Positions 1 through 64,000 of a stretch of DNA of 64,000 bases are shown piece by piece. The DNA is from Phoronis australis. Its lineage: Eukaryota > Animalia > Phoronida. Below the pieces are notes generated by a model, which was given only the letters and a program-made list of their open reading frames with translations, was not told where the DNA came from and did not search any database. The stretch's first letter is position 1. Each line of letters opens with the position of its first letter. Position numbers and translations under genes: made by a program. The stretch spans positions 69,395-133,394 of the forward strand of contig NMRA01000178.1 of NCBI GenBank assembly GCA_002633005.1, given 5' to 3'.

Positions 1-213
1 GAGTTGGGAGCGTGCAAAGAGTGTGCCAGGGTGTCGAAAATGCTTACCGGGGACAATAAGAGGTATCGATGGGCGAGTGAAACTGGTGAATAGTGAGGAG
101 GGGCCAAAAGTGACGGGGGAGATGTTTGTCACCCCATCCTCATTCGTGAAAATCCACACGCTGGGTCTATTTCAACTGGTCCGTTATTAACCTTTCTTAA
201 CTTTGTTGTACAG

Positions 214-3200
214 GCCAGCTACACTCCAGAACATAACTACTACTGAAAATCTTCTCGACCAATTAGAGACACAAGCTGTTATTGGAGTCGGGAATTACGA
301 GAAGCTGGTCAAAATGCTGGAGGTGCACGGACTGCTTGATTTGAAGGCAAGGGTGGAACAGCAGGCAATTATTGTGGGTAATGAGGACCTTCGGTGAACC
401 TGCAGTGGTCACTAAAAGTCTCATTGGCACTCAACTGGCATACGGTTGACCAATGATTGTTTTCTGCAGGACAGTTTGATTGTCATCGAAATAAGTTTTT
501 ATTAAGAGTGTGGACTATTTCATATGATTTTCGCAAAACTTTGAAACTCGGATGCAATGTATCAAATTTTTGGAATAATGAGACCTACAAGTCTAAGTAA
601 TGATTGACTTTACTTTTTGTCAAGTAATTGTGTATTTATTCAGACTGCGTGACATTGATGTCATAACCCCTTTTGGTGGATTTATTTCAAAGCGTCTGTG
701 TAGCCAGGTCGTCGTTTCATAAAAAGTGAACAGATTATAATATTTGAAGTGACGATGTGTTCTAAATGAGTTTCTTTCAGCCATATGCCACAGGAGTATG
801 AGCTGACTAATCAACTTGAGCGCTCTACGCTGAGCGTTTTTATATTTTGGTACAGTCGCACTTTGAAACAAGTGACCACGTGGCTCAAAATGTTTAATTA
901 ACAATTTAAAAGTCACTGAGCGAGTACCGGTCGGTTTCGAACATAACATAAATATTCGTTTTAATAAAACGACAATGAGATTTTATGATTAATGTTCACA
1001 ATCCTTTCGTTCGCTCCACGCCTTGTTTTCGCTTATTACCAATACAAAAACTTACTCTCCTATCGACTTGTGCTTACATGTACATTGTGTATGACCAGGA
1101 ATTTCAGAAGCGATATTCAAAACTTTTTCTAAAGCAAATCGGTCTACACGTACATGCGCACCGTGCCTGTTTCAGACGACGCAAGTGTCATCACGTTTCG
1201 GAGGCGATTGCTTCAGAAATTGCCCCAGAATTTTCCTCGTGCAATGTGGTCACTTGTGATTCCCTTGATTGGCTGGCTTCTTTACAACACGTCAGGTGAG
1301 AACTTTAAAAATCTCTCGCATCAACCACTCGTTCACTGTCCACCGGTCACGCAATGGTTGACGGGTGGGTTTGTACTGACACTTTTTTACGTGTACATAT
1401 TTAGAACATGGAGACTCAAAAGTGAGAGAAGATGATAAGACAACTGCAGGTGAGTTGAATGAACAACAACAAATGACGTGCGTAGTAAGTTACTTGCAAT
1501 CTGATCTTCCTAAATGAGCTACAACACGTCGTGTGCATGCGTTGTCATCAAGCAACTGTTTTCTTAAATGTCATCACCAATCAGCCAAGCTAAAACTTCA
1601 AGTAGAACACCTAAGGATACGTTTGTTGCGCCACAGTCCTCACAGACACGAGATGAGAAAGAAATGCTGTAGAGCGCAGTGCACCTTTAAAATCGTTAAT
1701 TTAAATACACATCGATCGTTTTCACATTTCTTATGGTAGAGAGCAATTCTCATGGTAAAAAGCGTCTGATTATTTTGATACCATTATTACAATGACATAG
1801 GTCTAACAAGTACCAAAGAGGTTCAGCCAAATGATCAAATGTAAATATGAAAGGAACGGTATATAACCACTTGCCGTTATGAAACTGGTATGTAATTGTT
1901 CCTTTGTCAAATTGCTTAAGGAACATGCAGGAAGTGGTTCAGATCTCTAAAGTTCACTTCTTGGACTGAACGCTGGGTTTACGGTGGCCTCAAAGATTCA
2001 TATAGTCTCATTAAAGTGTAAATATACAAATAAAGTACTAAAATACAAACAACCCCGGGTGCCAAAGGAAGCATCCGAGAACCAGTTACTATTACAATCT
2101 CTTGAAAGTCTCGTTTTGCGAGACTATTTTTATGCAAATGAGTGTGGCAATATTTCATCGTTACCCAAATGAAACGAGACACAGTTTTTATTATTTCTTT
2201 ATTTCCCTATCAAATAACAATTGCGTTACATTTGAAATTGCTAGGTTTTTTATGTGTTCAAATTTTAAGTGTACCAGTTGCACAGTGGTATTTTCTTTAA
2301 AACCACAATTTATTTACACATTGGTTTTCCTGAAAAAACTTGTACACACAGTTCTCCAGGAAGTCACTAGGTGGCGTTTGCTATGAATTTAAATATCCTC
2401 GGTTTTAATTAGACATAGCATCCTTTAACGGAGATAGTTTTACACACTTTACAGGTACTGCTCTAAAAGCGCCAGATGGACAGCCGGTTGTTAGAGCCGA
2501 AAAACTCACTCATGCAACAATAACAATGAGGATACCGACTGGTCCAACGGAGACGGTAAACTAACCATTTCAACAGCTTAAAGAGGCCTGGAACGCAATA
2601 GACAGTCTAAATTGTAATATTGACAGTGGTTCTCTGCCATTGAATCGGGATTCAATCTGCTCACCAGGTATTTTTAGGGTTTGCTCGTAGAGATTTTAAA
2701 TTTTTGTTGACATCAAAGTATTTTTAGTTTCAAATTTCAAAAAAGAATCTGTCGAGTGCTCGCCATTTTTCTCCCACAAGGCAAAGCACGTCTCATTACT
2801 TTGGTACGGAAAGACACAGACATAATACATTTCCTTTATATGAAAAAAGAGACCTTTCACCTCAAGCGACTTCAAGCAACTGACTGGGAGAATTTATCAA
2901 TAGTGAGACACAGAAGCTCTGTGGTAACCATAGAGTTTTCATCTTCGCGTGCATTTCAAAAATTGTGATTTTGTGATTTTTTTTCTGGAAACTAGACCTT
3001 GCGAGGTGGTATTTTCATCATGAATTGTTGAAAAGATAATTTTGACGAGCTTTCGCGTTCCATGCCTCTTTTACACGTGTAGCCAGCAGATATCCTAAAG
3101 TCAAATGTATTGTTTAGCACTTCATTGATTGGCAGAAACACTCTGGCTAAGAGTTCTATTAGTTCACGACATGCACTCGTAAACAATTAGAGTGATAGGG

Positions 3201-4216
3201 AGCCAATACGGAATGGATAGTTCCAACTTGTCAATCTAGCTACCAGTTCTATCTAAGCAGGGCTCAGGAACATAGTAACGCAACGATTGTTATGTTCCTT
3301 CGCAGACCGAAGTATTTTGAACAATGCAAACGATAGTCCGCCATCTTTAGCCTACTAAGATTGGCTGCTAAGAAGGAAAGCGATACGCTTTGGACACTTG
3401 CTATGAAAATGAACGATATACAAAGCACGAAAAAGGAAAATGTAACACATAGCAGACTTGATGATCAGCTGAAAATACAATAGAGTTTCTTTAATAGTAT
3501 CTATTGTGAATTAATAATAAAACTTGAGGAAATGTGTTCAACACACGTGACTTACGAAAACGCTTTGGACATCACAAAACATGTTCATATTTCTAACCGT
3601 AAACCAGCAGTGGACACAACAAATTAAAACATTCAAATGCAATCAAACTACGGGTTAGTAGCTTTTTATCATCACGCTATGAAATTTAATTTTCGTGCAT
3701 CTAGTCTTGTCAACAAACATAAGAGTACGTACAATTACAAGTACCTGCGGTGAGCCCACTTGCTATAGAATGCAGAGGACATTTGTGAATGACAAGGTAA
3801 CTAAGGTGGGCGTGGCCTGACTGCATTTGTCGGAACTATCCACTACTCGTATTGATGGAAAACATCTTCAAACGTTCACTGAGTTGCTTTGCAATTGAGC
3901 AATCAGATATTTTTAACGCAATACTCAAATTAGTGTTCAAAGTGAAAAGCTATTAAATATATTGTTCCCATAGTTGGTCATCACACCGGCGCCAAACCAA
4001 GGTCAACCAATAATATGTGACGTTCTTGTCAGCTGGAGAATACAAAGATTTCAACTGGTCTTCGATGGTTTGGCAATATGTTCTGGTGTCACTGCCAAGG
4101 CGGAGGGATATCAAAGCAAAGGTGGAGCCGTGGAACATGCAATGAAAGAAATAACCCCTCTACTCCTTGGGTCAGGGGTCACAGTTCAGTACGGAGACAA
4201 GACTTGGACTACTTAA
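214..4216 (+). CDS. DED + anti-LPS-factor (ALF)-like domain protein, paralog 1 (first coding exon lies upstream of the window)
   Basis: Exons 214-377, 1405-1449, 2455-2555 and 3974-4216, all GT-AG and phase-compatible (entering in phase 2, then 1, 1, 0). The first visible exon encodes PATLQNITTTENLLDQLETQAVIGVGNYEKLVKMLEVHGLLDLKARVEQQA (C-terminal half of a DED). The last encodes CDVLVSWRIQRFQLVFDGLAIC-SGVTAKAEGYQSKGGAVEHAMKEI (ALF-like). Exon sizes 45, 101 and 243 nt match paralog 2. Confidence 0.85.
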
Positions 4217-4859
4217 GAACATGTTGTTGATAGTCAGTTTATCCTCTGTATGGGAAGTTAGGAAATGATGTCAAATGTGTGATCATTCTGTCCGATGTGG
4301 TCATTGTCCCCTCCTGTTCACAAGGGCGTGGGTTCAAACCCTACTGGACCCCGCTGGACCCCGCTGGACCCCGCTGCTAGACCCTGAAGTACGGCCTGTA
4401 GCTCCTCAGCTCGCTTTTAATATAATTTTATGTGTTATATCATGAAGACAGTAACTGTTACTTCCCTAGCGTCAGCAGACGACTTACAACTGTTGTTTTG
4501 CAGCTAGTTTTGTTTATGTCTGTTATTAATGATCGTTGCTTTCACTTGTAGTAAACTTATATAAGTAATTGTGTACGTGGAGCTACTAACTACTAAGATT
4601 CAGGTGATTTATCTGTAAAATTGCCGCATCGATTAGCTCTTTAAGTTGGTCAGCTGAAATAGGGGACATAACTCCAGTCAGTTATCTAGCTCAGTCGTGG
4701 AAAACCAAGTAAAATAAAGAACGAGAAGAGCCACGACAAAGTTATTGATTTGATAAAAATTTTTCCAACAAAAATCTCAAAACAGCCAATGGGATTCATG
4801 AGTTATAACGTGACACTGGTGACAGTAAACATCCTATATATGACGTTTATTTGAAAAAA

Positions 4860-5460
4860 TAATAACGATAATAAACTTATCAATTAAATAGATGCATAAA
4901 TACTAATGAATATACGAATAAATTAATGTATAAATAGATATATGTATAGTTAAACAAATAAAACTTCATAATTACAAACATAACTAGTTAACTGGATGAA
5001 TAAATACATATTAAACAAATACAGATCAGAAAAGGATAAGTAGAGTGTTGCACTACAGTCAAAGGATGGACTTAAAAATATAAAAAGATCTCTGATTCCT
5101 CACTTTCAAGTTTACGATATAAACATTTTTGCACGTGGTATTGAAGTTTGAGGAAGATTCTGTTTCTCGTAAGTTAGTTGGTAGGCTGTTCCATTTTTGA
5201 CTCTGGTGTAATACAGAAGCAGACCCTACGCAAGCGCATTAAGCAGATGAACCACTGCGGGTATAACAGCGATGAGATCCACGGATAGCAATAGAGCCAG
5301 GGTAGTGAGGGACACGCATTGTAAAAGATATTTGTATCAGACCTGATTCAGAAGGTCAACTCTGTTTTTGCCAGGCAGTAACTTTAGGAAACTCGTTCGT
5401 ACGAATAATAGATCTGTATGGCAGGTTAAGGAGAAAACGACAACGTTTTTGACATCTCTC
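4860..5460 (-). mobile_element. CR1/L2-type LINE 3' remnant (related copies at about 6032-6480 and 19400-19960)
   Basis: Minus-strand degenerate ORF2 C-terminus, clearest at 19735-19929 (KSRLIHNIFYNACPSYL...RSRSYNT), followed by an AT-rich TAAA-repeat tail. It sits downstream of both DED-ALF paralogs. Boundaries approximate. Confidence 0.55.
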
Positions 5461-6843
5461 AATAATTTGGTTTGGCACAGCAGGAAAAGGTTGGGCAAGG
5501 AAAACAGGTTGGGCCAAGAGTTCCTTTCGAATTAGACGTTCCTAATTTGAAAAATTCGTCGAATTTGAAAAATATTTTGTGTGGACTTTTTGTCGGTTCG
5601 TTTGTCACAATAATTGTGGGGTTTCTAAGTACAGTTATCCAATTTTCAGGTCACTTTCACTCCGTATAGTGGGATACTTGAGGCTGTGCGTAAAAACGCA
5701 CAACGCGTAATTGACACACAACTTCTGGGCCATTACCCGTCGGAGTGTTTTACTGTCGTGCTGCAGTGTTGGGCAAATTGGGGTTAAATATCTCTTTCCT
5801 CCTCCCCCCCCCCCTCTTCTCCCCATCCCTAACTGAGATCACAGCCTTCGCCCTTGGCTACGAGTTGAATCTGCAAATAAATCGATTTTGGGGACCGGCA
5901 CATCCCGCACATGTCTGCGAATAAGTAGTTATGTTAGCCTTGGCAGTGTTCGGTGCAAAATGACTTTGACTACAAGTGTGCACGTCGGACCGGTTCCTTC
6001 GTTTATTACCATGCGCAGCGAAACCCCATGNGTTGGTAGGCTGTTCCATTTTTGACTCTGGTGTAATACAGAAGCAGACCTGCCTCCCGTTCAGTAACGC
6101 TAGGACCTCGCTAAAAAGCAAGACTTCGCGAGATTACGTGATAAATTGCCGTGTATTTCAAATGAGAACACGTGACTTTGACTAGGTTTTAGCTAAGTCC
6201 TAGCGTAGGTTCTAGCGTCTACTGAACACACGCCTGGCCAAACCTTCTGCGCAAGCGCATTAAGCAGATGAACCACTGCGGGTGTAACGGCGATGAGATC
6301 CACGGAAAGCAATAGAGCCAGGGTAGTGAGGGACACGCATTGTAAAAGATATTTGTATCAGACCTGATTCAGAAGGTCATCTCTGTTTTTGCCAGGCAGT
6401 AACTTTAGAAAACTCGTTCGTACGAATAATAGATCTGTGTGGCAGGTTAAGGAGAAAACGACAACGTTTTTTGACATCTCTCAATAATTTGGTTTGGCAC
6501 AGCAGGAAAAGGTTGGGCAAGGAAAACAGGTTGGGCCAAGAGTTCCTTTCGAATTAGACGTTCCTAATTTGAAAAATTCATCGAATTTGGAAAATATTTC
6601 GTGTGGACGTTTTGTCGATCGTTTGTCACAATAATTGTGGGGTGTCTAAGTACAGTTATCCAATTTTCAGGTCTCTTTCACTCCATATAGTGGGATACTT
6701 GAGAGTGTGCGTAAAAATATAATAGGTTTTTAAAACCTATTTTACGTTAGCCTTGGCAGTTTTCGGTGCAAATTGAATTTGACTATAACTGTGCACGTCG
6801 GACCGGTTCCTTCGTTTATTACCATGCGCAGCGAAACTTCATG
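5177..6843. repeat. Local tandem duplication (5177-6030 / 6032-6843) joined at a single n; probable uncollapsed haplotypes
   Basis: The two copies are near-identical apart from copy-specific indels, and the junction is exactly the n at 6031. Confidence 0.75.
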
Positions 6844-7056
6844 TAGACGTAAATCTTTTAATCATGAAACGGGTCCTCAAATCACAAAATCCACTTCGCT
6901 ATAGCTACGGAAAATCGGGAATTCTTGACAAAATTCTCGATTTGGTAAGCGCCATTTCAGGCTACCTTGTTTTTAGCTCATGCACAGTCGTTGCCACATT
7001 AGATATTACGTGTCAGAAACTATACGCTGCGGGCACTGTATTGTGGGCACAACGCG

Positions 7057-7208
7057 CAGGGGACAAGGGGGGCATGATGGCCCCCCTAAAGTTCTCTCAG
7101 ATTCCATTTAGCAGATCGGGGGTGCGAATGGCTGAAGGGGAAAATCCTGGCTAATACTCTGCCCTGGTCGCCCCTCATTCAAAATCCTTGATTCTAAGTT
7201 CGCCCCTG
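7057..7208. mobile_element. Degenerate copy of the short CAGTGGCGGAT-type MITE (related to 32993-33141)
   Basis: Internal sequence ccccctaaa..ctc.cagattccat...gcgaat..ctga.ggg.aaaatcct.gctaatactctgc is shared with 32993-33141; ends are CAGGGG...CCCCTG. Confidence 0.6.
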
Positions 7209-10200
7209 CAGACACTGCACAATTCGGGAACAGCTCTGATATAGATAACAACTTCACAGTGACACACGTCAAACACCAACAATGAAAAGCTCGGAGGAAT
7301 AATTCCCTTTAAAACGTGGTGTTTGGTTGATTTTGGTTCTTTTGTCCAACTACAATACAACTGAGAGAGAACACAGTACACAGGCGGCTCGACTCACTTG
7401 CTTCATCACCAAGATGGCGAACCACTCGGCTCACCATACACCAAGTGACTATGCTTCTCTCTCGCAATACATCTATATTTTTCATGAGATTTTGCGAGTT
7501 CTTGCTTTTCTTGCAAGAAAGTAGGTCTACAGAGCTCACACCTGCCTGGCTTTTTGCCAGGTTGCATCAACATTGAATTGTCGTCTGGCTCCATTCACAA
7601 CAACGCATACCATTGTTTACATATCGCATGGGCATTGGCGTTTTTTCCTAAGCGAGATTCATTGATAAGGCAGTTTCCGACTGGTCTTTCACAACACACA
7701 CCTCTCAAGTAAAGCCCGTTTTTATCTAACTGCCGGAATTGGAAGCAAGGTAAGATGGCCCTCATAGCCATTGTTTCACCTAATTAGTTAATTAAACCCA
7801 GTAGTGGTTTGATGCCTTGGTGGTCATTTGTTTACTGGAAGAAATTGAAAATGAAAGCCACGAGCTCGACTTGCCTCGGTCTCTCGTTCCTGTGATTCGC
7901 TTTGAGAGCACGGATGTATGTGCCAAGGTATTTTACTGTTCGCTATGGTATCTTAGTTATCTATGTATACGAAATGCTGGAACACTTGTACGTGACGTCG
8001 TACTTGATGCTTATGTGACTTGAAACATTGAGCAACCTATAGTTAGTTATTCAAACGGAGATTCTTGAATGACCAAGCACATTTTGTATCCTTTTCACGA
8101 AAGACGTCGCTGTAGTCGTCTGGCGACTGATCTTTCACGTATGGCGCTTGTGCAAAAAACGGCTAAATCTCGTGAGATATTATCCAAATAAACCGCGGAA
8201 AAACGGTTCGCGATAGTTGTAATTTGAATGAGTTTCGAATCAGTTATGATTACCTTCTTAAAACTAGTAACTATAACCCTTGTAATTGAGAAAATCTGTA
8301 TTTATCTATCAAAATATAGACTTATCTCCCTTGTCATGCATACTTGGGGAATGCCCTATCGATGATCCCCGGGTAGAATCGTGACGCATGCGGATGATAC
8401 TAGGGTACTTATAGTATTAATTGGAGTAATTTTAAAACGGAAAACATTTAAACGGTTTAGTTGTCACTAAGTGAACATAAAACGTTCACTGTGCGATTAA
8501 AATGAAATAAAATTAGCAAAAGAAGCACATTTGACAGATCAACTGATTGCTCTATTGACGTTCCCACACTGAACTGCAATTGCTTAGCCATGTACTTCAT
8601 CGATCAAAGTTCGGGACCACAATGGCAGATTTGTCAATTTCAAAAGCGTTGGAACACTTGAAGATCAATTTCACTCTTAAAGATGAGCAAAAAGATTGTT
8701 GAGTTGATGACTTTACTACAAGGCCAGAACAGCAACATTTTTTCACAAGACGGCGGTGATGATGATACTGATGATGAAGAAAACAGTGGTGCCGCTTTTA
8801 GTACTTTCTAATTAGTGATATAATTAAAGGAAATTATTAAGTAGTGTATGCTCACACTAAGGCTCTGACGTCAACAAGTGACGGTGTGAAACGCTTGCAA
8901 AACAAGGAACAAGGTTCCAACGTGCCAATTGTGCAATTGTGTTAGAATGGTGAATTTAATGCTGAAAAATTAATTTCAATGATATCTATTCGCATCACAA
9001 CAGGTTTCGCAGCACCGAAATATTATAAATTTTCTAATACACTATTGACCCGGAATTTCCGAATCTGTGTCTGGAGGTTTTACGGAAATTTGGTAACCCT
9101 GCCAAAAATAATCAAAAACATACAACACGGATGCACTAAATAAAATCAAAATATTGCTCCCGAAAGACATGACAACCTGGAATTAACAGGGAACCCAGCA
9201 GCCCTTTTAGATCACCCTAAAGTACAAAAACCTGGGGCACACAGTTGAAAATTCAAATCAGATTTTCATGGATCGTTTTACTGTCAAAATTGCCCTTCAT
9301 TTTTTTTTGTTTTTAGAGAGTAACACTATCAGTGATAGTGTTTTCAAAGCAACAAATGTACAGAGAACGTCATGCAGGCATGTATTTTCAACCTTAACTA
9401 ATTGTAGGAGATCCAAAGTATTTATCATTTTAAATCTTTATATAAAAGTAATCCTGTGTTATACATTGACGCTAGTTGGTAAAAACGAGAGCAATAAAAT
9501 TCAAGTAGTACCTCTCCTTTAATGCAATATGTTTAAACATTGTGTGCGTGAAAGTATAACACACATAATATGCATATCTGGTCTAGCCTTTTTTAGTAGA
9601 GTATTACAGTTCAACAACTGAAATTAAATACCAATAACATGACCGATGTCAGACAGTGACCAGTTAGAGACGGTGGTCACTGTCTAGAGCGATGTGCGAT
9701 ACACAGAATTATCTGTGTTCAAGTGAATTGACTTACGGCCGTAAAATTTGAATCACTGATCAATTTTAGTACTGCAGATGGGAAATATGTTTTACTTAAT
9801 CGTACAAGCTTTTGCAGAAATTCTAAATTACAAAATAGGGCTCAAGTCGGATAAACGGTACCTGACATGGATAACCAGTTTCATCCACTGATAGCGACAG
9901 TAACCCAAGTAGCGACGGTGCAGCTCCTAAAGGAGGTTCATGCCCTGGAAGATTTTCGGCGAATTATGCCTCACACTGATAAAAACATAGGGTGACAATG
10001 CACTGGTTTTACAAAATAAATTGTCAACCAAAGTTATCAAATTTAGGAAATCTGTTAATAATTTAAAGTTTAACTGGCTTACTTTGATACTCGCTGTGGC
10101 GACTGCCAGGTCGTCAAATCGAGCACAGCCCGTACTTAAGTGACCAGCTCTACAGATCATGGCAGTTTAATTCGTGGGGCGCTGTTAATTGTTCCTGTTC

Positions 10201-10228
10201 TTGTCCTCTAGGCTCTGTGTAGCAGACT

Positions 10229-13200
10229 ATGAATGAGGACAAAGTGGAACTTCACTACCAAATCTTCGAACTGATAGAAGACGAAGTTGACACGGAAGAC
10301 TTTGAGAGACTAAAGGCCGCCAGTGGCCGTTGGATTAAGTAAGAAAACAAAAAACTTTGCCTGTGTGTTATAGAAACGTGAATAACTCTCTGTGGCCATT
10401 TTACCCGGTGATTCAATAACAAGCAGTGGCGGATCTAGGATATCACAAGGGGGGCGCCCAACATTTTGTCCGGCTGTAAGCATTAGCGCAAACTGAACCA
10501 CGATTGTAGATGCGCATAGCACCGAATGGGGGGAGGTCGGGAGGGGGTTTGCCCAAGAAATTTTTCTGTTTTTACCTCTAAAAATCAAGCATTTTCCTTG
10601 ATTCCTGAAGTATTATCCAAGAAAAAAAAAAGAAAAAAACACGGAGAACGTGTCAAACAGGAAAAACTCTAAGTATCAAAGACTCGAACTCACGAGCTGG
10701 AGGATAGGGCGCGCATACGTTACCACTACACCNNNNNNNNNNNNNNNNNNNNNNNNNNNNNNNNNNNNNNNNNNNNNNNNNNNNNNNNNNNNNNNNNNNN
10801 NNNNNNNNNNNNNNNNNNNNNNNNNNNNNNNNNNNNNNNNNNNNNNNNNNNNNNNNNNNNNNNNNNNNNNNNNNNNNNNNNNNNNNNNNNNNNNNNNNNN
10901 NNNNNNNNNNNNNNNNNNNNNNNNNNNNNNNNNNNNNNNNNNNNNNNNNNNNNNNNNNNNNNNNNNNNNNNNNNNNNNNNNNNNNNNNNNNNNNNNNNNN
11001 NNNNNNNNNNNNNNNNNNNNNNNNNNNNNNNNNNNNNNNNNNNNNNNNNNNNNNNNNNNNNNNNNNNNNNNNNNNNNNNNNNNNNNNNNNNNNNNNNNNN
11101 NNNNNNNNNNNNNNNNNNNNNNNNNNNNNNNNNNNNNNNNNNNNNNNNNNNNNNNNNNNNNNNNNNNNNNNNNNNNNNNNNNNNNNNNNNCCCCCCCCCC
11201 CCCCTAAATCCGCCTATGACACGTGATTAAAAACACTCGTTCTTCATAAAGGGACTAAATTTTTCAAGTTGAAATCGTTAGAGGTTCCCTTAATTCATTA
11301 CTTGAAATTTAATTCGTCACTCTCTAAGGCCCCTTAGCACATACAAAAGGTGTCAGTAGTAGGCAGGGGTCGTGGGAGCAGCTGGTGTCCTGCGACCCAC
11401 ATTCTGGACAGAAAGTTTCAGAAAATTTGGGCAGAATTTAAGCGCAGCATCCAATGGAAACACAAAGAAAAGACATTCAGAGAAGCTGTAATGACAGTCA
11501 AATACACAGAAATGAATAAACACGAGGCTAGGATTGGTAGCGACCGGGGGTAGGGGGCGGGGTCATCTACCGAAGTGTCGACCGGTTGGAATTGGGGTCA
11601 ATGAGGGAAGAAATAGTGGCGAGCACCGGCGAGTGATAATTACCTTCCTTATGTTCAGGCAAATTTATATCACACGCTGTCCCTAAAAAGTCAAGTCAAT
11701 GGCGTTGTTCCGTAGAGGATTCTAAGAGAAAAGCAAGACCCCGCAAAATCACACGAGCGAAAGGTGGGTGGTTCGCGAATATGTTCAAGACATTCCTAGT
11801 CTAACCTTAACCCAGCAAAATAACGGCCGTTGAAGTCATTGGTAGGTCAGGTTGGAATGTTGCATTATGGGATAGAATTCATAGATTATGGGATAGAATA
11901 GTTTCCGTTGCAAAGACATAAGGTCGTAAGCGCAAGCTCGTATTGCGTCTACTCATCCTAGTGATGCACACGTGGCTTCTATATTGCTAGTACATACGTG
12001 CGTTAAAGACGTTGGAATTCTCTGCCAATGAACATATTTTTAAAAATTGCTTTTCTAGGATTTCATCGTTTACTTTTGTGACTTTTTTTGGATCGCAGTA
12101 GGCTCTATGTCATGAACATCCACAAGTAGGCGCTGTTGTCTATCCACTCCTTCCACGGTCTCCGTCTGCAGTTCCAAGCTCTGTGCAGCCATCAAATTAG
12201 TTAGTTGCCGGTAGAAATTCAAACTTCAACGAATCAAGAAATTTCAATTACTTATTCGAAATCAGGGCTGTTTTTATTAAAATTCAAAAAATTCGGCTGC
12301 ACATCAATTTCGTGTTTTAAGATTTTCTATTGTGAGTGAATCGATCATTGTAGTAACTCTTAATTGTCATTAAAGATGGTTTTTTAAAGAGTCTTAAACA
12401 TAATAGATTGTGTTGGAAATTAAAGGAATTGTCGACAATCAGCCAATGTGCGTCTTGATTTAAAGGTCAGCAACGTTACAGAAAATAACCACCATCCGTG
12501 ATTTGCTTAGACAGTTTGACAAGCAAGCGATAATTGGATTGGGCAATTACGACAAGTTGATTAATCTACTGGACAAGCTCCGCCTGAATAAATTGAAAGA
12601 TGACGTGGAAAAAAAAGCGAGTGAAATAGCCCAGCTTACAGGTAACGTGCACTTTACAGTCGGACTCCAACTCCTTGAACTCGTGACTGCCTATAGATAA
12701 TTTGTAAGTGATGGATCTTCATTGTAGTTTCCTGAGGTTTACCAAATATTCTAATGTACATGTTAGTCGGTTAACAAACACGCATCCATTTCAATTAAAA
12801 TAAAGATGCCCTGAACTCCATCAATCGCATCAAATTAACCTGTCAAAGATAGAAGATGTCTCACAACATTTCTTGTGGTAGTTTTTGTTCTCCATCTTTT
12901 CAGAGATTATAATTATTTACCAATCAAATTTTGCTTTCATTTTTATTCATTTTAGTGCTATCTATTTCGACAACCTCGGTCACCCTTTCATCTGTGGATA
13001 CGAGCTTTTGACGCACACTTTTCATAGTTACGTTCTTTTCGAACAAAAATAATCTCTTTTGAGAAATATCTGAGTTTGTCCTTAAAAACATGATTCTTAT
13101 ACCATAATAAATGTTATTTTTTCTCCTCAAAGAAGGAATGTTACGATTATGATAACTAACAAAAATGTAAGAGTTACAGTAGTTTGATGTTTACAGAGTG

Positions 13201-15451
13201 AGGCCAGAAACAATGATCTGCAGATTGCAATCTGTAGCTGCGGTGTGTTTCGGACACAACCTGCACATATGACAAATTCAAATTTGTACATGCCAATAGA
13301 AATAAAAAGTTGACAGGTGAGATTATACTGACACTCTTTTGCGTTTACACCTTTAGAGCATGAAGACACAGAAGCGGGAGAAGTTGATGAGACAGTAGCG
13401 GGTGAGTGGAATGAACAGCAGAAAATCACGTGCGTGACGAAAATGAGCCACAACACATCACGTGCATGTGTTGTCCTCCAGCAACTGTTTTCCTGTCACC
13501 AATCAGTCAAGCTAAAACTTCAACTAGGATACTTAAGGATTTGTTTGATCCTCCCCAGCACTCATAACCACGAGATGAGGAAGAAAGGCTGTAGAGCCCA
13601 GTGCAATCGTTGATATCAATACACCCTTTTCACTTTTTTATGGTAGAGGACAACTTTCCTGGTAAAAGCGTCACTGCTCTAATACTTTTGATGTCGTTAT
13701 CACATCGACATAGGTCTATCAAATAACAAAGACAAGCAAAATGATCAAGGGCAAATCGATATTTCACAGTAGTTCGGTTGCAAAAAAGTGACCACTTACC
13801 GTTATGACATTGGTCTCGACTTGTTCCTTTGTCAAATTGAACATGATCTCAGGGCTTCGGAAGAACTAAAAGTTAATTATTGGTTGATAACTGACAATGT
13901 CATTTGAAGCGCCGAGCAAGGCCACGGTCACACATATAACGAACAGCAAACCCAGAAGCCACCTTGACTTCTCGCCTGAGTAATATAAGAAACAAATCAA
14001 GACCAATTTTATAGTGGTAAGTGGTTCAGATCAAAACTTCACTTCTCTGTTGAACGTGGGGTTTACAGTAGCCTTTACTGAGATAGTTTTACACACTTTA
14101 CAGGTGCTGTTCAATCAGAGCCACATGGGCAGCCGGTTGGTAAAACCGAAAAACTCACTCACGCAACTATAGCAATGACTCCACGGACTGGTCCAACGGA
14201 GAAGGTAAACTAACCATTTTAACGTTTTAACACGTAGTGTATTGCTTAACATTTTAGTCGTTGGCAGAAACGCTATAGCTAAGTTCTATCGTAAGTTCAC
14301 GACGCATAGCATGACAAAGTCCAGTGAATGGGCCACTTTACGGAATGGATAAGTTCTTACATGTTAATCAGGCTAGCAGTTCCATCTAATCAGGGTTCGA
14401 GAACAAGTTAACGCAACGATTGTTACGTTCCTTCCCAGACCGAAGTATCTTGAGTAATGCCAAACAATAGTCCGCCACCTTTAGCCTACTAACATTGGTT
14501 GCTGAGAAGGAACTTGCAATGGAGATCGACGATATGTGGGGAACGAACAAGAAATTAATGTAACATATAGCAGACTTGACGATCATCTGAAAATACAACT
14601 GAGTTTGTTTAATAGTATTTAATGTGAATTAATAACAAAACCTGGAGAAATGAGGACGAAAACACACGTGACTTACGGAAATGCCTCGTCGACATCCCAA
14701 GACATGTTTTCATTTCTAATGGTAAACCATCACTGGACGCAAAGAATGCAAATTAAATGCAATCAAATTACATGGGCGGTGCACCATGGGGCCTGGGGAG
14801 GTTGCGCCGCCCATAGTCTAAGGGCGATGCACCAGAGGAGGATTGGGGGGCTTTAGCCTCCCACTTTTTAGTGTTGCGCCTCCCATGAACTACTAGGAGG
14901 TATCCTTTGAATCATCATATGAGCTATGAAATTATTCCCGTACATCTAGTCGTGTCCATGAACAAAGGCAAAACAACTACATGTACCTGTGGTATGGCAC
15001 AGCTGTTCAGCGGCATCTGTGAATGACACAGTAACTAAGGTGGGCGTGGCCTGACTGTATTTGTCGAAGCTATCCACTATTTGCATCGATGGTAATATCT
15101 CCAACAACTCACCCAGTTGCTTTGCAAGTAAATTCATTAGAGATTTTTAACGCAATTACTCGAATAACTGTTCAGAGTGAAACGTTATCAAATATCTTGT
15201 TCCCATAGTTGGTCATCACACCGGCGCCAAACCAAGGTCACCCAATGGAATGTGACGTTAAAGTCAGCTGGAGAATAGAAAGCTTTCGAAAGGTCTTCGA
15301 TTGTTTGGCAATATGTTCTGGTGCCACTGCCAAGGTGCCGGGATGTCAAAGTGAAGCTGAAGCCGTGGAACACGCCATGAAAAAAATAACACCTTTACTC
15401 CTTGGGTCAGGGGTTAACGTTCAGTACGGAGACAAAACGTGGACGACTTAA
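10229..15451 (+). CDS. DED + ALF-like domain protein, paralog 2 (complete, 224 aa, no signal peptide)
   Basis: Coding exons 10229-10338, 12466-12641, 13357-13401, 14104-14204 and 15209-15451 (675 nt, GT-AG, open frame). N-terminus MNEDKVELHYQIFELIEDEVDTEDFERLKAASGRWIKSATLQKITTIRDLLRQFDKQAIIGLGNYDKLINLLDKLRLNKLKDDVEK fits the DED helix pattern. An acidic linker follows, then CDVKVSWRIESFRKVFDCLAIC...AVEHAMKKI. An acceptor at 10211 implies an upstream non-coding exon. Confidence 0.88.
10424..11218. mobile_element. About 790-bp non-autonomous DNA transposon in intron 1 of DED-ALF paralog 2 (spans the N gap)
   Basis: Ends CAGTGGCGGATCTAGG / CCTAAATCCGCCTATG, flanks ACAAG/ACACG (imperfect 5-bp TSD). 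Inverted homolog of 35847-36628. Confidence 0.75.
10733..11190. other. Assembly gap (N run)
   Basis: 458 consecutive n. Confidence 1.
14771..14887. mobile_element. Small CATGGG...CCCATG MITE present only in the last intron of paralog 2
   Basis: Absent at the homologous site of paralog 1 (caatcaaactacg, about 3640). Flanks AATTA/AACTA. Confidence 0.65.
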
Positions 15452-16863
15452 GAACACCTAGTTGACAGTATTAGTCTCTGCATAAGAAGTTTGTATATTT
15501 TCAAGATGATCATATTGTCCAAAGTGTTGATTGTCTGCCTCCTGTTTACAAGGTCTTGGGTTCAAACCCCACTGGACCCCACTGCTAGACCCTTGAATCA
15601 TGTCTCTAGCCGTCCTCAGCTCGCTTTTAATATATATGTTGTATCATGAAGACAGTATGTCAGGTGTTTCGTACAATGAGGGGTCTGCGTATGTCTGATG
15701 CAATGTCCATCAGATAACCTGTGCTATTTTTTAACATTTTTTATTTCATAGAAAACAAAATAGAAATTAACATAAAAGAAAAAAATTAACTGCTTAACTT
15801 TTTGTGGTATTCAAAGTCCCGAAAAAAAAGTTTTTACTTACACGGGCGAAGGAAAATTAGCAAACCTTAAGTCGTTAAACCTAATCTGTTTTCATTACTT
15901 TAATTAGAGGTTGTTTTCCAGTAACTTGACGAAAAGGTCACGTCTTGCCAGGATGCATTTGTTTACGCAGGTGTAACAGAGAAACTAATTCGGTGACTCC
16001 CATATTTTTGAAAATGCGTAGGTTCTAAGGACGAAAACACAAACACTGATTTTTTGTAAAATATACGTTAAATGAAAGCTGTGCGAACAACCTTAATTAC
16101 AATCACAAATAAGAACAATAAAAATTACGTCCTTTATTGACCAATTCGGACCCGGCCATACAGTTTCGTCTGCTTGTGTGGAAAAGTCTCGTGCATCTGA
16201 TCTCGGCCAGGGAACTAGGAGCTGGCTACTCTTTTCTCCTGTAGTGTACTAGGACCAAAGCCGCGCGGAAGCAGGTCCTCGACTCGTATTTTTTCCCACG
16301 AACGATCTGGTTTGGTCATATAGAGATCCCAGTCGAACCCAAACTGAAGAGAACATTAATAGTACATGTATAAACACATATTATTTAAACAATGTTATAT
16401 ATGAAATGAAGTCTAGCAAATACATGTAAATTCCACTAATGATACAAATATATGTAACTTCATTAAGTAACGTTTCGGTGAAATCCTCAATCATTTTCAG
16501 AAAATTGCTGACCACATTCCGGGCTATCCTATTCAAAATACATAGGGTATAATAAAACATAAACCTGTGTTTGCTTATACAGGCCAAATGGGACAGTTGC
16601 ATAACTAAGAACAAGGTTCACAAAGAACTACTTTCACTGACCCTGTACGTCAATTTCAAAATACCCATTGTGTGTGAACGACACGGATGATTTAAAGCAC
16701 TTTGCAAAATTCTAAGCCACTATCGGACTAGTTGCCTACCCCCTCCAAGTCCACAATGAGTATTTTTATCCTTTATGGTTGACTGGCCTGGATTTTTTTA
16801 TAAAATTTACAGTCGAATGGTCCAGAAAAACTTTGCAATTAAAAGCAAATTAGAAAACGAAAA

Positions 16864-17671
16864 TGTCAGAATATAGTCTGACAGTATTTTTAGTTGTATT
16901 ATTTTGTTTTGTTATTCTGTTTGATTGGCATGACCCCTGAGTTAAGTACAGTGATGATCTAATTTGTTTACTAGAAAATAGTGTGGAACTTTCTAGAAGA
17001 CTGAGGTCAGAATAGTGATGATGTAATTTGTTTACTGCAGTATAGTGTGGAACTTTCTAGAAGACTCTAACATGACAGTGATTAATACAGTCTAGAATAT
17101 TCTAGAGACTAGTACCTGTTTGTAGAATGATTGGGTAGGTTCCAGAAAGTTCTGGTATGTGCTTGAATTGATGAAAAGTTCTAGAACAATGCAGTAGGCT
17201 ATAAATACACAAGCACGGGTTTGTGTAAGTCAGTTGAGTCCAAGGAGATCAAGTCGGGAGCTTAAGTCAGTTGAGTCCAAGAAGATCAAGTCGGGAGATC
17301 AAGTGAGATCAAGTCAGTTCAAGTAAGTTAATCAGGAGAACTACAGTTGAGTTGCAGTGAAGAGAATCAGCAGCTAGTTACAGCGATAGTCAATAGAGAG
17401 CCAGCTATAGAGACAGCAGGTTATTGAATCAACGAGTGTAACAGTTGCTGGAAGTATCTCAGAAGTTCATCACAAGTCAAGGCTTCGCAGCACTGGCTGG
17501 AGCATAAACAGACATTACGTCGGACGTTTTGTTTGAGTAGGCTTGTGAACGTACGGTCGGGATTAATAAAGGATTAACTCGAACCAATCTTCAGTCAATC
17601 TTCGCACCGAAAGCTATTAGCACCGGTCTGTAACAACCTGCGCCCACCCACACACGGGGAAAAACGTTACA
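16864..17671 (+). mobile_element. Solo LTR (808 bp)
   Basis: TG...CA ends with a perfect 5-bp TSD GAAAA (16859-16863 / 17672-17676). TATAAATA near 17200, AATAAA near 17565, internal GATCAAGTC repeats. Confidence 0.85.
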
Positions 17672-18348
17672 GAAAACATCAGATACTCGTGCCTAGATAC
17701 ACATGTAGCAGTGAAGATGCTTCTTTGAGTAGAATCCCAAACGTGCAAGGCTATACTTACCTCGCCTAGACATTGCCGACAGGCTCCACACGGACCTTGA
17801 AAAAACGGCAGGTCACTGCGAGAACAGAATTATTCAAATTACAAAAACATAATTTCTTGCAGTGCAGTTAGCTTCATCTACGTTCCCAGTAGAAAGCAAA
17901 GTCTAAATTCAAAACAAACCCCTTCCTCATTGGTAACAACTTGGTAAGCTGATGCTTAAAGATGTATTTCGACCCCTTTAGTCAACTAAAACACTAAAAT
18001 AGAACCATTAGCTGTTTAATCTCTTAAATCGGAGAGACTCTATTTCGGATTCCAAATCAAGTCATTGCCAATACCTACATTTTCCATTTTTGATTTGCAA
18101 TTTTAAGGTTGGCCAACAATCTTAATAGATTCTGAAGCGTTTGTTTTCTTGAGTCTCTGATGGTTTTGATGTTCCTGTTGGTAGTGAAGCATTATGGGGG
18201 AATTGCAGCTTTAAGGTTTTGCACATTTGTTCTATGTCATTTAGTAAATAAATGCATTTTCATTACTTTTTATTACTAGTATTGCATTAATTTGCACCAC
18301 TTATATTTTTAATTTTAAATGGAGACGGTAATTTTTTCTTTAGTCTCA

Positions 18349-18525
<177 letters not shown>

Positions 18526-20036
18526 TTAGTGTTGGCCGTCCATGAAACCGCCTAATCGCTGCAGACTTTACGGTGTTCCCATAGTGTATTCCCATCATTG
18601 TGAGAGAGGGGTTAGGGAGGCAGGCAAGGGGCTGAGCTTTGAGCGAGCTAGCGGGCGGGCAGGCACGCAGGCAATGATGGAGGGAGGGAGGGAAGGAGAA
18701 AGGAAAGGAAGGATCATTTACATAACCGTAATACAGCGCCCCCTACCCGCAATGTGGTGTAATGCGCTCAGTTGCTTCCGCCGCAATAGAAGTAGACTTA
18801 CACCTGTTATTTTGCAGATATTTTTGTTGATGTTTGTTTTTAACTAGCAGGGCTTTCATTAAAACGAGTAATTGTGTACGTGGACCGACTAGCTACTGAA
18901 CTTCAGGTGATTTACCTGTAAAGATGGAGCCATCTTCGCAAAGAACTGCAGCTCCAACTGGAAAGTTGCTGTATGGGCAGTAAGCCTTCGTCTTTACCAA
19001 AAATGCCGCATCGATTAGTTCTTTAATCTGGTCAGCTGAAATAGGGGAATAGTTTCAATCAGTTATCGAGCTCAGTCATGGAATACCAAAATAAAGAATG
19101 AGAAGAGCTACGACACAGTACATGATTTAATGTTTTTTTCCTATAAACATCTCAAAACGGCCAATGGGAATAATGAAAGTTATAACGTGACACCGTGACG
19201 CTAATCCTATCGAGGAGAGGCGGTTTCGGGGGGGTGTAACTTTGACTGATTGATTGATTGATTGATTGACTGATTTACTTAAAACAACGACGGTACACAA
19301 AATAATGCAATACGTAATAAAACTGTAGAACATGCTAAGACATACATTAAGACAGATAACACCAATGTAAAAGTAAAACGTAAATTAAGAAGGACAATTT
19401 TTGTAAATATGGCACGAAAACGTTAAAATTCAACAATAAATAGATGCATCGATATAAATTAATATAGTTACGAATAAATTCATATGTGAATACATGTATA
19501 AATAGTTATACAAATAAAACTTTATAAGTACAAACATAACTAATTAGTTGAGTGAACAAATACCTAAATAAATAAATAAATAAGTACAGATAAGGTAAAT
19601 AGAGAATACTGAACAGCAGTCAAATGATGGATTTAAAAATATAAAAAGATGCCTGATTCCTCACTTTCGAGTTTACGATGTAAAATTTTTTGCACGTGGT
19701 ATTGGAGTTCGAAGAAGATTCTATTTCTGGTAAGTTATTTGGTAGAATGTTCCGTTGTTTGACACTGGTGTGCAAAAGGAGCAGAGCTGGCAATTTTTTT
19801 TTTCACAAGTGCAACTGAAGAAGATGAACCATTGTAGGTATTATAGCTACGGGATCTACGGATAGCAATGGAACCAAGGTATGAGGGACAAGCATTGTAA
19901 AAGATATTGTGTATCAGACGTGATTTCAAAAGATCAACTTTGTATTCGCCAGGTGGTGTCTTTACATTGGAAAACTCTTCCGAACCACTTACACTATATG
20001 GTGGCTTAAAGATAAGTCGACTTAGTAGCAGCGTTG

Positions 20037-20547
20037 TGTTGTGGACTGTCTCGGTCCGTCAATGAGATGGTTGTATTCAGTAACTAAGTGTGGAACACTC
20101 AATTACACTAGTAAAGCAACTGGCAGTAGCAAGATGAGGACTGTCTTTATTAGACAAGTGAACCGATTTATATACAAGTTACAAATATGTAGGTTGCATG
20201 CACTAAACTTTATGATTCAATATCCTACAGGAAAATAACAGGAAGCAACTATAAGAACTTTCAGAACAATCATCTGAACTACTCTGTTGTGTTTGCCATA
20301 TATGGTAATGGTCAGCTGTCTTTAGGCAATGTTTCTGTGAATGACCATTACGCAATCTTGTTTATTACAGAGATCATCAAAACATGTGTAAATGCACCGC
20401 ATGGGTTGGTCGCTGACTCAGCCCACAGCCAAAACAAGTTTCTATAAACACAAACAATTAGCTAGCAAAGAAATAATATCAATAAGTAATAACACTATCA
20501 AACTAACTAATTATATATGTATCATGAATGTCACAGATTTCATGACA
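20037..20547 (-). mobile_element. LTR-like insert bracketed by a 51-bp direct repeat
   Basis: Minus strand reads TGTCATGA...CACAACA with an AATAAA near its 3' end. Identical 51-mers lie at 19969-20019 and 20548-20598. Confidence 0.45.
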
Positions 20548-23500
20548 GGAAAACTCTTCCGAACCACTTACACTATATGGTGGCTTAAAGATAAGTCGGG
20601 CGAATTCATTTTGACATCCGCTCAATATTTTTTTATTTAGTTCGGCAAAGCCCAAGCAAGGAAAGAAAAAGATTGGGCAAAAATAAATTATCAAAAATAC
20701 TCGTTTGTGGGTTTTCTTGCTAGAGTTATTCAATGTTCAGGTCATTTTTTCTCCATAATGGAATAATTTCACGTGAGCCTGTGCGTAAAAATAAAATAGA
20801 TATTTAATACATATTTTTATTGAAACACGAAACGTAAATTAGAGTTAGACACATTTTCCCTCCCCTCCCCTCCCACCTCCCCCGTCCCCTCCCCCCCCCT
20901 CCCCCCCCTTCTTTTAAGTGCGATCACAACATTCGCTTTTAGCTACAAGTCGACTCTGGAGAATTATCTTGCTCCGCACAGTCGTTGCCGCGTTAGATAT
21001 TACGCGTCTGGACCCCTACGCAGGAGCTGTATATTGCGGGCACGCTTCGCTTGAATTTGTCAGGCTACGACAGTTGACAGGAATGGCGGCAAGTGAGATC
21101 ACTGTGTGGTAGTTGCTTAGCGATGGGAGAGGGCAGGGGGCAGCTGCCCAGAGCACCATCAGTGAACGGGCCCTTGTGCGCTGGCAGACTTCAAATACAC
21201 AAAGTTTTTCTTTCGTGAAGAGTGAATATCACTTGAGCGCACCCTCCCCAGTCGACAGTTTCGTCCTTCCCCCGGTCCTCACAGTCTTTCACTCCACTAG
21301 TTGTCCCGAGATCAGACATGTCTCGCTCGTTAGTTAAGCTTATATTAACTCAACGTGCGCTAGATCCTCTACAATCAAACATCCTTGTCCGCGCTCGGTT
21401 CGGTCCTTTCCCGCGGACATATTAGATTTCATTGGTTAAATATATTTCCGTGAGCATATGGGCTCGTACTTCTCATCTGACCCTTGTGTGCTCCACTTAG
21501 ATCATTCCTCAGTGATGTTATTTCATCATACCCATGACGTCACATCCTGGCCCTCCCATTGGCGTCTGTGTCACTGCTCCAGGCGAATGACACGACCATT
21601 CAGTATTTCAATTAGCTGTGTTTTTTCTTACCTTAGTATTGCTCCGTCTTGGATAAACGTCAGTTTTTAGCGTCACTTACATAGCTGTTAAAGCCGGTAA
21701 AAATCATTTTTTTTGTATTCATTTAACCTGCTGAACAACCTCTACTACCAAACAATCTTTTACCTTTTTTTGTACTGAGCTTTGAAAATTGCTTTGACTT
21801 CCCCATTTTTATTCATTACACCATAGGTAGTGGATTTCCTATATGCTTCATTTAACGTGAAAATAACCGACCATTTTAGGCAACCGTCCTTTTTATCTCA
21901 GGAAACGAAGCTTCGCTGACGCACAGACTTTGTTCATTTTGGGACGGTAGAACATAAATTTCATTGCTCGCGGAGTGGCAAATCCCGCTCCCGCACATTA
22001 TCCCCTACTCACTCAGTCACTTCGTGGACGAACTCGTCGACCGAGCAGCTGGATTGACTGTGTCCGATTTTCCTCACTAAATTATGAAATCAAATAGAAA
22101 TAAACATTCTCCAACTACATACTGTGAATGTCACCCATTTTATTAATTTTTATTGCAGAAATCAACGATACTTCTTGAATACTCGTATTCAGTGGATCAT
22201 GGCATACGAGAACAACTGATAGTTGATGATTTTTTATTGACACATGAAAGGTAAATAGCCGTGATATGATTCTGTTTAAGACGAAGATAGAAAACCGGCG
22301 GTAACGTAGATTTTCACGGCCTTTTGCTAGTAGAGTTTGTATCAGGCCATGCAAATTGCCCTCTAGAAGGAGCGAACGGCGTCCGAGGGTACAGATTAGC
22401 TTTCGTGGGCAGAAAATAGTGAGCGGGAACAGAATCGTCCACCAGCAAGCAAAGAAATAAATTATGTTCGCGTACGGGAAGTGGTCCGGGAGGGGGTTAT
22501 GCGTCCGAGAAAGGGAGATAACCTGCGAGAGATGATTTTCTGTGCGGCAATCCCGAGCACCACAGAAGTCTAGCTACCTTGCATTAAATGTCTGTTGAGG
22601 GGTCATTTGCAGCACATAATTCTCTGATCACTTTTAGTGACTGGGGCTATATTTCTCATTTTCGCTATAAGGCTTTTTATAAACATACTGAAGAACAAGC
22701 AAGCCACTTCATATGCAGATTCACACAATTGTAACCTTTTCCGTTCACATCACTAAGAGGCCTTTTAGGCATGCGCTATACCAGTCGGTTCCTACATTTC
22801 CGCTCAGCGTACATTTTATTATTAAAATATCATACAATACACATATATGTACATAACTTAGTGATACACCGGTATTTGATCACGTGATGATGAGGTTATG
22901 TTATTGTTCATGAACGATTTTCAACACCAAACATCAGCTAACACAATACATATAACACAACTACAAATAATAATTTTAAAATGAAATTGTTTCAAACCAA
23001 CAGAAAATATACTTCAAACTAAAGGTTAAAATGCGTTCAAAATAGCAAAAAAGCAAATAAATAAAACCCATCACAAAATTAATGCATTTACAACACATTT
23101 TTGCAACTATGCATGGTAAACATCTTAAAGGTCTCAGTAAAACCAAGTTGTGGATTGAGGTAAAACTGTGTTTCAGTTCATACACTAGTTTGTGTAAAAA
23201 GGGTCCATAAAGTACCTTAAAATAGGTTGAGATCCTGAGTTATAAGACATCCTCCACTGCTTGTCTCATAATTTACCAAATGCCCCATCATTTCAACTTC
23301 AAAAAATAGTCATCTTTTCTGACTAGAGCTCAACAAATAAAACTTTAATAGGATAAAACCTGGAAAAGAACTTACAATATCATTTCCAATACAGTCAAAA
23401 ATGTTTCATACCTAGATGTCGCAGGTGCTTGCATTGCGGTATTAAATTGTTTTGGTAAAACATAACTCGTGAAAACCTACCAGTTGCTCTTCGTGACCTC

Positions 23501-24201
23501 TTCCAATTTGTGACATAATATTAAGAAATCAATGCCTCCACAACAAATGTAAAATCCCCGCCACCACTTTTCTACTTAAGTGACAAGTCACAACTTTCCA
23601 AACTCCAAGTTCTCACAAACTAATATTATTCGTTGCCTAGAAACAGCAACAGTGACAGTACAATCTATGTTCGCAAAACTGGATTCCCATAATTAGCATA
23701 TAAGATGGGACAAATCAATGAGGACCCGGGGGTCTAATCTTGGTACTGAAATCAAACTCAAAATCATTTTTACATTCTGTTTTAATTTGTGGGAGCTCAA
23801 GGTAGGTGTCCATTATTCTGTGCACGGGGATCCTGTGATTTACCTGGACGACTGTCTAATCCTAACTGGACTTTAATATAAATGCTCTACGTTTGAGCAT
23901 GGACTCGAAATTTCAAGTTTTTACTCACAATCTCAAGATCATAGAAATCATTAAGTGCAAGCTTGGACTAGACATAAACCATCAAAAACAATAAAATACT
24001 CGAGCACACGACGGACACTTACCTTGAATTTCTAGCAGCCCTAAGATGTCAAATATAGTTTCAAGTTCACACCGGCTCAGAATTATAAGTTAAATCACAG
24101 ATTCTTAATGTGCAAAACTGTCACAAAATATCACCATGCAAAATAAAGTTGGAAATAAACTAGTGTTTCCTCACAGTAAAAAGCTTTAAAGAGGTCAATG
24201 T

Positions 24202-24390
24202 TTAGGAATCCACTGTTTGTATATCGTCACTAATCTTCTGTTGTACTGTTTTCACGTTGTTGTTGCCTGACATAATCTTTTCTTCCTGAAGACTGTCTGG
24301 AGTGAAGGCCAGGGGCAATAACTCCGAAACTTTCATCTTGTGAAATGAGTGGTCAGGTCTTGTCATGTACACCATCCAGTCAACACCAAA
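24202..24390 (-). CDS. Second copy of the terminal cytidine deaminase exon (likely allelic/assembly duplicate)
   Basis: Encodes the same peptide (FGVDWMVYMTRPDHSF...IQTVDS*) as 26176-26364, with an intact acceptor. Confidence 0.5.
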   Translation of the reverse strand, partial: FGVDWMVYMTRPDHSFHKMKVSELLPLAFTPDSLQEEKIMSGNNNVKTVQQKISDDIQTVDS

Positions 24391-26175
24391 CTGCAATATA
24401 TAAATATACAAGGCAATGAACACCTAAAGAGGCGCAAAGGCTATACTAACTGCCAGAACAATTGAGACTATTGTCGACCACTTGTAATCCAAACTAGGCC
24501 CTAAAGAATCAGGAAATGAACTTAAAGTGGAGCTTATATGCTGTGATTGCTTGGAAAAATTAGTAAGAAACAAAACATACATGCATAGCCATGATGTGAA
24601 TATGAAGTAGGTTCGATAATTGCCTAATATTTTTAAGAACAAGTTTTTTGTGTCGGAAATTATCCGCTCCGCCGCAAATCACTCAACGCTGGTTCCTAGC
24701 TCAACGGTATACAGTAAGTATCGCGACGTGGTGCTGGGGAAAAACAGTGCATGATGCGGGTTACGTGCCCTGTAAAACATATCTATGGATGTTGTGAGGA
24801 GTGGGTGGGATTATATGCATTTGTACAAGCCTATGTGCGGCTTGTTTGGTGTAGACATTTCCATGGTACATGTGCGTGAATGGTCAAAACTAAAACCAGC
24901 AAGCGATCTTCTATTTTTGGTTATGGTGACGGGCACAGTCACATGGAATTTTGTTTTTGTTTTGTTTTGTTTTGTTTTTTAAAAGTTTTATCTCATGCAT
25001 CAAGATTTATTATCTTAACTACATGTTTTAACATTTGGTTTAAGTTTTTTAATTGTATTATGTCCTATTACCAGTATGGTATTGTGTAGTATTTGTTGTA
25101 TTATATCATTGTATCATGTTCTATTGCATGTATTGTATTGTGCAGTATTACAAATGTTGTGCTTCCTACTATACTCATGACGTCATCCTGGAAAGAAGTG
25201 TTATCGCTGAAGAGTTCACCTCATGTTAAAAATAACAATAAATAAATAGAAATAAAAATAAAACAAAATACATGACAACGTAAGTGCATGAGAAGCTGCT
25301 CTTACCAAAAAATAACTCCAGGCTGANAACTTTAATAGGCTAAAACCTGGATAAGAACTTACAATATCATTTCCAATACAGTCAAAAATGTTTCATACCT
25401 AGATGTCGCAGGTGCTTGCATTGGATATTAAATTGTTTTGGTAAAACATAACTTGTGAAAACCTACCAGTAGCTCTTCGTGATCTCTCTTAATTTGTGAC
25501 TTAATATTAAGAAATCAATGCCTCCACAACAAATGTAAAATCCCCGCCACCACTTTTCTACTTAAGTGATAAGTCACAACTTTCCAAACTCCAAGTTCTC
25601 ACAAACTAATATTATTCGTTGCCTAGAAACAGCAACAGTGACAGTACAATCTATGGATTCCCATAATTAGCATATAAGATGGGACAGATCAATGAGGTCC
25701 CGAGGGTCTAATCTTGGTACTGAAATCAAACTCAAAATCATTTTTTACATTCTGTTTTAATTTGTGGGAGCTCAAGGTAGGTGTCCATTATTCTGTGCAT
25801 GGGGATCCTATGATTTACCTGGAAGACTGTCTAATCCTAACTGGACCTTAATATAAATGCTCTACGTTTGAGCCTGGACTCGAAATTTCAAGTTTTTACT
25901 CAAAATCTCAAGATCATAGAAGTCAATAAGTGCAAGCTTGGACTTGACGTAAACGAGCAAAAACAATAAAATACTCGAGCACACGACGGACACTTACCTT
26001 GAATTTCCAGCAGCCCTAAGATGTCAAATATATTTTCAAGTTCACACCAGCTCAGAATTATAAGTTAAATCACAGATTCTTAATGCGCAAAATTATAACA
26101 AAACATCACCATGAAAATAAAGTTGGAAATAAACTAGTGTTTCCTTACAGTAAAAAGCTTTAAAGAGGTCAATGT

Positions 26176-33690
<7,515 letters not shown>

Positions 33691-33754
33691 GGTCATTGAT
33701 TTATCTTCTAGTTGCCTTCTCAATCCAACGGCAGCGAACACTTCGTAATGTTTT

Positions 33755-33872
33755 GATCGACGTCAGTGTTTACGATATATAGTGGCCTACTTCATGACGC
33801 AATACACGTTCTGGCGAATAAACTAGACTGATTTCGGACACGCCTACTTCTTCTGAATATTGTCCAATCAAT
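33755..33872 (-). promoter_or_regulatory. Putative CDA proximal promoter
   Basis: Just upstream of the ATG: GACGTCA (about 33760), TGACGCAA (about 33795) and CCAATCA (33864-33870). Motif matches only. Confidence 0.35.
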
Positions 33873-35846
33873 GTGGAGCAATGTTTGTTTACGGTCTCTG
33901 GCTTACCGGGTGATCACGGGATTAGCAGCTTCAGAGACTGCACTGGTTGGCCATGGCTCAGCTGTGAGCTTTGTGCTGCAAGCTGCCTTTACCACAGCGC
34001 CTACTAGAGCACTTATCCGCGGGCCCCACAACTGCAGGAGACCACGCCGATCCATGTTATCGTAAAAAGTCAAATGATGAAAATCTTACGGGCTCAGTGC
34101 AATTGTCTCACCCTGTAAAATATTCTTTACCTGCCGCATGAATGGAGTATTCAGACAATTTATTGTAGTCTAGTGCATGCGGGTAGTTCGTTTCAACCGG
34201 GTATTTTGAACTGCACACCGAATTCATTAATGAGCAAAACAGCAAAACAGTAAGATAAAAGAAAATCCATGTGTGATTGCACAAAACGAGGGACCACGCA
34301 CTGAGATTCCTAACTTTGTCGTCACTCAGTGTTGTTAGAAAAACCTAGGGTGCAGTGTACCGGCACTTTAAAAGTTACGTCGATCAAAATGTCTTCAAAT
34401 GCTCTTCACATATCACGGGAATAGTGGAATACTTTGATAAAGCCAAATTTTGTAACGGTATAAAAGTATGAATGTTTCCGACAAGTGACTCCTTGAGATT
34501 CAGTTTGTTCGCCGCAATGACGGTGGGGGGGGGGGNAATGCGTCACGATTTTGGGGGGAGTGACACGTGCAAAGGCGCTTTTTTGGCGGCACCAAAACAC
34601 ATTTTTGGGTGCGTCATATAGCGCTTGTCGGCGCATAAATCCAAGACGTTAGGCACCCGCGCTGTGGAATGAGTACCGGGATCCCGATTTCAATGATCCG
34701 CTAGTCGGTTTACAGAAGTGACGTTTGAGTTCGACAGCGATAGCCTTAGGAAAGAAAGTTGGCAAGCCAATGTTTACGTAGTCGAACTCTCTTGTGTTCA
34801 TCTGATAAGCTCACGTAACCCAGCAATTTCGTTGTAGGGCCTACACAGCGCGCCTGATGATAACCGATACTTAAAATACTATTTCCAAACGGCGTTGAAC
34901 AAATGTTGTGACAAAGATGTGATTTGTATCACCAAAAAACTTCGAACGGAGAAAAACGGTTGAATTTCACAGAAATTAGACTTAACTTTCACCCGTTGAT
35001 TTCTTTGTGGGACTGTAAGCTCTAACTCGCTTACTGGTCACTCTTACTGGTCACTCTTACTGGTCACTCAGATCGTGATGTTCAAGACTGAACGAACCAA
35101 GAAATGATTTAATTGTGCAATCGCTACACGTGCGTAGAAATTTACAATTTTCAAAATGCCGACTATGTGAAAATATTTTTGAAATATGTTCACAAAAGGA
35201 TACTCCAGCAAGAGGTTCGATCGCTGTCAAGCCTAAGTGCACAGACGTGACCAGGATAGGCTAATTTGTGTTGTTTAAAAGGAATCAGTGATGTCTCCAA
35301 CGTTCACATTTTCTCACTTAACAGTTAAGTAACTATAAATAAGCACCTCAAGTTATTATGGCCTCGTCACTATAGCTTAGGCTCCGAGAAACCAAAGACA
35401 GGCAAGTTAGAACTAATTAGACTAACAAGGAGAAACAGCTAAACAGCAGAATCGATGAGACAGACTGAATATCACAGTGGAAAATATTTTCAACATCCCA
35501 AGGTTGGATGGCACTTTACATAAAACGTATTTCAGGACGTACAAGAAGTCAGGAAGTATACCACTATTGTCAATAAAGCAATTTTGACTGGTTTTAGAAA
35601 ATCTATAAATTGATTAAAAGGATACTAAACCCTGTTTTGATGATTTTAACCAATCCTCGTTCTGTCACCTGCTAATGCATCATTGGCGTCAATCTTGGAA
35701 GACAAAAGCAGGGATCAACAAAAAACTTATACTCCCTGTCACTGATTTGATATTGTGGTTTTTTGGTGGATAGTCTTTCTCCACAGTTGCCATTCAATTC
35801 GATAAAAGCGCAACGGGCCATGCTTGCTCGCATTGCAGGCTTAGAA

Positions 35847-36628
35847 CATAGGCGGATTTAGGGGGGGGGCAGGGGGCCTGCCCCCCTCCCCACCCCTTGG
35901 CTGCTGCAAAAAAATAAAACAGCAAGAGCGTAGGGAAATGTTGAGTTTATTAATTAACCCCGGTAATTAAAATTATACGGATGAAACAAGATTTAAATGT
36001 GTGCAGTTTTAGTGTTTGGGGGGGGGCTCAAATCCAATTTCAAGTGTCAAATTCGGTACACGGCGCAATCGTAACGGAACTATGGCTAAGTATAGGCTCT
36101 CCGCGATATCCCAGGCGACCGGCAGTGGCGCTGCGCACTACGACTCCGTTTCCGTCGTCTGCTCCACTATGCAATGAAGAAAATTTACTTCATTTTTNGA
36201 TTGCACAAAATATAAAATGTAATAAGCATTACAAAAAGAAGTAGGTTTCGCGCGCAAACGCTGTGGACCATAAACAAGTAGATCTCGTATCAACGTAGGA
36301 GTTAAATCGTGGTGGTGTAATGGTAAAGCACGCGCGCTCTATTCGCCAAGTCGCGAGTTCGAGTCTGTGTAACTTGCAGGTTATTTTGTTTGACACGTTC
36401 TCCCGGTTTCCTTTTTTTTTTGCTTTTTTGCCTTTTTTTCTTGGATAATACTTCCGAAAATGCTTGATTTTTAGAGGGAAAAACATAAAAATTTCCTGGT
36501 CAAAGGGAGGCAAACCCCCCTCCCGACCTCCCCCAATGCGGTGCTATGCGCATCTACAATCTTGGTTTGCGCAAATGCTTACAGACAAAATGTTGGGTCC
36601 CCTTTGTGATATCCTAGATCCGCCACTG
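35847..36628. mobile_element. 782-bp non-autonomous DNA transposon carrying a tRNA-like A/B-box segment
   Basis: TIRs CATAGGCGGATTTAGG / CCTAGATCCGCCACTG with a perfect 5-bp TSD TAGAA. Internal GGTGTAATGGTAA...GTTCGAGTC at 36311-36365. Confidence 0.85.
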
Positions 36629-38539
36629 TAGAAAGGACAAAAGTTCTCAAATTTTCCAGCAAACTTTAGAGGGTTGTCAGGGGTTATAGAGCATTATTTT
36701 GTTTCAGGGAAGTGGATGGTATATGGCAGAACCGGGTTTGGTATACGTTTAAGCCTGGGTTTTCCCGGCTTTGCCGTCGTTGTGAATTTCACTTGTCACG
36801 TGCCCGTGCCAGTGAGTGTCTTTTGCTGGTAAGGGAGCGTTCAAATATTACATCATTCGAGGGATGGGAGAATCGTTTGGAAAAGATGACGATAACGGGT
36901 ATTTAGACTCATGGTGACCGTTGTAATTGCTTGATTTTTACAATATTTCCATCACAGTACATATCATTGCGAAGCTGGTTCACCTTCTAGAGGAATTAAC
37001 TAGGACCTGCAGTTTCAAGCTTCCAAGATTTGATCATACTTCACTAGGCTCAAGTAGGCCTACAGACAAACGACAGACTCACACCATCACTGTCTAAACT
37101 GGGGTTGGGTTCGCTGTGATGTCGCGGGCTAGGCAGTAGACTGGGGCGCGGGTAGAACTAGTGGCAAATTTTGGATGACGCAATATGTGATAGCTCCCTA
37201 ATAAAGGTGGGCAGAATATCATTTTGCCATCAAGTGCAGTTTCTACACATTTTCGAATCAAAAATGCTGAACTCTTAGGAATGGATCTAGCGCCAAGCAT
37301 GAAAAATGGTCACATACAAAGTTCGTCCAAAGGGAACGCCCGTATGTAAAAGCAATTTAGATAACAGGTAATATATGACGATATGCCATTTCGCATGCGT
37401 GGTTCGCCGTAGGCTACCGTCTGATTGTTAGTTCTTTCATTGTATACCGTATTAATTGAAAAGCCCTTTATTACGGTACTTCAGTATAATGCCGTATACT
37501 GTTAACACACGTGTTCCTTATATTACTGAGGAGCACTGCTGCTGGTGTAGGCCTACCGGTAGGCCCATCGATACACTTTTATACCTGTTGGTACATAATG
37601 AACGCTTTTTTATTGTTATGAACAAGTGGTTGGCACAACAGGGGCCCCAGTGAACAGTTGTGCCCGGGCCGGGGGTTCATGGTATTGTTAAGACGGCACT
37701 GTCATGTGAGTTCGGACTATAAAATTGAGCAAAATGCATCATTGTGTGAGTAGGAATCCGGATGGATTACAGAGAATTTCCGGTTTACATGTCACAGTAG
37801 TCATTACCCAACGAAATGCTTTCAAACCAATGTACTCACTTGTAATAGACATGTTGACGTCACGGAGCTTGTGACGATATCTGTGGTCGGAGCTAAATGA
37901 ACTTGTGACCTTTCGCGGGAGTAATCCTGGCATTTTCTCGCCAGACGTCGCTTAGTAGCTAAGTGAATTTTCGAGTTATTGTTTCGCCCCGCTTTCGCAG
38001 ACTCTACTTCCTCTGTTAGGGTGTTTTGTTACATCACTAATGTTTTGACGTGTCTTCGCGGGCGTTCTCTTAGTCTACAAAAAACGCACATGTGTGGTCT
38101 AAAATTCGCTCTCTCGCTGGTTCCCTGCGGGCCGCTAGGTGGGGCGGTAGCCGCGCCAGCACGCAGGTATCTCTTAGTTTTGCTCGGTAATTTTTTTTAC
38201 ACCGGCGTTTATGATTGACTAGTCGATTTCTCAACAGGCAGCGCTTTACGCAAACAAAGTGGCATGACTGATGGACTGAAGTGTAAATGTGGTCTGTTGT
38301 ACAGACAAATCGGTGCTTAAAGTTTATGTTCAGGAAATGTGAAGCCTAGAAATTGTGATTGCGCCTAGTTTTCGGAATGCATCTTTCTACTGTCGATGAC
38401 TTTTATTTACGATAGTGCCCTGTATTCATACAGCCTGAATAACACACCGGTCTAAATCCGGCCAGATTTGTGTTTGTTGTCCGAGGCAGGCTTCGCCCTC
38501 ATCTACTCTACTTGAACTCTCTCTTTCTCGCCTTCACTG

Positions 38540-39075
38540 CATAGACTCAGCAGTTGAACTTATAACTGTTTTCAAACCCCTTCGGAAACTTTCCAATATG
38601 CTATGCAAACTGAAGTCACCCATCCCTTTACTGAATTAACAAGTGCAATGTTGTGTATACGGTTGAATGTGACAACTGTAGGACTCACACAGAGACGCCT
38701 CTGTGACAGGTTGAAAGAACATCACACCTCTGGCAGAGAAAAGTAACATATGTAGGCATTGTATTAGCTACAATCACCAAGCCAACTCTGTTAGTATTAT
38801 CTGCAGAGAACCTAATAAGGAGCTACTGTACATTAAAGAGTCGTTGGCCATTCAGAACCAGCATGCCACTGATTCTCTGAATAATGACATGCAGAGCTCA
38901 GTGACCCTGCAACTATGGTGATGACCAGCCTTACTGACTATATCCTATGTATCTCTCACTTCACTCTATGGCGGATGTTACCTGAGCTGTATGTTAGCAC
39001 TTGTTGTCCTAAATTGATCCTGATGATGTCTAATAAAAAGACGAAACGTTGAATTGAACATGAACTTTTTTATTT
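38540..39075 (+). mobile_element. Penelope-like retroelement 3' relic (GIY-YIG endonuclease end plus terminal region)
   Basis: Frameshifted peptides VFKPLRKLSNMLCKLKSPIP, KCNVVYTVECDNC, TQRRLCDRLKEH and SIICREPNKELLYIKESLAI...LNND match Penelope GIY-YIG C-terminal motifs. Confidence 0.75.
39010..39060 (+). ncRNA. Degenerate minimal hammerhead ribozyme motif (Penelope-associated)
   Basis: CTGATGA (39020-39026)-T-GTC-loop-GAC-GAAA-CGTT. Core and stem II are intact, stem III is the short palindrome ACGT, stem I is poorly paired. Confidence 0.5.
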
Positions 39076-42000
39076 GTGCGGCGATCGTCCGGTTTTTAAG
39101 AACCAAAAGAGTTTCATATCGGCAATCGTCGAAAACGCTACCATCATTGGACAGTGCTAAAATAACCTTATAAGTCGCATTTTAATTCCCTTTTCGTTAA
39201 AAAGTCCCACCTGGCACTATGGCCAATTTCTTTATAAGAAAGTTCCGCCTAGCACTATGAACGTGACTCGATCTCATTCTTGTTTTCCGCACCCAAGACA
39301 CTGTTTTTGCGTGTAGCACAAGTGAACGGGGAATCAGGCCATCTAGTCATCTGTCACCAGAAGTGACGTGGCCAACTATATTTAAGCATGTAGATTTACA
39401 CTGTACTATCATTTTACTTTGAAGGAGCTTTTTAATACATTTGTTTACCCATAAATCATATTTACTGATTAGTGAATTTGACTGGGGTAGGGTGGTCCAA
39501 GCTGCATATCCTTACAACATAAAAAACAGTGCGTGGTATAGAACAAACTTAAATTAATGAAAATAACTCATGGTGATTGGGTTAAGAAATAACACGTGGT
39601 GATTATAAGGGATAGAAAAAGGGGAAGGGCTTTAATGCACTCATTCACACACGCATTCACTCGATTCAATTAAGTTAAATTATGTTTAGACTTACATAGG
39701 CTTACCTTTATGAAAAAATACAATAGGACAACAGAATTGGATAAGATAACATCATATATTGTTTTATTCAATTAAAAGAGATGCATGCAAAACCCTCCCC
39801 TTTTCTAAAGTTTTATTCGATGCGTTAAGTACAATAATCTTAAATTTGTCAAAAAGTATTAATTCAAAATTATTGGTTGAGAACCATGTCTCGATGACGT
39901 ATAAACATAGTATTGAGCTTGAGTATGTATGATATTGAAGATTTCACTTTCAGTGTTTGCCAAAGACGCAAACAAAAAAGTGATAAACAGATGATTCAGT
40001 ATGCAAGTTAAACACTTTATTTACGAAATGATGTGTGGAATCCCGGGAACGTTTTACACAGACGCAGCTGTAAAATATCATTGCAGACTTGTCGTCATTT
40101 TGCAATAACTTACCGGCTATTTCATGTTGAAAAAATAAATGTCCATGCCTATTGTTTTAAGGCCGAACATTGCAACAAAGTCAGTTTCGAAGCAATTCCT
40201 TGTTTTTCTGTGAGATATCAAAATGCACGCTAGCATTTATTTCTTCTTAGATGGAAAACATGAAGTATTCAAAGTCAATTTATTTCAGTTCTTGACCTCT
40301 GGCCATATTCAAATTTGAAAGTAACAAATACAAACCTGTAATTAACAAGGTGGTTGAAAACCAAGCGCAATAAAAACTTGGTGAATTAAACGAGTTGCAA
40401 TAGTTGCATGACTTCACCAAATAAACGAAGAGATCGTCATTGAAGTTATTAATATTACCAGAAAGAGAAAACCATGGTTATCCCTCCCTGGTATCACGAC
40501 AAATACCAAACTTTCTCCTAAGATCTTCGTATGCTGGACAATCTAATAAAACGCATTTTTCATCCTCAGCAGTGTCAGAACAAACAGAGCAAAAACGCGG
40601 ATTTTTAGCCATGACCCAAGTGCCAACCAGTTTCGATTTTTAGTTTATGATTTGAACATCTAAAACGTGCGAGAGTTGTGATTAAATGTATTATAAGAAA
40701 CATAAACCAATGAAAACAATAAACGCACAAGTTTATGTATCGTTCCAATCGCGTCCATCTCCTTTCAGACAAGTCATTTCTCTCTTTCATCCACTTCCCA
40801 AAAGTCAGTGATCGTGATGTCAAACAATGAGTTTGGTAAGATATGGCAATATAAAAACATCTAACAGCCCTTCATCTCTCATCTACTATTTTCTTTGTCC
40901 TAATAAGGCTTTGACTGCACGCGCCAGTATGATAACAGTTCATAGCTACGCCTATTTAACGGCAATACAGTGATTTTCTCGTTGAATGTGTAGCGTTTGA
41001 GCAGGCAGACCTGTGAGTGATATCTCCTACACTATTGCGTAACATCTGCACACGACGATGGCTTAAGTCTCTGAAGAATAGTTAAAGCAGTTGAACTCTT
41101 TCAACACTTTTTCAATCAGAACCAGTAGCCAGGACGCACTATAAAAAGTGGGCTCTATGGCGCTTTATAGAGGCCCGGCTGCTGTTTTATTTAAATTCAC
41201 TCATTGTTGGAGCAACAAGCTTCAGGTGAATACATAAATCCCGTGTGGTAGAGCTCAACATTTGCCATGATCACTACCCCGAGGCCTTTGCCGACTCAAA
41301 ATCTTTTAGTTGTGACGCTGATGCTAACCAGATCCTGTATTTAGATGAACCATGGATACTCGTAAAGTCAATGGATGCATAACCGACAATATCTCCTATA
41401 AAACAGCAGAATCATAAAGCTATCAGTTTCCCGTTAGGGGTTCTATAGATGCTGACATCCATTTTGACAAACATTTTTTCCCACCCAGTGCGAAAGCACA
41501 TGTAACGTTGCACGTAACACGTCACAGTGACGTCATTAAGTGACAATTTTGAACTTTGGTGTCTACGGTTACTCTATGTGTGATTTTGAAAGACAAAGTT
41601 TTGCATGTTTGGGGCGCGTTGACCCCTTTCATGAAGGTTATGTGAGAAATGAAGGAATGAAAGTGATATTATGCCACAGTGCTACCAAACATAATTACAA
41701 TTAGAACACTGAAAAAGAAAATCCTATAGGTACATGCAGTGTTCCTGATGAGTAATGTTTCCCCATTTGTAGAGTTTCGTCCAATCCTTTTCATTCTCTT
41801 GCATGGGCAGATTTACGTGTTGAGCTAGGTTCCCCTACTGAACACAGCGGCACCAACCATGTCGTTTTTAAGGCATTTTCCTTCGAAAATAGCGATGCCC
41901 CTCCGTACTTAATAGAAGATCAGTCAGTGACATGTCACCATAGAAAAGCACGTGACGAAATTCTCAAGCTGGTCACCGGGTGTAAATAATGAAAAGCAAT

Positions 42001-42161
42001 GTGACGGTTGCTTGTAATATATTCCGAAAACATGGTTTTAGAATACCAAGCACGTCGAATAATCACACCTGTTAGTTCCTACAGTGAGTTCTGTTGGTAT
42101 TTAAGATACAGAAGATAGTGTCGGTTCTCTATCTTTATTGAACTAACCAAGACAAGATATC

Positions 42162-42884
42162 ATGGAGCGCTTGCTAGTCGTTCTCGCTGCCGTTGTACTG
42201 CTGGCGAGGAACGCTGACACTTATTGTTACATGGGCATGAAGAGCGGTAAGATGATACAACGAGGTCACCGTGCTAAAACTCCGGTTCTTTCATTTGTTC
42301 TGTCAACCAATCTATTTATAAACAAATATTACAAAATTGGTGTTGCATGGTAAGTTCAAGCCAATGAAACTCTCCTCTAATTTGCCATTTTCAAATCGTA
42401 ACATTTTTACAATCAAACTTTACTTTGCATATTTACGGATTTAATAGACGAAGTGGCAAGTATGTTAACTTGTATTAAAGTGAAGTGTAGTATATGGTAC
42501 TCAGTCAATTGTAAGATGTTGTATGGTACTCAGTCAATTGTAAGATGTTGTATGGTTGTATTACTTTCACATAAATCACAATCAGAGAGTGACATGGTGA
42601 CGTGTGTGCTTACAATTAATTCATTTCAAAGACTTCACAGTTTTTAGAAATGCACTTGCAGCGTTTAAATATGAATGCTCTGGGCAAGTTTAAGAAGCTC
42701 GAAAAACATCTGTCGTGCTATCATGTAGGCTTGATTTTATAATGGTTTGTTTGCGGCCATTTTCAGTTGACAGTAAGAACGTCTGCAAGGTTCACAACAC
42801 CACTTTGGCTGCTGGTGAGGATAAGACGTTCTACTACAAATGTGAGAAATGCCAGTGTCGCGAGAGATATTTCTCCTGTTGCAG
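42162..42884 (+). CDS. Beta-microseminoprotein (MSMB/PSP94)-like secreted protein, first two coding exons; last exon not found
   Basis: Exons 42162-42246 and 42767-42884 (phases 1, 2) give MERLLVVLAAVVLLARNADT-YCYMGMKSVDSKNVCKVHNTTLAAGEDKTFYYKCEKCQCRERYFSCC: a signal peptide plus the C...C...C-x2-C-x-C-x6-CC pattern. Confidence 0.75.
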
Positions 42885-43470
42885 GTACTAACGCACACTA
42901 TATGTAGCTTGGGGCACAAAGTCTCCTTAATTTGTAAGACTTCCTTTGACGCAACCGTTGCGGTCACGTGGCATTATTGTCGCTATTTTGTGAGCTTTCT
43001 TCACTCACTAATCAGGAAAAAAACGTCCGATTCTATCACAAAATTCAGAGCTACGTTTACATGTTATCTTTGCTAATTAAGGCCTATTAAGGCCCCACTT
43101 ATGCATGTAAATTATGGTTAATGAGGTCAAATTTGCTTATCCTATATCGGGATTGAAAAAGCACCTCCACATGGTAATTATGGACCAAAATGTGGCTATT
43201 TATTCAAAACGTTGCACACGCTGACCCTTCAGCTCATGGTCTTAAAATTAAGATTTCAAACATCTTGTTTCATTTGTTATTCAAGTTTCTGAGAAGGATG
43301 AGAAATGTAACTGATTTGTTGGCGTGTTTCATTTGTACAGCCACAACTAGTGGGTCCAGCAAAAAGGCGAACAAGTTTAAACTTACCTGTAAATAATTGT
43401 CTTTTTTGATATTCTTTGGTCCTCTATTCGTGACAGCTAAATTCAATCTTATTACCACTGCAATATACCC

Positions 43471-43641
43471 CATAGGAGGATTTAGAGGGGAAGTCCCCCC
43501 CTTGGCTCAGACCCCAGATCGCGGCGTTTTTCAACTTTTTCCGGCATCTTTTGGGCCTGCGCTGCATGTACAATCGCGCTTGGCCCACTTCCCCGAGACA
43601 ACATGTTGCCCCCCCCTTATGGTAACCTAGATCCGCCACTG
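43471..43641. mobile_element. 171-bp MITE
   Basis: TIRs CATAGGAGGATTTAG / CTAGATCCGCCACTG; perfect 5-bp TSD TACCC. Confidence 0.8.
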
Positions 43642-44145
43642 TACCCGACCACGTGTTAAAACTCGTGCGTGGACAGTCACTGTTTTCTTGTGACCAATGT
43701 TAAACACTTTTTGGTCAGGTGACCTATAATTCGAATGATTTAGGACAAAAATAAAAAGAAGATAACTGCAGTTTTGGTAGTGTTCATTCTAAATCGGTCG
43801 GCATCCACAGCCTATCGTATACTCTGGTCGAGTTTGCAAGCATTTGCCAGTGTAGACCACGCTTTACGATCATAGTTACCATCATCAGTGCCTTTTGCGG
43901 CAGAGTCCATGTATCTCCGGATCAACGAAATTTCCAGGTTTTCTATGTCTATTTTTATAGTTTTGGAACGGCAACTTTTCCAATTCACTACCCGTCGCTG
44001 CCCCCGATGTGCGAGGTAATTACAGTTGACTGTGACCGAAGAGTTGTCTTGAAGGAAGATCATACAAAGCCGTGCTTCATTGAGTGAACAATGAACTATC
44101 TCATGTAACTACATTTGTCGCTTCCTTAAACATTGCCATGATTTT

Positions 44146-44630
44146 NNNNNNNNNNNNNNNNNNNNNNNNNNNNNNNNNNNNNNNNNNNNNNNNNNNNNNN
44201 NNNNNNNNNNNNNNNNNNNNNNNNNNNNNNNNNNNNNNNNNNNNNNNNNNNNNNNNNNNNNNNNNNNNNNNNNNNNNNNNNNNNNNNNNNNNNNNNNNNN
44301 NNNNNNNNNNNNNNNNNNNNNNNNNNNNNNNNNNNNNNNNNNNNNNNNNNNNNNNNNNNNNNNNNNNNNNNNNNNNNNNNNNNNNNNNNNNNNNNNNNNN
44401 NNNNNNNNNNNNNNNNNNNNNNNNNNNNNNNNNNNNNNNNNNNNNNNNNNNNNNNNNNNNNNNNNNNNNNNNNNNNNNNNNNNNNNNNNNNNNNNNNNNN
44501 NNNNNNNNNNNNNNNNNNNNNNNNNNNNNNNNNNNNNNNNNNNNNNNNNNNNNNNNNNNNNNNNNNNNNNNNNNNNNNNNNNNNNNNNNNNNNNNNNNNN
44601 NNNNNNNNNNNNNNNNNNNNNNNNNNNNNN
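44146..44630. other. Assembly gap (N run)
   Basis: 485 consecutive n. Confidence 1.
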
Positions 44631-46313
44631 GGCGGTTGCGTTGTCTATTCTTGGGGATGTAGTACACCAATATGTATACTCTCTTATATTTGGCCATGAA
44701 AGACGTGCCGAAAACGGTTTCGGATAGCATTTTTCACGCATTTTCTAAATGGACTTAAATAGAAATCAACATATTGTTCGTTTTTGCCACTAGAAATAAT
44801 TGCGCAACATTATAAAATCCGGGGTGACAGTCGATGAGTAGATGTCGGCCGTGGTCTAGTTGACCAGGCGAATTTTCGGGTATTTTTTCAGGCCAAAGAG
44901 TCTTTCTGGTATGAGTCCAATTAAATGTTAATTAACGTGGTCGGCCAGGTCTTTTCTCGATAGCTCGCACCTGAGGAAGAACTAGTTATCCTTGCTGCTC
45001 GCACTTATTTTCGAGTTCAATTTCGCCGAAGGCTGGCGCCCTCGGCCATTGTAACCGATTTCAGAAGTGGGTCTTAGAAAAATTGTCCCAGAAATAGGCC
45101 TACCGTTTATCGAGGCGCAGTTCAGTTCATCTAGGAGCTAGCCCTAGAAGTGCACCGTTTAGTATCGGCCAGTCCGTCGGTTGCACGCATGGCGTCCATC
45201 CAAAAACGAAATTAATTAAACTGCCCCGTGTTGCCGCAAAAAGCTTCCCGTTTTGAGGTGAACCATTCTCGGCCGGTACAACGTGTTTGCCTGCGGATAT
45301 AGCCTGAAGACCCTCACTGACTGTCAAAACGAACTGAACTTTTAAGTTGAGGCCGCCGGGCCCTGGCGGCCACTGGGAACTGAATTCACTTGGACATATA
45401 CAAGCCCAAGAAACTTTCGCTACGAACCTTTATTTCCTGTTAGGAAAATGTGCCGCTTTTACGGTAACAATTTTTTTCGTTTGTGCATCCTACGTACCTG
45501 TATCGTGTCACTATCCGACTGCCCGGCCCGCGTCGCCCGTCAGCCCCGCTGGCCTCAGTGAGTTCTGAGTCGCCACCCTGGCATCGGGTACCTTTTCTGT
45601 TAACCGTTTTTTTTTCCTGCCTCTGACCACACACTATGCCGCATCTTTATCGTGGTGCTGTAAACTTGCATGAAAATGGTAGTGGTTAGTCCACTCAGTG
45701 GCCTGTGATATTTAGAGTGCCCGATACATATAATAGACTTCTATTCGAGTCTATGCCCCAATTGTAGACAAATCTTTTTCATTCGAATTTATCTCCCCTG
45801 TGTCTTTGGTCTGGTCAACAGTCACAGAACTAGTGTTCCGTTTAGTCACTAGGTGTTGCAGATATGACCCAACTTATACTCAAAGGTCAACAATGGTACG
45901 ATTTTGTTAGCGTGATGTTCGTGATGAAAATCATGAAAGAATTTGCGTTGTTGAATATTAGTGTGCACGTCGTTGACACTACTAAATGCTAACGTCATTG
46001 AAACTATCCTCTGGTCAAGTAAGTTGAATACATTCAGACGTTTTTTACGTGTTTATGTGTTTCCGGCTATGAAAATGTCCAGCTTTTGTCTCTTTTCAAC
46101 TCGAGTTCAACTTGAACTTTTCGGTCGAAATCGATGTGAAGTGTGAAGCCGAAGTCCATGTAAACAGTCTTGAGTTTGTCAGCGGTGCTCAACAACGTCG
46201 GAACGACAGGCAATATTTAATGCTAGCACAAATGGAATTGGGTCCAGTACTACTAAAATCGCCATTGGCACTACAGTAACTGCCAGGAGTCACTATATGT
46301 TCTACCCCTGCCC

Positions 46314-46377
46314 TAGGCAATGACCATCGCCTCTGTTGGCCCTGGTTCGGGCCAACAGAGGCGATGGTCATTGCCTA
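46314..46377. mobile_element. 64-bp TIR-only element with 9-bp TSD (Mutator/MULE-like)
   Basis: Perfect 29-bp inverted repeat TAGGCAATGACCATCGCCTCTGTTGGCCC with a 6-nt loop; CCCCTGCCC on both sides. Confidence 0.85.
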
Positions 46378-46729
46378 CCCCTGCCCTGTCCTGTTATTGT
46401 CTACAATCCGACTCTATTACCGTACATATTTGATACTACTATTTACAATAAACAATAACTACACTTGCTGTGCATGAACTTGGAATCCATCTTAATTTCA
46501 AGATCGCGTGTGAGTGAACTTGGAATACATAAGAAAACTTGACACTTTCACTCGAACAATCACTTTCACATTGATAAAAATTTGCACTAAATTAAATTAC
46601 ATTTTAATGTAAATTTTTACCAACTTTTTTTTCAACTATTGGCGATCTTGTTCACCAAACAATAATTGATTATAACAATTCGTATATTCTTCCGATTATG
46701 TGATACAAGGTCCCCTTACGAAAAAGAAA

Positions 46730-46965
46730 GTGAGAATCTCTGTGGATTCCAGTTAGATTCTCACTAAATCACCAATTATAGTTAGAAATGCCAGTGAGAA
46801 CCCAGTAGGAATTGAACAACACGGGCGGTCAGTGAGAAAATAGTGAGAAAATGTTATGTAACAGTGAGAATCCAGTGAGAATTTTGGTCTTAGAGAAAAA
46901 TTCTGCGGAGAATCAGTGAGAATTTCAGACTTAGAAAAAATTGGAGTGAGAATTCAGTGAGAATT
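46730..46965. repeat. Cluster of AGTGAGAA motifs (degenerate repeat)
   Basis: About eight copies of AGTGAGAA within 240 bp. Confidence 0.5.
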
Positions 46966-49319
46966 TAAGATAAACAAACACCCTGATTGGCTGTAACTGT
47001 GGAAATTTCAGTTGAACCAGATTTCTGAATTCAAACTAAAGTGGCGCCAGGAATGAGCAGTTGGAGAAATAGCTTGAAGATTGTTGATGTTTTTCTTACA
47101 AATATTGTGAAATTACTGAATAGTTTGTCTGCAAGTCAACCAGAGGGGACCCTGGACTAATTTTGTGTGTTGATAAGCTTAAGGTAAATACATTTCACAC
47201 CAGTCTAATACTTGTGCTTCATGCACTCTACTAGATGCATGAAATGTACTAAAGTTAAAGTGTTTCGTCACTACTCTCACAGTCTTCAATGTAATGCTTG
47301 CTGCAATCTCAATCTTGCCATTTTTATCAGAATTATTTCCTACCTACTGAGTGTGATTCAAGTGACTTCGCTTTACTCGTCATCACATAACTTAAGTTCG
47401 TAAGTCATCACTTTTTCTTGGTCCCTATTACACACCCATTCATTGCATGTAAATGTTCGCGGATAAGTTGTTCTTTTTAAGTCGTCGTTTTCGCTTAAGT
47501 TGTCATGCGTCCTGTTATTTGCGTGCAAAATTTTTCATGCTAGTCGTCTCCAAATGATTTGTGATGTCATGGGTAATCATGACAAATATGATCGTGACAG
47601 CTCAAGTTCGTGCAAAGTAGCGTCCGTTACAAGAAATGTTTCAAAGAACTGTCAATCAAAGTCAAACTTCACTCCTATGAAAAAGAATTTTAAATATTCA
47701 ATTCTTCGTAATACAGTCCCGAGAGCATCTTCAATTTGTAACCTCAATGAATTCTCTGTAGCAGAGGCATGGAATGGTTGAAAAAATCATTATTTCAAAA
47801 TAGGTGTATGCACTTACTTGTGGTGTTTTATGGTTAGTCGTTTTAATTCAAACTTCACTGAATACTCACAGCAAGAACTTAACTATACAGCGAAATTAGA
47901 TTTGAAGTATGAGTCATGACAAAAACAACCTTCTGAACTTAACGAACTAGTACACATTCTTATCAGAAATCGAGGATGTGAAATTTGACATAATTTACCC
48001 GGTGACCCGGTCATCATCGTTATACCAGTATATGTATTCGCATTTAAGTCGTTATTTTGACAACCTTAATGTATAAGTCATCACTTTTTACAGTCCCGAA
48101 GTGGGCAAGTTAGGCTGGATACCGCTAGTTTGTACAAATATTTTCACCAAAATGCAGAATCCTGTGGTCTCCCCATTGGGATTGAACATTGTGATTGACA
48201 AGGTTCCATCATTCCCACTGTGCTGTGCTTTATTACTGGTGAGAACACTGACCATGGGCATTGGGTTGGTAATCCACAGTAACTTGCTAATGGAAAATTA
48301 CCTCCGGGAGCAGAAGATAACTTTTGAATGAAAATACTCTGCAAATCACAAAACCTAAAAAACCAAAAACTTATCTGTCAACAAACTTTTTAACATTTGA
48401 TCTCTTATATTTGTAATACTTTAACTGTCTCAAAATCCATAAAACCTATAGTAAAGGAAATGGCTGTTTGTATATTTTACTTATTGCTGTACAATTTTAA
48501 CTGGTCTGAACTTGTTTCTTTCTCAGTTTAGAAGTGATTTCTGAACTGGGTTTGTTACTGTGCTGCGTGTGTACTGCTAGAAGCCAGGTCCAGCTAAGTT
48601 TGAAACTAATTTCAAGCCATCTAATCTGAATACTGACCGAGTTGAAAGCGCTATATGTATGGTTATTAGCCTAAAAGATTATTTTTTTTTAGATAAGCCA
48701 AGTTAGCTTCATTTTTTGCTCTGGTACCTCAGACCTGATCCCAATATCAAGTTTGTATTGAACTGGAAGATTTTTTCCTTCAACAGTTTTAAAATGGTCT
48801 GACTGATGAATTGGCTATATTGTGTGTCAAGATTTATTGCCATATTTAAGTAGACAGGTCAACAAATAGCAGTCTTAAGCTATGGTCTTGTGGTCCTGGA
48901 TGGTTTTATCAACAGTGGAGTTACCCTGTAAATCACGTGAACGGTGTGTGTGTGTGGGTATACCTGGTGTTTTGACTGATAGCAGCTAGTTTATTGTTAG
49001 GAAGTGAGAGGCTGGCAAGTTTGTTTTGTATCTCTGCAATCATTAATTATTTTTCAGATTACTGTAAATGTCAAGATGGGGTAGAATGTATTGTTGGCAT
49101 AGTTCCCTGAGTTTGGCTATAACATATTTTGTAAAAATACAATTTGTTTCCCTAAATTCTGAATTTGAAAACTTTATGTGTTACTGATTTGAATTCAGCA
49201 ATTCATATCATGGAGTGACCAGTCACTATCACGGGAGATATCTTCAGTTTGTACAGTGTAAACTTTAAACCAGTTGAAACGTGTTTGTATCGCATGTGTC
49301 ATCAGGCACAGGCACAAAA

Positions 49320-49760
49320 ACAAGTCATTTGCTAATCTCTGACCGTTTAGGTTGCACTCGGTAGGCTCCAGCCACACAATCACTCACAGGTGAGGAAGTA
49401 TGCCACTGCATATCTGACTAATTAGGCTGCAATTGGTAAGCTCCAACCACTCACTCACAATTACTCGCATGTGAGGAAGTATGCAACTGCATATCTGTCT
49501 ATTTAGGCTGCATTTGGTGGGTTCCAGCCACTCGTACACAATCATTTTCAGGTGAGGAAGTATGCAACTGCACATCTGTCTATTTAGGCTGCATTTGGTG
49601 GGCTCCAGCCTCTCGTACACAATCATTTTCAGGTGAGGAAGTATGCAACTGCTCATCTGACTATTTAGGGTGCAGCTGGTAGGTTCTTTCTGCTCAGACA
49701 TTATAACCCACAGGTGAGGTAGTGTGCAACTGCATATCTGACCATTTAGGATGAATTTCC
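49320..49760. repeat. 81-bp minisatellite, about 5 copies
   Basis: caggtgaggaagtatgcaactgc...tttagg recurs at about 49387, 49468, 49549, 49630 and 49711. Confidence 0.85.
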
Positions 49761-50199
49761 AGTCACCTGTCCATCACCGATCAAACTTGGGAAATGTGTT
49801 GCCAATTTGGTTTCGTCATTTCAGGTTATAAGCTAAGCAGCTCTAAATTGTCTGGACAATTTAATGTTCTTCCTGAGCAAAAATCTAATGTGCAAATTGC
49901 ATGGCTTGCTTTTCTCATCTTTTTTATTATGTCACAGAAAATTGCAGCAGTTGTATGCAGTGTTTCACTTGCATGTCATTATAATTTTCTCTGCAAATGA
50001 GTAAAAAATAAATATCGCTTTGCATTATTGATGAAGCCTTTCACACATGGCTGAACAAGATTTTAGACATGACTTGGAGATTTTCAAACACAGTTTAAGA
50101 TTCTTAAGTATGATTCGGAACTTTTCAATAGTGGCGCAACATCATGTTTCGATGCATGTGATCATTGCACCGCTGCTATTACTGACTTAAAGTTTTCAG

Positions 50200-50638
50200 T
50201 GCCTGGTTGCATGAAACAGTCCCAAACAGGGACTCAGCCAAGTTCCCTAAATCTTTTGCATATTTGCTTCATTCTTCACTCACAGTTGTAATATTTTTTC
50301 CATCATTTTATCTTTATTATATTTTATCTTTATTATGAGCTAGTCTTTGACTAATGATATTTTCAAATTATAGCTAAATACTGAGCCCGTAATTGAGTCA
50401 TAACATAGGGACTCATTCTTCAAATTGGGGGCATTGCATGAAAAGATCCCTTCTTATTTTTGAGTGTTGAGAACTCAACGTAAATTTCACTTTCGATTTG
50501 TATCAAAGCCAAACATTGACAGTAATAAAACTCAAACATCATAAGAAAAGATAACGAGTGTTTAACAAGCCCACAAATATGCAGTAGATTTAGAGAATGT
50601 AGTCGAGTCCTTATTTGGGACTCTCATGCAACAGAGCA
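50200..50638. mobile_element. PIF/Harbinger-like MITE
   Basis: Imperfect TIRs TGCCTGGTTGCATGAAACAGTCCCAAACAGGGACTC / GAGTCCTTATTTGGGACTCTCATGCAACAGAGCA; 3-bp TSD CAG. Confidence 0.65.
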
Positions 50639-51596
50639 CAGGCTTCTTATTTAATGGGTAAATAATGTTTTCTGTCTGTTAAAAAAACAATTTTTGGTCT
50701 TTGCCACATAACATTAAAAAATCATTCTCATCTTGTTCCTTACTCGAACCAGAAAATGATTTCCACATTTGAGACTAATTGCTTGAGAGACCACAGCACT
50801 TGTCACGACCGACCGGTTGGTTGATCCGTTTATCTGTCGGGACTTCAAGCAGTTGTAGCCAGTCTCTTCTATTCTGGCTGACTAGTGAATGAACTTAAAG
50901 ATGTATCTGCATGCTCTTAACTATGCTAATTTAGCAGGAACTATACAACAATGATATTTTGAATGTAATGTACGCTAAACAAAGTACAGTTGTGTTCACT
51001 GACAACTTGTGTGAAAACAAATTGGTAACCTTTGCACTAATGACGTACCTCGCAACTTCATATTGCCCACATCATACTGTGTTATTCCCCAGCACCACGT
51101 CGTGATACTAACTGGACACGGTTCAGTGATTTTCGGTGGATCATTTTTGCCTCAAAACTCGCTCTTAAAAACATAAATTTGGCAAATTTCAATCCACTTC
51201 ATGCTCAAATCGTCACTATAGTTGTGTTTCTAACTAATTTGGCTTAGCAATCTCAAAGATAAGGAATTAGCCTGCAAGTGAAATTACCTGCTCCTTATAA
51301 GTAGGTCTCTTGGTTTAGTGATTTACAAGTGCCATTTTTAAATGGGATAATGAACAGCTATCTTGTAGACAATGGATTTCAGTGGTGTGATTTTTGAAGA
51401 AAATGCAATCTTGCACAGGTTGCATTTCTCCTGTGTTTTAATCATGTGTGTATTTTACTAAAAAATCATAATTTCATTGCAGAAGCATGTCACGTTGGTA
51501 ACGAGCCTGTGATGTTCAACCAATAGGAGTTGATAGTATAAACGAGTGTTGCTCTATCATGTTTTATATTCTATTTCAGATTCAGTGCTATTCAGA

Positions 51597-53825
51597 ATGC
51601 TGCGACAACTGCTGACAACATTGTACAACTGCCTGCTGTTCCTACGCCAGTTCATTCTGTGGAACCTGCGCAGTGTTGGCAACCCTCGTGCATTCGTATT
51701 CGAGTACCTCCTGAACGTTCACCGGCCTAGTGATGACACAGTGGAAAACATACACTCCATATTTGACCTATTTCGCCTCTACTCCACCCAGTCAAACTTG
51801 AAACGTGACACTAAGGGCAGTGCTGACGACAACACTGACTCAGGTACAACAAAAATTTCAGCACGTGTCTTCAACCAGAAAGTTGTGAGTATCCTCTCGC
51901 GTTGTCCTGATGATGAAAACGTCCTTCAGGTTGTCGATGAAGACGGCTACAATCTACTCCAGAAGGCCATCATTGCCAATAATCTCCACCTTATACATGC
52001 CCTGGTCAAGAAGGGTTGTGATGTAAATGTCTGTCAATGCAGCCCACCCCTTCACTTGGCTTGCAAACTTGGTAATGCCAGTGTGGTGAAACTCCTGCTG
52101 AAACATAAGGCACGCATTGATCTGGAGGCCGGCATGTGCTATCCTAAGCCACACGCTTGCATGAATCAGGCACACTCAAAATTCTTCTTCATAGACAAGA
52201 ATGTCTATGACTGTGAACGAAACAAGAAAAGGCCTGTGCTGTATGCCATTGATCATGACAATGTCGATCTGGTTCAAATGCTCAGTGAATTTGACACCAA
52301 TGTACTGACCAATCAGAAACATTTGTTGCACTATGCCTGCAGCCAAGGGTCCTTTGAGTGTGTTGAGTATTTATACAGTCAGCGACCAGAGGATATAAAT
52401 CGCCTTGACGATGCCGGATACACGCCTTTACTGCATGCAGTACAATGGGGTTATGTGTTCAGTAAGACTGTGCTCACTAAAGGGGCGTCCATATCCTGTT
52501 GCACCCCTAATCGGGAAACGCCTCTCCACATTTTGTTTCTCAAGAGTAAAGCACCTGATAGCTGGTTTGAAACAGCTAAGTTACTACTTGGCTCTGGCCT
52601 AGAGGATGCTATCAATGCACAGGATAACCATGGCAACACAGCACTGCATAATTTGGTTGGCGTGGTGAAGCATCACATGAGTAATGAAGAGTACAAGTTA
52701 GAAGAGTGGGACCGTGTGCATCGAGGGCAGACATTGTTGTGTGTTGACTTACTGCTACGTTACAATTCTGACCCCACTCTGTGCAATAAAGAAGGTTTGA
52801 CTCCCATTCACGTCTTGCTCACTTTGTTTTACGAGAAATTCCATGTGACCACTGAAGCCGATGGGCATTATCTGAGACTAGCCTTTGATCTCCTGCACGA
52901 CATTTTGAAAGTGTTCCTGGATAACGACATGGATCCCAACATTGCATCCCCTGGTGGTCGTACGCCCTTAATGATCTTACTTCCACAGGTTCTTCATATT
53001 GATTACTCCACTGAGCGATGCTGTTGCCAGACTAAAATCTCCTGCTTGAAACTGTTGTGTCACCATGGTGCTGACCCCAATTTTGTGATGGCCACTGAAA
53101 ACAGTTGTGTGTCGCTAATGTCACAGTTTGCCACGCAGGTGATCCGTATACGTTACAATACGTCCCTAGAGGTGCTTCGGCAAATCAAACAAGCCAATGC
53201 TGATCACCTGACCAACATTCTTGTGCTTTTGCTGAGGAATGGCCTCAACCCAAACTTTACATCTAATCGACGTCGACCTCAAATGGAGCCAGGCAGTGGA
53301 AATGGTCTGGTTGAGTTTGTGAAACTCGCTCAGAACGTTACTGAACCCAAAGACTTTGCACTGATTCACAACTGGATTTTGACCATACTTCAGTGGGGCG
53401 GTAACCCAGACATTGAACCTTTCCCCTCTGAATCAATCATCTGTCAGTCACAGAGTTCCATATTCTTAAAACACAACTGCACCCAAGCTGTCAATCATTT
53501 CATGTTAGAGATCCAAGACTTCAGTTCATGGTTGGACGGTGACCACGCTGAACAACTTTTAATGTTGTTCGTTAATTCAATGGATCATCTTGCGTTGTAT
53601 CAGTGCCTTGGTTCGTCAAAATTCATGTCGAGGTTTAATCCGAACCGTAAACCAAGCAGGAAGTTCAGTCAAATGATCCATCAGCTCAACTCAAATCCTC
53701 GCTGCTTGAAACAGATCTCAAGAGTAGCTATATTGAAGGCCATGGACAGGAAAATTATTGGAAAGGTGGACAAGTTACCGCTTCCTAGACTGCTGAGGGA
53801 TTACATATCGGACTTATCTTCTTAA
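51597..53825 (+). CDS. Ankyrin repeat and SOCS box protein (ASB-like), 742 aa, single coding exon
   Basis: Long ORF with many ankyrin motifs (GYNLLQKA, SPPLHLAC, GYTPLLHA, ETPLHIL, GNTALHNL, GLTPIHVL, GRTPLMIL) and a C-terminal SOCS box (PRCLKQISRVAILKAM...VDKLPLPRLLRDYI). Acceptor at 51579; first in-frame ATG at 51597. Confidence 0.92.
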   Translation: MLRQLLTTLYNCLLFLRQFILWNLRSVGNPRAFVFEYLLNVHRPSDDTVENIHSIFDLFRLYSTQSNLKRDTKGSADDNTDSGTTKISARVFNQKVVSILSRCPDDENVLQVVDEDGYNLLQKAIIANNLHLIHALVKKGCDVNVCQCSPPLHLACKLGNASVVKLLLKHKARIDLEAGMCYPKPHACMNQAHSKFFFIDKNVYDCERNKKRPVLYAIDHDNVDLVQMLSEFDTNVLTNQKHLLHYACSQGSFECVEYLYSQRPEDINRLDDAGYTPLLHAVQWGYVFSKTVLTKGASISCCTPNRETPLHILFLKSKAPDSWFETAKLLLGSGLEDAINAQDNHGNTALHNLVGVVKHHMSNEEYKLEEWDRVHRGQTLLCVDLLLRYNSDPTLCNKEGLTPIHVLLTLFYEKFHVTTEADGHYLRLAFDLLHDILKVFLDNDMDPNIASPGGRTPLMILLPQVLHIDYSTERCCCQTKISCLKLLCHHGADPNFVMATENSCVSLMSQFATQVIRIRYNTSLEVLRQIKQANADHLTNILVLLLRNGLNPNFTSNRRRPQMEPGSGNGLVEFVKLAQNVTEPKDFALIHNWILTILQWGGNPDIEPFPSESIICQSQSSIFLKHNCTQAVNHFMLEIQDFSSWLDGDHAEQLLMLFVNSMDHLALYQCLGSSKFMSRFNPNRKPSRKFSQMIHQLNSNPRCLKQISRVAILKAMDRKIIGKVDKLPLPRLLRDYISDLSS

Positions 53826-55040
53826 TTTTATGAAGTAAAATATGACTGAAAGGAGGTGTGACTTGATTTTTAGTGCCAAGCACCATATTTCTTTCTGGGT
53901 AGATTATGTGTATGGTTCAGAGCTCAAACTTGTTTAGGGGGTTGTAGATTGCAGCTCCATCTGGTGTGTGTTAGAAGTACCGGGCATTTTCAGACAAGTT
54001 ACTTGAATATTATGCTTTATTCTTGAGTGTAGCTTCATGGAAGCACGTAGTTTATGTCGAGTTCATCAAACTCGGCTCTTATCAGTGTATCTGAATCTAC
54101 ATGAACTTTAGTAATAATTGCATTGTCGCACATTAAAGTAGTGAATTCTGACAACACATAAGTTTTTTGAAAATGCAAGAAAGTCTGGGACTTGGACTTG
54201 ATGTTTTCACTCGGTCACTTTTGCATACAGTCCAGTGTGGCTTTCAAATCTGGCTGTGGGGCCAAGTATGGGACTTTTGAAATCTTATAAACACCTCAGT
54301 CTACAAAGTGGGTAATTTTTCTGTCTTTCCGGTGATTCTTGAATTGGTGCAGCTAACGCTGTCTATTTCTAGAATTTTGGAAAAACTCCAACCTTGTGCA
54401 AATAAATTTTTCAGTTCCAAATTGGAGAATTTTTATTGGAATCACTACTTTGCATCAGCTTATTCGTAGGTCTGGCTAATGCCATTAAGGTTTTACTGTG
54501 GGTCAGTAATTTGCAGTGGTGACCTAAAAATGTTGTAAAGCTTAATAGGATGCGATAAATCGTTATTCACTTGTCTGACTGTCCTAAAAAATCTGTTGGC
54601 AGCCATTGCTTGGGAGAATTAGGTCAATTCTATGCTGATGAAACCTGAAGGGATTTCATGAATGTTGGCATAAGTTTGAGTTTTTGCTTTGCACGTGGGG
54701 AACACGGTACCCCAATTGCACTGAAGATGGTGTATGAGAGTGTAATCGTGTCAATGCTCACTTTAGATAAAGTGAAGTTCACTGTATTTTTCTTTGACCT
54801 TCAACCAAAAATTTGTTCTTTTTATCTGTCTCCATTTGACCTGCCTCAGAGTGGATGATGTATTTTTAAATGAAATGTCACAAAACAAGTTGACAGATAT
54901 TCGACTTTTGACAGATAATTGATGTTTATCTTTGAAGAGACTGACAAACCGGAAAGATCAGGCATATGCTTGATAAAGACGATTGAAGGAGGGTGTGTAT
55001 TCTTGAGTTGAATCATTCAATAATGTAGAATTTGCTCAAA

Positions 55041-55157
55041 CACTATGGAGCGTACACTATGGAGCGCACACTATGGAGTGTACACTATGGAGCGCACACT
55101 ATGGAGCCCACACTATGGAGTGTACACTATGGAGCGTACACTATGGACCGCACACTA
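55041..55157. repeat. 14-bp minisatellite, about 8 copies
   Basis: Direct tandem of cactatggag plus 4 variable nt. Confidence 0.95.
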
Positions 55158-58100
55158 TTTACCATACTCATTTTAGTTAACACCCATGGTTAGCTTTTGG
55201 CTCTCTTAACAGTGCCTGTCTCTATGTGAAGGCCTGTATCATCAGAGTATTGTCTTCCAAAAGTACGCAGCTCATTCACCTTTGGGTAACAGTCAGTTTC
55301 AACAGAACCTAATATGTTAAAATTCGTCTATAATCTGCCTGTCTTATGATTTGAGTTGCACGCAAAGTCCGATGTCAGTGTCGCTCCTTGGGCCTTTACC
55401 TGATCTTCCGTTCGGGAAGCAACCATCTCCGATTTCTCAAAAATTTTGCTTTAAGCGCCCATGTTCAGCTGTAAACAGTATCCACCCTGTGATTGCCAGC
55501 TTCTTCTAGTTAAGTACCCTGGGTGTTCACTTGGACGAGTATGTGTATGTCATTTCATTTGTCGTATAAACGCAGATTCACCATTTCCTATTTTGTAAGG
55601 TCAAGTCCAGTCGACAAACTTTAAAGAAATTTATAAGGTAAAGCCTAGATATTACACCTGAACATGGCCAACCATGGTTTTGCAGTCTCACCTGTTTATT
55701 GTTGGGTGCAGAACTTGTTTACTGTATTGTGTGTTTATTATAATTCCAGCGTGCCTTGATTATTTTTGTGTGTGTTGAATGTCTGTCAACCATAATGTTA
55801 TCCATTGGGAACTGTTAATGATTTTGACTGTTTTTATAAGCCCTATTGAAGTGGGTAACGTTATAGTATGGTCTGGGTGTCTGGCGTCCACCTGAAGTAG
55901 TTCGTCATCACCACCTTGATCAAATTTAGGTCGTGCCTGTATATTACTGATACGTACCTTGATTTTTTAGTATTCAGTATGTTCAGACAAAAATCAAGAC
56001 CTTTATGGGCTTTTGTGTGTTTAATCTTATCATCGTCTAGTTCCTGTAATTTTGATAGGATTTTCATCAATTTATTCTACCATTTTCAGCTAACATAACA
56101 GTAACTTCAAAATTACATGCACCTTCCAATATGTATACCCCTCAGCCCCTGCAGGGGGCATATGCCTTGTTAAATTAATGAATAACACAGGGTTGTAAAT
56201 TGAGCTTTGAAGTTTGAACGTCACTAATAACTTACAGTGACGCTAAAATGCATTTAATCGTTACTTTTATCCCCGGTGCTAGCATGATATACGGACATGC
56301 GTGAATGAGTCATTTACGGATTTAGTCTTTCACGAGAACACAGGTTTCCCCCTTGAAAGATTTCATGTGAAATTTGTGACCTCTCCTCCATTCCAGATAC
56401 TTTCAAAGAGTACGTTTTTCTGATCTCTTAATTCGCAGGCGGTTTAAGCAGTTACCAGTTGTTGTCTTTTTCTCAACTATTCAGCCCAATCCTGTATGTA
56501 TCTTATTGCTAAAATTCTGATGTTATCAATGAGGTTTCGTGTAAACAATAGCATACCTGATCCTGTATACTGGACATGTGAGATTATAAATGTTTTGGTG
56601 AAAGGGTAATACTGCTGTGATCTTAATGTGTTGTTGAAGGAGTGAACCCTGTTGTTTACTGACTTCTTAATTGCCAGTATACGGTAAAAATTTGCCAATT
56701 TGGGACTGGAAAATTAATTATTTTACTCAGGTCAAAGCCTGTCCCAAATTCTAGAAATTGGCAATATTGGCCCCCAAATTCAAGAATCACCTGAATGGCC
56801 TCAAATTACCCACACTGTAGATTGAAAACACATTGCACGAAGTTTGAGAAATACGATGGACTGCAAAATGGTACTGCGCACTTGTCCCAAATTACAGAAG
56901 AAAATTCATTTTTCAGGAGTTACAGTGTTCCAAATTCTAGAGAATGTTCCAAATTGGAGAAATTTTACCATGGCAACATTTGTTAGGCCTTCTCAGTCAT
57001 TGTTTGGTTCAGCACTTTGTCAGTTTTGAAAATTGATGTAGTTCACAGTGGCAAGAAAAGAGGTTGATTGTTTTAACCAATACTAAAAGTCAAAATGTAT
57101 GTGGCCAATTTTTGCTAAATTCAGTGTTTCAACTATTTCTGAAAACCTGATTTGCAATATGTTTTGTGCATATGTAATGATTGTGTTAATCCCAAGATAC
57201 TTGTTTACTTTATATCTGATACACAAAATATACCATTGAATTCGCATGATTGTGTTAATCCCAAAAAATTCTGTTTACATATAAAAGTTACTAATAGATC
57301 TATCATGATTATGCTAATCCCAAAATGTTTGTTTGCTTTCATGTCATGGATTCTTACTCAAAAACAAAGTATTTTTCAAAATCCTACTGGTATTATTCAA
57401 AATGGTTTAGCATGTATGCAGGCATAAATATGTGCGACTCGAAATGTTCAATTGGATATCAACAAAAGAATTATTTATTCAATTGTAAATACAATGAGTT
57501 ATGGAAAGTTACCTGTCAAGAGTTATGAAAGTTTTTTGAAACCACAAGCTTTTGATCTCATCTCAAGACCTTCGTTGGGTGGAATGGCAGGTACTATAAA
57601 TATATTGTACGTGTTGCAATGACAATGAATGCATTCAGACATTGATAACTGAAAAAAAATATGTTCACAACTGAAACACCGATCATCCCCGCCTCAAGAG
57701 CAGCGAGAGCAGAGGAATGAGTATCTTAAGGCCACCACAGATGGGGAGCTACAAGAAGAGCTGTCTGCCTTTAATGAAGCTCATGTCATTGTTATCTGCA
57801 CACTGCGAGGCAAAATGGGTCACCTGTAAACAGTGTTCATAGTGTAAATGTAGTACACATGATTAAATGAGTCAGCAAAATGTGTAATCAGGTGATCGAA
57901 TAGTTGAATTTCATTGGCTACCAATGGCAGTCAGCTAAGCACCTAGTTCACATCTGGTGCATGCTATGAGTTGATCTTTAAAAACTGAGATGTCTGCTAC
58001 AAAATTCATGGTTCATTTTGCCATAAACGTGAGCTATGGGCTGAGCCAGTTTGCATTCGTGGCACATAGCTCTCTCCATCTGCAGTGGCCCTATGGGTAG

Positions 58101-59532
58101 CCTAACCTAGAAGACTTACTAAACTATATTTATTACTTCAGTGTCATATTAGGATCGAGGTATCAGGAATCTTTGAGTGATCTTAAGAGAGGACAAAGTA
58201 AAAAAAAAATTTAAAAGGCAAGGCAGAAACAGTTGATAACCAACCCAGTGGATGTTAGAAAGATTTGTTTGATTGCAAATGACAGAATCATGCAATTCAG
58301 AAAGTCGTTGGACATAGTGTGTGCCATGTTCAGACAAGTCAATTATGAGAAAGATTTTTAATTGGCACAACGGATATATTGATCAAATAACTAAGCTTAT
58401 CTTTGTACACTGGCAACAGAATTACACATCTCCCACCATCACAGAAATTTTGAATTTCAAATTTCAAGAGCTCTCGATCGTATCAAACTACATTCTTGAA
58501 AATAACAGCAAAAATTCTCCGATTTTGAAGAAAAATTGCAAAAATTACCTCTTCTCAGAGACTTACTACATTCATTGAAACTGCTTAAAATGAAACCAAA
58601 TATTTTTAAGATGTGTAATAATTTAAAAAGCATGCTAAGAGCAAAGCACAATGTCCAAACTTGTTTTTGTTACTCGAGAAATTTGTCAAAATGACATTTC
58701 ACTAGTCCGACACATTTTGTTTCAAACTGAAGATGTATCGAGTATTAAGACCAAAATGGGTGACTTGTAATTGACCATCACCACCCATAAACAACGTGCT
58801 CAGAATTTCACGGCATTCTGCTTCACACGGCATCCTACAAAATGCACGCTGTTCAATTTGCGACCAAATATAGTAAAACCATACCTGCGCCTAACGGACA
58901 GGACGTAGACTATGACTAACCAATGATATGAGGCTTTTTGTCGGAGACGTTCATCCATAAAATATTGCACACATAGTGTTGTGTTAAGAGTAAAGCAACA
59001 AATGATATGGCCCCAAAACATTCGAAGAACATGCCCACCCACCAATTGGGACCATGCTACTATCACTCACCCCCACCATCAGGTGCACCACTTACTAACC
59101 CAAGCCTTTGCTTCACTTGAACTTCCTACTTTATTCCTTAAACTTGGGAATTGCTTTGGGGGGTTGGTTTTCTTTGCATGACATAACGGTACATATTTGC
59201 AGTGAATAACAGCACAGCTCTGAAACTCTAGAGCAGTCCACTACATTCTACCCAAGATAGACTCGTGTACTCCCTGAAATGACAAGGCAGGGTCTTATTA
59301 CAGCTTAATGTGCCCCATATTCTTCCACGGAGACTGTTGCTGCACATTTACTTCCCAGTTTTCAATGCTCTTGGATACCAATAAATTCTGACTCATCACA
59401 CGATATTATTACCAGTCAACCAATAAGAACATCCAGTGAGCTCAGCAATACCGTGCAGATACCAAAATATGGTTGTACTGCATTTGGTCGCAACTGAACT
59501 TTTTACATTTTACTGGCATAAGTCATGGTAAT

Positions 59533-62500
59533 CTAATCCTTGTCCTGATTTCCAGAGTTAGATAGATTTAGAACGATGTTTTTGGCCCAGCTGAGGTCAG
59601 CCTTGAGGAGTAGGCCATATGTTACTGCACAGTCATGAACACATGCATTGGTATCATTGAAACAGTGGTTCAACAACCGGCCTAGACTGTCTTGACACTC
59701 TGCTGGTCGCTTGAAGAACAATTTCAATGTGCATGTTAACAAGCACAGCTTCACACAACATTCCACCTCCTCATCAATGCTGTCTATACTTGATTCAATA
59801 ATGTACGGACTGTCGTCAATGTATTCCCCGTATTCTCCAATTAACCAATAGAGGGCACTTCTACCAGAGGCATCGGATAGATTTTCAACTGATCTTGGTA
59901 ATGCACTTAAAGCATCCCTTAAATTCTCCAATTTCCTCAAGTCAATATTTTGCAACGATCTCAACACAGCACAAGTTGTGTGAGCCTGGTTTAATTCCAG
60001 TAACGTCAATAATTTCGCTGCACATTTAGTGAACGCCGTGTGAATATTGTGTGCAACTGTTGACAATGCTTGAACACCAGCCTGCACTATCTGTGATGAT
60101 GTATCAGTGCAATACATTCCTAACTCATCAATCACTTCATCTGCGTTACTTTCACATACAAGCTGGGACAACAACTTAATTTTAGGAATTTTCACATAAC
60201 TTGGTTCATTATATTTACAGAAAAAAGATGAATATCTGGCTGCAAAAATGTCAGTGAACTGGACCACCAAGTCTTTTATTGTGTCCAACACAATACAGCA
60301 CAGCTCAGGGTTACTACTGTTGAGGATACTTGTCAGTGATTGGCTGGCTCGTTTGACCACTTCTGACGTCAGCTGTGCATTATCACTAACAAGATGCATG
60401 AAGAGCTGAAAACAGCCAATCACAACTGCACTGTTGTTGTGCTTTAACAATGGATCACAGATGTCCATTATACCATACACATCATCAACCGATTTGGGTT
60501 TGTATTTCTGAAGCATTTTCAAAATAGTAGGCAAGGACCACTCATTGAACTCTGACATTCTGTTGACCAAATGATTCGCAATGTGTTCATTAACCACCAT
60601 TCCACCCTCATGTTCAAGAATCTCCTCCAGTGCTGACACACAGTTGACCACAACAATAGGGTCTTCATCCCTTATAAGGGCGTACAGGGTGTCCAGAAAC
60701 CCATGATCTTCCATAGTGTGGGGGTTGGCATGATGGAGCTTCACACAACCCAACACTGCGGCTCTGCGTACATATGGGCTGCGATCTTCAAGAGCTCTTT
60801 CCACAGGGCTAACAGCATACTCAGTGAGTTGAGAGTGCCTTAACGCACACAATGTCTTCACAGCCAAACCTCTGATAAGCGGATTGGAGTCCACGCAGTC
60901 TTTTAACAGGGTGTTGATTGCTAGGATAACTAAGTCCTTCTCTGCCTCAGCATGTTGTGTCACACAATGACACGCCAGTTTCTTCACAACAATGTCTGGA
61001 TGAGCTAGAATTTTAACAACATTGGAGAAAATTGGTTGGATGTCAATTTTCCTCGTCATCATACCAACAACCTGAAAATAGAAAAACGAAAATATGTTAA
61101 AAATGGTTGAATTTAAATTGTATTGCAGGGCCCTTGTTCATCCGAAGGGAAATGTGCCTGTGCCTTCTGAGAGAGTAATTTTTTGGGGTGAGGTGGAAAT
61201 CCTACCTCACGATAACCATCAATAGCAACCCCCCCACCCTGTTCAAGCCCTCATAGGCTCAGCCAAAACTAACATTTTGCACTACTTCAAATTGTGATTC
61301 TAACCTCGAGGGGAATTTTTCAATCACTTGAAGGGAATTTTGGGGCCTCATAATGGAAACATCACATGATTTTCAATAAGTTTCAGAGGGGTATGGGACA
61401 TATATTCAGCCCCAAAAATGAGGGATTGAGGGCCCTGTATTGTATCATGGGTATAAATTTCTTAGCACAGAAAGACCACATAGGGCACACTCAGAAATGT
61501 TCATTTACTAAAGTATTTTTTTAGTTCAAGAAGAGCCCCTTGGGAGTTCATAAAAAAGATGCGAAAATGTATGTTTGAACACATCACCCTTGAAATGAAT
61601 AGTGGACTTTCAATTACGAAAAGGGATATTTCATTAAGAACATTAAGTTAAGCATAGATACATGATCTGAAGTGTTTTTTAGCAGTTTGGATAATTTTAA
61701 TCAGTGAAAATTCGCCAACTAACATTTTGGGCTTGGAAGGGGTAACTGGTAGGCACAGAGATTTAGAAGTTTGAGGATGGTTTGTAGTAAATCATCAATG
61801 TCATTCATACACAATAGGCCGCTTGATATTGTCATGCAACATCAGCGAGTGAAAGAAGTTCTTTGTGAACCCTCCTCTAAGTCACACAACTGTCCCAACT
61901 GGCCAGAGTAAGTAACACAGTGTGGCAAATAGTTTATGGTCCTGGCTGAGAAGATATTGCTTCATTATACCTTATGGTTTTTAATAGCCAACTTCCACAT
62001 ATCATAGTGTCATGATAAGTGGCTGACAAAGATGCCTGTGAACAAGCTAAGGCTGAATCTGTCTACAACTCAAAGTCAAAACTGTCGAAGGACAGAAATC
62101 TGTAGCCTGCTTGACTGGACAGAGCCAGCAAAAGACAAAACGTTTCAAGAAATGCTATTTGGAGTCATATAGTCAGAACACAAAAGACAGTTGAGTTGTA
62201 GTCTCTTCGAGAAAGAGATCCCCGAATAGAACGAGTCCCATACCATAGCCTAAAGCAATGTGCCACAAGGCAAGTGAGAGGAGTGTAGTAATTGCCGAAA
62301 TCACCAATTCACACACAGGAATCGAACAAGCGACCACAATAAAACGAGCAAGGATGCTTAGGGTTAGTTTACCCATAAGCACCTGGCTATGGCATAGCTT
62401 ATGCCTATGGCTATGCCTATGCCATGCCCTAACATGGGCCATGGCTTACCAACTGAACTTGACTGTACAGTGTCAACAATCAACAACTGCAAAGTGGCTT

Positions 62501-62589
62501 ACAGATTTCATTAACTTTCTAGACTTGTACTGATCCTGGAATGTCTCGGGATTCTCAAATATTTCTTTTAAGCGCTGAAAAGTCGGCAT
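59533..62589 (-). CDS. AP4B1: AP-4 complex subunit beta-1-like (adaptin trunk only, about 541 aa)
   Basis: Exons 62589-62503 and 61071-59533 (GT-AG, phase 0). Beta-adaptin motifs LAINTLLKDCVDSNPLIRGLA, DRSPYVRRAAVLGCVKLH, FFCKYNEPSYVK and KLFFKRPAECQDSLGRLL (beta-4 type). An upstream in-frame ATG at 62706 is possible. Confidence 0.88.
61126..61437. mobile_element. 312-bp MITE in the AP4B1 intron
   Basis: TIRs CAGGGCCCT / AGGGCCCTG; perfect 5-bp TSD TATTG. Confidence 0.75.
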
Positions 62590-62664
62590 TGTCGTGCCTG
62601 AACCCTGTGCCTGAACCGAGTAACGGACCCTGCACAACTGGACACACACTTGAGAACTTTCAGC

Positions 62665-62862
62665 GAACCCGGAAGTAGGGAACACTGGTTGCCGCTGGGT
62701 GGCCATTAGGAGAACGACATGGGATTTTCATTTTTGCAAAAATAAGCTCAAATATAGTTTTTTAATCTTTTATATTGGAATAGGTCAATAATTCAACCAA
62801 TAATTGGAACTATAACGCATTTAACTTGCACACAAGGCAGGGCAGGAAGTGACTTCCGCCAC
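62665..62862 (-). promoter_or_regulatory. Putative AP4B1 promoter with ETS-type motifs
   Basis: CCGGAAGT (62669-62676) and CAGGAAGTGACTTCCG (about 62844-62859) lie just upstream of the first exon. Motif matches only. Confidence 0.4.
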
Positions 62863-63076
62863 TTACGACTTTGCGACTTTCTGCGGATAATTAAAATCAG
62901 AAGTCTCGAAATGTTTTCGACTTCAACTGTGCTGTTTTCTTGATGGTGTCAATTGTGAAACTTGGAAGCATTCTACTTTTTAAGGATGTTGTACTTGGCC
63001 ATATTTTTGATGAGTTTTGTGATATCTGTGTTGGTAAGTTATGTTGAGTAGGCAGTCAACAGCACGGGAGCTTATC

Positions 63077-63513
63077 TAGGCAATGACCATCGCCTCTGTT
63101 GAGTGTTGGCCCTGTTGCAGACCAAGTAGGCCACCCGACCAAGACGGACCAAGTTAACTTGGTCGGCTTACATGGTCGGACCTCGCAGACCAAGTAGATA
63201 CCTCCGACCGAGTTGCAAGGTACCGTTGATACCTGAATGTTTGCCATAGTGTTATAATATGAANGGAACTGAAATAGGGACTGCTCGACGAAAAAGTTTC
63301 ATAACGGGAGTATTTGTTCGAGTTGGAAGGAATTAAACACATCGACAACCTCTTAAGGTGTTCCTCTATGCGCAAAAGGTATTTGTAACAACGTGACTTT
63401 GTTGGTTTAGTCGGTGCGAGGCATAATTCGCCGAAAAGCTTCCGGCGTACAGAGCGCCTATAGCCTCTACATCGCCTCTGCTTCGGGCCAACAGAGGCGA
63501 TGGTCATTGCCTA
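63077..63513. mobile_element. 437-bp MULE-like MITE, same family as 46314-46377
   Basis: TIRs TAGGCAATGACCATCGCCTCTGTT / AACAGAGGCGATGGTCATTGCCTA; perfect 9-bp TSD GAGCTTATC. Confidence 0.85.
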
Positions 63514-64000
63514 GAGCTTATCTTGATCTGATTGCATACGACATCTCTCATACATTATGTTTGTTATGTCGTGTAATATTGCATATATAGTGTATGAGAG
63601 GTACCGTACATGCTAGAAATACCGCCTGAAGTTGAAGAGGCCCTGGGGGATGTTATCTTTTTGAAGGCACTTTACAACACTTCGGCATATTTTGGCTAAG
63701 GCAGGGCTAAGCTGAGCATTACTCCATTAGGCTGTTGGACAGTAACCGCTGTCTCTAACTGGCCAGTGGAGACGGTGAAGCTCCTATACGCTGGAAGCTT
63801 TTTGGAGAATTATGCCTCACACTGATTAAGATATCAAAGTCACGTACCTTTTGCGTATAAATGGACACCTTAGGTCTTAGGAGGCCGTCAATGTCTTTAA
63901 TTCCTTCCAACTAGAACAAATACTCCCGTTATCAAACTTTTTCTTTAAGCAGTCCTTCATTCAGTCCCCAAAATTGGAAACTGGCCATTTTTACACAGGG

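Follow-up and report, generated by a model that had tools for sequence, protein, structure and literature searches.

Introduction

As the available parts of two accounts (PMC10672452; PMC6213531) describe them, the anti-LPS factors (ALFs) of chelicerates and crustaceans are precursors with one domain and a signal peptide. For the shrimp protein ALFPm3 (2JOB), K39 is given as crucial in vitro in the available text of PMC10131219. Group D ALFs keep two of seven lipid-A-binding residues and bind LPS 20-fold worse, as stated in the part of PMC3701609 at hand.

Fusions of a death fold to a sensor domain are common in marine invertebrates, as far as the accessible sections of two studies go (PMC2575513, PMC8195603). 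They include 'direct connection' proteins (DED-NACHT, DED-TRADD-N with variable C-termini), in which, as at the locus described here, an N-terminal death fold is followed by a linker that is flexible and of low complexity, and by a shuffled, variable C-terminal domain. The same sections hold nothing relevant on an ALF-like partner, lipopolysaccharide or DUF3254. The available part of PMC4558505 describes the E/D-RxDL charge triad of death effector domains (DEDs), and also single-DED regulators and short FLIP (PEA-15, FLIP-S/R), where, again as here, one gene gives both a longer form and a DED-only product.

Results

Gene models

The stretch of Phoronis australis DNA analysed here (the window; 64,000 nucleotides) carries two copies of the gene in tandem, with all features on the forward strand. 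At copy B, exons 10229-10338, 12466-12641, 13357-13401, 14104-14204 and 15209-15451 join into 675 nt, encoding 224 aa and a stop, with zero internal stops and AG/GT at all junctions. The first coding exon (10212-10338), which holds the N-terminal part of the DED, has its ATG at 10229 and an in-frame TAG at 10220-10222; its acceptor was placed from a pyrimidine tract. DED exon 2 (12466-12641) is followed by an acidic linker micro-exon, e4 (13357-13401), and a linker exon, e5 (14104-14204), both in-frame DNA models, and by the ALF-like last exon, e6 (15209-15451; 80 aa). At copy A, exons 214-377 (exon 2, the C-terminal part of the DED), 1405-1449 (acidic micro-exon e4, in frame, with AG/GT and paralogous to 13357-13401), 2455-2555 (e5, an in-frame DNA model) and 3974-4216 (the ALF-like last exon, also 80 aa) join in frame with phases identical to those of copy B. 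The two last exons are identical at 62/80 aa. The first exon of copy A lies before the start of the window. Translations of the 8625 region and of further ORFs lying between the copies show that these belong to neither gene.

The N-terminus of copy B is an acidic DED helix and is not hydrophobic (hydropathy maximum 0.78 over 11 residues), which agrees with an earlier note on this DNA that the complete copy has no signal peptide. The DED-ALF protein would be cytosolic.

The DED is split over two exons, and Pfam scans were made on single exons only. DED was the best Pfam match for the DED exon of both copies (E 5.3e-4 in B and 0.0039 in A). The scores against PF01335 (20.6 and 17.8 bits; gathering cut-off 35.9) are those of half domains, at profile positions 32-79/82, and they support the proposed DED identity. 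The 36-aa piece of the copy B first coding exon, scanned alone against Pfam, gave 0 matches. At what we take to be the RxDL site, positioned after FADD, copy A reads L-L-D-L and copy B L-N-K-L, so that by eye the motif is degenerate in both DEDs.

Relationship of the last exon to ALFs

The C-terminal domain, put at about 100 aa in the earlier note, is coded by an exon of only 80 aa. Its Cys pairs (4016-4081 in A; 15251-15316 in B) have 20 residues between them in both copies, and the net charge of the hairpin is 0 in A and +1 in B; both observations were correctly made before. The sole Pfam match of exon 6A was PF11630 (E 0.0098, 16.5 bits, below the cut-off of 25), and the register of the Cys is consistent with the Pfam coordinates. 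Exon 6B had no match to PF11630 in the Pfam scan; against a repeat HMM it scored 14.8 bits, with all shuffles below (maximum 7.7). The ALFPm3 hairpin aligned ungapped with the last exon at 7/22 identical residues.

A phmmer search of 1.84 billion representatives yielded 8 matches, 6 of them PF11630 proteins above cut-off. Two matches, P0001 (ankyrin repeats) and P0002 (a repetitive tick protein), were dropped as summed-repeat noise. The nearest sequence relatives are multi-repeat PF11630 proteins from JGI/IMG (P0003-P0008, P0011-P0023), probably of microbial eukaryotes, which share the G-A-V-E-H-A helix motif with the last exon (GAVEH in 26/61 repeats). Unlike the DED-ALF copies, most of them are built of several repeats, in many cases preceded by a hydrophobic anchor at the N-terminus, and their hairpin is Lys/Arg-rich with the Cys pair in just 6/61 repeats. 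The profile of these relatives had ALFPm3 2JOB as its top PDB sequence match (E 0.15). One of their ALF-type repeats was modelled confidently (pLDDT 93.4), and 2JOB ranked first for it (TMq 0.73, rmsd 1.8). The copy A last exon aligned with the ALF-type repeats at an hhalign value of 92.6% over 36 columns. The Gly positions conserved in the S-x-G-G-A-V-E-H-A motif are altered in exon 6B.

Modelled directly, exon 6 gave a poor structure (pLDDT 46.8) of three strands and one long helix, the ALF fold being three helices on a four-stranded sheet; the model's alignment A3 was shifted across the hairpin. Foldseek gave no match for this model at E up to 0.001, and 2JOB was absent among the Foldseek and VIA matches listed for it. 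Nothing relevant came from the PDB when it was searched by sequence with exon 6A, A1, A2 and A5. The ESM Atlas provided leads only: clusters without names for exon 6A (0.82), and ALF clusters for a repeat of a relative (0.77 and 0.75).

The PF11630 match of copy A, the hairpin identities and the 2JOB-like fold of the relatives support the ALF relationship proposed earlier, and on these sequence comparisons the last exon is a remote ALF relative. It shares with the ALF/scygonadin family a Cys-x20-Cys hairpin followed by a strand, a helix and Gly, with a weak Pfam match. Unlike ALFs, the domain lies C-terminal to a DED, is without a leader in copy B, scores below the cut-off and has lost its lipid-A residues.

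Were the last exon instead a dsRBD-like RNA binder, the protein would be a dsRNA-to-DED sensor, which we regard as most improbable. Pfam gave no dsrm match at E up to 10, and sequence identities to dsRBDs are 5-18%. In place of the basic, KKxAK-type start of dsRBD helix 2, the helix opens with S-K-G-G-A (copy A) or S-E-A-E-A (copy B). The fold itself is uninformative, as the ALF-type control model also matches dsRBDs (TMq 0.70-0.71). A dsRBD fold, which the earlier note would have counted against ALF, is thus non-discriminating, the confident ALF-type repeat model matching 2JOB and dsRBDs almost equally; nor does it refute ALF kinship, because ALF shares that core.

Ligand-binding residues

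With the two Cys as anchors, K35, K39, K50 and R52 of ALFPm3 correspond in both copies to D, S, D and L. Of the seven lipid-A-binding residues no more than one is kept (R62 at most, as K). Anionic group D ALFs are also without most of these residues, the DED-ALF copies keeping fewer still (at most 1 vs 2 of 7). Because group D also lacks most of them, the loss weighs against LPS binding more than against ALF ancestry.

This bears directly on the cytosolic LPS or lipid A receptor, analogous to caspase-4/11, that was proposed before. ALF ancestry, the retention of both Cys and an aromatic residue (F) at Y49 are in its favour, as are simulations which put the lipid A tails in a hydrophobic cleft (available text of PMC10131219). 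However, two of the lysines have turned into Asp, fewer residues are kept than in the poorly binding group D (PMC3701609, in part), and exon 6 has no N-terminal ALF helix ahead of the first Cys. LPS is therefore unsupported as the likely ligand and such a receptor is very improbable; the loss of the ligand-binding residues of ALFPm3 leaves no basis for naming a ligand.

The neutral pI of exon 6 (6.75 and 6.9) and the disappearance of its cationic ligand face would also suit a protein-protein module. DED-ALF would then be an adaptor like FADD or ASC, linking DED platforms to a partner that carries this domain too, e.g. an ALF-prodomain caspase. The layout of two domains fits such an adaptor, and many of the dsRBD-fold structural neighbours were, by their titles, solved as protein-protein complexes. 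Within the window, however, there is no ALF-domain caspase and only the two ALF exons score. Changes in the hairpin between the copies (8.5 non-synonymous : 0.5 synonymous) suit a ligand face better, though the excess is not significant (p 0.34). An adaptor role appears unlikely on balance.

Age and selection of the linker-ALF cassette

Exons e4-e6, with their introns and the 3' UTR, form a duplicated or converted cassette (1357-4453; partner 13309-15657) with blastn blocks at 71-85%. Around the DED exons no intron similarity was found between the copies. The dS is 0.19 for the cassette vs 1.37 for the DED exons; the cassette is therefore much younger than the DED split, and exon shuffling or conversion is pointed to. 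On this reading the two DED genes are old, and the cassette came to them later as a graft or conversion tract. The difference in age had been missed in the earlier note.

In exons 4-6 there are 0 indels, where the flanking introns would predict 11.4 (P about 1e-5), and 1.7% of the runs of a neutral simulation retained both an open frame and undamaged splice sites. For e4-e6 together the dN/dS is 1.0, and for e6 by itself 0.69 (p 0.38); purifying selection on amino acids is thus not demonstrated. The DED exon has a dN/dS of 0.31 (p 0.001).

Transcription

RNA was searched in one set of contigs (X5) and three sets of reads (X6-X8), with 18-19% of each raw run covered. Loose ends before 214, in 2 X5 contigs, 9 X7 reads and 19 X8 reads, confirmed the acceptor at 214 and indicate a spliced exon upstream of copy A exon 214-377. 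RNA depth at 351 was 19/15/28. The abundant copy A RNA passes the DED donor and reads to a stop at 395-397, giving a DED-only product. This terminal stretch (378-968) is covered in X5, X6, X7 and X8; stranded cover runs from 378 to about 865-900, and no stranded cover was present at 901-1950. The AATAAA at 963 may be used as the poly(A) signal. That the dominant copy A transcript is DED-only had escaped the earlier note. Unlike PEA-15 and FLIP-S/R, the product has one DED, made via intron read-through and with a degenerate RxDL, and any inhibition by it is putative.

The ALF exons had only 1-4 reads. For exon 6A, X6 and X8 each gave about 2 reads, on the sense strand, and X7 gave none. X8 alone covered e5 of copy A, over about 16 letters, and e4 of that copy had no cover at 95% likeness. 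At copy B, DED exon 2 was covered in X8 only (bin mean 0.39), and the last exon by an X5 contig at 15374-15544 and no other letters. The last exons of both copies are thus transcribed at a low level from the sense strand. No joint among the DED, linker and ALF exons was listed in any of the 4 runs. The X8 depth of 156 letters (2 x 78) fits two reads from the 3974 acceptor, one of which would carry about 21 letters on exon 5; this is arithmetic and not a listed joint. Of the two spliced DED-linker-ALF paralogs claimed previously, the in-frame DNA models stand in both copies, but the RNA check of the exon junctions reached only the acceptor at 214 and not the DED-to-ALF joint.

These data raise the question whether the working product is a DED-only decoy or regulator of the PEA-15 or short FLIP kind, the linker-ALF tail being a rarely spliced, drifting graft. 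The depth over the DED and its read-through in X5-X8, vs 0-2 reads on exon 6A, would agree with this, as would the dN/dS over e4-e6 set against that of the DED exon and the changed motif glycines in B. Yet frame, stops and all splice sites are kept in both copies over about 20% divergence, both last exons are transcribed, the RNA covers 18-19% of each raw run, and immune isoforms may need induction. We consider the DED-only reading doubtful.

Search for the architecture in other species

None of the 19 multi-repeat PF11630 relatives carries a DED. Exon 6A alone against longer proteins (0/75 candidates) and a DED-exon alignment search (0/606) were weak negatives. A metagenome pattern scan reduced 121 pattern matches to 3 loci. 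One locus (L001), presumably resembling a flavin monooxygenase, was rejected as chance, its likeness being a short residue run picked by the pattern. Rfam gave 0 matches. No description of a DED-ALF protein was found in literature and protein searches, as the earlier note had supposed.

Discussion

The explanation that we prefer, tentatively and at somewhat less than an even chance, is that of two tandem DED genes with a shared younger cassette, in which a rare long isoform senses a ligand other than lipid A and the DED-only RNA damps the response. One mRNA would join the DED and ALF exons. The ligand of the ALF-like domain in this cytosolic isoform would be microbial but not canonical lipid A, and may be a pathogen protein, a glycan or a lipid of another kind. 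Binding would cluster the DED and recruit a FADD- or caspase-8-like DED partner, for which the abundant copy A DED-only isoform may compete, as a damper. Short FLIP forms compete for a DED partner, and AIM2-type proteins are two-domain sensors of comparable layout. The explanation is favoured by the matching-phase models, the lack of indels, the PF11630 match and the lack of a signal peptide in B. It is weakened by the missing DED-ALF joint in RNA, the dN/dS of 1.0, the lost motif Gly in B, the poor exon 6 model, the degenerate RxDL and the lack of a DED-ALF protein found in another species.

In a wider and still more speculative form, the ALF fold, familiar from secreted antimicrobial peptides of arthropods, would have moved into the cytosol in a marine invertebrate lineage and been wired directly to cell death: DED-ALF receptors or adaptors would trigger DED/caspase assembly, the DED-only isoform would tune it, and ALF-prodomain caspases would complete a new pathway.

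If the tail is vestigial, the value of the locus falls to a case of domain shuffling in the DED family. Exon shuffling appears to be caught here, with one cassette behind two much older DED genes, and the core that ALF and dsRBD have in common can be put to use as well. Little is known of how invertebrates detect microbes in the cytosol and couple this to cell death. The question is made testable by a protein that is small, has two domains, one of them ALF-derived, and lends itself to expression and assay; the finding would also widen the ALF fold beyond the secreted arthropod peptides.

Gene models of the two copies

The window is intron-rich animal DNA, and splicing by coordinates yields two plus-strand gene models, copies A and B, each joining a DED, an acidic linker (exons 4 and 5) and a last exon (exon 6) resembling an anti-LPS factor (ALF). 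The five coding exons of copy B (10229-10338, 12466-12641, 13357-13401, 14104-14204 and 15209-15451) encode 224 aa plus stop, and four exons of copy A lie in the window (214-377, 1405-1449, 2455-2555 and 3974-4216). AG/GT is found at every junction and exon phases are identical in A and B. In copy B, an in-frame TAG stands three codons 5′ of the ATG given an acceptor ending at 10211; two weaker acceptors a few bases further on would skip it. The N-terminus of B is non-hydrophobic. The Cys positions and hairpin charges of the earlier note were recomputed for both copies and are correct.

An interspersed repeat at 10424-10732, in the first intron of B, is abundant in RNA on both strands, and its tRNA-like end adjoins an assembly gap (10733-11190); a second, at 6076-6234, is likewise RNA-abundant on both strands. 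Two minus-strand genes with exons in 17793-18456 and 28927-31144 are presumably cytidine-deaminase-like, judging from a PCGACRQ motif. A single open frame of 762 codons on the plus strand (51537-53825) encodes ankyrin repeats and a SOCS box. One long minus-strand exon (59533-61137) encodes an adaptin beta subunit (Adaptin_N, E 2e-75), which we take to be AP-4 beta. A 1.4 kb tandem duplication of 94% identity (23341-24765 and 25328-26721) and an array of 81-84 bp units (49335-49758) are also present.

Identity of the DED and ALF-like domains

Pfam agrees with the proposed DED, which was the best family for both second DED exons (exon 3; E 5.3e-4 and 3.9e-3), though these half domains score under the cut-off. 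For exon 6 of A, the ALF family PF11630 was the sole Pfam match (E 0.0098; 16.5 bits against a cut-off of 25); in the same scan exon 6 of B gave three chance-level matches and none to PF11630. A phmmer search of 1.84 billion representatives returned eight matches. Six are unnamed multi-repeat JGI proteins, each with PF11630 above cut-off, their phmmer E-values being sums over 3-4 repeats; the other two were dropped as repetitive noise. Of 1676 segments in the window, an HMM built from 61 repeats picked out the two last exons alone as significant. They score 22.8 and 14.8 bits, where 2000 shuffles of each reached 7.8 at most; the score of A is biased, since A itself retrieved the first six repeat proteins. 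Profile-profile comparison of last exon and repeats gave 92.6% across 36 columns. Against PDB, the repeat profile placed shrimp ALFPm3 (2JOB) first of three rows (E 0.15), spanning the whole domain, and in that alignment the hairpin of A is identical to 2JOB at 7/22 positions, gap-free. The last-exon domain is related to ALFs, as the earlier note had it, but falls outside that family on the Pfam cut-off, the leader and the ligand residues alike. That it instead serves a dsRNA sensor is very unlikely.

The JGI proteins (P0003-P0008, P0011-P0023) each hold as many as five ALF-fold repeats, which are cationic and for the most part lack Cys; in many of the proteins an N-terminal hydrophobic anchor comes first, and they seem to be an ALF-related family outside arthropods. 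The Cys pair present in both copies here occurs in only 6/61 of their repeats.

Ligand residues

Seven charged residues of ALFPm3 have been proposed to bind LPS, and group D ALFs with 2/7 of them bind it 20-fold worse, according to PMC3701609; K39 is reported in PMC10131219 to be crucial in vitro. With the Cys pair as anchor and 2JOB numbering, both copies have D, S, D and L in place of K35, K39, K50 and R52, neither E25 nor K26 survives, and R62 is perhaps retained as K over a two-residue gap. These replacements make canonical lipid A binding by the ALF-like domain unlikely, so that the LPS sensing earlier suggested is not favoured and a true LPS receptor appears very improbable. An adaptor in which the ALF-like domain serves protein binding is also unlikely, though less so.

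RNA evidence

Three stranded raw runs (X6, X7 and X8; 18-19% of each read) and one contig set (X5, presumed RNA), all with the same species label, were used. The DED exon of A is covered in sense to depths of 19, 15 and 28 at position 351. Loose read ends 5′ of 214 prove that an exon further upstream is spliced on; its final codons, as in B, read W-I. Cover crosses the donor at 378, stops at about 865-900 and is absent over 901-1950, depth dropping between 351 and 427 to 2, 0 and 11; the read-through stretch has a stop at 395-397, and AATAAA lies at 963. This RNA therefore ends in a terminal stretch and encodes a DED-only product. Compared with the window, its reads show about nine differences and diverge beyond 865, so their source may be a different allele or a paralog very close in sequence. 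Several variant classes at 214-377 (250, 257, 350, 351), with a mixed loose-end consensus, suggest that DED paralogs or alleles exist beyond the window's two.

Exon 4 of A had no cover at 95% likeness. Exon 6 of A drew about two reads apiece from X6 and X8 and nothing from X7. Going by depth arithmetic, the X8 cover could consist of two reads cut off at the 3974 acceptor, of which one carries a further 21 letters or so from exon 5. In copy B, exon 3 had scarcely any cover, while exon 6 had about two reads in X7 and about four in X8; one X5 contig is identical to the window over 15374-15544. Among the joints listed, each requiring at least three reads, none linked DED to linker or linker to ALF. 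The two spliced DED-ALF paralogs previously proposed are real as DNA-level architecture, and both last exons are covered; a single mRNA fusing DED and ALF exons is putative.

Despite the scarce exon 3 cover of B, stranded sense RNA covers 13351-13884 (mean 1.6, 1.4 and 5.1), perhaps a transcript from B or a further paralog ending by read-through of exon 4; an open frame at 13332-13613 overlaps it.

Evolution of the linker-ALF cassette

DNA common to A and B begins just 5′ of exon 4 (1357 and 13309) and extends through the 3′ UTR with about 80% intron identity; comparison of the introns around the DED exons found no similarity. The DED exon has a dS of 1.37, exons 4-6 one of 0.19. These sequences indicate that two much older DED genes came to share the linker-ALF cassette by copying or by conversion, in either direction. 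The 1370 aligned non-coding bases contain 40 indel events, a rate that predicts 11.4 indels in the cassette's 389 coding bases, where none occurs. Only 1.7% of 5000 neutral simulations kept five splice dinucleotides intact without stops. Both copies have thus been kept in frame. Across exons 4-6, dN/dS is 1.0; exon 6 by itself gives 0.69 (p 0.38) and the DED exon 0.31 (p 0.001). The hairpin shows 8.5 replacement versus 0.5 silent changes between copies (p 0.34), a pattern that would fit either relaxed constraint or diversification. A DED-only decoy with a drifting ALF tail, as the DED-only RNA and relaxed constraint would have it, is rather unlikely.

Novelty and proposed role

No DED-ALF fusion was found in the largely open-access literature searched, main texts being covered; the domain-architecture source data of PMC8195603 may be relevant to novelty. 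Among the papers listed, ALF and DED were co-mentioned in two crustacean immunity surveys, with a single DED mention in each; searches for PF11630, DUF3254, ALF-like in mollusc and ALF in amphioxus gave no fusion in the text seen (including parts of PMC8221624). None of 19 relatives carries a DED, in a search that scored 7999 candidates with a query dominated by the repeats.

The likeliest of the readings, though at less than even odds, is that a rare, perhaps inducible long isoform would use its ALF-like domain to bind some ligand that is not lipid A, cluster, and recruit a FADD- or caspase-8-like DED partner, and that the DED-only isoform would dampen it. An immune role of the architecture is plausible. 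Death-fold fusions are already known as a class (PMC2575513, PMC8195603 and PMC4558505).

Follow-up and report, generated by a model that had tools for sequence, protein, structure and literature searches.

The window analysed here, a stretch of 64,000 nucleotides from Phoronis australis (GCA_002633005.1 NMRA01000178.1:69395-133394), carries two tandem paralogous genes on the plus strand, which share a duplicated module identified by self-BLAST (1357-4453 versus 13309-15657). Gene 2 can be read as a single frame of 224 amino acids, divided among five exons that have GT/AG ends, and gene 1 contains the matching last four exons, its first exon probably lying to the left of the window. The predicted first coding exon of gene 2 (10229-10338, phase 2) supplies the ATG and the acidic start of a death effector domain (DED) and is in frame with the next exon, though it has no Pfam match alone. 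The intron which follows it includes an assembly gap (10733-11190). The second exons, located at 214-377 in gene 1 (C-terminal part of the DED) and at 12466-12641 in gene 2, match the Pfam DED profile with E-values of 0.0039 and 0.00048, respectively, when exons are scanned singly; the matches cover profile positions 32-79 only and, like every domain match within the window, fall under the Pfam curated cut-off (35.9 bits for the DED). Each gene continues with a linker exon of 45 nt (1405-1449 and 13357-13401, phase 1-1 in gene 1) and one of 101 nt (2455-2555 and 14104-14204, phase 1-0 in gene 1), which are paralogous between the genes and have AG/GT ends and an open frame. The terminal exons (3974-4216 and 15209-15451) encode a small ALF-like domain, and no further copy of this exon was found in the 64-kb window with that of gene 1 as query. 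The gene 2 exon also has an exact 147-nt match in an X8 contig. No hydrophobic leader or signal peptide was found in the gene 2 model, where the best 15-residue hydropathy near the start is 0.15 (the start of gene 1 is outside the window). An ankyrin-SOCS-box gene is present in the window as well and, together with the introns and the DED, points to an animal host.

The two DED exons are 51% identical in protein and 60% in DNA (98 of 163 positions), while the introns of the module are 81% identical in DNA. The DED exons would therefore be much older than the module, which suggests a likely transfer of the linkers and the ALF-like exon from one older DED gene to another, by copying or by conversion. 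Transcription was surveyed in approximately 18-19% of each of three RNA runs. The last intron of gene 2 is spliced from 14204 to 15209 (GT..AG) in three reads of one run. The DED exon of gene 2 has sparse RNA in one run and its 45-nt linker exon no mapped reads; the 45-nt exon of gene 1 was not seen spliced, and no read joining a DED exon to the linker/ALF module was found among those listed for the runs sampled. We infer this junction for both genes because the exon phases fit and the same layout is repeated in the two copies.

In gene 1, the DED exon reaches a depth of 15-47 reads (at 250 and 351), versus a mean depth of 0-1.1 for the terminal exon, with 0-2 reads at codon 70. Sense-strand RNA runs past the donor site of the DED exon to about position 1000 (depth of 1.4-6.7 in the bin 528-1054, three runs), that is, through an intron (378-1000, right end approximate) which contains a stop codon at 395-397 and an AATAAA at 963, and which likely serves at the same time as the 3' terminus of a DED-only transcript. 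Such a transcript, from gene 1 or a near copy, seems to dominate. A third paralog, at 80% likeness, is present in all four RNA runs (9-22 reads) and maps only from codon 59 of the terminal exon on. Its contig of 885 nt shows 12 differences over 15384-15457. By hand reading, G50, G51 and E59 are common to this paralog and gene 1; within codons 50-80, the two differ at roughly 7 silent and 4 replacement codons (one of the 12 differences was not displayed).

The identity of the terminal domain was assessed from both sequence and predicted fold. The terminal exon of gene 1 matches the ALF/scygonadin family (PF11630) with 16.5 bits (E-value 0.0098), below the curated cut-off of 25 bits, and that of gene 2 has no match alone. 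A HMMER scan of 1.84 billion proteins returned six matches, three of which, the only ones taken on to Pfam, are repeat proteins with the same GAVEHA helix that are themselves above the PF11630 cut-off. The other three (P0001, the ankyrin protein P0003 and P0006) were dropped on inspection as repeat-summed chance. A profile built from both exons and one repeat from each of the three repeat proteins had a sole match in the PDB, the shrimp ALF ALFPm3 (PDB ID: 2job, E-value 0.009), and only chance ankyrin rows came out of the PDB search with a single sequence. A search of the ESM Atlas had no match reaching 0.9, none of 78 candidate metagenome contigs was confirmed, and word-based protein searches with the terminal exon yielded none of 75 candidates among longer proteins and none of 3 of similar length. 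Scoring of 7,997 proteins with a deeper profile matched 14 repeat proteins and no DED fusion. Taken over these transitive links, which run through the repeat proteins, homology to ALF is likely.

The domain was modelled from an alignment of nine rows chosen for its ALF register, since MAFFT on all 16 rows misregistered the first strand; a model from the two-sequence alignment had a pLDDT of 44 and was discarded. The nine-row model (pLDDT 70, ends under 50) has strands at residues 13-24, 27-36 and 39-46 and a helix at 49-66. Cys15 and Cys36, present in both paralogs, lie across from each other and close a β-hairpin of 22 residues (4016-4081 in gene 1), with a predicted disulfide; this Cys-to-Cys spacing and the strand and helix that follow are the same as in shrimp ALF. 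While ALF consists of three helices on a four-stranded sheet, the model contains three strands and one helix, of which 58-62 residues align to 2job, and the last ALF helix is replaced by a low-confidence tail. The fold searches also brought up double-stranded RNA-binding domains (dsRBDs). Foldseek placed a dsRBD first and 2job second, with no row at an E-value of 0.001 or below. In VIA, dsRBDs reached Z-scores of up to 7.3, compared to 5.8 for 2job, under a level of 8 at which the tool sets a common arrangement, and 2job had the lowest rmsd among the 50 rows listed (1.7 over 62 residues; 1.7-1.9 over both searches).

The terminal domain could accordingly be read as a unit like the dsRNA-binding motif, in which case nucleic acid, and not a ligand of the cell wall, would be what the protein senses. 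The dsRBDs of HYL1, RNase III and DRB4 crowd the fold lists and match as well as ALF or better. Their identity in the fold rows is however 3-20%, no Pfam dsRBD match was found at an E-value of 1 or below, and the N-terminal helix of the α-β-β-β-α fold is absent from the model (the upstream exon was outside the folded sequence). dsRBDs contact RNA through a GPxH loop and a KKxAK motif. At the position of the latter, gene 1 has S48-K-G-G-A and gene 2 S48-E-A-E-A, so that one lysine is kept in the first and none in the second. A precedent exists in oyster caspases with DSRM domains in their prodomain (CgCas1-2D, PMC12122919; Cg3C-like, PMC7836458), which likewise tie a domain of three strands and a helix to cell-death signalling; the oyster DSRM pair is reported to bind microbial patterns. 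As described there, they are proteases with true DSRM matches, while the protein studied here has neither a catalytic domain nor a DSRM match. The fold alone does not separate ALF from dsRBD. As the Cys-x20-Cys spacing and all sequence links favour ALF, we regard the dsRNA-binding reading as quite unlikely and keep ALF as the favoured assignment.

The terminal exons align without gaps (80 codons and a stop codon each), and their products are identical at 62 of 80 residues. The two copies differ at 27 codons, 18 by replacement and 9 silently. The earlier note had counted 16 replacement and 1 silent differences in codons 1-51 against 2 and 8 in codons 52-80, numbers which a recount reproduced exactly. 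All of the charge-altering changes it listed were found (L18K, L28K, Q24E, R25S, Q27R, K49E and G51E, from gene 1 to gene 2), as were the two cysteines gained by gene 2 (G32C and Y46C). When the exon is cut at codon 51/52, the contrast between replacement and silent differences has a Fisher P of 1.7e-4, which becomes 0.00075 after correction for the choice of breakpoint (20,000 label permutations, best cut over all cuts). Simulation with a uniform omega of 0.6 reproduced the contrast in 1 of 3,000 runs. Together, these results indicate a heterogeneity along the exon beyond what chance would give under a uniform model. The replacements are not restricted to the Cys15-Cys36 hairpin, since 7 of the 16 lie after it and 3 before it. 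Codons 1-10 do not differ at all and belong to an identical tract of 44 nt (3962-4005 and 15197-15240), which spans the acceptor site and reaches no further into the coding sequence. An identical run of at least this length occurred in 1.1% of 20,000 shuffles (P 0.011), which hints at a short conversion tract, with splice or protein constraint as the other possible cause.

This heterogeneity had been taken as a signature of diversifying selection confined to the putative ligand-binding region. As a neutral yardstick, we took from the BLAST matches four non-coding blocks (intron or UTR) that could be aligned between the two copies; they differ at 265 of 1,395 sites, or 0.19, a value that is low if anything. 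Against it, replacement divergence (pN) is 0.17-0.18 in codons 1-51 (P for an excess 0.7), 0.21-0.22 in codons 11-51 (P 0.3-0.4) and 0.16-0.17 within the Cys-Cys loop. In codons 52-80, pN is 0.04, a deficit compared to neutrality (P<0.001), and the C-terminal helix is therefore under clear purifying selection. Silent divergence (pS) is low in codons 1-51 (0.04, P 0.003-0.03) and high in codons 52-80 (0.38-0.40, P 0.03-0.06); pooled over exons 3-5, it amounts to 0.16-0.17, in agreement with the non-coding value (P 0.30). None of the 16 fourfold sites in codons 1-51 differs (P 0.034), and total nucleotide divergence is flat along the exon, at 5-7 differences per 40 nt beyond the identical tract. 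The linker exons 3 and 4 diverge just as fast as codons 11-51 (22 replacement and 4 silent codons out of 48, pN 0.23-0.29; P 0.73 for a difference), and the signal therefore extends beyond the domain, contrary to what had been proposed.

Whether the signal is diversifying depends on the reference. Inside codons 1-51, dN/dS is 4-5 and dN exceeds dS (one-sided P 0.01-0.09, uncorrected), so this part of the claim stood, but replacements are not above the non-coding divergence. The high ratio arises because silent changes are missing from codons 1-51, a region set beside the constrained C-terminal helix, and we attribute their shortage to chance together with splice-site constraint or a short conversion tract. 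Two relaxed models without positive selection, with an omega of 1 before codon 52 (3,000 runs each), gave some window with at least 16 replacement codons and at most 1 silent codon in 14% and 22% of runs, but the full observed contrast in only 1.0% and 3.7%. The available text of Schmid and Yang (PMC2581807) describes artefactual swings of dS in windowed analyses. Positive selection on codons 1-51 is possible, and what the locus illustrates is that a two-sequence window can suggest an omega of 4-5 while replacements run at the intron rate.

The changes were then placed on the predicted fold, with faces assigned from the strand registers of the model and not from coordinates. Replacements in the strands affect 6 of 15 positions on the exposed (open) face and 5 of 15 on the face turned towards the helix. 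By the same register, in which Cys15 is opposite Cys36 as in ALF, Cys32 of gene 2 lies across from residue 43 on the face towards the helix, and Cys46 across from residue 29 on the open face. The two new cysteines, whose adjacency had been considered in the earlier note, are therefore predicted to lie on opposite faces of the sheet, and a Cys32-Cys46 disulfide was rejected on this basis. G32C and A43V may compensate each other. The residues of ALFs that bind LPS are given by Rosa et al. (PMC3701609, available in part) as K/R31, K35, K/R46, K/R48 and K/R58. When mapped by means of the cysteines, the first four correspond to D16, S20, D31 and L33, unchanged and non-basic in both paralogs, and the fifth falls near A41-A43, with K42 adjoining. 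As the net charge of the hairpin is moreover 0 and +1 in the two paralogs (compared to +6 in 2job), classical lipid A binding by either copy is unlikely from these positions. A binding surface in the region of rapid change is not supported by these placements. Of the idea of a pathogen-recognition surface, what persists is the likely relation of the domain to a family that binds microbial patterns; an enrichment of changes on the exposed face does not. The group D ALFs similarly do without the basic LPS-binding residues, according to the accessible portion of the same paper.

A form of the selection hypothesis which drops the confinement can be formulated as follows: conversion at the level of the exon reset the silent clock in the 5' part of the coding region; some 20 replacements in codons 11-51, with further ones in the linker, were then fixed by positive selection, so that the paralogs acquired different partners or ligands. 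It would account for the dN/dS of 4-5, for the 44-nt tract, for the better fit obtained when local dS is freed (P 0.002-0.013, 1 df, uncorrected), and for the dN/dS of 2.2-2.5 when exons 3 and 4 and codons 1-51 are pooled (one-sided P 0.013-0.034 in a region picked post hoc). Moreover, the 5' part is the most variable across the three copies, the third paralog mapping only to the 3' part, and hand reading against this paralog suggests that gene 2 carries the derived state at G50A, G51E and E59K. On the other hand, an analysis of two sequences over a window picked post hoc is the very case of artefactual dS variation, nucleotide divergence is flat across the exon, and the exposed face is not enriched for changes. 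One DNA contig at gene 1 also carries two replacement variants in the part held to be conserved (T70R and Q72H), and the C-terminal tail therefore varies as well. We consider conversion followed by selection to be possible, though on the doubtful side.

Neutral rates could also mean that splicing rarely includes the ALF module, an appendage in decay, with DED-only proteins doing the work and both terminal exons drifting towards loss of a function which the third paralog keeps. The much lower read count of the gene 1 terminal exon compared to its DED exon fits this, as do the near-neutral pN, the better expression of the third paralog, and the gain in gene 2 of E44P at a strand along with two cysteines. 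The frames and splice sites of both copies have however stayed intact through about 0.2 substitutions per site, purifying selection acts on the helix, and the last intron is spliced in RNA, which makes decay of the module unlikely.

The explanation which we find somewhat more probable than its negation is that the two tandem paralogs encode a predicted cytosolic protein with an N-terminal DED and a C-terminal domain likely derived from the ALF family, and that their divergence most likely comes from constraint on the helix, with the sheet next to it and the linker drifting approximately neutrally. DEDs recruit DED caspases or FADD. In the proposed mechanism, the ALF-like domain would bind an intracellular target, either a protein partner or a microbial ligand, the DED would pass the signal to a DED-bearing caspase or a FADD-type adaptor, and the DED-only transcript could tune signalling as a decoy or brake. 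FADD and the DED-only regulators (the short form of c-FLIP, PEA-15) are likewise small and non-enzymatic, with a single N-terminal DED. An ALF-like domain takes the place of FADD's C-terminal death domain in the Phoronis protein, and a DED-only product comparable to those regulators is likely made here too. A bolder version, in which a family of cytosolic receptors has an ALF-fold sensor wired directly to a DED, modules have been swapped between DED genes, selection is now diversifying the sheet and linker of the paralogs, and DED-only transcripts serve as built-in decoys, is rather doubtful.

A close arrangement described elsewhere is that of the "direct connector" DED-NACHT genes of amphioxus, for which the accessible part of the report (PMC2575513) likewise presents a putative sensor joined by shuffling to a death-fold domain, with a predicted route to caspases that needs no separate adaptor; here the sensor is instead one small ALF-like domain, and NACHT, LRR and TIR are absent. 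No DED-ALF protein was found in the literature searched, a scope that excludes supplementary domain tables and most subscription journals. ALFs themselves are described, in the part of the literature available to us (PMC3701609), solely from chelicerates and crustaceans, and as secreted peptides. Unlike them, the Phoronis domain has neither a signal peptide nor a hydrophobic N-terminal helix in the gene 2 model and is predicted to be fused behind a DED. This gene architecture matters more than the selection signal alone. How invertebrates without vertebrate-type inflammasomes detect microbes inside the cell is an open question, for which a DED-ALF protein of two domains and 224 residues, with at least three paralogs, would be a directly testable candidate. 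If the architecture holds true, the ALF fold would extend beyond the secreted peptides of arthropods.

Window positions 214-430, which include the death effector domain (DED) exon of gene 1, are covered by two full-depth DNA contigs, and the RNA alleles over the same stretch are mixed, with 250 T>A carried by 58-78% of reads, which together suggest that a second, near-identical copy of this exon exists. Two tandem pairs of near-identical segments (94-100%), at 5177-5696/6032-6717 and 23341-24765/25328-26721, are each parted by single Ns and are likely haplotype duplicates of the assembly. A tandem repeat with a unit of about 75-80 nt occupies 49335-49758 and is open in frame on the - strand.

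The frame carrying a PCGACRQ motif at 28739-29008 (- strand), which resembles a cytidine deaminase exon, gave no match when scanned alone against Pfam. At 51537-53822 (+ strand), a 762-codon intronless frame of ankyrin repeats ends in a C-terminal SOCS box and is ASB-like. The 534-codon beta-adaptin frame at 59536-61137 (- strand; Adaptin_N, E 1.6e-75), presumably AP-4-like, is also free of introns; such a single long exon is uncommon within its family.

Outside the window, the JGI proteins P0002, P0004, P0005 and P0007-P0017 each hold 3-5 repeats resembling anti-lipopolysaccharide factor (ALF), all devoid of cysteine, and several have an N-terminal membrane anchor ahead of the repeats. These proteins, which probably come from microbial eukaryotes, extend the ALF family past arthropods.
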